64,000 nucleotides of DNA from IMG/VR virus record IMGVR_UViG_3300032240_001991, positions 248,001 to 312,000 of that record; one strand, 5' to 3'. The notes beneath the pieces are model-generated. The model ran no database searches. It was given only the letters and a program-made list of their open reading frames with translations, and had not been told where the DNA came from. Positions 1 to 64,000 of the stretch are shown one piece after another; position 1 is the first letter of the stretch, and each line of letters opens with the position of its first letter. The translations under genes were made by a program, and so were the position numbers.

Positions 1-1
1 A

Positions 2-421
2 AACGGTACTCAAGAACTGCACACAGATTTTAAGCAATATCTAAAAAAATGGAATCAGTCTCAATGGCCACATGGGGGGTTTGGAGAAATTACATTTAGT
101 GTCAGCGCAAAACTAAGTTGCAGTGGAGAAAGCAGAGAAGATGCAATTAAGCCAGACATTGTCTGTGAATATGAAGATGTAGGGTTTACATATCTTAAGT
201 TTGTTGTGGCAAGCGAAGAAGATGCACAAGAAGCAATTGAAACTGTAAAAGTCTATCGAGATGCTGGATTTCAAGGTCCAGTATATCTCATGCCTGTGGG
301 CGGTGTAGAAAGTGTGTATTCACTAAATAATCGCCGTGTTGCTGAATTAGCAATGCGTAACGGACTAAGATATAGCGATAGATTGCAGGTACCGTTATTC
401 AAGAACGCATGGGGAACATGA
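2..421 (+). CDS. queE: 7-carboxy-7-deazaguanine synthase QueE-like radical SAM protein, C-terminal part (5' truncated by window)
   Basis: The frame of ORF 206..421 is open back to base 2: NGTQ...ITFSVSAKLSCSGE...YLKFVV...VYLMPVG...RYSDRLQVPLFKNAWGT. This matches the QueE (ET)NGT, S(P)KL, LKFVV, YLMP and RLQ/H motifs. The CxxxCxxC motif would lie upstream of the window. Confidence 0.8.
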   Translation, partial: NGTQELHTDFKQYLKKWNQSQWPHGGFGEITFSVSAKLSCSGESREDAIKPDIVCEYEDVGFTYLKFVVASEEDAQEAIETVKVYRDAGFQGPVYLMPVGGVESVYSLNNRRVAELAMRNGLRYSDRLQVPLFKNAWGT

Positions 422-422
422 T

Positions 423-935
423 ATGAACAAATGGATTAAAAAGTTACTAGGGGTTGATAAAATTGAAGCCGATGTTGCTGCTGCAATTAAAGCCAAGACT
501 GAGTCTGAACAAGCGGCAAAAGAGGCACAAGAACTAGCTGCACAAGCTAGAGCTCTTGCTGAACAAGCTGTAAAAGAATCAGCGGAAGTTGCTGAAACTG
601 CCAAAGCCGCACAGCAGCAAGCTAAAGAATATGCAAAGATGTTGCCTAAAGAAAGAGCAACAGCTAATAAAGAACCTTACGTAGCTGTGCTCGAAACGCA
701 TGTTAATGATCAAAATCCTCGCAACGGATTCTTTGAACTAGATTGGAATGAATATTTTATTATCCAATTAAAGGCCGAAGGATACTTTGGAGAAACAGAC
801 GAAGAAATCATTGACAAATGGTGGCGAGAGATTTGTCGTAATGTTGCAGCAGAAGAAGGAGTTAACATGGATCGACGGGGAAGCGGCTATATTAATGTTA
901 ACGATCTTGGAAACGGAAAATCTGAGATAAGCTAA
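423..935 (+). CDS. hypothetical phage protein (N-terminal coiled coil, C-terminal GFFELDWN domain)
   Basis: 170-aa ORF tightly packed between neighbouring genes. Confidence 0.75.
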   Translation: MNKWIKKLLGVDKIEADVAAAIKAKTESEQAAKEAQELAAQARALAEQAVKESAEVAETAKAAQQQAKEYAKMLPKERATANKEPYVAVLETHVNDQNPRNGFFELDWNEYFIIQLKAEGYFGETDEEIIDKWWREICRNVAAEEGVNMDRRGSGYINVNDLGNGKSEIS

Positions 936-1657
936 TGAACAATTACCATACATATCTAAAATCAAAAGGGCTAGCATCAGATAAAGGACCAGAGCAAGAT
1001 TTAATTACATATCTTAGCTTTTTAAAAAATCAAGGTTTACAAATTGACGTTGTTTATGATATTGGCGCTTGGATGGGCTACTGGAGTCCGCTAATTAAAC
1101 ACAGTGTTTTGCACGATGCAAAGTTTATTATGTTTGAAGCAAACAGCAAATATATTCCCTCTTTGTCTGCATCTGGATTTCCGTTTTTCAATCTTCTTTT
1201 AAGCAACCCTGGAAGAGAATACGTTGAGTTTTATAACGGAACGAATTCGGGCGATAGCTACTATAAAGAAACTACTACTATATATGACAACCAAACAAGT
1301 ATTAAATTACCTTGCACAACACTAGATGAAGTTATTAGGAAGTTTCAGCTCCCATATCCTAATTTCATTAAAATTGATACCCAGGGTTCTGAACTGGACA
1401 TTCTTGCAGGAGCAACTTCAGTACTAGGGTATGTTGATTTAATATATGTAGAATGCCCAATATTAAATTATAATTCAGGTGCGCCCAAAATCCAAGATTA
1501 TCTTGAATTTTTTAAGAAACACGAATTTTTACCAGTTCAACTAATTGAACAACATGTTTCAGAAGATATGTTGATTCAGGTTGACATAATGTTCATGAGA
1601 AAGCAAACTAAGGATCGTATATTGCAGCCTAACGCTACGATTAGACCTTGGGGATAA
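935..1657 (+). CDS. FkbM-family (Methyltransf_21) SAM-dependent methyltransferase
   Basis: VYDIGAWMG motif I, FEAN, TTLD, FIKIDTQGSELDILAGA, Q.D.+F at the C-terminus. Confidence 0.85.
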   Translation: MNNYHTYLKSKGLASDKGPEQDLITYLSFLKNQGLQIDVVYDIGAWMGYWSPLIKHSVLHDAKFIMFEANSKYIPSLSASGFPFFNLLLSNPGREYVEFYNGTNSGDSYYKETTTIYDNQTSIKLPCTTLDEVIRKFQLPYPNFIKIDTQGSELDILAGATSVLGYVDLIYVECPILNYNSGAPKIQDYLEFFKKHEFLPVQLIEQHVSEDMLIQVDIMFMRKQTKDRILQPNATIRPWG

Positions 1658-1658
1658 A

Positions 1659-2651
1659 ATGACATACATCTTAGTTGATACTGCGAACACATTTTTTAGA
1701 GCTCGTCACGTTGTTCGAGGAGAACTTAACGATAAGATTGGTATGAGTATTCATACTGTGTTAAGCAGCATCCGTAAAGCATGGAAAGATTTTGACGGTA
1801 AGCATATTGTTTTTTGCCTTGAAGGACGCAGTTGGCGTAAGGATATATATGCACCTTATAAACGACAACGGGCAGAATCTCAAGCAGCTCTGTCTCCTAA
1901 AGAAGCAGAAGAAGAAAGAGTGTTTTGGGAAACCTTTGATGAATTTAAGAATTTTATCAAAGATAAAACTAACTGCACAGTACTCCAGCATCCTCGACTT
2001 GAAGCGGATGATCTTATTGCTGGATGGATACAAAATCATCCTAATGACGAACACGTAATCATTTCTACGGATGGTGATTTCGCACAATTAATTGCACCCA
2101 ATGTTCGCCAGTATAACGGAGTTACTGGAATAACTACTAGTATCAAAGGTTACTTCGACGAAAAGGGGAAACCAGTGATTGACAATAAAACTAAAGAAGA
2201 AAAAGCTGCTCCTAACCCAGAATGGTTGCTTTTTGAAAAGTGTATGCGCGGTGATACTTCAGACAATATCTTCAGTGCTTATCCTGGTGTTCGTACTAAA
2301 GGTACCAAGAACAAAGTAGGGCTGTTAGAAGCATTTGCAGATCGTACCACTAAAGGTTACAGCTGGAATAATTTAATGTTGCAACGCTGGACCGATCACG
2401 AAGGCCACGAACACCGTGTGTTTGAAGACTATCAACGTAATACTCAACTTTGTGATCTTTCTGCACAGCCTGCTGAAATTAAAGAAATTATAAACGAAAC
2501 AATTCAGAAAGAAATAGCAGCTAATAAGAATATTAGCCAGGTTGGTATTCGGTTAATGAAATTTTGTGCGTCCTATGATTTAGTAAGAATTACGGAACAA
2601 ATTGAAAGCTATGCTAAACCGCTAAATGCAAGATACTTAGAATGTCAATGA
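1659..2651 (+). CDS. rnh: T4 RNase H-like 5'-3' exonuclease (FEN/PIN fold)
   Basis: ILVDTAN, SWRKDIYAPYKRQR, LEADDLIA, IISTDGDFAQL and GDTSDNI acidic active-site motifs. Confidence 0.9.
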   Translation: MTYILVDTANTFFRARHVVRGELNDKIGMSIHTVLSSIRKAWKDFDGKHIVFCLEGRSWRKDIYAPYKRQRAESQAALSPKEAEEERVFWETFDEFKNFIKDKTNCTVLQHPRLEADDLIAGWIQNHPNDEHVIISTDGDFAQLIAPNVRQYNGVTGITTSIKGYFDEKGKPVIDNKTKEEKAAPNPEWLLFEKCMRGDTSDNIFSAYPGVRTKGTKNKVGLLEAFADRTTKGYSWNNLMLQRWTDHEGHEHRVFEDYQRNTQLCDLSAQPAEIKEIINETIQKEIAANKNISQVGIRLMKFCASYDLVRITEQIESYAKPLNARYLECQ

Positions 2652-2707
2652 CTTGCCTATATTATAACGATTGTGAAGCAAAAGTTGACAAATGTAAGGA
2701 GATAACT

Positions 2708-3193
2708 ATGAATGTTACAGCTAAGGTGTTAGTTCCAAATAAAGTTTGGATAGTACAAGAAAAAGGTTCAAAATTAGGAACTCTAAACAAAGAGAAGAAA
2801 GGGTACAGCTTTTTTAAGAAAGGTGTTAAAACTACTCTTAGTGATCTTTCTGCTGTTAAGGAAAGATTTGGATCTGAAATTTTTAAAGAACAGGAACCGG
2901 TAGTTACTTTACCTAAGCCTGAACTTCGCAACATTTATGAGTTTCCATGTGGTTCAAAACCGTATAATCCAGTATATAATATAAGAAAAAGATTACCTAT
3001 CTACGCAAAAAGCTCTAAAAGCAAGAGCCTATATTGTGCAGGTTATTATGTAATTAAGTTCCGTAAAGGTTGGGTTAAAAGTTTCTGTCCTAAGTTAATT
3101 ACTCTTGACAGATATCCTTATCTAGGACCTTATAAAACAGAACAAGATATGAAGAACATGTTAAATTCATTAAATAGATCATGCCACAACTAA
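2708..3193 (+). CDS. hypothetical phage protein
   Basis: ORF 2642..3193; start moved to ATG 2708, which follows an AAGGAG SD. Confidence 0.7.
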   Translation: MNVTAKVLVPNKVWIVQEKGSKLGTLNKEKKGYSFFKKGVKTTLSDLSAVKERFGSEIFKEQEPVVTLPKPELRNIYEFPCGSKPYNPVYNIRKRLPIYAKSSKSKSLYCAGYYVIKFRKGWVKSFCPKLITLDRYPYLGPYKTEQDMKNMLNSLNRSCHN

Positions 3194-3408
3194 ACACATT
3201 ACCTATAGAAATCTTCTTAGAAAAGGCCAGGATTGCGGTCAAAACTAATCAAAAACACCTCAATTTAGATATAAAAGAGGTACAATCTTTATCAGATTGT
3301 CTAGCAGTAGTAATGACTAGATTAGCCGGTGATCTAGATGAAAGATTACAGAATATTCAAAATCAACCATCGAACATTTCTATTAAAATGGATGGGGGAT
3401 CTTTTTAA
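3181..3408 (+). CDS. hypothetical phage protein
   Basis: 75-aa ORF in operon context. Confidence 0.65.
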   Translation: MPQLNTLPIEIFLEKARIAVKTNQKHLNLDIKEVQSLSDCLAVVMTRLAGDLDERLQNIQNQPSNISIKMDGGSF

Positions 3409-3415
3409 TAAATTC

Positions 3416-3425
3416 TAAATAAATA
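3416..3425 (+). promoter_or_regulatory. putative gp55-dependent late promoter (TAAATA core, doubled)
   Basis: TAAATAAATA in the intergenic gap; the same core recurs upstream of many structural genes (T4 late consensus TATAAATA). Confidence 0.5.
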
Positions 3426-3454
3426 TATGTGTAGTTTAAGGAATATTACACATA

Positions 3455-3754
3455 ATGAGTCGCCCAAAGCCAAAGGTATTACTAGAAGTAACTAATAAGA
3501 AAACTTTTAAAACAGAACAGGTTTTAGAAGCAGAGGCTATTTGGGCGGTCTTTTATAAAGACGAACCAGTAAATCTTAAAACAGTTTCGTTAATTGCAGA
3601 ACAGTTAGGGCCAAAGTATAAAAAGGTTTCGTTTTCAAATAGCGGTCATGCTTACAATCTTGCAGAAAAATTAAATAAATTGTATAATTGTAATGATTTT
3701 TCTGTTTACAAACTAACTACGGGCCAAAAGATTTCGGATGGACACCAAACATAA
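3455..3754 (+). CDS. hypothetical phage protein (MSRPKP N-terminus)
   Basis: 99-aa ORF with an upstream AAGGA SD. Confidence 0.75.
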   Translation: MSRPKPKVLLEVTNKKTFKTEQVLEAEAIWAVFYKDEPVNLKTVSLIAEQLGPKYKKVSFSNSGHAYNLAEKLNKLYNCNDFSVYKLTTGQKISDGHQT

Positions 3755-4136
3755 ACTAACTGTAGAATTTTTAACAAACTGGCTTGGGTATAGACCAAAC
3801 GATTTGGTTATTTCTAAGTATTATCAAAAATGGTGGAAAAATATTAGGGCAGCTGAAAATCGCAGTTTACAGTTAACGTATGACGGATTTTCTTTTTTAA
3901 AAAACCGTGATCTTTTGAAATTTTATTCAATCGATACCATAGATACTGTTTATACCAGTAAAGTAATGCTTCAACTAGACAAGTATCTAGATTGTCCCTG
4001 GTATCTCGATACACATAGATGTATTCAGGTAAGTAGAGAAAAAATTGCAGTACAACTAATTTTATTTGGCGGAGACCTGGTAAGGTATGGTAACGCTAAA
4101 GCCAAATCTGAAGAAAACTCGTTGACTTTTACCTAA
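3738..4136 (+). CDS. hypothetical phage protein
   Basis: 132-aa ORF overlapping the previous gene. Confidence 0.65.
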   Translation: MDTKHKLTVEFLTNWLGYRPNDLVISKYYQKWWKNIRAAENRSLQLTYDGFSFLKNRDLLKFYSIDTIDTVYTSKVMLQLDKYLDCPWYLDTHRCIQVSREKIAVQLILFGGDLVRYGNAKAKSEENSLTFT

Positions 4137-4149
4137 ATTCTTGTATAAT
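4122..4149 (+). promoter_or_regulatory. sigma70-type early promoter
   Basis: TTGACT (4122-4127), 16-nt spacer, TATAAT (4144-4149), upstream of the AAA gene. Confidence 0.65.
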
Positions 4150-4185
4150 AGCTCTGTTGGTAAACAATTTTTCTAAAGGTGGTAT

Positions 4186-5268
4186 ATGGCAGAAAAAATC
4201 TCTTCAAATCGCACCGTTAGTCCTAACGAAGCGAAAAAGGCACTTCGCAAGTGCATTAAAATTCAACGCCCAGTTTTTATCTGGGGTCCTCCGGGTATTG
4301 GTAAGAGCGATGTTGTGCACCAAATTGGTAATGAACAAAATCGCGAAGTAATTGATGTTCGGTTGAGTCTTTGGGAACCCACTGACATCAAAGGCATTCC
4401 TTATTATAATTCTACTCTTAACAGCATGGTGTGGGCACCACCTGTTGAATTGCCTACTGATCCAGATAGTACCGCTATTCTTTTCCTTGACGAGCTTAAT
4501 TCTGCTGCACCTGCTACGCAAGCTGCTGCCTACCAGTTAGTTCTCAATCGTCGAGTTGGCACATATGTACTACCTAAAGGTGTTAGTATTGTTGCTGCTG
4601 GTAACCGCGAAACTGACAAGGGTGTTACCTATCGTATGCCAGCGCCGTTGGCTAGTCGATTCTTGCATCTTGAACTGCGTACTGATTTTGAAGATTGGTT
4701 GTATTGGGCTACCTCTAACAACATCCACGAACAGGTTGTAGGTTATCTAGGATTTGCTAAACAAGATCTTTATGATTTTGATCCTCGTGGTTCTAGCCGT
4801 AGTTTCGCTACGCCGCGCACCTGGAGTTTTGTAAGCGATCTTCTTCAGGACGACGATCTTGACGACAATACGCTTACTGATCTTGTTGCTGGTGCAATTG
4901 GTGAAGGACTTGCTGTTAAATTTATGGCGCATCGCAAAGTTGCAAAACAGATGCCAAATCCAACAGACATCCTTAACGGTAAGGTAACTAAATGTTCTAT
5001 TAAAGAAGTATCAGCGATGTACTCGCTTAACATTAGCCTTTGCTACGAACTTCAAGAACTTGATCGTAAGAAAAACAAAGATTGGGACAAGATGGCAGAT
5101 AACTTCTTCCGTTTTATGATGGACAACTTCCCAACTGAGCTAACTGTTATGGGTGCAAAGATTGCTCTTACTAACTACAACTTGCCGTTTGATGCTAGCA
5201 AGCTTAAGAATTTTGACGAGTTCCATCAGAAGTACGGTAAGTACATTATTCAGGCTATGGAGGGTTAA
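4186..5268 (+). CDS. MoxR/dynein-related AAA+ ATPase
   Basis: Walker A GPPGIGKS, Walker B LFLDELN, sensor AAGNR, arginine finger region PLASRF. Confidence 0.9.
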   Translation: MAEKISSNRTVSPNEAKKALRKCIKIQRPVFIWGPPGIGKSDVVHQIGNEQNREVIDVRLSLWEPTDIKGIPYYNSTLNSMVWAPPVELPTDPDSTAILFLDELNSAAPATQAAAYQLVLNRRVGTYVLPKGVSIVAAGNRETDKGVTYRMPAPLASRFLHLELRTDFEDWLYWATSNNIHEQVVGYLGFAKQDLYDFDPRGSSRSFATPRTWSFVSDLLQDDDLDDNTLTDLVAGAIGEGLAVKFMAHRKVAKQMPNPTDILNGKVTKCSIKEVSAMYSLNISLCYELQELDRKKNKDWDKMADNFFRFMMDNFPTELTVMGAKIALTNYNLPFDASKLKNFDEFHQKYGKYIIQAMEG

Positions 5269-5272
5269 TTAA

Positions 5273-6538
5273 ATGTCTAACGTGATGAAACAGGAAAAGA
5301 TTAAAAAATCAGTGAAAACGAAAGAATTTTCGTCAGCTGAAAAAAACAAGATTATAGAAAAACTTGTTACGGCTCGCGTTGGTCTTCTTCTGCGACATCC
5401 GTTTTTTGGCAATATGGCAACTCGTTTGCAACTTATCGATGCCAGTGATTGGTGCCCTACACTGGCTACCGATGGTCGTAAATTTTATTACAACAACGAG
5501 TTTGTGAGCAAACTTAAACCTAAGGAAGCTGAGTTTGGGTTTGCTCATGAGGTATTACACAACGTATTTGATCATTTGGGTCGCCGCAATGATCGAGATC
5601 CTAATCTATCAAATATTGCCGCAGACTTTACCGTTAATCAAATCCTAAAAGATGAAAAAATTGGCGAAGTTCCGTCAATGATTAAAATCTTTCAGGATAA
5701 TAAGTATCGCGGGTGGAGCTACGAACAGGTATATGAAGACCTTGAGTCTCGTTGTACTAAAATTAATATCAATGATCTTGGAGAACTTCTTGACGAACAT
5801 CTCGACGGTGATGGCGAAGGTGATAGTGAAAACGGAAATGACGGTGAAGAAATTGACGGCAACGGAAAAGGACGTCCGCGGTTAACTGCTGAAGAACGTA
5901 AAAAGATCCGAGACGAAATTAAAGAAGCAATGGTTGCGGCTGCGCAAAATGCAGGAGCTGGTAAACTTCCGGCAGGTATTCGTCGTTTAATTAGCGACTT
6001 TACTGAACCAAAAATGGATTGGCGCCAACTGCTTCGTATGAATATTCAAAGCATTATTAAAAATAACTTTAGTTTTAATCGCCCAAATCGTAAAAGTCAA
6101 CATTCGGGTGCTGTTCTTCCGGGAATGGTTAACGAAGAAACTATTGATATTTCAGTAGCCATTGATATGAGCGGTAGTATTACTAACGCGCAAGCTAAGG
6201 ACATGATTAGCGAAGTTAAAGGTATTATGGATGAATACACTGACTTTAAACTGGACTTGTGGTGCTTTGACACTCAGGTTTATAACTATGCTCAGTTTAC
6301 GGGCGATAATGCTGACGAAATTCTTGATTACGAAGTTCACGGCGGAGGCGGCACTAGCTTTGAAGTCAATTGGGAATTTATGAAGGAAAACGGCATTGAA
6401 CCAAAACGATTTGTAATGTTTACTGACGGATATCCTTGCGGTGGTTGGGGTGACTCAGACTATTGCGAAACACTATTCATTATTCACGGCAACGAAACTA
6501 TCGTTGCGCCATTTGGCCAAACTGCATATTATAAATAA
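5273..6538 (+). CDS. DUF2201-type HExxH metallopeptidase-like domain plus vWA domain protein (partner of the AAA ATPase)
   Basis: TLATDG, AHEVLH, acidic linker, MIDAS DMSGS, GGGGTSF, FTDGY. Confidence 0.88.
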   Translation: MSNVMKQEKIKKSVKTKEFSSAEKNKIIEKLVTARVGLLLRHPFFGNMATRLQLIDASDWCPTLATDGRKFYYNNEFVSKLKPKEAEFGFAHEVLHNVFDHLGRRNDRDPNLSNIAADFTVNQILKDEKIGEVPSMIKIFQDNKYRGWSYEQVYEDLESRCTKININDLGELLDEHLDGDGEGDSENGNDGEEIDGNGKGRPRLTAEERKKIRDEIKEAMVAAAQNAGAGKLPAGIRRLISDFTEPKMDWRQLLRMNIQSIIKNNFSFNRPNRKSQHSGAVLPGMVNEETIDISVAIDMSGSITNAQAKDMISEVKGIMDEYTDFKLDLWCFDTQVYNYAQFTGDNADEILDYEVHGGGGTSFEVNWEFMKENGIEPKRFVMFTDGYPCGGWGDSDYCETLFIIHGNETIVAPFGQTAYYK

Positions 6539-6550
6539 ACTAGGTACTTT

Positions 6551-6844
6551 ATGGCTTTATTAAAAGGTTCAGTAAATCCATTAAATGTTGTAGGACAGCG
6601 CAGACTGTCCTACATTCCTGAGCATTTTTCAAAAATGAAAATTAGTGACGCTTACCAGATAGAAAAAATTGACCAGTGGATATATTATAACTTAAATAGT
6701 AGGTATTGCGTTAAACTAAAATGGGATCTAGATGACAGTAGAAAGTTTGCAGACGTCTGCGAAATTGGAGTTGAAGATCCTAAAGAGTTAACAATGCTTA
6801 GTTTAGCGTGCCCATATTTAAATAGAAATAAGAAGGAGTATTAA
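6551..6844 (+). CDS. hypothetical phage protein
   Basis: 97-aa ORF in operon. Confidence 0.7.
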   Translation: MALLKGSVNPLNVVGQRRLSYIPEHFSKMKISDAYQIEKIDQWIYYNLNSRYCVKLKWDLDDSRKFADVCEIGVEDPKELTMLSLACPYLNRNKKEY

Positions 6845-7066
6845 ATGTCAGAAAATAACACAGAAACCGCACAGACCTCGCCAGAGCTAACTGTAGTTGA
6901 TCTACAAAATTTGAGATCTATTATTGATGTTGCGTCTCGTCGTGGTGCTTTTGGTGCGGCAGAAATGTCTGCAGTTGGAAGTGTATACGGTCGTTTAGAA
7001 GCATTTCTTAACGCTGTAGCACCGCCACAGGCATCAGCAGATGCTACGACACAGCCAACCTCATAA
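6845..7066 (+). CDS. hypothetical phage protein
   Basis: 73-aa ORF with AAGGAG SD. Confidence 0.75.
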   Translation: MSENNTETAQTSPELTVVDLQNLRSIIDVASRRGAFGAAEMSAVGSVYGRLEAFLNAVAPPQASADATTQPTS

Positions 7067-7075
7067 GGAGTTTTT

Positions 7076-7678
7076 ATGAAACATGTCGGTAAGATGAAAA
7101 ATAATTCAGCTAGACTAGCTGTAGTTTATAGGACGTTACCGGGTGAACCGCTCAATGCCCTTGTTGTTGGAACACAGGGACTTGCGGATAGCTACCATGA
7201 TACACTTATGAGCTTGATTGAAACGCCTGCTGCTCAACAGGCTAACGAACTTGCAGATATTTTAGCAGTTCGCAAATTTCCAGACGGTAACGTAATGTTA
7301 GGGTATCTTCATAGTAAGGGGCACCTAAAGAAGGTTCCTACTAATATGGTACTTATGACTCCGGACAGTCAAACGCAGCTTCCGTTAGATGAGCTTAACA
7401 GACTTATCGCACAACAGAAAGGCATTTCAATTGAGGATCTTGCAGTTAATGACGGCACAGAAAAATCTACTAAAAAAGTAGAAACTATCGACATTGCTGA
7501 AGTTAAAGAACCAGTTCTTGAAAGTAAGACGGTTGAGAAAAAGATCTTTGATCTTTCTCCAGAAGAAATGCGTAGTCGCGCTGATGCGCTTTATAAAGAA
7601 GCTGCAAGACTTCGTAAAGAAGCCGATGCGCTCGATCCACCTAAGTCTAAAAAGAAAGCGGCTAAAGTCGAAGTCTAA
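7076..7678 (+). CDS. hypothetical phage protein (basic C-terminus)
   Basis: 200-aa ORF with TAAGGAG SD. Confidence 0.8.
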   Translation: MKHVGKMKNNSARLAVVYRTLPGEPLNALVVGTQGLADSYHDTLMSLIETPAAQQANELADILAVRKFPDGNVMLGYLHSKGHLKKVPTNMVLMTPDSQTQLPLDELNRLIAQQKGISIEDLAVNDGTEKSTKKVETIDIAEVKEPVLESKTVEKKIFDLSPEEMRSRADALYKEAARLRKEADALDPPKSKKKAAKVEV

Positions 7679-8166
7679 TGATTGTTGGATTAGTTGCTGT
7701 AGATCAGAAACAAGGCATAGGGTTTGATAATTCTATGCCTTGGCCTCAACTGATTGACGATCTAAAATGGTTTAAAAAAAGAACTGATAATAATGTTGTT
7801 TTGATGGGTTCAAAAACCTGGAAAAGTATCGGAAAACCTCTCCCCGGTAGAATTAATGTTGTTATCAGTTCTCAACTATATACTAACGCAGACTTAACGC
7901 TCTCAGATCCTGTTGAAGCTATAACAGAATTATCTGAAAGATACAGAAATAAAGATATCTGTATAATTGGCGGTCAGGCTGTATTTGATTCTGTAAAACA
8001 TTTAATAGACGTTTTTTATATTACAGAGATTGAAGCCACATACGAATGTGATCGACAATTTGACTTAGAATATGTCACAAGAAAATTTAAAAATGTTTCT
8101 GAGTTAGAGCACATTGATGCAACAGAAACAACGCCTGCATACACAATAAAAGAATACAAAAAATGA
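7678..8166 (+). CDS. frd: dihydrofolate reductase
   Basis: GIGFDNSMPW, DLKWFK, VLMGSKTWKSI, PLPGRINVVIS, IIGG. Confidence 0.95.
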   Translation: MIVGLVAVDQKQGIGFDNSMPWPQLIDDLKWFKKRTDNNVVLMGSKTWKSIGKPLPGRINVVISSQLYTNADLTLSDPVEAITELSERYRNKDICIIGGQAVFDSVKHLIDVFYITEIEATYECDRQFDLEYVTRKFKNVSELEHIDATETTPAYTIKEYKK

Positions 8167-9035
8167 AAGAATACCATGAAATACTTTGCGACGTTTTAGA
8201 AAACGGCGAGGAGCGTCCTGACCGTACCGGGAAAGGAACTCTTAGTAAGTTTGGAATGCAAACTAGGTTTGATCTTACTAAAGGATTTCCTGCAGTTACT
8301 ACTAAAAAACTTGCTTGGAAAGCCGTAGTTAGCGAACTACTTTGGTTTATTGAAGGTAGCGGTGATGAGAATCGTTTAAAAGAAATTTTACACGGCGATC
8401 GAAATAGTGACAAAAAAACTATCTGGACTGATAATGCTAATGCCGATTATTGGGTCAATCGTAGACTTAAACGCCATGTAGGAGATCTAGGTCGCATCTA
8501 CGGAGTACAATGGCGTAAATGGCGTAGACCATTGGTTAGAATCAATAAGGTAGTGTTGCAAAATCATGACCAATTAATGGATTTAATTAATGGAATTATG
8601 GAAGATCCTTACGGACGTAGGCACATTATTACTGCGTGGAACCCTGGCGAATTAGAATTAATGGCATTACCTCCTTGTCATGTTATGGCTCAGTTTTACG
8701 TAAGTAACGGAAAATTAAGCTGCCAAATGTATCAGAGATCTGCAGATTTATTTCTAGGTGTTCCTTTTAATATTGCTAGCTATGCTTTGTTTACTCACAT
8801 GATTGCACAGGTTTGCAAATTAGAAGTAGGTGAATTAATTCTTACGTTAGGCGATGCTCACATATATAAAGATCATATTGAACAAGTTAAAGAGCAACTT
8901 TCAAGAAAGATTCTACCTCTACCAACTTTAAAATTAAATTCTGAAATTGATCGAATTGACGATTTTTCAATGCGTGATATAGAACTAATTGATTATCAAT
9001 GTCACGAACCAATCAAAGCCCAAATGGCTGTTTGA
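8163..9035 (+). CDS. td: thymidylate synthase (ThyA type, no intron)
   Basis: DRTGKGT, ELLWF, YGVQWR, catalytic LPPCH, YQRSADLFLGVPFNIASY, GDAHIY. Confidence 0.97.
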   Translation: MKEYHEILCDVLENGEERPDRTGKGTLSKFGMQTRFDLTKGFPAVTTKKLAWKAVVSELLWFIEGSGDENRLKEILHGDRNSDKKTIWTDNANADYWVNRRLKRHVGDLGRIYGVQWRKWRRPLVRINKVVLQNHDQLMDLINGIMEDPYGRRHIITAWNPGELELMALPPCHVMAQFYVSNGKLSCQMYQRSADLFLGVPFNIASYALFTHMIAQVCKLEVGELILTLGDAHIYKDHIEQVKEQLSRKILPLPTLKLNSEIDRIDDFSMRDIELIDYQCHEPIKAQMAV

Positions 9036-9554
9036 TTATAAAAACTTAATTGTGGTAGTTGGATAAGACCAAGAGACATTTGCATTAGTCCAGGACCATA
9101 ACCCTGACGAATAAGTTGCACTAGCTCTAAGATATGGTGCTTTATCAATATATAAAGCAGTCCACCCGCTATTGGTTGCGCCAGTAATTTTTAATACTAA
9201 TGTATTAGCATTATCATTAGTATACAGATCAGTTAATGCAGCGCCGCTGTAAATACTAGAAGTCGTTGGCGTTATAGCACCAAACGGAATCGCTCCGCCT
9301 ATATGAATAACTCCATTTAAACTATATCCCGAATAGCTCCAATCAAATGTAAAACCAGGACCACTAGTAACACTTCCGCTATCATTTCCAACTGTTAATA
9401 CATGAGATTCTAATGGAGAATCGAGCTGTGTATCGAGCCAAACACTACCATTCCAAGTAAAAAAATTAGTAGATGTTAACCATGAAGATCCCTTCCAAGT
9501 TTTTATTCCTATATCTGCCCATGCAGTTCCATTCCAAATTTTTGGAATTGACAT
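9036..9554 (-). CDS. small tail-fibre-associated protein / putative adhesin (three W-x-G-x-x-W repeats)
   Basis: KIWNGTAW, KTWKGSSW, FTWNGSVW followed by a beta-rich domain; directly downstream of a fibre gene; paralog of 11087..11647. Confidence 0.6.
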   Translation of the reverse strand: MSIPKIWNGTAWADIGIKTWKGSSWLTSTNFFTWNGSVWLDTQLDSPLESHVLTVGNDSGSVTSGPGFTFDWSYSGYSLNGVIHIGGAIPFGAITPTTSSIYSGAALTDLYTNDNANTLVLKITGATNSGWTALYIDKAPYLRASATYSSGLWSWTNANVSWSYPTTTIKFL

Positions 9555-9555
9555 T

Positions 9556-11055
9556 TTATGCTCCGTAGGCTAGGTAATAAACAGGCATTAAACCGCTAGA
9601 ATTACTGCTCTGTAGCATTGCTACAAAAGATGTTGTACCAAAGCTTACTAATTGCGCCCACAAATCTCCTCCAGAACCTGAATTAGCAGAAGAATTTTGA
9701 ATAGTTAATTGTACGCCAAAGACAGTTGAAAAATTAACTCCAGACGCATAAGTTATAGTAGTTGAAGGAGTAGTAGATACTGTTGCGTATCCCCATGCTA
9801 TCTTTATTCCGGTTGGAAGTATGGCCCATCCATTAGTTGCTAAACTAGAAGATACTGCGGTATCAAACCAAACATCTCCAATGTTAGTGGCTGTTGGCTG
9901 TGTTGAGGTTGTATATACTCTACCGCCTGCGGTATAAGGTGCTGTAACATTGAATAATACCGGAGGTGCTGCAGATGCTGCGCTACCTTGACTACCTGTG
10001 TATCCAGTGCCTTTGCTACCAATATACCCAACTGAACCCCAGTATCCTGCGCCGCCTCCGCCTCCGCCTGCGCTACCGGTATACCCAATTGATGTGCTAG
10101 CAGATCCTGTATAACCTGAGCCACCACCACCAGCACCACTTCCTGTATAACCTAAAGGACCTGTTGGACCAGTGCCACCTTGGGAGCCTATATATCCGTC
10201 TAATCCATTACTACCAGTGTAGCCTGCTCCTCTGCTTCCAGAATAGCCAACACTTCCCCAGTACCCTTGACCAATAACACCAATATCGTTGTAAAAATTA
10301 GTGGCTCTTATTTCGCCTAAGTTTCCTCTAGCAACTACTGTATTTGCAGTTGTTCCAGTAGTAGCACTAAAGAAAGTTGATGTGCTATCAACTAATAGTT
10401 TATCCGACGTAAGCGATGTTGCGGCCGTTCCCCAAACTACGATACCGGCTGTATTGCTTGTTGACCTACCTATAGAATCAGAATTAGCTAATGTTAATCC
10501 TGTTTTAATATAAGAAAAGTTTGAATATATAGATTCTGTTGTATTAACTGCAAAAGAATCATAAGAAAAAATAGAAACAACACTACTGTTAATAACTGTT
10601 TTTAAAATTGAGTGAGAATTACCGTCAGTATCTTTTACCGATACCGCAATTAATCCCGATCCTGATGAAACTCCTCCGCCTGAGATTTTAGTAAAAGTAG
10701 ATCCAACTTTAATAGATAATGTACTATCTACTGTATTAAACCAAAAGTCTCCTTCTTGAGCAGTAGTAGGTTGGCCAGTAGATAATGTAGTAAAACTAAT
10801 ACCTTTAAAATCAGTGCCATCGTAGACTTTTAATTTTAATTTTCCAGAATCAAACCATAACTGTCCTTGGACTGGGTTTGTTGGGGAAGTAATATTTGAA
10901 AAATTTTCTAACATGTAAAGCAGGTCTTGCTGAAGTATTTGTCCGTAACCTGCGTAGTTTTGACCAATAAAGGTCAAAGAGCTAGAATTATCTATAGATC
11001 CATCTTGAATCGTAACAAAAGTTTGGCCGTTTGATTTCTGGAGTACGTAAGACAT
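9556..11055 (-). CDS. tail fibre protein (shared N-terminal anchor, Gly-rich collagen-like segment, C-terminal fibre-tip domain)
   Basis: LENF..P.NP..GQLWFD N-domain; GYTGS repeats; C-terminal GWAILPTGIKIAWG...YYLAYG tip domain. Confidence 0.8.
   Translation of the reverse strand: MSYVLQKSNGQTFVTIQDGSIDNSSSLTFIGQNYAGYGQILQQDLLYMLENFSNITSPTNPVQGQLWFDSGKLKLKVYDGTDFKGISFTTLSTGQPTTAQEGDFWFNTVDSTLSIKVGSTFTKISGGGVSSGSGLIAVSVKDTDGNSHSILKTVINSSVVSIFSYDSFAVNTTESIYSNFSYIKTGLTLANSDSIGRSTSNTAGIVVWGTAATSLTSDKLLVDSTSTFFSATTGTTANTVVARGNLGEIRATNFYNDIGVIGQGYWGSVGYSGSRGAGYTGSNGLDGYIGSQGGTGPTGPLGYTGSGAGGGGSGYTGSASTSIGYTGSAGGGGGGAGYWGSVGYIGSKGTGYTGSQGSAASAAPPVLFNVTAPYTAGGRVYTTSTQPTATNIGDVWFDTAVSSSLATNGWAILPTGIKIAWGYATVSTTPSTTITYASGVNFSTVFGVQLTIQNSSANSGSGGDLWAQLVSFGTTSFVAMLQSSNSSGLMPVYYLAYGA
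9982..10266 (-). repeat. GY[TWSI]GS collagen-like Gly-X-Y repeats
   Basis: About 10 GYxGS units within the fibre ORF. Confidence 0.8.
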
Positions 11056-11059
11056 GTTG

Positions 11060-11065
11060 TATTTA
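11060..11065 (-). promoter_or_regulatory. putative late promoter TAAATA, 4 nt before ATG 11055
   Basis: AATAAATA-CAAC-ATG on the - strand, no SD. Confidence 0.55.
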
Positions 11066-11086
11066 TTCTTTCTAAAATTTTAAAAA

Positions 11087-11647
11087 TTATGCAAATGTAA
11101 CCTGAATATTAGCTCCTAACGACGTTCCAAAAGGATTTATTGGCGCATTCCATTGCCAAGTTGTAGTATTTCCAACTACTGAAACTGTAGCATTTGATGC
11201 TAAAAATTGCGTTGATCCAATAGTAACAGATGTCCAAAAGTTTCCTAGAGACGAAGGATAAGAAAATACCAACGTATCGGTTACAAAATAACCTCTAGCA
11301 CCATCTCTTACTTGATCAAGCCAATATAAACTAGTAATAGATGTATTTGCACTTGTGCCAAATGGAGTTGTAGTTCCTACGCTTGCAGGAGCAATTGAAG
11401 AAAACCCGTAAAAAGTGTCGTAAAATGCTCCTCCTCCGTTCGTTAAATTAGTAAAAATTAACGAAGCTGCGGTGCTACCCACAGTAACATTAAACGAGCC
11501 GCTCGATAGGTCTACAAATCTCCACTGAGAACCGTCCCAATAATTAGGTTTTACGTATACCCAATCAGTGCCATTCCACAGCTTAGGATATAAGAAGTAC
11601 GGAGATCTCCATACGCCTCCTGTATCATAGTAGTGAAGTATAGCCAT
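11087..11647 (-). CDS. small tail-fibre-associated protein / putative adhesin (paralog of 9036..9554)
   Basis: YYDTGGVW, KLWNGTDW, NYWDGSQW repeats; shared VTVG, ITSLY, W..+.I and AT...W.W motifs. Confidence 0.6.
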   Translation of the reverse strand: MAILHYYDTGGVWRSPYFLYPKLWNGTDWVYVKPNYWDGSQWRFVDLSSGSFNVTVGSTAASLIFTNLTNGGGAFYDTFYGFSSIAPASVGTTTPFGTSANTSITSLYWLDQVRDGARGYFVTDTLVFSYPSSLGNFWTSVTIGSTQFLASNATVSVVGNTTTWQWNAPINPFGTSLGANIQVTFA

Positions 11648-12012
11648 TATGGAGTTCCAGGAAAGACCACATCTGCAGGATTAGCATATGATTGTGGAAT
11701 ATCTCTTAATACTTTACGATACGTAGCCCAAGCAGTTTGGTCAACTGGAGCATCAGATAACTGTGTCCAATCAGATAAAGCTAACAAATCGTCCCTCTTT
11801 TTTCTAATATCGTCCCATGTTAACGGCATAACATCTCGATCTACAAGACTAGGAACGCCGTTATTAATTACAATTCTTTTTCCTTGATTAGATATTCCGT
11901 CTAAAAGTTCTAAATAGTGATCGGTTACATCGATAATATCCGGAGGATACGACGAATAACCAACTCCTGTATCATAAAATCCATTATTCATTGGGCTATA
12001 ATAAATCGTCAT
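11647..12012 (-). CDS. tail fibre assembly chaperone
   Basis: YYSP..NGFYD N-terminus; WDDIRKKRDDLLALSDWTQLSDAP...WATYRKVLRDIPQ C-terminus typical of phage tail assembly chaperones. Confidence 0.85.
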   Translation of the reverse strand: MTIYYSPMNNGFYDTGVGYSSYPPDIIDVTDHYLELLDGISNQGKRIVINNGVPSLVDRDVMPLTWDDIRKKRDDLLALSDWTQLSDAPVDQTAWATYRKVLRDIPQSYANPADVVFPGTP

Positions 12013-12022
12013 TTAACTCCCC

Positions 12023-13861
12023 TTATCCTTGACCAATCGCTATCCAAGTAAATCCATCTAATCCGTAGCTAGGACTTGTTGCACGCTGGTAGTAAACATA
12101 GAACTGAGAAGCAGTAATACTATTTGTCACAACCTGTAACCAAACATCTGCTCCTGCCTGCGTATTCAATGTATAAGGAGTTGCTACGACAGTCCAAGGA
12201 ACTCCAACAAAGTTTGTATTAAAGTTGAATGGGCCTCTGTAGCCTTCTCCTAGGTTTGTGCCAGGTGATGCTCTGCCCCATTGTATTAATATTCCGTTAG
12301 GTAACTTTGTCCACCCATTTTGTGATGCTAATTGTGTATACCCTGTACCTGCTGACGGATCAAACCAAATATCACCTTGTTCTATAACTGTTCCAGGAAA
12401 ATCAGAAGCTAATGGTGCTGTATTTTTAACAACAACTCTTCCGCCTCCGGTATATCCAGAAGTAACATGAAATAGTGTTGGAGGGGTAACAATTGAACCT
12501 GTACTAATAGCAGTTACTCTACCGTAGGTATCAACTGTTACGCTAGATATTCCAGAGTTAATTCCGCCGTATGTACCTGCAGATGTTGTTGGAGACATTG
12601 AGATATTTGGAGTACTTCCTCCAGAAGATACCAATGGAGTCGAAGCTGTAACTGCTGTTATACTTCCGCCACCACCGCCTCCACTTCCTGTATATCCAAC
12701 TGACCCTCGGCTTCCAACATATCCGTTACCGCCACCGCCACCACTACCAGCACTGCCTGTATAACCAAATCCTTGACTACCAGTATAACCAGATTGTAGA
12801 GAGATTGTTGAAATTGCATTGTCTACATATGTTTTTACAGCTCGTTGAGTTGAAAGCCTATTATTAGCGTTTGCCGCTAGTGTAACGTCTGTATCAAATC
12901 TATTAATAGTTGATAAGGTTAAATCAGTTAATGCACTAAAGTTAACTATATCAATGTTAGCAGTTGGTGAATCAACTAATGTAGAATAAACATTTGCCCA
13001 TCTTAAATCTTGGGTGCCTAAATTAACACCGTTATCTCTGTTAGGTATAAAATCATTATTAAGATTCCAAACACCAGAGAATGTTCCACTTGATGCCGCA
13101 GTAAGAGAAGACGCATTAATTCCGTTAACAGTAATATCTGCTGAACCGTCTCTTTGAACTATTGTATTTGCTAAATTTGTAGTTGATGCAGCAATATACC
13201 CTGTACCTGCTTCGTTTAACAGATAATTTGCATACTGTGTTGATGTACTAGCTCCGTATAAAGTTACATCATTAGAATTTACATTTTTAAACGTTAAACC
13301 TCTAACTAAATTAGTAAATCCAGGAACTGGAGTTGTAATTCCTAATGTAAAAGCACTAGCTGATAATATTGAAACTACTTCGCCGTCAACATAAAATAAT
13401 ATTACTGGATGCGCAGTAGGAGTTCCGTCATTTAATGTAGTTGACATCATCCGGGTTGTTCCATATCCTGGAACTCCTTCCGGACCTATCAATGCTAAAC
13501 TTGAACCTGTATTAATTGATAATTGTCCGTTAACAGTATCGTACCAAAATGTTCCTGTATTAGTAGCAGCCGCTGAACTACTCGATAACGAAATTCCTGC
13601 AAGAGATCGCCACAAAGAACCAGTGTAAACTTTTAACGAATTTACTGAAGTATCAAACCAAAGTTGACCACGCATCTGATTAACTGGTGCGGTAGTTTTT
13701 GCAAAATTTTCTAATAGATAGACAAAATTTTCATTTTGTAATTGGCCGTAATTAAAGAGGTTCTTACCTATCAGTGATAAACTTGTAGTGGTATCATCAT
13801 ACTGTCCATCTTGGACCGTTGTTAGTGTAGTACCGTCGCTCTTTGTAATAATATATGCCAT
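12023..13861 (-). CDS. tail fibre protein (paralog of 9556..11055)
   Basis: Shared N-domain, GYTGS repeats, TVDTYGRVT motif, C-terminal NGWTKLPNGILIQWG...TWIAIG tip. Confidence 0.8.
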   Translation of the reverse strand: MAYIITKSDGTTLTTVQDGQYDDTTTSLSLIGKNLFNYGQLQNENFVYLLENFAKTTAPVNQMRGQLWFDTSVNSLKVYTGSLWRSLAGISLSSSSAAATNTGTFWYDTVNGQLSINTGSSLALIGPEGVPGYGTTRMMSTTLNDGTPTAHPVILFYVDGEVVSILSASAFTLGITTPVPGFTNLVRGLTFKNVNSNDVTLYGASTSTQYANYLLNEAGTGYIAASTTNLANTIVQRDGSADITVNGINASSLTAASSGTFSGVWNLNNDFIPNRDNGVNLGTQDLRWANVYSTLVDSPTANIDIVNFSALTDLTLSTINRFDTDVTLAANANNRLSTQRAVKTYVDNAISTISLQSGYTGSQGFGYTGSAGSGGGGGNGYVGSRGSVGYTGSGGGGGGSITAVTASTPLVSSGGSTPNISMSPTTSAGTYGGINSGISSVTVDTYGRVTAISTGSIVTPPTLFHVTSGYTGGGRVVVKNTAPLASDFPGTVIEQGDIWFDPSAGTGYTQLASQNGWTKLPNGILIQWGRASPGTNLGEGYRGPFNFNTNFVGVPWTVVATPYTLNTQAGADVWLQVVTNSITASQFYVYYQRATSPSYGLDGFTWIAIGQG

Positions 13862-13874
13862 TTACAATTTTCCT

Positions 13875-15785
13875 TTAAAAGCTATGTATTGGATTGGCCC
13901 CGGTATCTATCCACTGACCTCCCGACACACGAAACTCATAAACATCCCGTGTGGTTACTGTGTATGATGGTGTTACATTAAACAACGCCTCATTAGGGAT
14001 CGATGTAACAAATTGTTCTGTTGATTGGTTACCATTAATAGTAACATAATCTACACCTGGTGGATTGATAGTTGCAGCACCAGATGCTACAATAGTTATT
14101 TTTGTACACAACACTCTTACCCAAGATCCATCTGGAATGACCTTAGTAGGATCGTAAGGATCTACTACTGGTAAAAGATAAGAATTAAGCATTTGAGGAA
14201 TAGTTACAGACGGACTTGTAATTCCCGTAATATCCATACTCAAGACGTAACCTCTTGCTACAAATTCAGCTACTCTTTTGTTAACATATCCAATATTAGC
14301 CGCATCGTATGCATTACTACCTGTTGATACACTACTAATTACACTGTAACTTACGTCAACAGTGCCAGTTCCTGCTGGATTTAAATATAAATTTGCTGGG
14401 CCAACCGCAGCAACTGTTGAAATAGTGCCGGTAGTAATTAATATATTGGTTACTGTTAGATAACTTAAGGTACCTAAGCGAGTAACTCCTGGCGCTGAAG
14501 TAATTACAGAACCTAAGGATGTAGCATTAATTACTGGCTGGTTGCTGATCTTATATGATCCGCCTGCACTTAAATTAAAGTTAGTATTTGACTCCCAAGC
14601 ACTATTAGTATTAGACCAAGTTAATGTATGGTTTGTTGACCCTATTAGTGTAATGCCACCACCATTAACAAACGTATCACTTGGAGCAGACTGGCCGTAT
14701 CCTATGTTAATGCCCTTATTAATTACATTTAATCCAGTAGTTAATATGTTTGTTGCTGTTAGCGATCCTCTAACTAGTACATCAGAAGAAATATCAACAA
14801 AACTAGCACTTGGTGCTAATGTTGGCCAAATGTATATAGTAGGAGCAGGTGATCTTGGATCAGCTTGTAGGGCGGTTATTTCACCTAATCCTGTTTTATG
14901 TACGTCTAAAACTAATGGAATGTCGTCAGTTACTGATCTAACTCTTGCTCCTACATTAAAATAATCTCCACCTATAGTATCTGCATTGTCTAGACTTAAT
15001 TGATAGGCTAGATTAGTTCCATCAAAAATAGTAAGTCCGCTGTCGCTAGCAATTGATAGGCTTCCGTTTGTAGTTTGGAATCCTCCAACAGGACTAACTT
15101 GTAAATATACACCGGTAACAGTGGTTACTGCACCAGCAACGGTTGCGGTATTAGCATTATCTGCATGAGTAGCAGTACCAAAGAACTTAGTTCCAGGTAC
15201 TAGATTAATACCAGGATATACTGTAGATAAACCACTGTGAGCAACTGAAAATATAGATGTAGTTGAACTTGCAATAGCTATTCTTGTGTTATTATTATAA
15301 AGAACAGGAAAGTTAGCTAATGTTGTATTTGAAAGAACTATACTTTCTTCAAACCATCCATTCTTAACGGAAGATGTAGAAGTTGCTGTAGAAGCAACGG
15401 GAACTGAAACAAATGTTAATCCGTCTACTGAAAAGTTTAATTGATTCTTACTACTGTCAATCCATAAATCGCCAATATTAGGCGCAGTAGGTTCGCTAGG
15501 TGATACTACTGGGACTCCTACTGGTCTAAAAACATTCTGTAATGTATAAACATACAATCTTGCATCGTTTCTATTATACCATAATTGTCCAGTCAGAGGT
15601 GAACGAGGAGGAATTCCATTTGATGCAAAGTTTTCTAACATCACTACTAGGTTATCGTTGTAATACTGACCGTAAGAATTATAATTTTTACCAATTAAAG
15701 TAACACTAGTCGCAACCTGATCAATTGTTGCATCAGGAAGTGTTAGTAAAACTGTGCCATCTGAATTTCTAATAGTGTATGCCAT
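13875..15785 (-). CDS. tail fibre / baseplate-attached structural protein
   Basis: Same N-terminal anchor domain; beta-rich; DAANIGYV motif. Confidence 0.75.
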   Translation of the reverse strand: MAYTIRNSDGTVLLTLPDATIDQVATSVTLIGKNYNSYGQYYNDNLVVMLENFASNGIPPRSPLTGQLWYNRNDARLYVYTLQNVFRPVGVPVVSPSEPTAPNIGDLWIDSSKNQLNFSVDGLTFVSVPVASTATSTSSVKNGWFEESIVLSNTTLANFPVLYNNNTRIAIASSTTSIFSVAHSGLSTVYPGINLVPGTKFFGTATHADNANTATVAGAVTTVTGVYLQVSPVGGFQTTNGSLSIASDSGLTIFDGTNLAYQLSLDNADTIGGDYFNVGARVRSVTDDIPLVLDVHKTGLGEITALQADPRSPAPTIYIWPTLAPSASFVDISSDVLVRGSLTATNILTTGLNVINKGINIGYGQSAPSDTFVNGGGITLIGSTNHTLTWSNTNSAWESNTNFNLSAGGSYKISNQPVINATSLGSVITSAPGVTRLGTLSYLTVTNILITTGTISTVAAVGPANLYLNPAGTGTVDVSYSVISSVSTGSNAYDAANIGYVNKRVAEFVARGYVLSMDITGITSPSVTIPQMLNSYLLPVVDPYDPTKVIPDGSWVRVLCTKITIVASGAATINPPGVDYVTINGNQSTEQFVTSIPNEALFNVTPSYTVTTRDVYEFRVSGGQWIDTGANPIHSF

Positions 15786-15789
15786 ATTT

Positions 15790-16551
15790 TTAATACTTTA
15801 TAATATATTTTGTTGTAACTACTGTTCCAGTAGTTACTGGTCCAGCTAAATTTGGAACCTTAAAATTAGTAGAATCTGTATATCCGTATCTAGTACCAAT
15901 TACTGCAAATAAATTGTTGTAAGTTGTTCTAGGATATAAAGTTCCATCACACATCAACCACCCGGTTGGAGTATAATCCATTGACCATAATGTTATCATA
16001 CCAGTTTGAACTAAGTACGGAGTCACAGTATCTGCTAAGAAATTTGACTTTGTAATACTCTGTAAAATTCCCCCGTCTGAAATAACTAGGTAAGCATTTG
16101 AAGTTGCAGTTGTTTTTTCAGGCTGGCCTGTGATTGACGAGCTGGTAAGATCTACGTTAGCAGGAATAGTCCATGCTGTACCGGTGTAAATTTTAATTTG
16201 ATTGGTAGTAGTATCAACAAATATATCACCTACTTCAAAGTTAGTAGTAACGCCGGTTACTGTTTTATAAACAGAATTAATCTGATTCCAATGAATGCCG
16301 TCAAACACCTTAAGCTTATAATGAGTGCTAGAAGAATCGTACCATATCTGTCCTGTTATAGGATTGTTTGGAGATGTTGTATTAGAAAAATTTTCTAACA
16401 TATGTAGAAAATTTTCTGCAATCTTAGGAACATAGTTAGGATCATTTCTCCCAACTAGAGATAAACTAGTGTCGTTAGTGTTCCCAATAACCTCACGTAA
16501 GACAATGTCAGGTAAAGAAGGGTTTGATCTTGGTATATTATAATCAGGCAT
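15790..16551 (-). CDS. short fibre with phage tail collar domain
   Basis: Shared N-domain; GMITLW....PTGWLMCDG.LY.RTTY..LFAVIGTRYG....FKVPNL tail-collar motif; start set to ATG 16551. Confidence 0.8.
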   Translation of the reverse strand: MPDYNIPRSNPSLPDIVLREVIGNTNDTSLSLVGRNDPNYVPKIAENFLHMLENFSNTTSPNNPITGQIWYDSSSTHYKLKVFDGIHWNQINSVYKTVTGVTTNFEVGDIFVDTTTNQIKIYTGTAWTIPANVDLTSSSITGQPEKTTATSNAYLVISDGGILQSITKSNFLADTVTPYLVQTGMITLWSMDYTPTGWLMCDGTLYPRTTYNNLFAVIGTRYGYTDSTNFKVPNLAGPVTTGTVVTTKYIIKY

Positions 16552-16553
16552 AA

Positions 16554-17222
16554 TCAACTTCCACTAGTTAAGCTTTGAATTCTAATCGTATAATCAATTT
16601 GTATTAATCTGTTTAATGCTTTCTGTACAGGATGAAAGATAACGTGCGTTAACAATAATCCTGTATTCTCGCCTGCAGGATTATAACTCTTAAGTCCTAA
16701 TTCATCAAAAACAAAGGTTCCGGATGAATCTGTAACATTAGCATCAAATGCTGGTTGTCCTTGAGGTTCTCCAAAGTCTAGTAAGCAACTTACTAATAGA
16801 TCTGAGTAGTATGTGCCAGCTACGTGTCTTACTTCCATAAAATTTCTTGAAGGATCAAGATCGTAAGGATTATTTGCATCAATAACTTTATAATATGTTT
16901 GATTATATAGAGATGCATTACTACCTACATTATTGGGTGTAAGGTATGTAATAATTCCTGTAGGATCAATTCTACTACCACCGTTGCCAAACGCCATTTC
17001 AGAGATAAAATTTTGACCTATATTACCAACTCCGCTTGCTAATGCGATAGAAAAATTTTCATAATGAATGGCGTTTCTTTTATCTACGTATACTTCTTTG
17101 GTTGTTGGATCAAATATTTTAATATGTCCCTGAAGGCGAATAGACCCTGTTTCATTAGGGTCTTTATTATTTTGACGGTTTTGTGTATTTTCAATCATTT
17201 TAGTACTCTTGATATTATCCAT
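16554..17222 (-). CDS. baseplate/tail structural protein (fibre-attachment type)
   Basis: GHIKIFD, MAFGNGG, FDELGL, THVIFHPVQK, IDYTIRIQ; located between the wedge and fibre genes. Confidence 0.65.
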   Translation of the reverse strand: MDNIKSTKMIENTQNRQNNKDPNETGSIRLQGHIKIFDPTTKEVYVDKRNAIHYENFSIALASGVGNIGQNFISEMAFGNGGSRIDPTGIITYLTPNNVGSNASLYNQTYYKVIDANNPYDLDPSRNFMEVRHVAGTYYSDLLVSCLLDFGEPQGQPAFDANVTDSSGTFVFDELGLKSYNPAGENTGLLLTHVIFHPVQKALNRLIQIDYTIRIQSLTSGS

Positions 17223-20200
17223 AGTAATATTTATCCGGTAGCGTTGCCTGTTTATCTCTCAAGAACTGAGCTATCTTTCCAGTGTCGTCAATTAAAGGAG
17301 TATTGTTTAATTCGTAAAAATTTGTACTCGCAATTCTTTGCACTATCTCAATTCTAACACCAGTTGAGGTAGAAAGAGTAGGTAAATTCAACACTAGTGT
17401 TGCAGTACTCCATTGTCCTACTGTAACCACATTAGTTAGAGTAAACTGCGGTTCAACCCATCTTACGCCAGTAAAACTATAGCCGTTGGTAGCTGTAGAG
17501 CTTTCTGATTTAGAGGCGGTGTACGACCAAATTTCATTGGTTGAAGTTACAAGATAGGCAGTTCCAATAACAGTTGTTGGAGGAAGGTCATATTGTGTAG
17601 CAACTGTTGATCTGTTTAGTGTATACGCAGGAGTATCATAAGAAACTGTAATATCGTGTTGATAAAATCCAGTTTTTCTTAGAGGTGTGCCACCGTATAG
17701 AACTGTAATTTGATTCGTTGCAGTAACAAATCCCGTAGTTGTATTCAATGATAGTGCAGAAATAGTATAACTCGTAGCTCCTGTAGCTGTCATTATTGAA
17801 GTAACCGTTGTAATTTCTCTAAATGGCGTATGCGATAGATATAGATTTTGGCGTGCTCCTTGATCTATAACTGAGGTTCCAATCGCATATACTGATTTTG
17901 CTCCAGTTCCTAAAGTAGCTCTTGTAAGATTTCCTAATACATTTTCATTAACTGATCTATATTCAATACGTTCTCCTCCAATAAAAATTACACCTGGTAT
18001 TTTAAGTGCTAGGTTTGGCAGTGCTAGTTTTCCAGCATCAGCAACTGTGATTATTTTATCTGTTGGATAGAGAGGTTCTGCCAATACTGTTGAGCTATCT
18101 TTTGATAATCTTAAGAATTCGGTTCTGTTTAGCATGTCTCTAAACATTCTGTAACCGATTGTGTTTCCTACTGACGTATCGTACATGCTCATTATTGTTA
18201 CTATATCTGAAGGATTGTAAGGGTACGAATCTCTTAAAACTATCGTAACACGGTCAGCGTCTACATAAAAATCAATACCTTTAACAAGAGGTTTACGGTT
18301 TACAGTTACCCAAACATAGTTATTATTAAAAATTGGTCTACTTACTTCGTAACGGCGTGATCCTCTTCCTTGGAAAGTTTCTAACTCTATTAACGGCTCT
18401 TTTTTAATACCATCCTCAACTGTTATGTTGTTAATTGTAATAATTCTCATAATCTTTGTATAAGTAAAATCTGCCGACGGTCTAACAACAATTGTATTCC
18501 TTGATTCATTAAAGTAGTAATCACTAAATTCGTGATTTGTGATTGCTATTACATCATTAAGCTGTAGCAATCCTACTCTAAATTTAACTTTATTTTCAAC
18601 AGAGTTAACTACATAATCTGTTAAAGGAATCATGCGTAACCCATTTACATATACATCTAACGAACTTAAGCCAAACGAGTTAGGCGGATATGAATTATTT
18701 GGATCTATTGAAAATTTAAGATCTACACCAGTGAATAAGTGATATGATGTATTAGGTGGTATTAAGATTCTACTATCAACTTCTACAATAGCTTGCGAAT
18801 CCGCAGACCAGTTATCGTTTAGAGGATAGAATAAATCCCACTCAACTCTTGCAGGATCATTATTAAAAATAGATTGTTCTCTCACAGCACTATACGGTCT
18901 GTTTGTTCCAAAGAATACCCACGACTGCAATACATTTGTAATAGCAGGGTTAACTCCGGTTACAGTTAGCAATCCTTGTCCTAGTGTATATTGAGATGGT
19001 AATAGTTCTTGTCCGTTTAGTGTTGCATATATTGTGTTATACTCAGCGTTAACTCCTACACTAACACTTATTGTGCTAGTATTTGAAAGTGCGGTATATC
19101 CAGAACTGACATAATCGTATCCTCCTACTCCAATAACAGATACTCCTACCAGTCCTGTTGTTGTTTGGGTTCCTATTACAATAGTACTGTTAACAAGATC
19201 AAACTCATAGTCTACACCGGGTACTAATAATTCGTTGTTAAAGGACACAATAGCAGACGCAGTTGTTGGCGGTACTGTCAATAATCTCAGTACTGTAGTC
19301 TGTGTTGTTTGTGTAATCTCACCAAAAGTTTCAGAAACAACTGGAGCTCCTGTTTGTGGATCTCGTGCATAAACACTCATACCCAAGCTTTCGTGTATTT
19401 CTCCCTTAATCATCTCCTCGGGAGCATGACTAATGTTAGGAGATATAAACCCTTCACCGTCGACAATTATATCTTCTGGATTTAATCCCGAAGCAAGTGT
19501 ATAAGCTAAGTCGCCGCCGTCTAATATTGTATCTAAAACTCCAGGGACCATATTAAATTCCCAGAATTCAATCAATGTTCCTAGGCCAACAGTACTAATA
19601 GTTGAAGTACTAAATGTAACTAGTTGACTAGCTGTGTTAACACTTACTACAGTAACAATAGGATCTACAAACTTGTTATAAGGAGTAGACGTACTAACTG
19701 TATTAATACGTAATCCTGGGTATATTCCTGCTAAGTTATCTAACATTAATGTATCTGTACCTGTAACGGCTACAGAAATTACACTAGCAGTTGTATAATA
19801 ATACACATCATCGCCGTATAGAGACTGACCAAACGGTGTTAATCCCCAATTTGTACTATAATCAAACATTAGCCCTTGTTTCTGTGCAGCTGGATATTCT
19901 ACACCTGTCATTAATTGTGCAGGATCAACGCCTGGCATATTAATAGAAGGTTGATAATAACTATAAATTCTATCAACTGCAGAATATAAGTTAATATTTT
20001 TATTATAAGTTATTTGTATAACTTTTCCTTGCGCTGGAGCAGAGGTTAAGACTAAATCAGAAAATAGTTTTTTATAACTATAACCAAACCCAGATGATGT
20101 TTTTCTATAAGTTTCAATATTATAATCAGTAGCTAGAACCCGTACCCCGCCTAATGTTATGTTAATATTAGCCTTTTTATTTTCTGCAGCCCATCCTAAT

Positions 20201-23200
20201 GTAAATCTAAATGTTTCTCCGTCACAGATAAAACTTTCTGTAACAGTAGAAGTATTAATTTGCTGATTAGAGCTAATACGATCAAATTTCATTTCAACAG
20301 TATTGTTTCTAACTTTACCGTTAATCATAACCGGATAGGCTTTAGCAGTAACTAGTTCAGTTGAACCCCCGCCTACAATTATAACGCTTGGAGTTTGAAG
20401 GTATCCGCTGCCACCATTAGTAACTACAACTCCAGTAACCTTACCGAGAGAAATTCTTGCTTCTGCTGTTGCACCTGAGCCAGTGTCTCCTAGGGCTGGT
20501 ATAATCTCTACTGTAGGAACCGAAGTATAACCAGCACCCGGCTTTTCTACAATTATACTACCAACAGAGAGTTTGTAGTTGTCTGTCCACGATTTCCAAG
20601 GATAGACACCTGATAATTCGTCTCCTGGATTGACTGTTAAAAATTGATCAGTATCTCTATCATAGTATGCTGGAGAATCAAAATCAGTAATATAAGAGTT
20701 TGAAGGTTCAAGTAAGTTATAGTTAACTTGATAATTTCTTATCTTAGTATGATAAGGTTTAACTTCTTCTATGTACTGCTCGTAATATTGACTGTTTTGG
20801 AATTTAAAAACAGGACGTTGATCTAATGTTCCTGCAAGATTCCTTACATTAATAAACGCTGTCTTAAATGCCCAATCTACAAATTTCTGTTCACTCATTG
20901 CATATCTTACTGCTTTAAAGAATAAGTGATTCCAGTAAACTTTTAAAGAACCTATAAAAATATCTTCTTTAATTGCCTTTAAGATATTAATTAACTCCAT
21001 TTCTGGTGTTTGATCGTATAATGTTTGATCGTATGTGAAGTGGTAATCAAAGTTATACCAATTGTTAGTTATATTCCATAAGTTATCTTTAAACTTAATA
21101 GTTCCGTTTTCATTAACCATTAGATTATATTTGTCAGTGTAGTCTCCTGCTGACGACACTTTCTGTAGAATAATGTATCTTCCGTTGCCTTGATTTTTAA
21201 CTTTAACGTAATCACCGTTATTGACTGTTATCTCGGCTAATTGATAAGTTTCTTCTACAGTCTCAGCTAATGGCTTTAGGCTATCAAAGTCTTGACTTAC
21301 CCAGTTTATGTAATCCCAATACTGAGTAGTGTCAAAGTCTTGCGTAAAGACTTTGACCCAAGATTTTCCTTGCCATTCGTATTTTGCCCAACGATTGTTA
21401 CTATTTTCGTCAGTTTTTACAATAACTGTATATGGTCTAACTTTAAGTTCTGGTGCTTTTAAGTATCCCTTTCCTGAATTTTTAATAGTAGCCGCAGTAA
21501 CTCGGCCGTATTGATTTATTACTAGATCAATTTCTGCATCTGAAGTATCGTTTACAACGGTTACTAGCGGTCCTGCCCATGATGTTGCCGTGCTTCCTGT
21601 ATAGGTAACAGGCAATAACGGTGCATATCCTGTACCAGAATTAACAATGTTAATTGTTGTAATAGTACCAGTTGTAGAGCTAATTGAACAAGTTAATTTT
21701 GCTTGTACTAGATCAGCTGTTTTAATAGAACTTAAATCTCCGTAGCTATCTACAATTTGATCATATTCTCTAGAATATACATCAGGAATCTCTCTCTTAG
21801 AGTTTAAATTTTTAAAATTTACCTGATCCGTTATCAAATATCCTGCTACTACGCCGTTAACATAATCAATAACGTTACGTAGAGCTTGGTTTCTATCAAC
21901 AAACATACCCTGTCTTGGTCTAACTTCAATTCCATACTTTACTCGATTGCTTAAAGATGGATCAGGTACTAAGTTACCTAAACTATCTCTTCCTACTAAG
22001 CTATCTAATAGCTTTTTATCAAGCATTTCTGTAGGCATGTTGGCAGAATTGCCTTCACCTAACAACAGCCATTCTGTATGTCGAGTAACTGAATTGTTTA
22101 GAGTATCTTTTGAAATATTAAGATAAATTTGATTTCCAACAAGAGTATTCTTAACATTAGCAACTGCTATTGCATTTGGTGCTAATATTGAAACAAACTT
22201 TGAACCGTAACTAGCAGGATCAAAGATTAAGCTTGCTACGGTACTTGCAGGAATCTTTCTTCCCTTTGCATTAGGTAACAATACTTTATTTTTTACCCAG
22301 TAAAAATATACATTAGTAGCCTGACCAGTTGACGGATTGTAATATTGTTTGATGCTCATTACACTATTATCTGGGTACTTAGGTTGTCCGCTAATACCTT
22401 TTGATAGCCCGTCAGTAGTATCTGCTAATGCACTCCATTGACTAGGCAAATACTCTGTTTGTACCCATTCGTAAACATCAATACTTGCACCAGGGAATAG
22501 AGTTCCCCAAGAATTCTTTCGATATTCTAAATCGCTCTGTTCATACCAAACATACTTGACTGTGGACAGATCCCACCATAATTCTCCAACACGATCTTCA
22601 ATCCAACTAGTCTTAGTATTAACTACAACTCCTTGAGTTCCAACACTATAAGTTGCAGGATCAAACGCTGTTTTATATCTAATTTCCTGATCTGCTAATC
22701 CTGAAATTTTTCCTTTAACTGGATCAATAATATCGAGATAATCTACAAGTTGTTCAGATTCTGTATTAACAGTAACTGATCTTTTGATCTTAGTTAAGTC
22801 AATTAAATCTTCTTGCTGTCTAAATATTGACCAACATGTTTGAGAAGCATCAATTACATTGTACTGAAAAACTGCACCTAAAGTTACAAAATTATTAGAA
22901 ATTATCCCCAAAGTATCAGGCGCGCCTATGAAAATATTTCCGTTGTTAACAGCAATAGATTTTCCGTAATTATTTCCGCCGTATAACTCTCCGTTAAGGA
23001 TAGTTAAAGAATTTGCATCAAATAATTCTGTTGCATAAACAAAATATTTGTTTTTTCTTTCATATGTGTAAACTGTTCCTGAATTATTAATATAATCAGT
23101 AAATCTAGTTGATAATCCATCAAACACTGTACCGTCATTAAACGTTAAGGAGTTTTCCTGTATACCGCTTAAGGAAATAATAACTTTTTTAGCATCAACA

Positions 23201-26200
23201 GTTGTTTTTAATTCTGTTCCAAAATTTAAATTGTTATTTTTTAACGGATTATGAATAGTTTGTACCAATGAATAAGATGTTGCTGTACTTACATATTCGT
23301 AAACATAAACACATCCTGGTCCATAGTTATCGTTAATCAAAAACGGCGACGACGCAAACAAATATCCACCATCGTCAGACATAGAAACTGATGTACCAAA
23401 CTGATCACCTATTGTTCCTGTTGGAGGCGTGATAGTCTGTAATAACGAATATGACGATGTACCGGTTGAATACTGGTAAATGTAAACAACCCCTGTTCCG
23501 GTAGACATTGCAGGATTTGCAATCGCTAAGATAGTACCGTCAATATTTCCTGCTAACGAGCAGTTAACTGTCGATGTTCCTAAAGATATTGGAGGCATTG
23601 GTACCGTAATTGCAGTTGTTGAATTAACTGTTAACGTATAAGGGAACACTACTCCTAATGTAGGAGCAGAAACAACCAATGCCTTCCCACCTGTAGTAAA
23701 TTGTGTTTTAGCTACAAATATATCACTACCGTATCTAGATGCTGTGCTAGTGTTTAACACAGAGAGTGTTTTCTCTTCTCCTGTTGCTGGAATAATAGTT
23801 GAAATTTGTACTCTATCTACTGCAGGTGCACCGGCTACAATAACTTGATATTCAGTGTCGTATGCTAGTCCTTTTCCAAATTCAGTAGGTATAGTGATAA
23901 CGTCAATTCCAGAAGCCACCATATTAAGTGTGTAACTAGTAATTGGATAATGGGTTCCGTTAAGTAACCCTAAAACAAATACTCGACCGTGTCCAGAACT
24001 TGAGAAATAATCCGGAGCGGATATTATAAGCTTATCTGCATCCTCTTGAGTTGCAATATTGTATCCGTATCGTTGACCCGGATGATTTACACCACTAAGT
24101 ATTTCTGTTGAAGTAGAATAGTTATGATTCTTCTTATATACTGTCCACGGAGACCAATCATATGTTGCATCACCGGTATCAGTCCAGATTAGTTCGTTAT
24201 CTGCAAAATCAATTTGATCCTGTAGTGCAACTGTATCATCAAAAGATTTAACTCTTACACTAATAAATTTGAACAACAATGCCTGTGTAGTTGCCGGCGA
24301 AACAGTGGCTAATGTTGAATTCACAGAAAAAGAAGTTAACGAAGGTATTTCAATAATTTCATATATTCCGTCAGTTCCGTTATCTAAACCATAAACTGAA
24401 ACAATGTCTCCTACATTTAATTTATGAAAAATATCTGTATAGAAAGTTAATTTAACAGCAGGGATATCTATGTCTGACCCAATTACTTTAATCTGTTGTT
24501 TTGAGTAACGGTAGACGTCCCAATCTCCATTAGGTTTAAATCCTAACCATACAGTGTTACCATCTTGCAAGTTTCCTGCATTTGCAACATCAAACAAGCT
24601 TTGTTTGTTGTACGCTGTTGCAGTTATGTCATCTGATCTAACATATCCTGCTGTTGGCAATAATAGATTATTATTTTTATATGTAGACGATGTGTATGTT
24701 AAAAATACATTATTAGAAGAATAATCATAATTTTTAATTGTTACATCATTAGGAGTAACGTAAGAGATAACATCATTAGCTGTCTTAGGAGCAACATCAA
24801 CAAACTTAATAATTTGATTATTTTCTATAAAATCAGATTCTCTAAGTGGTAATTCAATTTCGTTATAAGAAATAAAATTGCCGTAAGAGCCTACTCTAAA
24901 TGCCCATTCTTCGTCAAATTCAATTTGACCATTTAAATTATGTATACTTGCTTTAGATAGTTTTGATATTGAATTTGCTGTTCCTTTTTCTCTTATAAAT
25001 CCTTGATAGAATTTATATTGAGCAATAGGATCTACTATAATGTTTGTAAGATAACCTCTTGGTGTATAACCGGTTAAATGTTGGGCCATTTTTTGTTGGC
25101 CAATGTCAAAGTTATCTATATCTAAACTATAAAAATCTTCAAATTGATTAATTTTATAATCAAAATTAGGTAACAACTGCGCAATAGGAGAAGACCCTAA
25201 TAAATTCCATTTTGTGAAATTAAAATTAGATGTTCCTGTAATATTTTCATTTGCAGAATAATATTTTCCAGAATATTTTACAACACTAGAAATATCATAA
25301 TCTTTATTTGCTTGCCAAGCTTCAATAGTTACATCGTCGTAAACAAATCCAGGACTTAAGAAATCACCATTCCAGTCTCCTGTAATGAATCCTGAAATTT
25401 TCATTCTAGCCTGACGATAACCTGTTTGTGTGTCATAGACTACATCTCCAAACATACTTGAATTTGCCATAACAATTGCATGTTCTTTCTGTATGAGATT
25501 TAATCTAGCAAAATATAAACCTGCAGGAGTATCTTCGGCACTTATTTTACAAATGCCATTTTCTCTACTTAAACTAAAGTTTTTTGGAGGAAACGGAGTT
25601 CCGTTTGCTGTTAATAAACTATAATCGTAAAAACTATTAAGTACATTATCAACAACAGCATCTGTAAATTTGTATTGTATTTTTCCTGAAAAAGGACTTA
25701 GTGTAATTACTGAGCCGTTAGACCAATTTTGAGTAGTCCAATATAAAAATTCTTTTCCTGAAAAATTCCAATCTAGTACTTGCTCTAAATCTGAATTATA
25801 TTCGTTAAAAATAAATCCTTGATTAGTTAGATATTTCCCGTATCCAACAATTAAATCGTAAACTTCTTGTGTTGTTGAATATTGTGTTCCGTAAGGAATA
25901 ATCGTTTGATTTTGATCAAAATCTTTAGTGATCGATACCGTTGCTCCGCCTATTGTTGGTAAGTTTGCTAGTTTGATATAAGCAGTAACATCAAAAGAGG
26001 ACCCAGAATTGGTACTAGTTGCAACAGAATAATAAGAATTTTCATACTTTACATACTGACCTGCTTGATAGAATGTATTTTCTGTCCAGGTTAGTACTGG
26101 CGGAGATTTTCCTCCTACTGATATAGATGCGTCGTTATTTCTATGTAAAGGAGCATTTATTGTAAAGAATAGATCTTTTTTATCGTAACCCTTAACTAAA

Positions 26201-29200
26201 AATTTTCCATTTTTCTTTTCAACAATTATACCAGAAATTGAAACAAACTTAACCGGATTACTTACATTAAAATGTAAAGCGTAGTCTTCGTTAGGTAGTA
26301 AAACTCCTGGACTTACTGTATTTGGGCTAACTGAATCTATAGTAATCTCTAACTTATCTTTACTTAAAAATCCACCTGCTTTATAAAACAAATTAAAGTT
26401 AACTAATGATAAATCTTGTTTCAGTGCTGCTAGATAATCTAAAGACCTCTTTTTACCAGATTCAATCACCATCACACTATAACCAGATGAAAGAACAGTA
26501 TTTCCATTACTGTCTATATCACTATTAAGATAAACAATTGAAGGATTTAAAAATAAACTATTTTTACCGTACCTGTATTGTCCATCTACATTTTTAACTA
26601 GTCTAATAGGGTCAAACATTTTTGCAGCGTACGATGCTGGCTTAGATAGTGCTAAAATTATTTGCACTGCATACGGCCATATACTGCTACGTCTCCATGC
26701 AGTTTCAGCAGGACCATGATCTCCAAAAGACCAATCTTGATCTGGATTTAATATATTTTCATTCTCAGCAATACTACCCCAGAATCGTAAGTCAATCAAT
26801 TGACCACTATCATCAACTGGAATTATTTTACTTAACCCTGTTCTAACATATGTAGGATCTACTCCAGCACGTTCTCCGTAACGAATTAGTCCTGCTTCTA
26901 AATCTTCCCATAAGTTTAGGTTTCCAGAAGTATAAGGTGCAGGACCATATTCTGATTCCCACCAAGATGGTTTAATACTAAATCCTAACATTTCCCAAGG
27001 ATGTGTATTAGGGCGATCAGTATCAAAGTAAAATTTGTAGATACCTCTCCAATTTCCAGGAACTACAGAATTAAAAAAGTAATCTTGAGTAGATTTATAG
27101 TTATAAGTTTTATGGTTGTCTACGTTATAGTCAACATTTGACGAATAATCTATTCCGTAACTACTGGTCCATTTAATAAAATCTCCTTGTACAATATTAT
27201 AAATTTTATTATAGGAGTTTTTATTATCTCGAAATACTCCCGGAAGTATGTCATTGATATTAATTAAATCAGGATCATATGTTACTTTTATATTATTGAA
27301 CACTCTTCTTTCGTATTCTAAAAGTGCTAGGTCTCTAAAATCGTAATTGCCAATTGCGGCATTTGCAACTGTTGTATATGCCAGCGTAATACTACCATCG
27401 TGGCCTTGTATTACCATGTGGGCATTTACTGCATATGATTCGTCTTTATAAATCATAGGCACATATTTTGGATACAATCCTAATTTGCTAGGAGTTGGCG
27501 GAACGTAGGATCCTACGGTGGTAATATAATCAACCACCGTTATTATGTCACCCCGTGTTAAAGTTGCCGATATTACAACTACAGGGTCTACCAAATCAAA
27601 AGAATAATCAACTCCGTATACTAACAATGAACCGTTTAGGTATATCAATACTGATCTAGTTGAAAGCTGTGTAATATCAAATGTTGAAATTAAAGGATAT
27701 CTAACATTTCTAGCATCTGTAACTGTGTACTTTCTAGTAACATTATTAGTACCATATCCTAGCATATCACTTTGAGAATACGGAAACGTGTAATTTTTAT
27801 TTTTAATAATAGAACTTAACGCTTGATCTAAAACTCCGCTAGGTGATAAAGACGCATCAGATTGGGTGATAAATTTTATTAAATTTAACTTAAATTGATA
27901 ATAATCATTTGCAGTACTACGTGTTGCATTAATTAAATTATGTTCAATGTCAGTTATAAACAGTTGTGCAAACGACATTGGATTATATGATGTAATCATT
28001 CGTGTTCCGTATTTTGTAATAAACGGAAGACTCTTTAGATTACTTACACCAGGGAACACACCAACAAAATTTGGGTCTCGATTAACCATTGTTTGAACAT
28101 GATCACTTAATTCACTAAGAGTAAATTGAGAAATTTGTTCGTTCAGCGGATTGTTAGATGAATTTAAAGGAAATTCATATATACCGTTTTCGTTTGGTGA
28201 CGAAGCGGTATAACATTTAATTAAAACATTTGTTACACTAGTAAACGGTGTAACAAATTGAACATTTAAATTTGTTTTATCTATGACCAATGTATAATCT
28301 ACATCTAACATTAACTTTACATTATTAGAAAATACTTCTATAGTTAGATCTGTAATTAATGCGGCATTATCAAAAACAGTGATAGGTATTAAATTTCCAG
28401 TTGATACAACTTGAAATTGTTGCACCGGCATCTGATACGGCATTCCTTCTTCCCATACGTTCTTATAAGAATATCCAGTATCCTTATTAATTCGTAAGAA
28501 AGTCTTAGATGTAGAAACATCGGTTACTGTATTAGTACCTAATAGAGAAATATTACTTGTATTGAAATAATTTTCAAACAAATAGGATCCTTCAATCCCA
28601 ACATTTTTATAGTTTAACGGAAACCCTAAAACAGGATCAGCTATACCTGTACCTATTGAATATCCAAATAACTTATTTCCTAAAAAGATTGCATTGTAAT
28701 AAGTTTTATCGCTATAACTATGTCCAGTTTCATCAAATAGGTCAAAAAGTGGTGCTTGGTTTAGTACAGTTCTTTGTTGAGAAAGAACCCATTCTAATCC
28801 ATTAAACCAAAATTCCTTTCCTTGTCCCTTAGTTCCTAATAATATTACTGTACTATTACCAAAAATTGGTTCTATTATCTCGGCTAGATTAATCTTTTCA
28901 ACACCGTTAATTAAGCTTAACCCTACTTGAAATATTTTTCCACGAACTAGTGGATCAGGGTCTGCATTAAAAATAATGCGTTGGCCAGGTTCTAATGCAA
29001 CTCCGTCTACAGTATAACTTGTAGAACCTTCAATACTTGAAAATACATCGCTAGTTACTTGGTCAATTAAATCAACTGGATCTAAGCTGTTATTTCCAAA
29101 ATTGTAGAGTTGTATATCTGCTTCAAATTCAACAATAGGACGTCTTGCTCTTAAATTCTGTAAAAGTGTAGGAGTAACACCATTTGCCATTGCTGAAATT

Positions 29201-30405
29201 TCAATAACATCTTGATGGAACCAACGGTTATATCGAGACCAAGGATTAAGATCTTGGGATGATCTATTAATAGTTACATACTCAGGATCAATTGGTAGAT
29301 TTTTAAAACTGTCAAACGGATACTCGTCAAACGGTTCAACGTCAAAATCGTCATCGTATATTGTTGCAAGATTTTCTGGAGTTTGTAATTTAGCAAAATC
29401 AACTAATTTAATAGCATTGCCTACGCCCTCTACTATAAATTCTTTATTATTATAATATTCAGGTGTTACTTGTCCTGCAAATCTAATTTTTAATCCGTTA
29501 ATAAACTCAATACCGTTAGGGGTATTAGTAGTTGGTGCAGTTTTATACGTAACTTTTCCTAATATTTCCTGTTCTACGTCAATTGAAGAATTTTCTTCAA
29601 TGTCTCTAATTAATATAGTTCCTACAACAACATTTTCATTATTACTTGCGTAATATAAAATTCCCGGTAATGTTTCCGGAACAGAAAAAATTATCTGTCC
29701 TTGCTTAATACCGTTATTAAGTATTCCACTAGACTCAGGTAGTGCATCACTATCGCCTGGTAGATTTGTTGTCTTAATATAAAAATTATGAGAAGAATTT
29801 ACATTAAAGACATACGTTACACCTTTATATAAAGTTAATAGCGGGTTTTCAGTTACTCCGTCAGGTGTAAAAATAAAAAAATTCTTATCTGCTGAATCAG
29901 TTACATTATATGTACTAACCGTAGATTTTTGTAACCCAGTTACTGTTATTGTTTCTGGGCCAGTTGTTAGCCAGTAATACTGACTAAAATTTATAAACTT
30001 ATCCCAGTCAATGTGAGGATTGTAAGAATTAACTTCTGGAGAAAATAGAGAATTTAAATTATCCGTTGACCCGCCTTGTACACTTATTTGATTTACTAGA
30101 TCATCAAGTCCAAGTGCTTTCTTAATTGCACCTGATACCGTTTTAATTGTTAACGCAGGCTGAAATTGATATTTGTCTCTGAGAGAATTTTTAGTGCTGT
30201 TAGCATCGTTTACGTAAACATCTGTTACTGAATTATAAGTAGGTGTTAACTTGCTACCAACATATCCGCTAACACGATTAAGCACCGGCACTTTATATAA
30301 TTGATCAATAGTGCTAGATAAAAATTTAGTATTTTTCTTAGTTTGAAAATATGAAGGTAATAAATTTACCGACTTTCTTTCATTTTTTGAAACGTTATTA
30401 GCCAT
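17215..30405 (-). CDS. giant (4396 aa) baseplate wedge protein, T4 gp7-like position
   Basis: Directly after the gp6-like gene; N-terminal LLPSYFQT; YIEEVKPYHTKIR; G.GY...P repeats; FG-GAP-like repeats; AAGGA SD. Confidence 0.7.
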   Translation of the reverse strand: MANNVSKNERKSVNLLPSYFQTKKNTKFLSSTIDQLYKVPVLNRVSGYVGSKLTPTYNSVTDVYVNDANSTKNSLRDKYQFQPALTIKTVSGAIKKALGLDDLVNQISVQGGSTDNLNSLFSPEVNSYNPHIDWDKFINFSQYYWLTTGPETITVTGLQKSTVSTYNVTDSADKNFFIFTPDGVTENPLLTLYKGVTYVFNVNSSHNFYIKTTNLPGDSDALPESSGILNNGIKQGQIIFSVPETLPGILYYASNNENVVVGTILIRDIEENSSIDVEQEILGKVTYKTAPTTNTPNGIEFINGLKIRFAGQVTPEYYNNKEFIVEGVGNAIKLVDFAKLQTPENLATIYDDDFDVEPFDEYPFDSFKNLPIDPEYVTINRSSQDLNPWSRYNRWFHQDVIEISAMANGVTPTLLQNLRARRPIVEFEADIQLYNFGNNSLDPVDLIDQVTSDVFSSIEGSTSYTVDGVALEPGQRIIFNADPDPLVRGKIFQVGLSLINGVEKINLAEIIEPIFGNSTVILLGTKGQGKEFWFNGLEWVLSQQRTVLNQAPLFDLFDETGHSYSDKTYYNAIFLGNKLFGYSIGTGIADPVLGFPLNYKNVGIEGSYLFENYFNTSNISLLGTNTVTDVSTSKTFLRINKDTGYSYKNVWEEGMPYQMPVQQFQVVSTGNLIPITVFDNAALITDLTIEVFSNNVKLMLDVDYTLVIDKTNLNVQFVTPFTSVTNVLIKCYTASSPNENGIYEFPLNSSNNPLNEQISQFTLSELSDHVQTMVNRDPNFVGVFPGVSNLKSLPFITKYGTRMITSYNPMSFAQLFITDIEHNLINATRSTANDYYQFKLNLIKFITQSDASLSPSGVLDQALSSIIKNKNYTFPYSQSDMLGYGTNNVTRKYTVTDARNVRYPLISTFDITQLSTRSVLIYLNGSLLVYGVDYSFDLVDPVVVISATLTRGDIITVVDYITTVGSYVPPTPSKLGLYPKYVPMIYKDESYAVNAHMVIQGHDGSITLAYTTVANAAIGNYDFRDLALLEYERRVFNNIKVTYDPDLININDILPGVFRDNKNSYNKIYNIVQGDFIKWTSSYGIDYSSNVDYNVDNHKTYNYKSTQDYFFNSVVPGNWRGIYKFYFDTDRPNTHPWEMLGFSIKPSWWESEYGPAPYTSGNLNLWEDLEAGLIRYGERAGVDPTYVRTGLSKIIPVDDSGQLIDLRFWGSIAENENILNPDQDWSFGDHGPAETAWRRSSIWPYAVQIILALSKPASYAAKMFDPIRLVKNVDGQYRYGKNSLFLNPSIVYLNSDIDSNGNTVLSSGYSVMVIESGKKRSLDYLAALKQDLSLVNFNLFYKAGGFLSKDKLEITIDSVSPNTVSPGVLLPNEDYALHFNVSNPVKFVSISGIIVEKKNGKFLVKGYDKKDLFFTINAPLHRNNDASISVGGKSPPVLTWTENTFYQAGQYVKYENSYYSVATSTNSGSSFDVTAYIKLANLPTIGGATVSITKDFDQNQTIIPYGTQYSTTQEVYDLIVGYGKYLTNQGFIFNEYNSDLEQVLDWNFSGKEFLYWTTQNWSNGSVITLSPFSGKIQYKFTDAVVDNVLNSFYDYSLLTANGTPFPPKNFSLSRENGICKISAEDTPAGLYFARLNLIQKEHAIVMANSSMFGDVVYDTQTGYRQARMKISGFITGDWNGDFLSPGFVYDDVTIEAWQANKDYDISSVVKYSGKYYSANENITGTSNFNFTKWNLLGSSPIAQLLPNFDYKINQFEDFYSLDIDNFDIGQQKMAQHLTGYTPRGYLTNIIVDPIAQYKFYQGFIREKGTANSISKLSKASIHNLNGQIEFDEEWAFRVGSYGNFISYNEIELPLRESDFIENNQIIKFVDVAPKTANDVISYVTPNDVTIKNYDYSSNNVFLTYTSSTYKNNNLLLPTAGYVRSDDITATAYNKQSLFDVANAGNLQDGNTVWLGFKPNGDWDVYRYSKQQIKVIGSDIDIPAVKLTFYTDIFHKLNVGDIVSVYGLDNGTDGIYEIIEIPSLTSFSVNSTLATVSPATTQALLFKFISVRVKSFDDTVALQDQIDFADNELIWTDTGDATYDWSPWTVYKKNHNYSTSTEILSGVNHPGQRYGYNIATQEDADKLIISAPDYFSSSGHGRVFVLGLLNGTHYPITSYTLNMVASGIDVITIPTEFGKGLAYDTEYQVIVAGAPAVDRVQISTIIPATGEEKTLSVLNTSTASRYGSDIFVAKTQFTTGGKALVVSAPTLGVVFPYTLTVNSTTAITVPMPPISLGTSTVNCSLAGNIDGTILAIANPAMSTGTGVVYIYQYSTGTSSYSLLQTITPPTGTIGDQFGTSVSMSDDGGYLFASSPFLINDNYGPGCVYVYEYVSTATSYSLVQTIHNPLKNNNLNFGTELKTTVDAKKVIISLSGIQENSLTFNDGTVFDGLSTRFTDYINNSGTVYTYERKNKYFVYATELFDANSLTILNGELYGGNNYGKSIAVNNGNIFIGAPDTLGIISNNFVTLGAVFQYNVIDASQTCWSIFRQQEDLIDLTKIKRSVTVNTESEQLVDYLDIIDPVKGKISGLADQEIRYKTAFDPATYSVGTQGVVVNTKTSWIEDRVGELWWDLSTVKYVWYEQSDLEYRKNSWGTLFPGASIDVYEWVQTEYLPSQWSALADTTDGLSKGISGQPKYPDNSVMSIKQYYNPSTGQATNVYFYWVKNKVLLPNAKGRKIPASTVASLIFDPASYGSKFVSILAPNAIAVANVKNTLVGNQIYLNISKDTLNNSVTRHTEWLLLGEGNSANMPTEMLDKKLLDSLVGRDSLGNLVPDPSLSNRVKYGIEVRPRQGMFVDRNQALRNVIDYVNGVVAGYLITDQVNFKNLNSKREIPDVYSREYDQIVDSYGDLSSIKTADLVQAKLTCSISSTTGTITTINIVNSGTGYAPLLPVTYTGSTATSWAGPLVTVVNDTSDAEIDLVINQYGRVTAATIKNSGKGYLKAPELKVRPYTVIVKTDENSNNRWAKYEWQGKSWVKVFTQDFDTTQYWDYINWVSQDFDSLKPLAETVEETYQLAEITVNNGDYVKVKNQGNGRYIILQKVSSAGDYTDKYNLMVNENGTIKFKDNLWNITNNWYNFDYHFTYDQTLYDQTPEMELINILKAIKEDIFIGSLKVYWNHLFFKAVRYAMSEQKFVDWAFKTAFINVRNLAGTLDQRPVFKFQNSQYYEQYIEEVKPYHTKIRNYQVNYNLLEPSNSYITDFDSPAYYDRDTDQFLTVNPGDELSGVYPWKSWTDNYKLSVGSIIVEKPGAGYTSVPTVEIIPALGDTGSGATAEARISLGKVTGVVVTNGGSGYLQTPSVIIVGGGSTELVTAKAYPVMINGKVRNNTVEMKFDRISSNQQINTSTVTESFICDGETFRFTLGWAAENKKANINITLGGVRVLATDYNIETYRKTSSGFGYSYKKLFSDLVLTSAPAQGKVIQITYNKNINLYSAVDRIYSYYQPSINMPGVDPAQLMTGVEYPAAQKQGLMFDYSTNWGLTPFGQSLYGDDVYYYTTASVISVAVTGTDTLMLDNLAGIYPGLRINTVSTSTPYNKFVDPIVTVVSVNTASQLVTFSTSTISTVGLGTLIEFWEFNMVPGVLDTILDGGDLAYTLASGLNPEDIIVDGEGFISPNISHAPEEMIKGEIHESLGMSVYARDPQTGAPVVSETFGEITQTTQTTVLRLLTVPPTTASAIVSFNNELLVPGVDYEFDLVNSTIVIGTQTTTGLVGVSVIGVGGYDYVSSGYTALSNTSTISVSVGVNAEYNTIYATLNGQELLPSQYTLGQGLLTVTGVNPAITNVLQSWVFFGTNRPYSAVREQSIFNNDPARVEWDLFYPLNDNWSADSQAIVEVDSRILIPPNTSYHLFTGVDLKFSIDPNNSYPPNSFGLSSLDVYVNGLRMIPLTDYVVNSVENKVKFRVGLLQLNDVIAITNHEFSDYYFNESRNTIVVRPSADFTYTKIMRIITINNITVEDGIKKEPLIELETFQGRGSRRYEVSRPIFNNNYVWVTVNRKPLVKGIDFYVDADRVTIVLRDSYPYNPSDIVTIMSMYDTSVGNTIGYRMFRDMLNRTEFLRLSKDSSTVLAEPLYPTDKIITVADAGKLALPNLALKIPGVIFIGGERIEYRSVNENVLGNLTRATLGTGAKSVYAIGTSVIDQGARQNLYLSHTPFREITTVTSIMTATGATSYTISALSLNTTTGFVTATNQITVLYGGTPLRKTGFYQHDITVSYDTPAYTLNRSTVATQYDLPPTTVIGTAYLVTSTNEIWSYTASKSESSTATNGYSFTGVRWVEPQFTLTNVVTVGQWSTATLVLNLPTLSTSTGVRIEIVQRIASTNFYELNNTPLIDDTGKIAQFLRDKQATLPDKYYYG
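17228..17233 (-). promoter_or_regulatory. putative late promoter TAAATA, 5 nt before ATG 17222
   Basis: GATAAATA-TTACT-ATG on the - strand. Confidence 0.5.
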
Positions 30406-30419
30406 TATATCAAATTTCC

Positions 30420-33400
30420 TTAGGAACTAGTTATCAGTGTTGTTACGTTAAGCTCAGTTGCTGTTAAACTACTGATAATTTGTATATCGTTAACTGTTGT
30501 CCCGCTTACAAAGATCTCATTGCTTTGGCAGGTTATCTGAAATAAGCTACCAAAACTGCTAGTTGAAGACTTAGGAACTATAACGAAGTTAGTTATATCT
30601 GGTGTCATTATGTTCATAACATAAGTGGTTAATTCACCAAAGTTAAATGTTTGACCAAAGTCCCAATTTTCAATTGCAAAAAAATCATTTATTGCAGATA
30701 GTATTCTTGTTTGAAGACTGGTTGTGCTCTCGGTACTTGAAGCACTTTGCACTGCTTTAAATGTTGCTTGTAAAGATGGCACTGCCTGACTTCCAAACAA
30801 TACTTTGTATCGAGCAGGATGATAGACTATCTCGTCGCTTACGCTCTTTATAGGTTCAAGAAGTGCAGAATAATTTGCTTCTAAGCTTTCTGATGTTGGC
30901 GGAAGAGGTTCAGTCCCTGATCCTGATAGCAACCAAGTTCTGTACTGCGTATCGTATTCGCTACTAAGCAAGTAAACATCCATAATATTCATTTTACTAG
31001 GATCTAAACGGCGTTCATTTCCTGTATTGTGAAGATAATGGAATTTTATTCCTTTTCGTCCTGATCTTGCATAAAACGAAGGTTGAAGAACAAAAGAATA
31101 CGTAGATGCTACCCAGCTTTGAACTACGTTGTCTTCATAAAAATAATACAATCTTCCGTTAATTCTTTCGTTAGTTGTAACCGATGCTGCATTTGGATAT
31201 GGATAAATTGATCCAGTAAACAAAGTATAACGAAGACCATCTGTTGAGACAACGAAATAGACAAATTTATCTTTAAATCCTGTCTGACCGTTAACACTGT
31301 CAGGAGCAACAATATTATCAAACATGTCTGGGTCATCAATTTGACCGCTTTGACTATGGTCGTAAAAACTTACAAGAACTTTCTTAGGTTCAATATACCC
31401 GTCAGGTTCAATTACCGCACTGTCAATTTGCCAAGAATAATCAATGCCTAATGCATTTGAATTAGTAGGATTTTTGTTTATTGAAAGAACATCAACTTTA
31501 TCTTTAATTACTGTATCAGTAACAAAATCATAATTTTTCTTAGAAGGATCAACAAAAAATGCTGTTTGTGCTTGACTTTCAAATAGATATTCAGTAACTC
31601 GATAACGTACTGAGTAGTTTTTTCCTGTCCACTGGAATGCAACTAGCCAGCTTGAATCTAGATTAGTATTTGATACATCTTTCTGATAAGTTAAACTAAA
31701 TCCGTTAACAAGATCTAAATTTGTATCGGCTATGATATACCAAGATCTAGTATCATTAGCAAACGCTAATCCAAAATTTCTCTTTGACAAAGCTAAATTG
31801 ACTATCTCTGTTTCTAAACTATAAGATAAAATATTATCAAAAGGAGGAATAACCTCATAAGGAACAGCACCAGATGGTACAGATCCAGATAAAATTACAG
31901 GACCGGTTCCGTCACTAAGATTTCCTAGTCCACTATTTGATCCGTCTCCAATTACATTAACAACCTTTGCCCATATATATTCTACAGTAGTGTCATCTGC
32001 GATTGCGGTTAAGCTTCCAGAAGGTGTAAAATATCCTAGCGGGCTAAAGAATTTAACTAAAGATCCTGGTTCAATGAAAATTAAATTATTGCTGCCAAAA
32101 GATCCTACCATTGCGGGATTATTATTAGCGTCAAGAAAATATCCTCTAGTTTGATTTGTAGTTAAATTTGATTGATTCCACGATAAGCTATATCCGCTTA
32201 GATCAATTCTAGGATAATTCTTTTTATCAAGATAGAAGTTCTTTAATCCAGGAGAATTTATAATAGGTTCTATCTTAGACTTAACTATTGAAAAAATTTC
32301 GTTTCTAGTTGTGAAAGAAAATTGAAAATTATATTCATTATTTTCTTTATAAAGTATTCCGTCACTAGCAAAGATATCTGTTGAGCTATAAGCTCCGCTT
32401 ACATCACTTAATTCATAATATTTGCTAATGCCGCTGCTAACTCTATTAATACTTTTAACTTTAACAATATCAGGACTTACATTAAGAGGAGCTATGTTAT
32501 AATCTTCCCCTGTTATCATTCTATTCTGTGTATAATATACCTGCGGCGCTTTTAATTTAATGTCCGCATTTGATTCACTTCCTGTAGAATTAGAAACTGT
32601 ATACTTAAGGCTAACAATTATTGTTAGAGAGTGCGATTGACCATATTGGTTAACATACGGTATTTGAACAGAAATGTTATTCATCTGTTCAGGTTTAATT
32701 GAATAAGTTAGTCCATTGCTTTGACGATAGTATAATTTAAATCCACCTTTAGGTAAATTTCCAAAACTTCCATCAGCAAAGGAAAGATCTATTTGATCAT
32801 TTTGCCTTGTTAGTACTGCATAGAAGTTTCTTTCATCAGCATTGATACTATTATAAATTACATTGTTGCCAGTTACTGCAGAAACTTTGGTCCATAGTGT
32901 TTGAGGAGTTAGGCCATCTTGACTTAACTGCCATAGCCAAACGTCAGTATTGTTAACACCGTTGACATTTACGCCAACTAATTCATTTGGTACTGGACTT
33001 GATATATTAAAATTAGAGCTAGACATTGAGCCTTGCTTAAAGTGTACGAAAAATCCTGTGTTTGAACTGCCACTTCCTTGATTATCATTTTGGAATATAA
33101 TTCCAAATTGGTTCTTTGGCTTAGGTGCTTCTTCGTAAACATAGCTTTCGCCTGCAAATGTAGAGGAAACTAATTCAAAAGCCATTTGCGTACCAGAAAT
33201 GTTTTTACTAAAGGTGTAAATTGGAATATCGTTATTACTAGAGTTAAGTTTGTAAGAGTCCGTAACTATCCCATTTATAACAGTAGATGCTACAGGCTTA
33301 CCAAATTGTGCAGGCTGTGCTATTGCAGCGTTCATTACAGATATAAATTGTTGATACCAATTATCGTTAGATGGATCGTTCCACCCAATGATACTGTTTG

Positions 33401-33809
33401 CAAGATTGATACCGTTAGAATCGATAACACTTTCAGTTGTTGAAACGGATGTAATTTTTAAAAATCCGCTAGCAGGAATGTTACGCTTAGGATTATAACT
33501 TATGAGCTGTGCTAATCTTAATATACTATCTCTATTTTCAGCAGTTTCAAGAAAGTTATTTCTAGCATTTAAATCTATACGAAAACTAAGATTTTGACCT
33601 AAGAATGCAATTAGGTCTACTAATGCAATAAACTCGCTGCTATCAATATAATCGTTAAACTCTTCAGGATAATTCTCTCTAAGATACGTAATCATAGTAC
33701 GACGCAGAGTATCAAAGTCATAACTCTTAAAGTCTGCGTTCTTAAAACTTTGATAAATCTTAGTCCAGTCTTCTGAAACTAACAGCTGATTTGTTGTTGA
33801 TGGTATCAT
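30420..33809 (-). CDS. baseplate wedge subunit, T4 gp6-like
   Basis: DFDTLR..MI.YL, D..ARNNFLETA..RDS+LRLA..+SYNPKR, QNRMITGEDY. Confidence 0.85.
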   Translation of the reverse strand: MIPSTTNQLLVSEDWTKIYQSFKNADFKSYDFDTLRRTMITYLRENYPEEFNDYIDSSEFIALVDLIAFLGQNLSFRIDLNARNNFLETAENRDSILRLAQLISYNPKRNIPASGFLKITSVSTTESVIDSNGINLANSIIGWNDPSNDNWYQQFISVMNAAIAQPAQFGKPVASTVINGIVTDSYKLNSSNNDIPIYTFSKNISGTQMAFELVSSTFAGESYVYEEAPKPKNQFGIIFQNDNQGSGSSNTGFFVHFKQGSMSSSNFNISSPVPNELVGVNVNGVNNTDVWLWQLSQDGLTPQTLWTKVSAVTGNNVIYNSINADERNFYAVLTRQNDQIDLSFADGSFGNLPKGGFKLYYRQSNGLTYSIKPEQMNNISVQIPYVNQYGQSHSLTIIVSLKYTVSNSTGSESNADIKLKAPQVYYTQNRMITGEDYNIAPLNVSPDIVKVKSINRVSSGISKYYELSDVSGAYSSTDIFASDGILYKENNEYNFQFSFTTRNEIFSIVKSKIEPIINSPGLKNFYLDKKNYPRIDLSGYSLSWNQSNLTTNQTRGYFLDANNNPAMVGSFGSNNLIFIEPGSLVKFFSPLGYFTPSGSLTAIADDTTVEYIWAKVVNVIGDGSNSGLGNLSDGTGPVILSGSVPSGAVPYEVIPPFDNILSYSLETEIVNLALSKRNFGLAFANDTRSWYIIADTNLDLVNGFSLTYQKDVSNTNLDSSWLVAFQWTGKNYSVRYRVTEYLFESQAQTAFFVDPSKKNYDFVTDTVIKDKVDVLSINKNPTNSNALGIDYSWQIDSAVIEPDGYIEPKKVLVSFYDHSQSGQIDDPDMFDNIVAPDSVNGQTGFKDKFVYFVVSTDGLRYTLFTGSIYPYPNAASVTTNERINGRLYYFYEDNVVQSWVASTYSFVLQPSFYARSGRKGIKFHYLHNTGNERRLDPSKMNIMDVYLLSSEYDTQYRTWLLSGSGTEPLPPTSESLEANYSALLEPIKSVSDEIVYHPARYKVLFGSQAVPSLQATFKAVQSASSTESTTSLQTRILSAINDFFAIENWDFGQTFNFGELTTYVMNIMTPDITNFVIVPKSSTSSFGSLFQITCQSNEIFVSGTTVNDIQIISSLTATELNVTTLITSS

Positions 33810-33835
33810 AACTCAAATGTTCTCAATGATACCGT

Positions 33836-33841
33836 TATTTA
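33836..33841 (-). promoter_or_regulatory. putative late promoter TAAATA
   Basis: AATAAATA in the gap upstream of the gp6-like gene. Confidence 0.5.
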
Positions 33842-33863
33842 TTGGTTTTAATATATTGGTATT

Positions 33864-34304
33864 TTATTGAGGTACCAATCCAATCTCTTTATCAAAAGCC
33901 AATCTCATAGCAATAGTTTGATCAGAACCAATAACCTGTAGCGTTAACTCTAAAAGCATGCCGTATTCTTGCTCATCAATAAGAATTTGTATAGGTATTA
34001 CCCTAGGGTCTGACCTGCATATTCTATTAATATCGTCTGCTATAGCCTGTTTTACATCTTCAGTAAAAGGTTCAAAAATTAAAGACCAAATAATAGTACC
34101 ATATTTTGGCAGCATTACCCGCTCACCTTGTTTAGTATTGAACTGATTTAGGAAGTCCTGTTTTACTAACTCAAAATCATAAAGTGAAGTAGACCCTAAT
34201 GCGCCTACATTAATAGAGCTATATCCTTTGTAAAACTGACTTTCTTGCTTAGTATAGCTTGTATTATACTGGGCAGGATTTAATTCAATATTTTTATATG
34301 GCAT
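33864..34304 (-). CDS. baseplate wedge subunit gp25 (GPW/gp25 family)
   Basis: DFELVKQD..N.F.T..GERVM.P.YG..IW.LIFEP, DPRV; TAAATA (34309-34314) lies 4 nt before the ATG. Confidence 0.9.
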   Translation of the reverse strand: MPYKNIELNPAQYNTSYTKQESQFYKGYSSINVGALGSTSLYDFELVKQDFLNQFNTKQGERVMLPKYGTIIWSLIFEPFTEDVKQAIADDINRICRSDPRVIPIQILIDEQEYGMLLELTLQVIGSDQTIAMRLAFDKEIGLVPQ

Positions 34305-34311
34305 AAAGTAT

Positions 34312-35841
34312 TTATTTGCTGGCTGGATTAGCTGTAGGCTGCGTTATATCGGTTGCTGCAGGAGCAAATTTTTGAGGGTCAATATTTTCATGCTGATCCC
34401 ACGGTTCATGTGTTGGCACTCGTTGAAGAATAGTACTAATTCCGTCAGACTTATAAAATTTACCATTAGTCCAACCAGCATCAACTGTTCTATTTGGTAC
34501 AGTAAACAAGATTAACGGATCTGGCTGAGTCGCTATTTCTGCTGCTGTAGCTGCTTCTGCAGAAGGCCCATTAAAATGTATTTTTGCTGCCGTTGCAATT
34601 AAACTGCCAACGGAGCCTAAATGTGTAGAACCACCTGTGCTTATTCTTACATGACTTTCGCCCGAGAGATCCATACCCGCACCTGCAGTTTCTGAGATCC
34701 CTTTAGTAACAGATAGATTGTAATCTTCGCCTACTGCTAATTTTAATGTTTTTCCTACAGTTTCATCCTTAGTATTAGTAACTAATATTTTAGCAGAATC
34801 TCCTACAATTAAATTATAATTTCCTGTAATGTTTGTTTCCATCTTTCCGCTAGCACGAAAATTAATATTTCTTCCTGCTTCAATATTAACATCTCTATCT
34901 GCCCTAAAATTAAAATCTGTTTCTGTGTGAATGCTTACGCTATCATGTGCAAAAATATCTATCTTGCCATTTGATGTTAATTCTATCCATGCAGTTCCTT
35001 GGCTATTAGCGATATAAATTAAATCACTACTATTATGTAATAATATCTGGTGTCCGGTTCGTGTTCTAATACGAACTAATTCATTTTGTCCAGATTCGTC
35101 ACCATCGTCCATTACAAATTGAGAACCGCCTAATCTACTAACAGGAGTAATAACTTTATTTTTATATCCAATTGCGGCTTTTTTTCCGTTAGGATTAATA
35201 GGCCCAGGAGTGCTAATGCCAAAGACTTTGCTTGGTACTTCTCTTCTTGCAGAACTTGACGTTACTCCTCGGATATTATCAAGTAATAGGCCCTGGGCCA
35301 ACAATCTATCAGCAAAAGGATGAACAGGTTTTTTTTGAGAATTAGGACTTAATAAATCTTTTGCATTTCTTTTAAGAAATTCTGCTACAGGAAGATTTTT
35401 AGTACCATATTTTAATTCTTCTTCAGGCGTCAAATGAGAATTCTGACTAGCTGCTAGCCCGGGAATCATGTGATTTTGGAACTGATCTGGAAGACAACCT
35501 ATCCAATAACCTAGAGGATGTCCTTCAATGAACATTACTAAAACTTTAGTTCCTACGTCAGGAGGTACCATCCAGAACCCATAGCTCTTTTGTACATCAT
35601 TAAACTTTGTAGGATCAGTTCCTTCAAAATCTACGTTTGTAACTCCATAAAAAGGACTTACGTATTGAACAGGGAAAACTTCGTTTTCTAAGTTTGCATT
35701 ATTAGTAAAGCCTCTTTCAATTGCAACTTCAACAGCTCCCATATACGTAGGATCTTTTAAATTTGTAATTCTGCCAATATAGGTACCGGGTTTTGGTGTC
35801 CCTCCTCTAAATTGACTTCTAGTTCGTTGTTGTATTGGCAT
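34312..35841 (-). CDS. baseplate central spike, gp5/VgrG-like (OB fold plus beta-helix, no lysozyme domain seen)
   Basis: DPTYMGAVEV, YGFWMVPPDVGTKVLV.F..G, RIRTRTGHQI, beta-helix repeats, RVPTHEPW. Confidence 0.8.
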   Translation of the reverse strand: MPIQQRTRSQFRGGTPKPGTYIGRITNLKDPTYMGAVEVAIERGFTNNANLENEVFPVQYVSPFYGVTNVDFEGTDPTKFNDVQKSYGFWMVPPDVGTKVLVMFIEGHPLGYWIGCLPDQFQNHMIPGLAASQNSHLTPEEELKYGTKNLPVAEFLKRNAKDLLSPNSQKKPVHPFADRLLAQGLLLDNIRGVTSSSARREVPSKVFGISTPGPINPNGKKAAIGYKNKVITPVSRLGGSQFVMDDGDESGQNELVRIRTRTGHQILLHNSSDLIYIANSQGTAWIELTSNGKIDIFAHDSVSIHTETDFNFRADRDVNIEAGRNINFRASGKMETNITGNYNLIVGDSAKILVTNTKDETVGKTLKLAVGEDYNLSVTKGISETAGAGMDLSGESHVRISTGGSTHLGSVGSLIATAAKIHFNGPSAEAATAAEIATQPDPLILFTVPNRTVDAGWTNGKFYKSDGISTILQRVPTHEPWDQHENIDPQKFAPAATDITQPTANPASK

Positions 35842-35842
35842 A

Positions 35843-38800
35843 TTATCCCGACAAATTGCTTTGAATTAAGGTTTTTAAAGGACTAAAGGCTGCATTACTG
35901 GCGCTTCCGTATTTACTAACTACCGACGATGCTACACTTGATACGTTAGGAACCCCAGAAGGAACAAACGAGCTAATATTATTTAAACTCGCTTCTATGC
36001 TAGGTGCCGAATTAGTTAACTTACCTAATCCAGCTTGTAAAGTAACAGCTTTGTCTGCAAGAGATGCTGCTCCAAGTGTAGAGTTTTTTACTAATGAAGG
36101 AACAGGCTGATTTTTTAATAAATCAGTAACTCCAGGAATAAGAGAAGCACCAGGAAGATTATCTAGTTTTCCGCCTCTATCTACAATATACTTAATGTCC
36201 TTAAGGTTAAACGCAGGAGCAGGTGCTGTTGCATCTGGTTGTGTAGCCGGAATATTAGGTAAATTAGCTGTTGGTATGTTATTGAAAATAAGACCTTTAT
36301 CAATTGCAGCTCCAAGATTAACATCGCTTGGTAAAGACTTAGCTGCGGAAGAAATTTGATTAACAATACTTGCCTGTAAATTTGGGCTTAACCCAGCTAA
36401 ACTACTAGGTGTAATACCTAATTGTGCTGCTAACGCCGCATCTTGTCCGTTTATTCCGTCTAATTTAGAAGCAGCTTGCGAAACTAACCCTGCAGCACTT
36501 TGCCCAAGGCTTCCTACTGCTGCAATTGCACTTTTTCCTAATGTCTCTACTGTTCCATTGCCTGTAGCTAGTAATGAACTTCCTAAATTTGTAGGAGTAA
36601 TTTTGCTTAATCCAACTGAATTAGCAGTTGCAGCAAGTTGATTAACTGATCCGCCCGCACTGTTAATATTGGTAGAAAACGTTGATAATCCAGAATTTGT
36701 TAATCTTAAGGCTGAAGAGACATTAGTTAACCCTTGTGATATAGGGCCAGAACCTTGACTTATAAAAGAACCCAATGCACTAGTTGCACCTGCTGCTAAA
36801 CTTGCAACTGAATTTACAAGAGATCCAATTGCCGTTCGGCCAGGAAATGACCCAGCTAACCCTCCTAAATTCCCTGGAATTAAATTTGACAATTGATTAG
36901 GTAATCCTGTAAGTGGTAGCCCTGCAGCAATCTGCGATATTAAATTATCAGCTGACGGTGTTACGGTTGACACTGGAGGAGTCGGCGTTGGAGTTGATGC
37001 CTTTAATGGATCAGGAACCGATCCAACTAGGGATATAGGTTTCTTTGTTGGTTCTTGATTAGTATCCTCAAGCTGGTAAGGCATTCTAATTAGTTGTAAT
37101 GTTTGTAGGAACTCTCCGTTTCTAAATTCGCTCTTTAAACTTATAACTCTAAATACTCCGCTGTACAAAGCAGACCTGTTATCAAAGTAAGCAAACCCTG
37201 TATCAGCATCAATATCTATAGGATTCCTAAACATAATTAAAATATGTATATCTCCCATATATGCATTAGCCTCGCCCTCTCCTGCGCTGCCATCAGGATT
37301 TGTTACTAGTTTTTGATTTCCTACTCCGTTAGTAACTAGGTAAAAGGGATCTCCAACAATTTGTAGTTCTGCTTGGCACTGATCAACATTTTCAAGTATT
37401 GCTTGATGCATGCCTTTAGCTAAATCAGCATAAGGATCTACCTGCGGGAATGTAGCGTTTTGATTTCCACTTTGTATTGGTGTACTTCTCAAAGCTGAAG
37501 CAGTAACTGGCGCATTGCCCATAGCACTATTATTAGGAGAACCTTCTGGCATAGATGCTTTAGAAGGATCTGTAGATTGAAGAGAATTTTCAGTTGCAGG
37601 CATACTAGGCTTGTTTCCCATAGCTCTAGGAATAGCCTGAAAGAATAATGTATTAAATTTTAAATTAAAGTTTCTAATGTCAACGTTTTGACCTGTATAA
37701 AAATAATTATATTCTCTAAGAACTGCTTGTTTGATGTTAGAAGTATCAACTACATCAGCAGGTCTTGGTTGAATTCTAGTATAATGCAGATCGTATTCTA
37801 TAACCACATATCGATAATGTAGGCAATCATGATTTCTTTTCTTATCAAAGATTCCTCTTTTTGTAATTTCGGCATGTACCATAAAATACTTAACCATGCC
37901 AGTATTAGGATCAATCCTAGATGCAAAATTGTTTAATATTTCTTTAGTGTAACTACTATCTCTAATAATTGAAGTAATACAATCATATATATCTGCACTC
38001 TTAGCAAATTGTATTACAGGCTTTGTAGGATCAAGCCTTACTACTTCTCCCTGCTCTGATTCTGGATTAGGAAATGCATAGACACTATTACTTTTTAACA
38101 ATTCAGCTACCGTTGCATTTGCTATTTTGTTTTTATTATATCCATCTTTATTAGTTAGATACTCAGGATCAATACCTGTATCTGATCTTGTTGGAAAAAC
38201 AATTTCGTAAGTATCGTACTTGTTTCTATCTTCTGAATTTCCTTCAGTCCCTATATCTGATTGAATTGTCTGATTTACACCATCAATAAAATTTATTAAA
38301 ATTTCTCCTACGCTACTGCCGGAAGTTTTAATATCATGATCTAAAATAGCAGGAGATCCCATAGCCTTTTCATTAAAAGGAACGCATTTACATCTGTACC
38401 TTGCACCAGATTCCGTTACATCAATATCAAGACCAGTAAATCCCATTACAAAGAATCTAGTAGAATTTGGAACTCTTTCTGCGTCTACGAGATCATCGCT
38501 ATCCTTGTATCCAATAAATTCCATTTTAAGAAGATAAGGACAATTTATGTAACTATCATGTCCGGCAGCAACTGCGGACACCTGCAGTGCTTCGATAAAT
38601 CCAGTCATACTGTATGGTTCAAAAACGTCAAATTCAATTTTAGTAGCAATACTCATGCTAGTTACTTCACCGCCACCAATTAAGGTTTCAAGGTGAACAT
38701 TGTCAATAAAAAAATCAAATCTTCCGGGGCTTTGAGCATTGAATCCGTCAACAAGCGCCTGAACATCTTGGGGTTGCATTAATCCGGTATCAGGATTAGC

Positions 38801-39112
38801 AGAAGTGACCGGTGTTCCTTGCTGAGGAGGCGCTCCCAAATCAGTTGGTGTCTGCATTCCAGACGAGCCTTTTCCTCCTGACTTTGCAATAACAAAATAA
38901 TCTTGATTAACAGTATATGTACTAGGATCTTCTAATGCTCTACTTTTTAAAGATGCCAATGTAAAAATATAATTGTATGATCGATAAGCGTTTAAGGGAT
39001 TTTTAGCATTGCTTCTAACTATTCCAGGCATCTTTGTTGTATTGTCAGCCTGCTTCGCTGGAGTTTTATTTTCAACTGTGGTTGAATTTGTTGTTTGCGA
39101 AACGTCGGCCAT
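35843..39112 (-). CDS. baseplate hub protein (gp27/gpD-like) with long low-complexity C-terminal extension
   Basis: NPL..Y.SYNY.FTL, F.V.EPYS..F, L.IVGDPFYL, YSGVFRV....SEF.NG.F.Q.L.L+R; adjacent to gp5 and gp53. Confidence 0.65.
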   Translation of the reverse strand: MADVSQTTNSTTVENKTPAKQADNTTKMPGIVRSNAKNPLNAYRSYNYIFTLASLKSRALEDPSTYTVNQDYFVIAKSGGKGSSGMQTPTDLGAPPQQGTPVTSANPDTGLMQPQDVQALVDGFNAQSPGRFDFFIDNVHLETLIGGGEVTSMSIATKIEFDVFEPYSMTGFIEALQVSAVAAGHDSYINCPYLLKMEFIGYKDSDDLVDAERVPNSTRFFVMGFTGLDIDVTESGARYRCKCVPFNEKAMGSPAILDHDIKTSGSSVGEILINFIDGVNQTIQSDIGTEGNSEDRNKYDTYEIVFPTRSDTGIDPEYLTNKDGYNKNKIANATVAELLKSNSVYAFPNPESEQGEVVRLDPTKPVIQFAKSADIYDCITSIIRDSSYTKEILNNFASRIDPNTGMVKYFMVHAEITKRGIFDKKRNHDCLHYRYVVIEYDLHYTRIQPRPADVVDTSNIKQAVLREYNYFYTGQNVDIRNFNLKFNTLFFQAIPRAMGNKPSMPATENSLQSTDPSKASMPEGSPNNSAMGNAPVTASALRSTPIQSGNQNATFPQVDPYADLAKGMHQAILENVDQCQAELQIVGDPFYLVTNGVGNQKLVTNPDGSAGEGEANAYMGDIHILIMFRNPIDIDADTGFAYFDNRSALYSGVFRVISLKSEFRNGEFLQTLQLIRMPYQLEDTNQEPTKKPISLVGSVPDPLKASTPTPTPPVSTVTPSADNLISQIAAGLPLTGLPNQLSNLIPGNLGGLAGSFPGRTAIGSLVNSVASLAAGATSALGSFISQGSGPISQGLTNVSSALRLTNSGLSTFSTNINSAGGSVNQLAATANSVGLSKITPTNLGSSLLATGNGTVETLGKSAIAAVGSLGQSAAGLVSQAASKLDGINGQDAALAAQLGITPSSLAGLSPNLQASIVNQISSAAKSLPSDVNLGAAIDKGLIFNNIPTANLPNIPATQPDATAPAPAFNLKDIKYIVDRGGKLDNLPGASLIPGVTDLLKNQPVPSLVKNSTLGAASLADKAVTLQAGLGKLTNSAPSIEASLNNISSFVPSGVPNVSSVASSVVSKYGSASNAAFSPLKTLIQSNLSG

Positions 39113-39113
39113 G

Positions 39114-39416
39114 TTAGGTTCCTAAGACTGACTTTAACGTAGCCATCTGTGGCAAATAAATTTCTTGCCCTGCATATAGGTCATAGACTGGATCTTTTAT
39201 TACATCTTTATTTCTAACAGCAAATACCCACCAAAGATTTACGTCGCCGTATAAATCATAAGCTAGTAAATCAGGTCTATTAGAATATTGACTAGTAACT
39301 GTAAATTTAACATCGTTAGTGACATTTGGAATATTTCTAAAATTGATAAGGTCTAGATAAGAACCAACAACAGGAGTTGTGTAATACGGACTAGTCTTTG
39401 CATAGTTATTTGCCAT
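39114..39416 (-). CDS. baseplate wedge protein gp53-like (LysM-type)
   Basis: YSNRPDLLAYDLYG...LWWVFA.RN; true start MANNY at 39416 (TAATG overlap with the upstream stop). Confidence 0.85.
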   Translation of the reverse strand: MANNYAKTSPYYTTPVVGSYLDLINFRNIPNVTNDVKFTVTSQYSNRPDLLAYDLYGDVNLWWVFAVRNKDVIKDPVYDLYAGQEIYLPQMATLKSVLGT

Positions 39417-40672
39417 TATAGATATCCTTGCTCTCTTTGTCCACCAATTAACCATCCGGTAGTTGTTGCTTTTAGCATTTCATTTCTGCTGTAAATTGGA
39501 ATTAAATTCAATGTGATTGATGTAACGATTGGAACCGATGTTAATCCATATCCCCAATCTTTTTCTAACGTAAAATAGTCAACTGCGTCTGGGTATTCCA
39601 TTTTAAAACTTTTAACAGCTACGGGTGCTCCGTCAAGTTGATAGTCGCCGTAGGCGAATAATCTGCATACTGGGGGAGGACTTCCTGCGTTTGGATCATC
39701 TCCAAACGGCATTTTTGTTAATGCTCTGCATAAATGTTGTACCGCTAATAGTACCGCAGCATCAAAAGAATTCTGCACGGTAAATTTTCCCGTTAGTGAG
39801 ATTTCTCCTACTGCACTATTTTTATAAAAGTACTGAGTATAATTAGAATGAATTGCATTATTTGCTTGGTAACTTGCAGAATGCTCAATGCTAATAGATG
39901 GAGTGTAAGGAAAAATAATGCCACCGTTTAACGATAATATCCCGCGGGTAGTATTTTTACCTGCAGGAGGTCCGCTAGCAGGCCCAACAAGATATGACGG
40001 AGGTACAATTAATCTCACACGGTTATCGCCGTTTTTAAATTTTGCAAAAGCTGGAGTAACATTTGCAGGATTGGCACTAGGTTTGGCATCAGCTGGAATC
40101 TTTGTTGCTGTTACCTTTACTTCTTCTATTGTACCCCCTCCTACAATATTTTGCGGATTGGACATTTTAGCTGCTGACGCAGCACCGGATGCACTAGGGT
40201 TAGTAGTTGAAGTGCCTGTTGATGCATACGTAGTTGTTTTTTGTGTACCGGATGCACTTGTAGTATTTGTTGTACCGTTGGAACTTACTTGCGTTGAAGA
40301 TCCTGCAGGCGGAGTTGCAGATGCTGCTTGAGTTGCAGCGGCTTTAGCATCGTTTAACGCTGTTTGGGCTGTCCTAACTTTATATTGTGCATCTTGAACT
40401 GCGTTCAGTGCATCTTCCGCAGCTTTAGCTAAAGGAACAAACGCTGCTTCAGCCTGTTTTCTTGCATTTGTTGCTGCGGTAACCTGAGCCTCTGTTCCGG
40501 TTCCATTATTAAATGCTGCAATAGCAGCGTCTTCCGCATCGCTAGCTGCAAGAGCAGCGGCTTTTGCTTTATCTCTCGCTGCGTTGGCTGACGCAGAGGT
40601 GCTCTGTGCAGCAGTTAATGCTGATTGTGCAGCAGTTAATGCTGATTGTGCAGTATCTATAGATGACGCCAT
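39416..40672 (-). CDS. tail tube initiator / baseplate protein (gp48/gp54-like C-domain) with Ala-rich coiled-coil N-terminus
   Basis: GIIFPYTPSI...A.Y....HSNY...Y.NS, GSPPPVCRL.AYG, P..VDY; start moved to ATG 40672 (AAGGA SD, TAAATA at 40692-40697). Confidence 0.65.
   Translation of the reverse strand: MASSIDTAQSALTAAQSALTAAQSTSASANAARDKAKAAALAASDAEDAAIAAFNNGTGTEAQVTAATNARKQAEAAFVPLAKAAEDALNAVQDAQYKVRTAQTALNDAKAAATQAASATPPAGSSTQVSSNGTTNTTSASGTQKTTTYASTGTSTTNPSASGAASAAKMSNPQNIVGGGTIEEVKVTATKIPADAKPSANPANVTPAFAKFKNGDNRVRLIVPPSYLVGPASGPPAGKNTTRGILSLNGGIIFPYTPSISIEHSASYQANNAIHSNYTQYFYKNSAVGEISLTGKFTVQNSFDAAVLLAVQHLCRALTKMPFGDDPNAGSPPPVCRLFAYGDYQLDGAPVAVKSFKMEYPDAVDYFTLEKDWGYGLTSVPIVTSITLNLIPIYSRNEMLKATTTGWLIGGQREQGYL
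40605..40653 (-). repeat. 21-nt tandem repeat (2.3 copies) encoding the heptad AQSALTA
   Basis: tgtgcagcagttaatgctgat twice, then tgtgcag. Confidence 0.85.
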
Positions 40673-40725
40673 ACTAATAATCCTTATGTCATATTTACCT
40701 AATAAATAATCTACGCAGATAATGG

Positions 40726-40754
40726 TTGACACATTGTTGTGTTTTTGCTACACT
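40726..40754 (+). promoter_or_regulatory. sigma70-type promoter of the late sigma gene
   Basis: TTGACA, 17-nt spacer, TACACT with extended -10 TGc. Confidence 0.7.
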
Positions 40755-40767
40755 ACTATGATAGGAG

Positions 40768-41685
40768 ATGTTTATAAGAATGACAACAGTAACAACATCA
40801 GGAAAAAAAGTAAAATACTTAAACAATAGAGATTTATTAGCAGAGATACATAAAAGCAAATGTAGTTTTTCTAGTTTTACCAAACCAGAATATAACCAAT
40901 ACGATGTTATTTTAACTGACCTAGATAAAATAAACATTAGAACTATTGCAGATGCCAAAAGAAATCGTGCTAAAAGAATTGGATTAGAAACATTTAATGC
41001 CGCAAGAGCAGCAGGCGATAAAAAAATTAAACTAATAGAGTGTACTCCAGACTACACTGAAATTAAAAAAGGTGACATTGTCATTAGGATAATGACCTTT
41101 GATCATATTCCGCTTGCACCGGGCAGAAAAAAGACTACTAAAACTCGAGCAGATTCCCACGAAAAAATTAATTTTCCTCCGTTCCAACATTGGAAGTTTA
41201 ACGAAGCTGGAGAACTAGAATGCGTAGGCAAAAGTCACTGGAAAGGTGGTTTAGAAAAAGGCAAGTTTAGCAAAGATCACGGACGGATTACTGAAGAACT
41301 TGGCAAGATGTTTATTAAATTAAGTGAACGCTACGCACAGCGCAGTAACTGGCGCGGCTATACATATGTTGACGAAATGCGGGGGCAGGCTATATTACAG
41401 TTAAGTCAAATCGGATTGCAATTTGACGAGTCAAAATCAGAAAACCCGTTTGCTTATTATACTGCCGCAGTAACTAATTCTTTTACTAGAATTTTAAACT
41501 TAGAAAAGAAAAGCCAAAACATTCGTGACGATCTACTTGAAGTGCACGGACTAACGCCTAGCCTAACTCGTCAATCTAAGGACGAATTTGCAGACGAAGT
41601 TGCCAAGCAAGCAGAAATCTATAAAAATACTAGATTACCAAAGAGTCAAGATACTGACTTTTTTGAAGAAGAAAGCGACGAATAA
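40768..41685 (+). CDS. late-transcription sigma factor, T4 gp55-like
   Basis: YLNNRDLLAEI, LG.MFIKLSERYA..SNWRGYTY.DEM, FDE.KSENPFAYYT....NSF.R....EKK.Q; directly upstream of gp47/gp46 as in T4-like phages. Confidence 0.85.
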   Translation: MFIRMTTVTTSGKKVKYLNNRDLLAEIHKSKCSFSSFTKPEYNQYDVILTDLDKINIRTIADAKRNRAKRIGLETFNAARAAGDKKIKLIECTPDYTEIKKGDIVIRIMTFDHIPLAPGRKKTTKTRADSHEKINFPPFQHWKFNEAGELECVGKSHWKGGLEKGKFSKDHGRITEELGKMFIKLSERYAQRSNWRGYTYVDEMRGQAILQLSQIGLQFDESKSENPFAYYTAAVTNSFTRILNLEKKSQNIRDDLLEVHGLTPSLTRQSKDEFADEVAKQAEIYKNTRLPKSQDTDFFEEESDE

Positions 41686-41687
41686 AC

Positions 41688-41717
41688 TTGATTTAGTTTT
41701 AGCTTTTCTGCTAAAAT
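41688..41717 (+). promoter_or_regulatory. possible sigma70-type promoter for gp47/46
   Basis: TTGATT, 18-nt spacer, TAAAAT with extended -10 TGc. Confidence 0.45.
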
Positions 41718-41740
41718 TACGTCTAGGAGAATAACGTCTT

Positions 41741-42754
41741 ATGGGATTATTCAAAAAAATTGCAGCATTTACTGATCTTCATGTTGGCCTTAAGAGCAAC
41801 AGTTTAGTTCATTTAAAAGACTGCGAAGAGTTTGTTGATTGGTTTATAGCCAAAGCTAAGGAAGAAAACTGTGATACAGGAATCTTCCTTGGTGATTGGC
41901 ATCATCATCGCAATGCCATTAATCTAATGACCCTTGATACCAGCATTAGGTGTTTGGAGAAATTAGGTCAGGCGTTTGACCAATTCTTTTGGTTTCCAGG
42001 AAACCACGATCTATTCTATAAGGATAAACGTGAAATCCATAGCTCGGCCTTTGGGCGACATATCCCAGGAGTAACAGTTGTTGAATCCCCTACAACCATC
42101 GATAACGTAACACTTGTACCTTGGTTAATTGGTGAAGAATGGAAGACTGTTAGTTCTTTTAAAAGCAAATATGTATTTGGTCATTTTGAACTACCGCTAT
42201 TTTACATGAACGCTATGGTTCAGATGCCTGATCATGGAGAACTGCAAATATCACATTTTAATACCCCCGACTATGTATTCTCTGGTCATTTTCATAAAAG
42301 GCAACACCAAGGAAAGATTTGGTATATTGGTAATGCGTTTCCTCACAACTATGCAGATGCATGGGATGACGACAGAGGAATGATGACCCTTGAATGGGGC
42401 GGCAAACCTGTGTTTCACAACTGGGAAAATTGTCCTAAATTTAGAACAATTAAGCTTAGTAAGCTGATTGATGGTAAAGATGAAATTATGAAATCTAAGA
42501 TGTATCTTAGAGTCAATCTAGACATCGATGTTACCTATGAAGAAGCTAACTTCCTTAAAGAAACATTTTTAAGTGAATACGATATTCGTGAAATTAGCAT
42601 GATACAAGATAAAACAAATATTGACCTTGCTATTGATGCAGCGATTGATACAAAATTTGAAAGTGTTGATCAGATTGTTACTGAAGAATTGTTAAACATT
42701 AAAAGCGAACAGTTTGATCAAAAAATTCTACTAGACATTTATCACAACCTATGA
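41741..42754 (+). CDS. recombination nuclease gp47 (Mre11/SbcD family)
   Basis: FTDLHVG, FLGDWHH, PGNHD, GHFE, FSGHFH. Confidence 0.93.
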   Translation: MGLFKKIAAFTDLHVGLKSNSLVHLKDCEEFVDWFIAKAKEENCDTGIFLGDWHHHRNAINLMTLDTSIRCLEKLGQAFDQFFWFPGNHDLFYKDKREIHSSAFGRHIPGVTVVESPTTIDNVTLVPWLIGEEWKTVSSFKSKYVFGHFELPLFYMNAMVQMPDHGELQISHFNTPDYVFSGHFHKRQHQGKIWYIGNAFPHNYADAWDDDRGMMTLEWGGKPVFHNWENCPKFRTIKLSKLIDGKDEIMKSKMYLRVNLDIDVTYEEANFLKETFLSEYDIREISMIQDKTNIDLAIDAAIDTKFESVDQIVTEELLNIKSEQFDQKILLDIYHNL

Positions 42755-44541
42755 TGTTTAAAATTAAAAATATTACTGTGAAAAATTTTATGAGCGTGGG
42801 CAATCAAACCCAAGCCGTTGATTTTGATCGAGAGCATCTCACGCTAGTACTAGGTGAAAATTTAGACTTAGGGGGCGACGACTCTGGTTCTCGAAACGGA
42901 ACTGGAAAAACTACCATTATCAATTCATTGAGTTATGCTCTATACGGACAGGCACTAACAAATATTAGAAAAGAAAATCTTATCAATAAAATTAATGGTA
43001 AGAACATGTTGGTTACTGTTGAATTTGAAAAGGACGGTATTAAGTATCGTATTGAGAGAGGACGCAAACCTAATGTTCTAAGACTCTTTATTAACGACAA
43101 AGAGCAGGAGTCAGCTGGAATTGATGACGATGCTCAGGGCGATAGTAGAGAGACACAGAAATTTATCGACCAATGTTTAGGTATGAGCCACACTATGTTT
43201 AAACATCTAGTGGCATTAAACACCTATACCGAACCTTTCCTTAGTATGAAAGCTGCCGATCAACGAGAAGTCATTGAACAACTTCTTGGCATTACTATGC
43301 TAAGTGAAAAGGCAGAAGCATTGAAGTTGCAGGCTAAAGAAGTACGTGACACTATTCAGATTGAACAAATTAAAATTGAAACTACTAAAAGTGCCAACGA
43401 AAGCGTACAAAAAAGTATAGACTCGTTAGTAATTAAGAGTAAGGCATGGGATTCAAAGAAAGAAACAGATCTAGAAAATCTAGCTAAAGCTATTGCTACC
43501 CTTGAATCCGTTGATATTGCAGAAGAAATTAATAAGCATGCTGCACTTAAGATTTGGGAAGAAAAGAATTCTCAATTAAATGATCTTAAGAGACAACGTG
43601 CGACTTATCAAACAGCACACGGTCAAGCTGAAAAAAATGTCAAACGGTATCAACGAGATTCTGCGGCATTGGGAGACAAAAAATGTCCTCAGTGCGAACA
43701 AAACTTGCAAGACCATACTCACCAAAATCTGATTGCAGATGCTGCTCGTAATCTCAAAGATTCTAGCGAGTACCTAGATTCTATAAACAAGAATTTAGAA
43801 ACAATTGAAAATAAAATTAAAGACATTAATAACATCGGCCATAGGCCAATTACATTTTATGACTCAGAAGCTGATGCTCTTAATCATAAAAATCAATTAG
43901 ATAATTTAGAAAAAGCATTAGAAGCTAAAGCTAACGAATCTAATCCTTATCAAGAACAAATCGAAGAGCTACAAAAAACAGCTATTCAAGAAATTAATTG
44001 GGATACAATTAACTCATTGACTAAGGTTAAAGACCATCAAGAATTTTTATTGAAACTTCTTACTAATAAAGAAAGTTTTATTCGTAAAAAAATTATTGAT
44101 CAAAATCTTAATTACTTAAACAAACGATTGAGTTACTACATTGATGTGCTAGGATTACCTCACTTAGTTGTTTTTCAAAATGATCTTAATGTAGAGATTA
44201 CAAATTTTGGGCAAGATTTGGATTTTGATAATCTATCTCGAGGAGAAAGAAATCGGCTTATACTAGGGATGAGTTTTGCTTTCCGCGATGTATGGGAAAA
44301 TCTTTACCAAAATATTAATTTACTTTTTATTGACGAATTAATTGACTCTGGAATGGACAGCGCAGGCGTTGAAGCAGGACTAGGTGTTTTGAAAAAAATT
44401 GCCCGTGAAAGAAATAAGAATATATATCTTATATCCCATAAAGAAGAATTAATTGGTAGAGTTAACAAGGTGCTTAGGGTTATTAAAGAATCCGGATTTA
44501 CTTCGTATTCAAATTCTGCCGAGTATATAGAGACGCAATGA
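42751..44541 (+). CDS. recombination ATPase gp46 (Rad50/SbcC family)
   Basis: KNFMSVGN, NGTGKT Walker A, CPQC zinc hook, LSRGE signature, LFIDE, ISHK. Confidence 0.93.
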   Translation: MMFKIKNITVKNFMSVGNQTQAVDFDREHLTLVLGENLDLGGDDSGSRNGTGKTTIINSLSYALYGQALTNIRKENLINKINGKNMLVTVEFEKDGIKYRIERGRKPNVLRLFINDKEQESAGIDDDAQGDSRETQKFIDQCLGMSHTMFKHLVALNTYTEPFLSMKAADQREVIEQLLGITMLSEKAEALKLQAKEVRDTIQIEQIKIETTKSANESVQKSIDSLVIKSKAWDSKKETDLENLAKAIATLESVDIAEEINKHAALKIWEEKNSQLNDLKRQRATYQTAHGQAEKNVKRYQRDSAALGDKKCPQCEQNLQDHTHQNLIADAARNLKDSSEYLDSINKNLETIENKIKDINNIGHRPITFYDSEADALNHKNQLDNLEKALEAKANESNPYQEQIEELQKTAIQEINWDTINSLTKVKDHQEFLLKLLTNKESFIRKKIIDQNLNYLNKRLSYYIDVLGLPHLVVFQNDLNVEITNFGQDLDFDNLSRGERNRLILGMSFAFRDVWENLYQNINLLFIDELIDSGMDSAGVEAGLGVLKKIARERNKNIYLISHKEELIGRVNKVLRVIKESGFTSYSNSAEYIETQ

Positions 44542-44792
44542 TAAACAAGTACAAAGAGCTACATGAACAATTACTAGACTTATTAGTAGAGTATCATAAT
44601 GCTCATGTTAGATTTTTAGATAGACAGAATAGTTATAATTGCAGCCACTTGATTCCTATAACAAAAAAAATAGGAAGACTTGTTAAAGAAATGAGAAAAC
44701 ATAATTTTGAGCTACGGCAAAGTTTATTAGCAGAAAAACGTAGTAGAATATCAAAACAAAAGGAAAAAAAGAAAAATGTCAAACACACTTGA
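44538..44792 (+). CDS. basic helical protein, possible divergent Hc1-like paralog
   Basis: IGRLVKEMRK aligns with VGKLVKARRN of the next gene; Lys-rich tail. Confidence 0.55.
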   Translation: MINKYKELHEQLLDLLVEYHNAHVRFLDRQNSYNCSHLIPITKKIGRLVKEMRKHNFELRQSLLAEKRSRISKQKEKKKNVKHT

Positions 44793-44973
44793 AAATTTAA
44801 AACAGGCACTTGAATCAGCTCTAGCAGAAGATGCTAAGTTTTCTGGCGGCAATAATGCAGCAGGAACACGAGCTCGTAAAGCGTTGGCAGAAGTTGGTAA
44901 ATTAGTTAAGGCACGCCGTAATGAAATTACCGCAGAAAAGAACGCTCGAAAGGATGCTAAGGCAACAAAGTAA
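44776..44973 (+). CDS. histone H1-like protein (Hc1 family)
   Basis: KFSGGNNAAGTRARKAL.E+.KL.K..R.E motif characteristic of Hc1-like proteins. Confidence 0.8.
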   Translation: MSNTLENLKQALESALAEDAKFSGGNNAAGTRARKALAEVGKLVKARRNEITAEKNARKDAKATK

Positions 44974-44974
44974 G

Positions 44975-45400
44975 TTGACCTGGCTGTATCAAGGCAAAGA
45001 AGTTACAGAACTTCCTGAGGATTGTGTTGGATTTATCTATTTGATTACTAATACAATCTCAGGAAGGATGTATGTTGGAAAAAAATTAGCAAAATTCTCA
45101 AAAACAAAATACAAAACAGTAAAACTTAAAAACGGCAACAAGAAAAGAAAGAAAATTAAAAGCAAAATAGAATCAGACTGGCAAACTTATTATGGCTCCT
45201 CAGACGAATTAAACGAAGACATTAAACAACTAGGCAACGAACATTTTAAACGCGAAATACTATACTACTGCACAAGTAAGGCACAAACTTCATATCTTGA
45301 AGCAAAAGAACAATTTGACAGGCGTGTTTTAGAAACAAATCAATACTATAACGGACATATACGTGTTCGTGTCCATGGCTCACACATAATCAAAAAATAA
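44975..45400 (+). CDS. stand-alone GIY-YIG (Seg-like) nuclease domain protein
   Basis: GFIYLITN..SGRMYVGKK, YYGSS, FKREIL, SYLE, YYNG; probable TTG start at 44975 (MTWLYQG) right after the Hc1 stop; no C-terminal NUMOD/HTH domain. Confidence 0.8.
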   Translation: MTWLYQGKEVTELPEDCVGFIYLITNTISGRMYVGKKLAKFSKTKYKTVKLKNGNKKRKKIKSKIESDWQTYYGSSDELNEDIKQLGNEHFKREILYYCTSKAQTSYLEAKEQFDRRVLETNQYYNGHIRVRVHGSHIIKK

Positions 45401-45429
45401 CATCAAGGCACATTAAACAGCACTAAAGG

Positions 45430-45770
45430 TTGACGGGCCAGTTATAATACCGTTGTGGAAAAAGCGGGGAGTAACCGCACACGTAACACGTTGAGCCGCT
45501 TTGCTGCATGCAAAGATAGGATTGGCGTAGGATGAATGCTGTCATTCGTAAAACACTGCTCTAAAACACCTTGGGGATCAGGAACGAGCCCAGGGCATTA
45601 TACATATATAATGTGTCGCAGTAGGTAAGGAAAAGTGCAGAGTCCTTAGAGCTACAGTGTATAAACACCTACTTCCACGTCTTGGCTAGTGAAACTCACA
45701 TGAAAACCGTCCAAGAATAGACAGGAACCAGTAAAAAGGTTCCGTCTGACCAGCTCAATCTACATGAATA
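45430..45770 (+). ncRNA. candidate large structured non-coding RNA (multi-helix, pseudoknotted), family unassigned
   Basis: No ORF of 60 aa or more in the track; about 44% GC by hand count; more than 10 helices, including long-range GUGGAA/UUCCAC, UUGAGC/GCUCAA, ACACU-GCUCUAA/UUAGAGC-AGUGU and AGUAGGU/ACCUACU. Strand inferred from the upstream operon and 3' hairpins. Confidence 0.65.
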
Positions 45771-45784
45771 TCTTAAAAAGAAAA

Positions 45785-45834
45785 CTGCTTCGAGCTGATA
45801 AGCGAAGAAGCAGGTGAGCGTTAGCTCACCTTTC
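45785..45834 (+). terminator. double hairpin closing the ncRNA region (possible intrinsic terminator)
   Basis: CTGCTTC...GAAGCAG stem, then AGGTGAGC-GTTA-GCTCACCT followed by a short TTC. Confidence 0.5.
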
Positions 45835-45836
45835 AG

Positions 45837-45844
45837 TATAAATA
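45837..45844 (+). promoter_or_regulatory. T4-type late promoter TATAAATA
   Basis: Exact T4 late consensus upstream of 45871. Confidence 0.7.
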
Positions 45845-45870
45845 AAACATACTATTAGGATTTTATAGTC

Positions 45871-46731
45871 ATGCGTATTACCCAATTGCTTAATGAAGAA
45901 GAATTAGATGAAATAGGAATGAAAAGTATTGGCTCAGCTGCTGCTAAATTAGGCAGAGGTGCAGCCCTTGGAGTTGGAGCAGTAGCAGGTGGACTAAGAG
46001 GCATGGCTACCGCAGCTAAACAAGGGTATGATGTTGGCAAAGCTGCAACTGGACAAGGACGATTACCAGCAGCAGGAACAACATGGGGATTTGGGAATCA
46101 ATACGTAGGACCAGCAGGCGCACAGGCACCAAGCGGAGGTGGAGCTGCACAGCCAGCAGGTGGCCAAGCACCTAATTTACAAGATCAAATTAAAGATAAA
46201 CAAAAGCAGAGAGACGCAATTGATCAAGAAATTCAACAGTTAAGATCTCAAATGTCTGCTGCTCCGCAAGGACCTTCGGGCACTACAGGTACCACTGGAC
46301 CATCAAGTACTACAAATGCGCCAACCGGACCATCAAGTACTCCTAATGCACCAAATACACCGCCAGCACCTAATGCGCCAAATACACCGCCAGCACCTAA
46401 TGCACCAAATGCTCCAAAACCACCAAAGACTCCAAAACCTAAAGCACCGCCAGCACCTAATGCGCCAAATACACCGCCAGCACCTAATGCACCAAATGCT
46501 CCAAAACCACCAAAGACTCCAAAACCTAAAGCACCGCCAGCACCTAATGCGCCAAATACACCACCGGCACCAAAACCACCAAAGACTCCAAAGACTCCGC
46601 AGCCTAATCTCAATGTACAGCCTGGCGGAAAGAATGCGCCACTGGCACCAAATGCGCCAAAGACTCCGGGAACCTCTACAGCTGAGAGCTTTGATCGTTT
46701 ATTAGATTTGGTTAAGAAATTACAACGTTAA
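45871..46731 (+). CDS. Pro/Ala/Gly-rich low-complexity protein, probable internal virion protein
   Basis: MRITQLLNEEELDE N-terminus, short coiled coil, PNAPNTPPA / PKPPKTPKP repeats; late promoter and AGGA SD. Confidence 0.7.
   Translation: MRITQLLNEEELDEIGMKSIGSAAAKLGRGAALGVGAVAGGLRGMATAAKQGYDVGKAATGQGRLPAAGTTWGFGNQYVGPAGAQAPSGGGAAQPAGGQAPNLQDQIKDKQKQRDAIDQEIQQLRSQMSAAPQGPSGTTGTTGPSSTTNAPTGPSSTPNAPNTPPAPNAPNTPPAPNAPNAPKPPKTPKPKAPPAPNAPNTPPAPNAPNAPKPPKTPKPKAPPAPNAPNTPPAPKPPKTPKTPQPNLNVQPGGKNAPLAPNAPKTPGTSTAESFDRLLDLVKKLQR
46360..46562 (+). repeat. 87-nt perfect tandem repeat (about 2.3 copies) in coding sequence
   Basis: Units start at 46360, 46447 and 46534 and encode a 29-aa Pro-rich unit. 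Confidence 0.9.
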
Positions 46732-46958
46732 AAGTATGGTAATCCGGACTTATTAGTTGTTTCAAGATTTTCTTCAATGATCTTGGAGATTATTTCTCTG
46801 CTTTCGTAATCAAGCTGAAAGGCTTCATCAAAAGTCAAAGATCCTCGCATATGCCAGCACATTCTAAACAGTGCTTTCTTTAAATCTTTGCTTTCGTTTT
46901 CTAGGCCCTTAACGAGGTCTTCAATTTCAGGTATGGTTAGAGTTAAGAGCCTTGCCCG
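46728..46958 (-). CDS. -1 frame extension of the tail-assembly chaperone (not in ORF track)
   Basis: Open frame RARLLTLTIPEIEDLVKGLENESKDLKKALFRMCWHMRGSLTFDEAFQLDYESREIISKIIEENLETTNKSGLPYF*. It begins at slippery T TTT TTC (46964-46958), has no start codon or SD near its 5' end, and fills the gap exactly. Confidence 0.75.
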   Translation of the reverse strand, partial: RARLLTLTIPEIEDLVKGLENESKDLKKALFRMCWHMRGSLTFDEAFQLDYESREIISKIIEENLETTNKSGLPYF

Positions 46959-47830
46959 AAAAAATCTGAATTATCAAAGCTAATTGGCAACTCATAAGTT
47001 TCAGGAGCACCTAACGCAATAAGGTCAGGGGTAGATTTTATCAATAACGGTTTTAGATCGTTAGTCTTCTTAAGTTCTGTGATACGTTCTTGTACTTTCT
47101 GAAATACATCTTTATCAGCATTTTGAACAAACTCTTTAATAAACTCAGAATCTTCTACTACTGTTTCAGGTGTCTGTACAGCATAAATGCTGTCTGCAAC
47201 TAGTTCTACAGTGATATCAGTCATTTTATTAAAGCTTTGATTAAAGATTTCTAGTTTACGTTCGTCACTTAATGCTTCATCGTTAACAGCCTGCATTAAT
47301 CTTTGTGTTTCAAAAGTTTTTAAACTGGTTAAAGATAGATGTCTGTAAGTTAGTGGCCTAATAAAACAAGACAGCTGATCATTAATTACAACTTTTTCGT
47401 CCCAACGTGTATTATTTGATAGCTGATCTAAAATTAGTCTTAAGTCAACAATATGTGTTACTTGTTCTGTTGTATTAGGAACAGTATGTGTAACATCCAT
47501 TTTTTCGCCGTAAGTAGCAATTCTAATAGCAGCTAAGATAGAGTCAAGATCAATGTTAGGTGTTTTCCATGCATCTTTAATTGCAGGAATGCAGCTCTGA
47601 ATTACGTCAACAACTGCTTGACCATTGAGTAAAGCGTCTGGGGTTTTAAATGCTAATTCGTCTTTAGCAGTCATAGAGTAAACAGCCAATTCACCGTTGG
47701 CTGGCCATTCAATACTACCTTTTTCCCAATAGGCTCCATTACTTGGCAAGCGAACATAAATCTTAGCCTGCCTCATAAAACTAGTTAACGGGTTTGGTTT
47801 CTTAAATGTTGACTGCTGAAAATTACTCAC
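46943..47830 (-). CDS. baseplate hub / tail assembly chaperone (T4 gp26-like)
   Basis: NPL..FMRQ.KIY+.LPS.G, V..MTA.DE...KTPDALLNG, D.D.IL.AIR.ATYG; start moved to GTG 47830 (GGAG SD); ends D.SDFF. Confidence 0.75.
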   Translation of the reverse strand: MSNFQQSTFKKPNPLTSFMRQAKIYVRLPSNGAYWEKGSIEWPANGELAVYSMTAKDELAFKTPDALLNGQAVVDVIQSCIPAIKDAWKTPNIDLDSILAAIRIATYGEKMDVTHTVPNTTEQVTHIVDLRLILDQLSNNTRWDEKVVINDQLSCFIRPLTYRHLSLTSLKTFETQRLMQAVNDEALSDERKLEIFNQSFNKMTDITVELVADSIYAVQTPETVVEDSEFIKEFVQNADKDVFQKVQERITELKKTNDLKPLLIKSTPDLIALGAPETYELPISFDNSDFFGQGS

Positions 47831-47842
47831 ATGTAACTCCAA

Positions 47843-47883
47843 TAAATATGGTTAATAAATACTATTACTAACTTGGGTATTTA
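47843..47883. promoter_or_regulatory. cluster of divergent late promoters
   Basis: TAAATA on + at 47843-47848 and 47856-47861; TAAATA on - at 47878-47883. Confidence 0.55.
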
Positions 47884-47912
47884 TCTAGGTATAAAATGGC
47901 GAAAATTATAAT

Positions 47913-50555
47913 ATGAACGGCGCATCTGAGGCATTATTAGAAGAAATTTTAAGAGCTAATCAAGCCCAGGCGGCAGCCCTTAACAGACTAGCCAGTGGAG
48001 GTGGCGGAAGTGGAGGTGGCGGAGGAGCCGCAGCAGCTAACAAAGGCCTTCAAAGTTTAGGCGAAAGCTCCTTATCAGCAGTAGCGTCTTTGAATCCTCT
48101 ACGTGCAGGACTAAGTGCAGTAGCACTTGGAGTAAATGCAGCCAGTAAAGCTATAGGTGTTATGGCCGGAGCTACGGTTGGCGTTACATCAATATTAATT
48201 GAGTTTGGTAAAGCAGCAGCTAACGGTAAAGCCAGCATTTCTCAAGTTACAGGTGTATTAAGTGGATTACCGGGTCCATTTGGAATGATTGCAAGGGCAG
48301 CAACATTTGCTGCTCAGGTATTAGATACTAATGTTGCTACTCAACAAAAACTAGCAGCATCAGGAGCAAGTTTTGGCGGCAGTCTAACCCAGATGAGAGA
48401 CGCTGCTGCAAGAAGTTATCTAAGCTTAGATGAATTTGCAGGAGTGGTTGCTAAAAATGGCGATGTATTCCGCACTATGGGCGGTGATGTTCAAAGCGGT
48501 GTAAATCAATTTACTGCAATACAAGGCAAGTTAATGAGAGGTGAATATGCTAATAATCTAGCAACACTAGGTTATAGTATGAAAGACGCCGCAGATTTGA
48601 CTGCTAGCTACATGCGTGCCCAGGGTAGCATGAATAAACAAGGGTTACAAGATACTAATAAAGTTGCAGCAGGTGTTGCCCAGTATGCTCAAGAACTAAG
48701 CATGTTAAGTAGATTAACAGGTGAAAGTAGAGAAGCTCTGCAAAAGAAACTAGACGAAGAAAATCAAGAAGCACAATGGCAAGCTATGCTAGCTACTATG
48801 AGTCCTGAAAAAGCAGAGAAAATGAGACAAGGCATGCAGTTAGCCATGGCACAGGGAGGTAAAGGTGCAGTAGATGCCTTTAAGTCTATGGCTATGGGTT
48901 TGCCTCCAATGACTGAAGGTGCTAGATTGTATACTGCTACGCAGCAAGCTGGTGTAAAAACACTAGAAAAATATAATCAAAATGCAAATAATGCATCTCT
49001 TAGTACAGCACAAGCTGCGGCATTAAACAGAAAAGCATTAGCTGAACAGATAGCAACTGGTGCAAAAGATCAACAGAAGCTGCAAACAGTGTTAAGAGCT
49101 AGTGCGATGTCAGGCGGAGAATTAGCAAAGGTATTTGCTGACACCACTAAACTACAGACTTCATTTATGAAAGACGGTAAAATGATGTCAGAGAAGGAAA
49201 TTGAAGCTCAACTAGCTAAAATGGAAGCTGATTCAAAAAAATCAGACAGCGAAGCGTCCAATGCACAAGATATGCAAAAAGCTACAATGGATTTAACTAA
49301 TACCATTCTTGCTAAAATGATGCCGGCATTTAACTTCCTTTTAAACATTACTATGAAGACAGCAATGTTCCTTGGTACGTTATTTGATCCTATTATGAGT
49401 TTTGGAACTGACTTACTTAATAAAGTAATCATGCCTGCCTTTACAGAAATATTTGGAGCAATAGATCCCTCTGAAATAATGAAACCGTTTAAAGATTTTT
49501 TCAAAGGTCTAGTAGGCGGAGGAGGAATTGACTTCAAGGCCATTAAAGATACGCTAGTTACTATTCTTAAACCTATTGTTGCGTTCGGAAAAGAGTTGAT
49601 GTCGGCGATTAACTTTGAAGCAATTGGAAATTCGTTTCGAACTGTGTTTAGTAGTATCGGTAGATTGTTTACTTCTCTTTCAAATGTATTTTCAAAAGTA
49701 TTTGGTAGCACAGGAGGAGGAGAAGGATTTGCTACTAAGTTAGGTAATGCGGTTACAACATTTTTTACAACACTAGGTGACATTGTTGGTGGAATAATTG
49801 ACATTGTTACTTGGATTGTTGATAGTCCAGTTGGTACCTTTTTAATGACGACATTAAAAGCTGTGTTTGGATTTTTTATAGAAAGAATAGAGCAACTAGT
49901 TTCGTTTATTAGTGGTGTAGTTGATATAGTAAAAGGTATTGTTAAGTTTGTTAGCGGAGACTTTACAGGTGCATGGGAGAATATTAAAGGCGGATTAGGA
50001 AAAATAGTTACTTCTATTAAGAACTTTTTTGTCTCACTTGGTAAATTAATTTCAACAGTTTTTTCTGGTGGTTGGGAATTAATTAAAGGAGCCTTTATGG
50101 GTATACTAACATCCTTTATTGACGGCGTTAAGTCTATTGGAAAAGGAATTTGGAATTGGGTTACTGGTAAAAAAGAAGAAACGAAACCACCTGCTCCAAC
50201 ACCTGCTCCTGCTCCAACACCTGCCAAAGCTGCTCCTGCTAGAGCGGTTACTGCTCAACCAACTCCACCTGCTACCACACCCCCTGCTACGCCAGCGGAT
50301 CAAAAAGCTAAGGAAGATAGACAGGCTCAGGCACAGCAGCAAGCTGCTACTACAGCAGCAAAAGAGCAAGCAAAAGAACAAAAACAAGCCCAGGAGTCAA
50401 AACCAAAGACTCCGGATGAAATTATGCAAACTGAGTTAGGTACGTTAAATAAGAATATGGCTGCGTTACTTACATACGCTAGAGATACTCTAGGAGCTAC
50501 AAGAGATAACGTTAGTGCAATTAAAGCATTGAATAGAAATCTTTACCCGAGTTAA
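47913..50555 (+). CDS. tape measure protein
   Basis: 880 aa, Ala/Gly-rich and helical; LSMLSRLTGESREAL motif; amphipathic F/W-spaced repeats; adjacent to the frameshifting chaperone. Confidence 0.75.
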   Translation: MNGASEALLEEILRANQAQAAALNRLASGGGGSGGGGGAAAANKGLQSLGESSLSAVASLNPLRAGLSAVALGVNAASKAIGVMAGATVGVTSILIEFGKAAANGKASISQVTGVLSGLPGPFGMIARAATFAAQVLDTNVATQQKLAASGASFGGSLTQMRDAAARSYLSLDEFAGVVAKNGDVFRTMGGDVQSGVNQFTAIQGKLMRGEYANNLATLGYSMKDAADLTASYMRAQGSMNKQGLQDTNKVAAGVAQYAQELSMLSRLTGESREALQKKLDEENQEAQWQAMLATMSPEKAEKMRQGMQLAMAQGGKGAVDAFKSMAMGLPPMTEGARLYTATQQAGVKTLEKYNQNANNASLSTAQAAALNRKALAEQIATGAKDQQKLQTVLRASAMSGGELAKVFADTTKLQTSFMKDGKMMSEKEIEAQLAKMEADSKKSDSEASNAQDMQKATMDLTNTILAKMMPAFNFLLNITMKTAMFLGTLFDPIMSFGTDLLNKVIMPAFTEIFGAIDPSEIMKPFKDFFKGLVGGGGIDFKAIKDTLVTILKPIVAFGKELMSAINFEAIGNSFRTVFSSIGRLFTSLSNVFSKVFGSTGGGEGFATKLGNAVTTFFTTLGDIVGGIIDIVTWIVDSPVGTFLMTTLKAVFGFFIERIEQLVSFISGVVDIVKGIVKFVSGDFTGAWENIKGGLGKIVTSIKNFFVSLGKLISTVFSGGWELIKGAFMGILTSFIDGVKSIGKGIWNWVTGKKEETKPPAPTPAPAPTPAKAAPARAVTAQPTPPATTPPATPADQKAKEDRQAQAQQQAATTAAKEQAKEQKQAQESKPKTPDEIMQTELGTLNKNMAALLTYARDTLGATRDNVSAIKALNRNLYPS

Positions 50556-50561
50556 TAACAT

Positions 50562-52292
50562 ATGAGCTGGAAACGTCATTTTACCCCCGTTACATCAGGA
50601 TCAATGAGTCCACTGAGTACTTCTGGTCGAACAAATCCTACCAGAACAAACTACTCGTCGTACTTGCCTGATGTTTATAGCGGACATCCTAACCGTTTAG
50701 AACGATATGCGCAGTACGATACTATGGACATGGATCCTGAAGTTAATGCTGCCTTTGATATTCTTGCAGAATTTTGCACACAAACTAACGAAGAAAACGG
50801 AACACCGTTTCAGGTCTTTTTTAAAGAACAAGCAACTGCAACTGAAGTTAAAATTATCAAAAAGTACATGCAGCAATGGACCAAATTAAACAAGTTTGGT
50901 AATAGAATTTTTAAAATTATTCGCAACACATTTAAGTACGGTGACTGTTTCTTTATCCGTGATCCTGAAACACAATCTTGGTTTTATATTGATCCAAGTA
51001 AGGTTGACAAAATTATTGTTAACGAAAGTGAAGGCAAAGCGCCAGAGCAATATGTTATACGTGACATGAATGTTAATTTTCAAAACTTAACAGTTACGCA
51101 AATTAATCCAAGTAATCAAAATACTACTCCTGGCGGTACAACATATGTTACAGGTGGAGTACATCAGCGAGGTATGGTAGGTGCATATCCGCAGAGTTCT
51201 AGCAGCAGATTTACAATCAATCAGAACCAATGGGCTATTGATGCAAAACATGTTATTCATCTAAGCCTAAGCGAAGGATTAGATAATAACTTTCCGTTTG
51301 GCAACAGCTTAATGGAAACAATTTTTAAAGTTTATAAACAGAAAGAATTACTTGAAGATGCTATCATTATCTATCGTGTACAACGTGCACCTGAGCGTCG
51401 TGTATTTTATATTGACGTAGGTAACATGCCTAGTCATCTAGCAATGAGCTTTGTTGAGCGTGTTAAGAATGAAGTAAATCAACGTCGTATTCCTAGTGTT
51501 ACCGGCGGTGGCCAAAGTGTTATTGATTCGGGATACAATCCGTTAAGCATTAACGAAGATTACTTCTTTCCACAAACTAGCGAAGGACGAGGTAGCAAAG
51601 TAGAAATATTACCGGGTGGCACTAACTTAGGTGAGATTAGCGACTTGTTATTCTTTACACAAAAGTTAATGCGTGCGTTGCGTATTCCTAGCAGCTACTT
51701 ACCAACAGGTGTAGATGATAGCCAAGCAGTGTTTAGTGACGGTAAAGTTGGTACAGCGTATATTCAAGAATTAAGATTTAACAACTATTGCGAACGTCTA
51801 CAAAGCTTATTAAATGATCAATTTGATAGTGAATTTAAGTTATATCTTTATAGCAAGGGTATTAACATAGATCCTAATTTATTTGATGTTAGATTTAATC
51901 CACCTCAAAACTTTGCTTCTCATAGACAAGCAGAAATGGATTCTGCACGAGTTTCAACATATAGTGCTGTTGCTGAAATACCGTATCTCAGCAAAAGATT
52001 TGCATTAAAGCGTTTCTTAGGATTAACAGCAGAAGAGATTGCAGAAAATGAATCATTATGGCGAGAAGAAAACGTTGATAGTGACAGTGCAGGTAGCTCA
52101 AGTGCTCAATCAGATATGAGAACTATGGGCATAACTTCAGCCGGATTAGGCGCAGATGCAAATACATTAGGTCAGGCAGACTTAGGATCAGAAGAAATGC
52201 AAGGAGCCGGAGCTGTACCAGGTGCGCCTCCACCAGCTGCACCCGGTAGCGCGCCTGCAGCACCTGGGGGCAGTGCTCCTACTCCGGTATAA
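50562..52292 (+). CDS. portal protein, T4 gp20-like
   Basis: YKQKELLEDAIIIYRVQRAPERRVFYIDVGNMP, EDYFFP..EGRGSKVEILPGG.NLGEI.D. Confidence 0.95.
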   Translation: MSWKRHFTPVTSGSMSPLSTSGRTNPTRTNYSSYLPDVYSGHPNRLERYAQYDTMDMDPEVNAAFDILAEFCTQTNEENGTPFQVFFKEQATATEVKIIKKYMQQWTKLNKFGNRIFKIIRNTFKYGDCFFIRDPETQSWFYIDPSKVDKIIVNESEGKAPEQYVIRDMNVNFQNLTVTQINPSNQNTTPGGTTYVTGGVHQRGMVGAYPQSSSSRFTINQNQWAIDAKHVIHLSLSEGLDNNFPFGNSLMETIFKVYKQKELLEDAIIIYRVQRAPERRVFYIDVGNMPSHLAMSFVERVKNEVNQRRIPSVTGGGQSVIDSGYNPLSINEDYFFPQTSEGRGSKVEILPGGTNLGEISDLLFFTQKLMRALRIPSSYLPTGVDDSQAVFSDGKVGTAYIQELRFNNYCERLQSLLNDQFDSEFKLYLYSKGINIDPNLFDVRFNPPQNFASHRQAEMDSARVSTYSAVAEIPYLSKRFALKRFLGLTAEEIAENESLWREENVDSDSAGSSSAQSDMRTMGITSAGLGADANTLGQADLGSEEMQGAGAVPGAPPPAAPGSAPAAPGGSAPTPV

Positions 52293-52308
52293 TTGAATAA
52301 ATAACTTT

Positions 52309-52560
52309 ATGTTACTAAACGAATTCATTTATTTTAACGACAACGAACGGGAGATGCCTGATAAAAATCGTTATGATCCCAAGCATGACACTGGTGTTAT
52401 TAAAATGAGTGATCTGCGTAAAAGCAGACTAACGCTGCGTATGCTCAATGACCTACGAAAATCAAGTGAAGCTCACGAAAGAGAAAAGAAAGAAGATCTA
52501 GAGTTAGTTAGACAGATGTATGCAGCACCAAAACCTGAAGTTGGACCTGGGCTAATTTAA
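52309..52560 (+). CDS. small head-module protein
   Basis: 83-aa ORF between portal and core genes; TAAATA (52298-52303) lies 5 nt before the ATG. Confidence 0.75.
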   Translation: MLLNEFIYFNDNEREMPDKNRYDPKHDTGVIKMSDLRKSRLTLRMLNDLRKSSEAHEREKKEDLELVRQMYAAPKPEVGPGLI

Positions 52561-52585
52561 GGTTTTTGAAAAATTATCTAATCTA

Positions 52586-52645
52586 AGGCCAAAACGGCTC
52601 GTTTTTGGCCTATTTCGCATAAGTATTCCACAATGGTTGTAAATA
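52586..52645 (+). promoter_or_regulatory. inverted repeat/hairpin followed by the late promoter of the core-protease-scaffold-capsid operon
   Basis: AGGCCAAAACG-GCT-CGTTTTTGGCCT (52586-52611); TAAATA at 52640-52645. Confidence 0.55.
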
Positions 52646-52691
52646 ATAGTACAGCCTTGCCAAGTTTTAAAAAAAATAAGGAGAACCCGCA

Positions 52692-53687
52692 ATGTCTAAC
52701 AAGTTTGAAAAACTACTAGACTATTTGGTAAACGAAGAAATGGAAAAAGCTAATGAACTTTTCCACGAAATCGTTGTAGAAAAGTCTAGAACAATTTACG
52801 AAACTCTAATTGCTGAAGAAGCAGAAGATGAAGAAATGGATGAATCTAAAATGTGCTCATCTTGCCACAAGGCACCATGTGAGTGCGATGAATCTGTAGA
52901 AGAAGATTCAGAAGAAGAAGATGAATCCGTAGAAGAAGGAGTTTACGACGAAGAAGAAAGCATGATGGAAATTGGAGGAGATTCTTCCGATGACTTCGTT
53001 GACAGCGTTGTTGATCGCGGTGCTATGGATTCCGACGGTGCTATGGATGCTGGCCAACGTATGGGTGGCGGCATGGACGGCATGGATTCTGATGACGAAG
53101 AACCAGCTACAAAAGACGACATTCAGCGAGTTGAAGATGCTCTAGAGCAACTAACTGCAGAATTTGAAGCTCTATTAGCTGATAAAACTGAAGATGACTC
53201 AGAATTTGACGACGAAGATGACATGGACATGGACATGGACTTTGACAGCGAAGACGACGGCGAAGAAGACAGCGAAGAAGACGATGAAGAAGACGCTGAC
53301 GAATTTGACGACGAGGAAGATGCTGACGAATCATTTGTTCGTGAATATCGCGAAGTTGTTGCAAAAGGCACCTATGACAAGTTTGGAAAGAACTCAGAAG
53401 ACAGTGTTAACGCTAAGAGTGCAGTAAATGCTAACCCAAGCGATCGTCCAGTAACCAAAGCAAATGCTAAAAACATTGCTCAGAGTAATGGCGGCGAAGG
53501 CAAAATGGACGGCACAAAGACCAATATGGGCGCAAATGCTAAGAGTCTAGCAGGTAGTGTTAAAGGCAAGTTTACCGACGGCAGCACATTAAATGTTGAC
53601 GGTAAGCAGACTAAGGGCTACGACAAGAGCACTAAGAAGCCATCAAAGGAATCAAACGTTAATACTAAAGACGTTCTTCCTAAGTAA
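52692..53687 (+). CDS. acidic prohead core protein
   Basis: Very D/E-rich; upstream of the protease; AAGGAG SD. Confidence 0.7.
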   Translation: MSNKFEKLLDYLVNEEMEKANELFHEIVVEKSRTIYETLIAEEAEDEEMDESKMCSSCHKAPCECDESVEEDSEEEDESVEEGVYDEEESMMEIGGDSSDDFVDSVVDRGAMDSDGAMDAGQRMGGGMDGMDSDDEEPATKDDIQRVEDALEQLTAEFEALLADKTEDDSEFDDEDDMDMDMDFDSEDDGEEDSEEDDEEDADEFDDEEDADESFVREYREVVAKGTYDKFGKNSEDSVNAKSAVNANPSDRPVTKANAKNIAQSNGGEGKMDGTKTNMGANAKSLAGSVKGKFTDGSTLNVDGKQTKGYDKSTKKPSKESNVNTKDVLPK

Positions 53688-53696
53688 GGAACAGGG

Positions 53697-54329
53697 ATGA
53701 AAAACTTATCATATCTAAGAGAACACCTAAGCTTTGATCAAGCCCAAGTTGTTCTTGAATCAGACGATAAAGAAGGCAAGAGCCTTTATCTTAAAGGTAT
53801 TGCCATTCAAGGCGGTATTCGCAACGCTAATCAGCGGGTTTATCCAGTTGGTGAAATCGCTAATGCTGTCAAGACTCTTAATGATCAAATACAAAACGGG
53901 TATTCTGTGCTAGGAGAAGTTGATCATCCCGATGACCTAAAAGTAAATTTAGACCGTGTTAGTCACATGATCACAAACATGTGGATGGACGGTCCTAACG
54001 GATATGGGAAGATGAAAATTCTTCCCACTCCAATGGGTAATTTAATTCGTACAATGCTCGAATCAGGTGTGAAGCTCGGAGTTAGTAGTCGTGGTAGCGG
54101 AAACGTTGACGACCGTACAGGCCAAGTAGCTGACTTTGAGATTATTACAGTTGATATCGTTGCCCAACCTAGTGCACCAGGAGCTTATCCTACACCAGTC
54201 TACGAACACCTAATGAACGCAAGAGGTGGTAATAGAGCGGTTAGGGTGGCGCATGAGGTTAAACAAGATCCTAAAGCACAGCAGTACTTAAAAGAGTCGC
54301 TGCTGAAAATAATATCCGGTTTGAAATAA
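53697..54329 (+). CDS. prohead protease, T4 gp21-like
   Basis: NANQRVYP, LGEVDHP, RVSH, TPMG, LGVSSRGSG, DIVAQPSAPGAY. Confidence 0.95.
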   Translation: MKNLSYLREHLSFDQAQVVLESDDKEGKSLYLKGIAIQGGIRNANQRVYPVGEIANAVKTLNDQIQNGYSVLGEVDHPDDLKVNLDRVSHMITNMWMDGPNGYGKMKILPTPMGNLIRTMLESGVKLGVSSRGSGNVDDRTGQVADFEIITVDIVAQPSAPGAYPTPVYEHLMNARGGNRAVRVAHEVKQDPKAQQYLKESLLKIISGLK

Positions 54330-54342
54330 CCGTAAGGAGATA

Positions 54343-55443
54343 GTGATGTTGGACGCATTCAAACAATTAGTAGAATCAGGCGTGATGACAGAAGAGACAA
54401 AATCAGTTGTTGAAGCTGCATTTGCTGCTAAGATTCAAGAGAATCGCGACCAAATCACCGCTGAACTTCGTGAAGAATTCGCTCAAAAGTACAGTCATGA
54501 CAAGACTGTAATGGTTGAAGCAATTGACAAGATGTTAAGCGAGCGATTGGCCGCAGAAATGGCTGAGCTTGCAGAAGATAAGAATGCACTAGTTGAGGCT
54601 CGTGTTGCTTATCAGCAAAAAATGAAGGGTGACGCTAAGGTATTAGAGTCATTCATCGTTGGCCAGCTAGCAAAAGAAATGGTTGAATTCCAGAGCGATC
54701 GTAAGAAAGTTTCTGAAAATTTTTCCAAGTTAGAAAAATTCGTTGTTCATGCATTGGCAAAAGAGATTTCAGAATTTGCTACAGATAAAAAAGATCTAGC
54801 AGAAACTAAAGTTAAACTCGTAAGAGAAGCCAGAGCAAAGTTTGACGAAATAAAGACAGAGTTTATTAAGCGTAGTGCAAAGGTAGTTGAGAACGCAGTT
54901 ACTAAGAAATTAACATCAGAAATCAAGCAATTGAAAGAAGATATTGATAGTGCTCGTAGCAACGACTTTGGACGTCGTTTATTTGAAGCATTTGCCCAAG
55001 AGTATTCTAATTCTTACCTAAACGAGAAGTCCGAAACAAGTAAATTGTTAAAGATTATTGAAAAGAAAGAACTAGAATTGCACGAAGCAAAAACAGCTAT
55101 AGAAGAAAAGCAGCGTATCGTTGAGTCCCGCGAGAAAGAAATCCGTATCGCTAAGGACACAGCCGAGAGAAGAGCTATTCTAGGCGAAATGTTGGCTCCG
55201 TTAGGTGCTGACAAAAGAGAATTAATGCGCAGTTTACTTGAGAATGTACACACAAACAAGTTAGCTGTTGCATTTGACAAATACCTACCCGCAGTGATGG
55301 AAGGCGAGACAAAGAAAGTGGCGAAAGCTACTTTGACGGAATCGACTGCTGTAACAGGCGATCGTGAAGTGAAGGCTGCTCAGCCACAACAGGTAGGCTC
55401 AGATAACATTTTAGAAATCCGCAAGTTAGCGGGTCTAAAATAA
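54343..55443 (+). CDS. prohead scaffolding protein, T4 gp22-like
   Basis: Coiled coil located between protease and MCP; FGRRLFEAF; C-terminal IRKLAGL. Confidence 0.85.
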   Translation: MMLDAFKQLVESGVMTEETKSVVEAAFAAKIQENRDQITAELREEFAQKYSHDKTVMVEAIDKMLSERLAAEMAELAEDKNALVEARVAYQQKMKGDAKVLESFIVGQLAKEMVEFQSDRKKVSENFSKLEKFVVHALAKEISEFATDKKDLAETKVKLVREARAKFDEIKTEFIKRSAKVVENAVTKKLTSEIKQLKEDIDSARSNDFGRRLFEAFAQEYSNSYLNEKSETSKLLKIIEKKELELHEAKTAIEEKQRIVESREKEIRIAKDTAERRAILGEMLAPLGADKRELMRSLLENVHTNKLAVAFDKYLPAVMEGETKKVAKATLTESTAVTGDREVKAAQPQQVGSDNILEIRKLAGLK

Positions 55444-55467
55444 TTTTTACTATTCAAGGAGACATTA

Positions 55468-56643
55468 ATGTCACAGTTATTAAATGAAAGATGGTCCGAG
55501 ACAAAGGAAGCTCTGCTTGAAGGCCTATCGGGTAATCGCCGCGCTTCAATGCAGGTTTGCTTAGAAAATACACGCCGTCACTTGGCAGAAGCCGCAACAA
55601 GCGGTGCAACTAGCGCAGGCAACGTTGCAACACTTAACCGTGTAATTCTTCCAGTAATTAGACGTGTTATGCCAACAGTTATTGCTAATGAAATCATTGG
55701 CGTTCAGCCAATGACCGGTCCTGTTGGTCAGATCCACACTCTACGTGTTCGTTACGCAGACAGTGGAGACGGAGTAGTAGCAGGTGAAGAAGCACTAAGC
55801 CCATTCAAGATTGCTGCTGCTTATTCTGGTAACAATGTGGATTCAAATCCAAAGGCTGCTTCAACAAGCAACTTAGAAGGTGTACCAGGTAAGAGAATGA
55901 GCATCCAGATCCTCAAAGCTCCAGTAGAAGCTAAGAGCCGCAAGCTATCAGCTCGTTGGACATTTGAGGCTGCACAGGATGCACAGGCTCAGCAGGGCAT
56001 TGACATCGAAGCAGAAATCATGGCAGCACTAGCTCAGGAAATCACAGTTGAAATTGACCAAGAAATCCTAGCTTCACTACGTGGTCTAGCTTCAGTAGAA
56101 GAAACATATGACCAGGCACTAGTTTCTGGTACAGCAACATTCGTCGGTGACGAACATGCTGCACTAGCAATTCAGATCAACCGCGTCAGCAACCTAATTG
56201 CACAGCGTACACGTCGTGGCGCAGGCAACTGGGCTGTAGTTTCTAACCAGGCTCTAACAATTCTTCAGAGCGCAACAACAAGTGCATTCGCACGTACCAC
56301 AGAAGGTACATTTGAAGCACCAACAAACACTAAGTTCGTTGGTACACTAAACGGCGCTATGAAGATCTATGTTGACAGCTACAAGGCTGATACAGACAAC
56401 AACAACCAGGTTCTAATTGGATATAAGGGTGGAAGCGAAGCTGATGCACCAGCATTCTACTGCCCATACATCCCGCTAATGAGCTCAGGTGTTGTACTAG
56501 ATCCAACCACATTCGAGCCAGTCGTAGGCTTCCTAACACGCTACGGTTATGTTGAACTCAGCAACACCGCAAGCAGCTTAGGTAACGCTGCCGACTACCT
56601 CGGTAAGGTTGCAATCAACAACGCAACAGTAAGCTTCAAGTAA
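55468..56643 (+). CDS. major capsid protein, T4 gp23-like
   Basis: PVIRRVMP..IA.EIIGVQPMTGPVGQI..LR, KSRKL.A.WT.E.AQD, EI..EIDQEI, FYCPYIPL, DP.TFEP..G..TRYG. Confidence 0.97.
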   Translation: MSQLLNERWSETKEALLEGLSGNRRASMQVCLENTRRHLAEAATSGATSAGNVATLNRVILPVIRRVMPTVIANEIIGVQPMTGPVGQIHTLRVRYADSGDGVVAGEEALSPFKIAAAYSGNNVDSNPKAASTSNLEGVPGKRMSIQILKAPVEAKSRKLSARWTFEAAQDAQAQQGIDIEAEIMAALAQEITVEIDQEILASLRGLASVEETYDQALVSGTATFVGDEHAALAIQINRVSNLIAQRTRRGAGNWAVVSNQALTILQSATTSAFARTTEGTFEAPTNTKFVGTLNGAMKIYVDSYKADTDNNNQVLIGYKGGSEADAPAFYCPYIPLMSSGVVLDPTTFEPVVGFLTRYGYVELSNTASSLGNAADYLGKVAINNATVSFK

Positions 56644-56667
56644 TAGAATTACTTGCAATAGCATACA

Positions 56668-56697
56668 GGAAACCCGCCGCAAGGCGGGTTTTCTTTT
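56668..56697 (+). terminator. intrinsic terminator after MCP
   Basis: AAACCCGCC-GCAA-GGCGGGTTT followed by TCTTTT. Confidence 0.9.
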
Positions 56698-56714
56698 GTC
56701 CAAATAAATAGTTA

Positions 56715-56936
56715 ATGCGAATTAACGAGATATTAAACGAATTAGGTGTTGGAGGAGGCAGGTCTTTTAAAGGCAGTCCTTGTACCAAAGATTGTTCAGG
56801 ACATTCAGCCGGATATACCTGGGCTAAAAAGAAAGGCGTTAAAAATAGAAATCAATGTCCTGTTAAACCATCACATCAAAGTTTTTCAAACGGTTGCAGA
56901 ATCGCAGGCGATGAAGAAAGCGAAGACACAGAATAA
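56715..56936 (+). CDS. small Cys-containing protein
   Basis: MRINEILNE N-terminus; CTKDCSGH.AGY.WA...C....SF.NGC; TAAATA lies 4 nt before the ATG. Confidence 0.7.
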   Translation: MRINEILNELGVGGGRSFKGSPCTKDCSGHSAGYTWAKKKGVKNRNQCPVKPSHQSFSNGCRIAGDEESEDTE

Positions 56937-56946
56937 ATAGCTTGTC

Positions 56947-57019
56947 AGCCTACATAGGGTAGGTTTATGCAGAACCTAACTGCGTATCGACATAGAACGT
57001 CAACATAAGGAGAAAACAA
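56947..57019 (+). promoter_or_regulatory. candidate structured 5' leader RNA
   Basis: Follows TAAATA (56934-56939). Hairpins 56947-56965 and 56966-56986 have complementary loops UAGG/CCUA, then a small GAC/GUC hairpin and SD AAGGAG. Confidence 0.55.
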
Positions 57020-57706
57020 ATGGGACGTCCAATTAAGAAGAAATATTTTGGATTTGGAAATCCAGACGGTGTAGGTGGAGAAGCGTTTGCATCTCTCGTT
57101 GTAACTAACACCGCAACAAACGCAGGATACAGTACAACTACAGCAGTTACATGGGTTGCATCAAGCCCGCAGTTAGTAGGAGGCACTCCTGCTGCTGGTA
57201 CCGCTGCTGTTTCTTTTGTTACTGGTCAAGGCCGTATACAATCCTTAGGCATCACTACTGCGGGTACAGGTTATACCAGCACCGCTAGTGTAACACTAAC
57301 TTTTACACCTGCTCGAGTAGGCGGCACTGCTGCAACATTTGTACTAAACTTATCATCTGCTGTAACAAATACTATAGCTGCAAATGCATGGGTTCCAGTA
57401 TCAGGAACTCAGTCATTAATAGCAGAGATTTTAAAGCAGAAAGCTTCACATCGTTATCGTGTAGCAACTTCAGAAGGTACTGGAGTTTGCCAACTAGTTG
57501 CTAGAGCGCCGGCAGCTGGCGGCGAAATGACGATTATTGCAACTGATAGTGCAAGTAATCAATACTATGTTACTAAATTAACTGCACGCAAGGCTGTAGT
57601 TTATCAGAAGTCAGGTTCAGGATATCAGTTTACAAACGGTACTGAAGTAGGCTGGAACTTAACCGCAGCACAAGCTAACGTCTCAGTTCTAGTAGCATCT
57701 AACTAA
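57020..57706 (+). CDS. virion structural protein
   Basis: MGRPIKKKYFG N-terminus, Thr/Ala-rich, ILKQKA..RY.V motif; late promoter. Confidence 0.7.
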   Translation: MGRPIKKKYFGFGNPDGVGGEAFASLVVTNTATNAGYSTTTAVTWVASSPQLVGGTPAAGTAAVSFVTGQGRIQSLGITTAGTGYTSTASVTLTFTPARVGGTAATFVLNLSSAVTNTIAANAWVPVSGTQSLIAEILKQKASHRYRVATSEGTGVCQLVARAPAAGGEMTIIATDSASNQYYVTKLTARKAVVYQKSGSGYQFTNGTEVGWNLTAAQANVSVLVASN

Positions 57707-57725
57707 GATTAATATCTTAGAAAAG

Positions 57726-57751
57726 ATAGCCGCTTTGGCGGCTATTTTTTT
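57726..57751 (+). terminator. intrinsic terminator
   Basis: ATAGCCGC-TTTG-GCGGCTAT followed by a T run; preceded by a second hairpin at 57703-57720. Confidence 0.88.
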
Positions 57752-57766
57752 GGTTAAATAATCTAT

Positions 57767-58282
57767 ATGGCTACTGACTGGTTTTATTGTAACAACGTAA
57801 CTCAAACCTATGAGGTTATTGAACATATACCTTGGGTTGATACTGATGATTATTTTCCTATAAAACATGCTAACGGAATGTTTTTAAGTTTATCTGCACC
57901 TTTACTGCATATAGCTAATTCTGTAGTTAATGACGTAAAAATGAAAACATATTTTTTAAATCTTTCAGATTTTCAAATTAAAGGACTCCCTGATATTATC
58001 TCAGGAGTTGAAGTTGAGATTAATATGAACAGGGGCGGACGAATTACAGACGAAACAATACAGCTTATGTACAATGGAGCGTTTATTGGCGAAAATCGAG
58101 CTAACTTTGATTTATCTCCTGATAAACTTTATGGCAGTAACACTGACCTTTGGGGCACAGTGTTAACTTCTGCAATTTTATCAAGTAGCACCTTTGGAAT
58201 AGGGGTCAGATTTCAAAGCCATCCAAGCTGGCCTCATAGTGAATATCCTAGAATTGATTACATCAGGATAAGAGTTCACTAA
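57767..58282 (+). CDS. hypothetical protein, beta-rich, probably virion
   Basis: I.GVEV.I, YG...DLWG, FGIG+RF, IDYIRIRV; TAAATA lies 6 nt before the ATG. Confidence 0.7.
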   Translation: MATDWFYCNNVTQTYEVIEHIPWVDTDDYFPIKHANGMFLSLSAPLLHIANSVVNDVKMKTYFLNLSDFQIKGLPDIISGVEVEINMNRGGRITDETIQLMYNGAFIGENRANFDLSPDKLYGSNTDLWGTVLTSAILSSSTFGIGVRFQSHPSWPHSEYPRIDYIRIRVH

Positions 58283-58310
58283 TAAAATAAATACAAGAAA
58301 GGAAACTTCG

Positions 58311-59318
58311 ATGGCCACAGATGTCTTAAAAGTACCGGGAGATTATAAAGTTATCGCTAAAAATGGCGATATTATCTTTGATCTTTACGGAACAACTACC
58401 GGTACTGTAAGAATCTACGGTAACTTAGATATATTTGGCACATCTACGTATGTGGTTAGTACAAACACTTTTATTACAGATAAAATAATTGTACTTAACT
58501 ATCAAGAAAATTCTAATCCACCTGAGCCTACAGGTAACGTTGGCGGTATATTAATTGACTCGTTCTCTGGTAATCCAAATGAATATGCGTCAATATTGTT
58601 TAACTATGATTCGGCGTGGAGTAACGGTCTAATATCAAGAGACGGTGTATTTGAATTTAAAGTAGGTAACACCGGTTCGTCAATTTTAACAAATGCTATC
58701 AGAATTGATCCAGGAACTGCTTTAGTTAATAGTGCTAACACTACTACACTGAATTTCCTTGGTGCAGAAAATCCAAACTCTGTGTTAAGCGTAAGCGGAA
58801 CATACAATTACGAAATTAATGTTATTGACGATGACGATATTCCTAATAAGAAATATGTAGACGATCGCATTTATACCGGAACAGTATTTGCTCAAAAATT
58901 GCAGGTTGGAAATTCATTTATTGAAATAAATGATAATAGTGTAGTAGGACCTTTTTACAATTCTACAGACAGAATTATTGCAGCACTTAGTAATCAAGAA
59001 GTGTTTAGATTAGAAGGATCAACTGCTAGAATTCAAGGATTGATGATAAACAACACTACAGTAGAAATAAACACTTTTACTACAACTGCTACAAGCATTG
59101 CACTACAACCTCTTCCAGGCGGAAAGATTGTAATGAATGGTGCACTAACTTTAGTTAATCAATCAACTTCAACTTTTGCTGCTGTGTCTAATCAAACGAC
59201 TCTTTATTATTCAGAACCCATAGGTGGCGGAGGCACTGGCCTACATTTTGTAAATAGCAGTGTATCGGACGAATTAGTTAGCCGTAGAAAAGCAATCATT
59301 TACGGTATTATATTTTAA
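58311..59318 (+). CDS. virion structural protein (fibre-like)
   Basis: V.I.GNL.+.G, I.DK.I.LN, DDIPNKKYVD, GTGL.FVN....DELVS..KA. Confidence 0.7.
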   Translation: MATDVLKVPGDYKVIAKNGDIIFDLYGTTTGTVRIYGNLDIFGTSTYVVSTNTFITDKIIVLNYQENSNPPEPTGNVGGILIDSFSGNPNEYASILFNYDSAWSNGLISRDGVFEFKVGNTGSSILTNAIRIDPGTALVNSANTTTLNFLGAENPNSVLSVSGTYNYEINVIDDDDIPNKKYVDDRIYTGTVFAQKLQVGNSFIEINDNSVVGPFYNSTDRIIAALSNQEVFRLEGSTARIQGLMINNTTVEINTFTTTATSIALQPLPGGKIVMNGALTLVNQSTSTFAAVSNQTTLYYSEPIGGGGTGLHFVNSSVSDELVSRRKAIIYGIIF

Positions 59319-59329
59319 GGTTTAAAAAA

Positions 59330-59647
59330 ATGGCACTATCAAACAAATATGTAAAAGCTGGAACAATTACACCAATATTCACTGCAACTGGCGAAGTAGC
59401 AGTGACTAATATGTTTTTCTGTAATAATTCAGCAACCGTTGACACAGAATTAGACATTTATTTTACACCAATTGCAAAGTCTGCAGGCACTGCAACTATA
59501 GTTATTAAATCGTTATCATTGCCTGCAACAGAAACGTTTGTATTTGATGCAGAAAAGTTAATTTTAGCTAACGGAGACGAAATTGGTGCAAAGGCAACTG
59601 TAGATAGTATTGTTGTTGCAACTGTGAGCTCGGTACAAACAGGATGA
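59330..59647 (+). CDS. small virion structural protein
   Basis: 105-aa beta-rich ORF; FCN, ETFVF..EKLIL..GD. Confidence 0.7.
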   Translation: MALSNKYVKAGTITPIFTATGEVAVTNMFFCNNSATVDTELDIYFTPIAKSAGTATIVIKSLSLPATETFVFDAEKLILANGDEIGAKATVDSIVVATVSSVQTG

Positions 59648-60474
59648 AATATATAAAGAAACTTGCTCTTTATACTAAGAGCCCAATGAACGATAGATTA
59701 TCTGTTTTAGACGATAATCGAATTGTTACGACTAGTAAAACTACAATGCAACTTCCTGCTGGAGTTAAGACAGATCGTCCTTCTACAGATTTGTTAACGA
59801 CAGGCACCATTAGGTACAATTATTCTCTTAGAGAGTTTGAAGTTTATAATCCTGAGCCATATAATACAGGTGCAAGTAACACTAAATGGGAAATTATAAG
59901 AACAGTTCGACAAGCAACAATTACTCGTCAAACATTAGGCTACGGTACATATGAAGACACTATTTTTGGACCGTTAGCTTACAACGTTGATGTTAATAAA
60001 CCACAAAATGTTTTTGTATTTGTAGAAAATGTATATCAACTTCCAGTTACTGACTACACGCTGATACAAGATCCTGCAAGTTCAACTTCAACCGTGGCAC
60101 TAACAACTAGTAGTGGTGTTACAACTCTTTATCTTAACACATTAACTAACGTTGATGTTGGCATTGACGGACACTGGAGAACAATCAGTGCGCCAAGTGG
60201 AATACAAGTTGGCACAACCGTTACCAATGTTTCAAATGTGTGGAATAATATTTTTTACGGATATCCTATAGAAATAAGCTTACCAACCACTGGATCAATA
60301 GGACAAGGAACCATAGTGTCTTTTGATTACCAAGCTGGCGTGTATATTCAATTTACACCTGGTGGATTAGGTGCTCCTTTCATGAAACCAGTAACAGCAT
60401 TGCTTGGATTTGATGGTTATTTCCCTGCCGGTCCTTACGGTACATCTTGGGAAGTTGACGGTAATACACCCTAA
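59644..60474 (+). CDS. virion structural protein
   Basis: LP.G....RP, G.IRYN....FEVY, VFVENVYQ.P..DYTL. Confidence 0.7.
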   Translation: MKYIKKLALYTKSPMNDRLSVLDDNRIVTTSKTTMQLPAGVKTDRPSTDLLTTGTIRYNYSLREFEVYNPEPYNTGASNTKWEIIRTVRQATITRQTLGYGTYEDTIFGPLAYNVDVNKPQNVFVFVENVYQLPVTDYTLIQDPASSTSTVALTTSSGVTTLYLNTLTNVDVGIDGHWRTISAPSGIQVGTTVTNVSNVWNNIFYGYPIEISLPTTGSIGQGTIVSFDYQAGVYIQFTPGGLGAPFMKPVTALLGFDGYFPAGPYGTSWEVDGNTP

Positions 60475-60498
60475 CTGATCTCTTTACTCAAACAGTAA

Positions 60499-60597
60499 TA
60501 AATAGTATCGATACTGAAGAAATTCAGTAGGAACATACTGTGGTAAACCCGCAATGTAAGGTGGTTGCCCGTGTAACACGGTGTATGAGGAGTGTCA
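60499..60597 (+). promoter_or_regulatory. late promoter plus candidate structured 5' leader RNA
   Basis: TAAATA 60499-60504; GAAA-tetraloop hairpin 60512-60529; three-way junction closed by CAUAC/GUAUG abutting SD GAGGAG. Confidence 0.55.
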
Positions 60598-63500
60598 ATG
60601 GCCATCGGTCGAATCTCAGGTCCGCTATTAGCTAAAAATCTTTTAAGAGATGGCATAGACCTTGCATTTGAAACAGATTTATTATACTTAGATGTAGCCA
60701 ATGGGCGCATCGGTGTAAGAAAAAATAATCCTTCGTACGAACTTGATGTTAACGGTACTATCAATGCTAAAAATTTAAGAGTAGTATATACCGGACCAGG
60801 CAGCGGGAAAGCAACGCTTGGCAAGTTAGAAATTACATCAGGCACTATTACTACTACAGTTGGCCCAATAAACATTCAACCAAGTGGTAATGAAACGATC
60901 AATCTTGTTGGCGACACAACTGTTACCGGAAATCTTCACGCTACTGGAAATATAACAGCTGATGGTAATATTACTTTAGGAAATAATACCGCAACTGACG
61001 TTGTTATATTTGAATCTGAAATTGGATCCTCTTTAATACCGGCAGCAGATCAACAATATTCGTTAGGTAGTCAAGAACGTGCATGGCTTGATGCCTATGT
61101 GTCAACATTAGTTGCAAATCAACTTTCAAGCACCAGCACATTAAACATTAACTCTGGTGCCAATCTTGTACAGATTAATTCAGACCTTAAGGTAAATGGA
61201 CAAAATCCCTTAGGCACCGCTCCAGTTATCACTAATGTCTTGTTTGTTACAATGGACGGTAATGACACTAATGATGGACGAGCAGCTGACGCAAGTCGTG
61301 CCTGTAAAACAATTTCAGGAGCAATACGTAGTCCTTATTATCGACCAGGTACTTTAATTAAAGTATATAGCGGACATTATTTAGAGAATAATCCGTTATT
61401 ATTACAACCAAATACAGCAGTTGTAGGAGACGATCTAAGAACAACATCTATTGAACCAATTAATAAGACACAGGACTTATTCCATGTTCAAAGCGGTTGC
61501 TATATTGCGCAAGTGCAATTTTATAATGGACGCAGCGGATTATTACCCGGACCATATGTTAACGGTACTAATAGAGGTGCATATTGCACAGCATTTCCTC
61601 CACAAGTAGGAGGAAATAAGATTGACGTTTATCAATCACCTTACATACAGAACTGTACTAATCAAAGCGGTCCGTGGTTAGTTGACGGAACAATGTTTGT
61701 ACCTAACCAAACGGTACAAATTCCTCAAGCAGTTGGTACAACAGTATTTGACTCTAACACAACTACCATTGTTGTTACAATAACAACAGGCACAGTTGTT
61801 CCGGGGTTACATGTTATTAGCGGACCCCAAGACGTAGGATTTACTAATGCGAGAACATTATTATTGTCAAATCTTGCATTTATACAAGACCAAACTGTTG
61901 CTTGGGTAAATCATCAGGTAAAAACTAGTAGCACAGTTTACATACCTCAGCTAGCTACCACAACAAATTTTACAAATTTTACATACGATCAAGCTAAATG
62001 TTATCGCGATGTAGGATTAATTTTACAAAATGTAGCCTACGACGCAACTTTTGGCGGAAACGAAAAAGCCGTTGAAGCTGGGTTAGCTTATTGGAACGGC
62101 GTTATTAACTTAATTGAAGGGCAGCAAGGACAAACTACTGCGGCAATTAATTACATCAATACATTAAGTCAAGCAATTATCACAAATACTACTGTAACAA
62201 ATCTATACAGTTCATCAACTGCACAGATTATTAATACAGCGTTAGTGAACGGTGTTATTGCTAGCGAAGAAATTACTAGCGCAATTGGCACTATAATTAC
62301 AATTATCAATGACGGACCTATTGCCGCACCGCCTATCTTTATAAGCTGCGGACCTGAAACGCCGTTAGTTAGCGCAGAACTATTATTACAACAAAATCGT
62401 AAATTCTTGCAAGGCGAAGTTACTGCCTATGTAGATGCAACCTATCCAACATTTGAATACAAGAAAGATTATTGCTATCGTGATGTTGGATTGATTGTTG
62501 ATGCAGTAGCTCAAGACATTATTGTAGGCGGCAACACAAAATCTATTGAAGCAGCATTAAGTTATTATACAGGCGGTAAAGGTGATAGCAGCGTAGCTGA
62601 AACAGCAATAGTCAACAACTTTAATTTAATTAAAAATATTATACAAAATGGTCCATCAGTAGCTCCAGATCCTGTAAGCGGTCCTAATTTAGGGACAGGA
62701 TTTTCTAACGCACAGGATATATTACTTGCTAATATCTTCTTTGTGCAAACAGAAGTTAGCGCATATGTAAGAAGCTTATTTGACAACACATTTAGATTAA
62801 CACAATTACAACAAAATTTATGCTACAGAGACATTGGCACTATACTTACTGCAATTGCTGAAGATACAGCAGCTGGCGGTAATGTTAATACTGTTTACGC
62901 AGGATTACAATATTTTAATGGTTCTGTAAGTGTGCTACCAGGCAATCAAACAGAAAAAACAATTCTCACTTTAAACTATATGCAACAGCTCTGTGTTAAT
63001 ATTATTAAAAATATTCAAAACACAGGGCTGTATCAAGTTTTAATTCCGCAGGTATTTGGAGATTATACCGGTACTGATCAAGCTAACGCAGTTAACGCTA
63101 ATATTGAATTGATCACTGACATTATAACATTGGGACCAACCGTTGTTACATCGTTGTACCCAATCTCTCAATCGATGACAACTGATGTTAGAAACATAAA
63201 TGCATTTAATTTATTAACAGCAAACAAATCTTTTCTTGCTGCAGAATTAACCGGTTGGGTTGACACTACTTTTTCAAAAGGTTTTAATTATAATACAGCA
63301 ACTTGCTATAGAGATACTGGGTTAATTGTTGACAGTTTAGCTTGGGACTTGTTACAACAAGACACTAGTCAATCAATCTTCTCAGGACTTCAATACTATA
63401 ATAAATCAGGATACACTGGTTCAATTAATAAAGAATTGACAACAACTACCGCAGCTATTAACTATGCTAAAGAATTAGCAATGAAGGTAGTTGTCAACAG

Positions 63501-64000
63501 TACAGTAACTAATTTACAAACAGCAACTCTACAGGTATTTAATTTAGTTAATCCTGGATCGCCGGTAACAACTGGTACTGTTGGAACACTGTTCAATACT
63601 GTTACTAACATATTAGTAAATGGCACTGCTGGAGTTACTAATCAAATCATACCTAACAATACAGCATCTGTTGTAACCGGTATTGTTAATGCTTACAATT
63701 TATTACAGGCTAATAAATCCTTTATAGAAGACGAAGTTATTGCTTATGTAGACTTGACTACTGGCGGATTTAGTTATGATCAACCTAAGTGTTATAGAGA
63801 TGTTGGGTTAATTGTTGATAGTTTAGCAGAAGACTTGTTATTCAACGGAAGTAGTCAGAGTAATTTTTCTGGATTACAATATTGGGCACAAGGATCTACA
63901 AGTATCCCAGGAGAACTTAATACAACAACTGCGGCAATTAGTTACGTAAGAGACCTTGCAGTAAAAGTTGTTGTTGGTGATACAAGTGGCACAAGATATC
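60598..64000 (+). CDS. giant virion fibre/structural protein (over 1134 aa, 3' truncated; absent from ORF track) with a beta-helix start and tandem CYRD repeats
   Basis: ATG 60598 after GAGGAG; no stop in this frame in the translated stretches or the ORF track. Sequence includes MAIGRISGPLL..., FVTMDGNDTNDG...KTISGA...GHYLE.NP...VVGDDLR (pectin-lyase-like start), SPYIQNCT, then helical repeats. Confidence 0.85.
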   Translation, partial: MAIGRISGPLLAKNLLRDGIDLAFETDLLYLDVANGRIGVRKNNPSYELDVNGTINAKNLRVVYTGPGSGKATLGKLEITSGTITTTVGPINIQPSGNETINLVGDTTVTGNLHATGNITADGNITLGNNTATDVVIFESEIGSSLIPAADQQYSLGSQERAWLDAYVSTLVANQLSSTSTLNINSGANLVQINSDLKVNGQNPLGTAPVITNVLFVTMDGNDTNDGRAADASRACKTISGAIRSPYYRPGTLIKVYSGHYLENNPLLLQPNTAVVGDDLRTTSIEPINKTQDLFHVQSGCYIAQVQFYNGRSGLLPGPYVNGTNRGAYCTAFPPQVGGNKIDVYQSPYIQNCTNQSGPWLVDGTMFVPNQTVQIPQAVGTTVFDSNTTTIVVTITTGTVVPGLHVISGPQDVGFTNARTLLLSNLAFIQDQTVAWVNHQVKTSSTVYIPQLATTTNFTNFTYDQAKCYRDVGLILQNVAYDATFGGNEKAVEAGLAYWNGVINLIEGQQGQTTAAINYINTLSQAIITNTTVTNLYSSSTAQIINTALVNGVIASEEITSAIGTIITIINDGPIAAPPIFISCGPETPLVSAELLLQQNRKFLQGEVTAYVDATYPTFEYKKDYCYRDVGLIVDAVAQDIIVGGNTKSIEAALSYYTGGKGDSSVAETAIVNNFNLIKNIIQNGPSVAPDPVSGPNLGTGFSNAQDILLANIFFVQTEVSAYVRSLFDNTFRLTQLQQNLCYRDIGTILTAIAEDTAAGGNVNTVYAGLQYFNGSVSVLPGNQTEKTILTLNYMQQLCVNIIKNIQNTGLYQVLIPQVFGDYTGTDQANAVNANIELITDIITLGPTVVTSLYPISQSMTTDVRNINAFNLLTANKSFLAAELTGWVDTTFSKGFNYNTATCYRDTGLIVDSLAWDLLQQDTSQSIFSGLQYYNKSGYTGSINKELTTTTAAINYAKELAMKVVVNSTVTNLQTATLQVFNLVNPGSPVTTGTVGTLFNTVTNILVNGTAGVTNQIIPNNTASVVTGIVNAYNLLQANKSFIEDEVIAYVDLTTGGFSYDQPKCYRDVGLIVDSLAEDLLFNGSSQSNFSGLQYWAQGSTSIPGELNTTTAAISYVRDLAVKVVVGDTSGTRY
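61840..64000 (+). repeat. five helical protein repeats with invariant CYRD
   Basis: Cys codons at 61999, 62473, 62821, 63304 and 63790 (spacing 158, 116, 161, 162 aa). Confidence 0.9.

Follow-up and report, generated by a model that had tools for sequence, protein, structure and literature searches.

A giant fibre gene with phycobiliprotein-like repeats

In the current work, a window of 64,000 nucleotides (the whole stretch of DNA analysed, from the IMG/VR virus record IMGVR_UViG_3300032240_001991, attributed here to an uncultured jumbo phage) was examined for an open reading frame located at its 3' end. Frame 1 is open from position 61840, the point from which the initial annotation had described tandem phycobiliprotein/globin-like repeats, to the end of the window, although the ORF actually begins at an ATG at position 60598 (+) and continues for 1134 codons without a stop (60598..64000). 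Its absence from ORF lists is explained only by the fact that it runs off the window end, and the sequence therefore represents the 5' part of a giant gene. A syntenic relative (protein P0126, encoded at a locus designated L123) is 3590 aa long with 17 CxRD repeats, and aligns with aa 1-1125 of the present protein at 44% identity.

The N-terminal non-repeat region (60598..61803 (+), aa 1-402) has no Pfam match, yet includes a segment at aa ~205-356 that matches tail-fibre families of the PHROG collection, with phrog_5342 (E 1e-48) and phrog_4527 (E 4e-45) being retrieved for the protein. The gene follows portal, protease, scaffold-like and major head genes, and the same order is seen in L123. 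Together with the presence of homologous domains in annotated tail-fibre and baseplate proteins of the cyanophages S-PM2 and P-HM2, this supports the assignment as a virion protein, as the initial annotation had proposed, with presence in particles being given by annotation for relatives rather than shown for this protein.

The remainder of the sequence holds five repeats, each with an invariant C-Y-R-D motif, found at aa 468, 626, 742, 903 and 1065, giving spacings of 158, 116, 161 and 162 aa. From the composition of the protein itself 5e-4 CYRD sites are expected, whereas five are observed. A hidden Markov model (HMM) of the repeat identified five domains in this ORF (i-E 5e-36 to 2e-59, plus a small fragment belonging to the short second repeat) and nothing else in six-frame translations of the window. 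Repeat 1 (61804..62325 (+), CYRD at 61999-62010) was detected with an i-E of 1e-51. Repeat 2 (62332..62667 (+), CYRD at 62473-62484; i-E 5e-36, covering profile positions 17-124 plus 150-177) is a short copy lacking about 25-45 aa between the last two helices. This is followed by repeat 3 (62686..63147 (+), CYRD at 62821-62832; i-E 5e-40), repeat 4 (63139..63663 (+), CYRD at 63304-63315; i-E 2e-59) and repeat 5 (63619..63999 (+), CYRD at 63790-63801; i-E 9e-54, profile positions 6-135), the latter being cut by the window end. The sequence pattern that the initial annotation had noted upstream of the Cys corresponds to the family consensus, A..LL.AN..FIQ.E..AY...F.Y....C.RD.G.I.D....DLL.GGN.

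Sequence profiles relate the repeat to phycocyanin alpha

Profile-based searches were performed in addition to direct ones. A megablast search of the gene against 50,697 phage records gave no match, and a single-sequence phmmer search against PDB sequences returned only weak hits to the CsuA/B pilin (E 0.004) in a Thr/Asn-rich stretch, which were judged spurious. In contrast, when a profile built from the repeat alignment (A1) was searched against 177,635 PDB sequences, 25 of 26 hits at E<=10 were phycocyanin alpha or phycoerythrocyanin chains (best E 0.0067), with the repeat Cys aligned on Cys84 and the alignment spanning phycocyanin residues ~27-104. The phycocyanin-alpha motif KCARDIGYYLRMVTY..GG put forward in the initial annotation matches the PDB and cyanobacterial sequences retrieved in our work. 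Next, hhalign comparison of A1 with 45 cyanobacterial CpcA sequences gave a probability of 93.4% (P 2.5e-7), and comparison with CpcA+CpcB gave 90.6% over 64 columns, while similarity to CpcB alone was weak. In the reciprocal test, a CpcA HMM hit only this ORF among 170 segments of the window (E 1.6e-5, next best 0.25), a CpcA+CpcB HMM gave an E-value of 7e-7, and the CpcA HMM also hit 116 of 138 family representatives at E<=1e-3.

The Pfam phycobiliprotein (PBP) family PF00502 scored 19.6 bits for the window protein and 20.5 bits for repeat 1 alone (E 4.9e-4, profile positions 69-140), just below the cut-off of 22.2 bits. The homologues P0001, P0007, P0010 and P0038 scored 35, 41, 26 and 39 bits, respectively, which is above the cut-off when summed over weak repeats, and about half of the listed homologues carry a precomputed hit, although S-PM2 p091 has none.

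The predicted fold of the repeat is globin-like

An AlphaFold (AF2) model of repeat 1 was obtained with high confidence (pLDDT 93.1, pTM 0.87) and contains six helices. A Foldseek search of this model against the PDB returned PBPs as all of the 50 best matches (probability 0.99-1.00, TM 0.45-0.60, best E 0.011), including the bilin domain of the core-membrane linker ApcE (4xxi_B, rmsd 4.8 Å), which supports, as a prediction, a globin-like all-helical fold (helices A/B, E, F', G, H). A two-repeat model (repeats 3 and 4) reproduced the helix pattern in both repeats, but its pLDDT of 76.6 and pTM of 0.54 leave the relative arrangement of repeats unresolved. ESM Atlas look-alikes of repeat 1 had a recognition value below the useful range, and their RsaA/DUF4214-type neighbours were not informative.

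The resemblance extends to the K-C-x-R-D-[IV]-G sequence on helix E, to the GG(T/N) turn that follows it and to the F-x-Y loop before the Cys, the Cys-x-Arg-Asp being in register with Cys82/84, Arg86 and Asp87 of PBPs. There is, however, no counterpart of the N-terminal X-Y helical hairpin that PBPs use to pair alpha with beta: alignments start at PBP residue ~27-36 and only two short helices precede the B-E loop. An alternation of repeats that would mimic alpha and beta subunits was also sought, as similarity at lag 2 greater than at lag 1, yet no consistent pattern was observed in five long proteins.

Each remote-homology statistic is marginal on its own, and a chance or convergent resemblance of a helical repeat that happens to contain CxRD was therefore considered. 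As five independent tests (the PDB profile search, hhalign, the reciprocal CpcA search, Pfam and the structure model) point to the same family and the same alignment register, and as homologues pass Pfam's own threshold, this possibility is regarded as very unlikely. The chain of PBP-like domains proposed in the initial annotation is thus supported, and homology to PBPs is regarded as highly likely.

Conservation and distribution of the repeat family

The family is large, with 1,554 representative proteins that contain from 2 to about 40 repeats each. In 1,460 domains from 138 representatives, all five conserved residues (Cys, Arg, two Asp and Tyr) are present in 93%, and conservation over 1,470 aligned domains amounts to 95.4% for the Cys, 95.6% for the Arg and 98.7% for the Asp of the motif. 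Cys, Arg and the first Asp are lost together, as one functional site would be: joint loss of Cys and Arg was observed 32 times against 2.7 expected, and that of Cys and Asp 19 times against 0.8 expected, while Asp67 is never lost while Cys is kept. These counts are not phylogenetically independent. The two further conserved residues, Asp and Tyr at +14 and +30 from the Cys, have no PBP counterpart. The Asp at +14 is the most conserved residue of all (99.5%) and is kept even when Cys, Arg and Asp are lost, so that part of the conservation is structural.

Among the 50,697 phage records, the repeat matches only cyanophage or marine-virus records, where it occurs in tail-fibre and baseplate proteins such as S-PM2 p091 and P-HM2 gp7, as well as in the 'short tail fiber' of S-RSM4 and S-CAM phages. 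S-PM2 p091 carries four copies with the motif KC[RK]RD and P-HM2 gp7 carries two (KCARD and KCIRD), and structure matches in BFVD are to these proteins. They share about 25% identity with the present repeats, and have fewer copies embedded among other domains. Furthermore, those phages have a cyanomyovirus head, whereas the head genes of the present phage resemble those of Rak2/GAP32-type jumbo phages of heterotrophs, so that a bilin-rich host is not established. In the records and papers consulted, these cyanophage proteins are not annotated or described as PBP-like, and literature searches aimed at a prior description of PBP-like domains in phage virion proteins found none.

No heme oxygenase, ferredoxin-dependent bilin reductase, CpeT/CpeS or CpcS lyase, or photosystem gene was found among 38 ORFs of the 64-kb window, which covers only a part of a genome of roughly 260 kb or larger, and no heme oxygenase or bilin reductase gene was found within ±10 kb of the relatives at L123 and at a second locus, L122. 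No tRNA genes were found in the window.

Possible function of the repeats

Based on these results, the gene is interpreted as encoding a giant fibre or appendage protein of a jumbo myovirus in which an N-terminal attachment region of about 400 aa is followed by a string of ~160-aa all-helical domains, at least five here and 17 in the syntenic relative. These domains are homologous to the globin-like core of phycobiliproteins and bilin-binding globins, and are closest to phycocyanin alpha. In PBPs and in the bilin biosynthesis-associated globins BBAG-1 and BBAG-3 the Cys of the C-x-R-D site forms the thioether to bilin ring A, and the Arg and Asp hydrogen-bond other parts of the chromophore. 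It is inferred, in the absence of any measured ligand, that each domain takes up a linear tetrapyrrole in the infected cell before assembly, attachment being either self-catalysed, as reported for BBAGs, or made by a lyase such as phage CpeT. The assembled fibre would then carry a row of covalently bound bilins, which may serve as a stiffening cofactor, a pigment or a light sensor for adsorption. An all-helical bead chain is unusual for a phage fibre. This interpretation as a whole is considered somewhat more likely than not, and covalent bilin binding in itself about as likely as not.

CXRD is described as the bilin-binding motif of PBPs and of BBAG-1/-3, the latter being PBP paralogues of heterotrophic bacteria, outside the light-harvesting context, that attach several bilins without a lyase, which shows that a non-cyanobacterial CXRD globin can be a biliprotein (Rockwell et al. 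2023, PMC10151467). BBAGs are described as cellular proteins encoded next to heme oxygenase and FDBR genes. Relative to phycocyanin alpha and other PBPs, the domains reported here are fused head to tail in one chain of thousands of residues, and are encoded by a phage structural gene without phycobilisome context. ApcE likewise embeds a PBP-type domain in a very long multi-domain chain, although it has one such domain followed by linker repeats of a different fold, whereas here the PBP-like domain itself is the repeat.

Alternatively, the fold may have been captured and multiplied only as a compact, stiff helical spacer that lengthens a fibre, with Cys, Arg and Asp being kept for folding or for contacts between domains or chains and no tetrapyrrole being bound. 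The wide variation in repeat number is expected for such a length-setting module, and the strictly conserved Asp at +14, which is not a PBP bilin residue, and the absence of bilin genes among the ORFs of the window are in line with it. However, a spacer has no evident need for exactly the three residues that hold the chromophore in PBPs, at 95-99% over 1,460 diverged domains, nor would it lose them as a set. In addition, most repeats of P0126 have this as their only Cys, so that paired disulfides within a repeat are unlikely. Conservation and coupled loss therefore favour bilin binding, offered in the initial annotation only as a possibility, over a purely structural role, and the latter is possible but considered the less likely of the two. 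It is also conceivable, though improbable, that the same pocket holds heme or another small molecule, or that the Cys reacts with a host-surface molecule during adsorption: globin-fold relatives bind heme, BBAG-2 binds biliverdin without the CXRD motif (PMC10151467), and the additional conserved Asp and Tyr suggest a site that is not identical to that of PBPs. Nevertheless, the sequence and structure matches are to PBPs specifically and not to heme globins, and no globin-type proximal His is among the conserved columns.

A more speculative possibility, which is considered unlikely on present evidence yet is not excluded by it, is that phage particles are biliproteins whose CxRD globin domains, in fibre and baseplate proteins, would be loaded in the infected cell with bilins made by host enzymes or by the phage's own ho1/pebS/pcyA/pcyX, possibly using phage CpeT as lyase, and that the pigmented fibres would act as the light sensor behind the light-dependent adsorption seen in S-PM2 and P-HM1/P-HM2. 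This would explain why phages carry bilin-synthesis genes, including phages of hosts without phycobilisomes. P-HM2 fits the pattern in that it has ho1, pebS and cpeT (PMC3037559, Table 3), does not adsorb in the dark (PMC6628666), and encodes gp7 with its two CxRD domains.

Two open questions in cyanophage biology would become directly testable. The role of phage-encoded bilin synthesis genes and of the CpeT lyase is called 'a mystery' or 'unresolved' (PMC3037559), and that of hemO and FDBR genes in phages of non-photosynthetic hosts 'enigmatic' (PMC11480375), and a phage-encoded protein family with up to ~40 intact CXRD sites per chain is an obvious candidate acceptor. The repeats likewise represent a candidate sensor for light-dependent adsorption. 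Beyond phage biology, this would extend bilin-binding globins to viruses and to an extracellular structural role, and would provide naturally concatenated, possibly self-attaching biliprotein modules for use as fluorescent tags.

The fibre gene and its repeats

Considering that the initial annotation reported five repeats with an invariant C-Y-R-D motif at 61840-64000, the corresponding reading frame was first examined and found to be open from 61840 to the end of the window. When followed upstream, beyond which stops occur in the same frame, the ORF starts at an ATG codon at 60598 and thus comprises 1134 codons in the window without a stop (60598-64000, + strand), its absence from mechanically generated ORF lists being due only to the fact that it runs off the window end. 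A 134-aa ORF on the opposite strand (60471-60875, -) overlaps the end of the upstream gene and the first 90 codons of the fibre gene, and is probably not a gene.

The C-Y-R-D motif occurs five times, at residues 468, 626, 742, 903 and 1065, with spacings of 158, 116, 161 and 162 residues, whereas 5e-4 such sites are expected from the composition of the protein itself. A profile HMM of the repeat detected five domains in this ORF (i-E 5e-36 to 2e-59) and none in any other six-frame segment of the window, thereby confirming the observation. The second copy (62332-62667) is a short version representing a natural deletion variant, with 116 aa to the next Cys instead of ~160, which lacks part of the segment between the last two helices, yet retains CYRD, the Asp located at Cys+14 and the Tyr located at Cys+30.

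Genomic context

Upstream of the fibre gene and on the same strand are located genes for a T4-type portal (50562-52292), the prohead protease (53697-54329), a scaffold-like protein and the major head protein (55468-56643). Elsewhere the window contains baseplate wedge and hub genes, tail-fibre collar domains and a late sigma factor, while an aggregate scan of 38 ORFs, which reports families without specifying the ORF matched, also revealed thymidylate synthase, DHFR, a SegE-type GIY-YIG homing endonuclease, SbcCD-like nuclease subunits, an FkbM-type methyltransferase and a DUF2201 metallopeptidase/VWA protein. In addition, an ORF of 4396 aa (17215-30405, -) matches the virion structural family phrog_10938 (1053 bits) and is devoid of CxRD repeats.

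The major head protein is 68-71% identical to those of jumbo myoviruses of 350-470 kb, such as Vibrio phage 2.275.O, Cronobacter GAP32, Pectobacterium CBB, Xanthomonas XaC1 and Sinorhizobium Phosso. The window is therefore derived from an uncultured jumbo myovirus with a G+C content of 37%.

An ENA metagenome contig of 260,593 bp exhibits the same gene order and encodes at the same place a protein of 3590 aa (here named P0126), which is 44% identical over the first 1125 residues. P0126 contains 17 CxRD repeats, of which 12 are arranged in tandem, followed by a non-repeat insert of ~570 aa (aa ~2360-2780) containing four Cys residues, and then by five further repeats. Therefore, the window gene most likely represents the first third of a protein of similar size. 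On the same contig, genes of 2302 aa and 4458 aa are located just after the repeat protein, so that this phage group encodes several giant virion proteins. The N-terminal ~400 residues and the repeats of the window protein match PHROG tail-fibre families (E 1e-48 and 4e-45). Several homologues (P0007, P0010 and P0038, aa 5-45) start with an Mtd_N (major tropism determinant N-terminal) domain, whereas the N-terminus of the window protein gave no Pfam match at E<=1.

Relationship of the repeat to phycobiliproteins

The relationship of the repeat to phycobiliproteins (PBPs) was assessed by five tests based on different methods, the results of which agree. First, the Pfam family PF00502 (Phycobilisome protein) matches residues 461-532 to profile positions 69-140, with a score of 19.6 bits for the whole protein and 20.5 bits for repeat 1 alone, just under the cut-off of 22.2 bits. 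Homologues P0001, P0007, P0010 and P0038 score 35, 41, 26 and 39 bits, respectively, summed over weak repeats, and thus exceed this cut-off, while about half of the 120 listed homologues carry a precomputed PF00502 hit. Second, a profile was built from the five window repeats together with 113 repeat units that are less than 50% identical to each other (alignment A1), and was searched against all 177,635 distinct PDB sequences. Of the 26 hits obtained at E<=10, 25 are phycocyanin alpha or phycoerythrocyanin chains, the best being 6jpr_A at E 0.0067. The alignment runs from helix B to the GG turn after helix E (phycocyanin residues ~27-104) and places the repeat Cys on Cys84.

Third, cpcBA loci were retrieved from cyanobacterial genomes using a degenerate DNA pattern taken from those alignments, and were compared with alignment A1 by means of hhalign. 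The comparison of A1 with 45 CpcA sequences gives a probability of 93.4% and a P of 2.5e-7, and that with CpcA+CpcB a probability of 90.6% over 64 columns (PBP 78-146), whereas the match to CpcB alone is weak. Fourth, in a reciprocal search, a CpcA HMM applied to the 170 six-frame segments of the window hits only this ORF (E 1.6e-5, next best 0.25), while the CpcA+CpcB HMM gives E 7e-7 with all five repeats aligned around the Cys. The CpcA HMM also hits 116 of 138 family representatives at E<=1e-3.

Finally, an AlphaFold2 model of repeat 1, generated with A1 (which contains no PBP) as its alignment, displays six helices with a pLDDT of 93.1 and a pTM of 0.87. A Foldseek search of the PDB with this predicted structure returned PBPs as all 50 best matches, including phycoerythrin beta, cryptophyte PE545 beta, phycocyanin, phycoerythrocyanin and the ApcE bilin domain, with probabilities of 0.99-1.00 and TM values of 0.45-0.60. 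Each of these remote statistics is modest when considered alone, no Foldseek hit being at or below 1e-3, yet their agreement on one family and one register makes chance or convergence very unlikely. The repeat corresponds to the globin core (helices A/B, E, F', G, H), nothing aligns with the PBP X-Y hairpin, and successive domains are joined by a Pro-containing linker of ~15 residues.

Conservation within the repeat family

A full HMMER scan of 1.84 billion representative proteins identified 1,554 proteins at E<=1e-3 and 756 at E<=1e-30, these proteins reaching 6,382 aa and about 40 matched stretches. In 1,602 domains from the 138 newly retrieved best representatives, conservation is 95.4% for the Cys, 95.6% for the Arg (+2 with respect to the Cys), 98.7% for the Asp (+3), 99.5% for the Asp (+14) and 98.2% for the Tyr (+30). 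The latter two residues are as conserved as the CxRD triad, but have no conserved counterpart in CpcA or CpcB.

Of the 1,460 domains with a residue at all five positions, 93% have all five. Losses are coupled, with 32 joint losses of Cys and Arg observed against 2.7 expected, and 19 joint losses of Cys and Asp (+3) observed against 0.8 expected. Asp (+3) is never lost while Cys is kept, whereas Asp (+14) is retained even in domains that have lost C/R/D. Although these counts are of sequences and not of independent events, Cys, Arg and Asp (+3), and partly the Tyr, thus behave as one functional site, while Asp (+14) appears to be structural.

Distribution among phages

A tblastn search of 50,697 phage records gave 111 matching records for the repeat region and 145 for the whole protein, every one of which is a Synechococcus, Prochlorococcus or 'Cyanophage' isolate or a marine single-virus genome. 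The features under the listed matches are annotated as tail fibre, short tail fibre, baseplate wedge, structural protein or hypothetical protein. The tail fibre protein p091 of S-PM2 (3338 aa) contains four copies with the motif KC[RK]RD (aa 689-1536), while the baseplate wedge protein gp7 of P-HM2 (4454 aa) contains two copies, KCARD and KCIRD (aa 2788-2941 and 3611-3750). Structure matches in BFVD are to these cyanophage proteins and to uncultured Caudovirales proteins. The same domain is thus present in different virion proteins in different phages, namely baseplate wedge gp7, 'short tail fiber' and giant tail fibre, with a copy number ranging from 2 to about 40, and therefore behaves as a mobile structural module.

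None of the many Rak2/GAP32-like isolates has the repeat. Therefore, the window phage combines a head typical of Rak2/GAP32/CBB-type jumbo phages of heterotrophic proteobacteria with a module which, among cultured phages, is otherwise seen only in cyanophages; either this is a jumbo cyanophage or the module has spread beyond cyanophages.

Inferred bilin binding

PBPs use the CXRD motif for chromophore binding, where the Cys is covalently attached to ring A, and Arg and Asp hydrogen-bond the chromophore, while the CXRD-bearing BBAG-1/-3 globins of heterotrophic bacteria have been reported to bind several bilins without lyases (PMC10151467). Given the homology, the conserved register and the conservation pattern, the best-supported reading is that each domain is a bilin-binding globin and that the fibre shaft is a row of such domains, attachment of the bilin presumably occurring in the cytoplasm before assembly. 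This reading is an inference which does not rest on the measurement of a ligand, and is tempered by the absence of any heme oxygenase, bilin reductase or lyase gene in the 64 kb analyzed, by the possibility that the host is not a cyanobacterium, and by the two extra invariant residues, which show that the site is not identical to that of PBPs. The main alternative, i.e. that the repeat acts as a ligand-free helical spacer, explains the variable copy number, but does not explain why exactly the chromophore triad is kept and lost as a unit.

The domain is a homologue of PBP and BBAG globins and, according to this reading, works like them. It is not, however, a phycobiliprotein in the functional sense, since it lacks an X-Y hairpin, an alpha/beta alternation and a phycobilisome context, and is fused in tandem within a virion protein. 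Faint PF00502 hits on such proteins are already recorded by database pipelines, whereas literature searches directed at this question retrieved no description of PBP-like domains in phage structural proteins.

Implications for phage bilin genes and light-dependent adsorption

The role of cyanophage pcyA and pebS has been referred to as 'a mystery' and that of cpeT as 'unresolved' (PMC3037559), while the hemO and FDBR genes in phages of non-photosynthetic hosts have been called 'enigmatic' (PMC11480375). These genes were noted to occur, with one exception, only in myocyanophages (PMC10452541), and all the classified isolates examined here that carry the repeat (for example S-PM2 and P-HM2) are also myocyanophages. 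Light-dependent adsorption is, in the case of S-PM2, independent of host photosynthesis (PMC6628666). Furthermore, P-HM2, the baseplate protein of which contains two CxRD domains, carries ho1, pebS and cpeT (PMC3037559, Table 3). Though these are correlations and not tests, they make a pigment-carrying, possibly light-sensing fibre a concrete and cheaply testable hypothesis.
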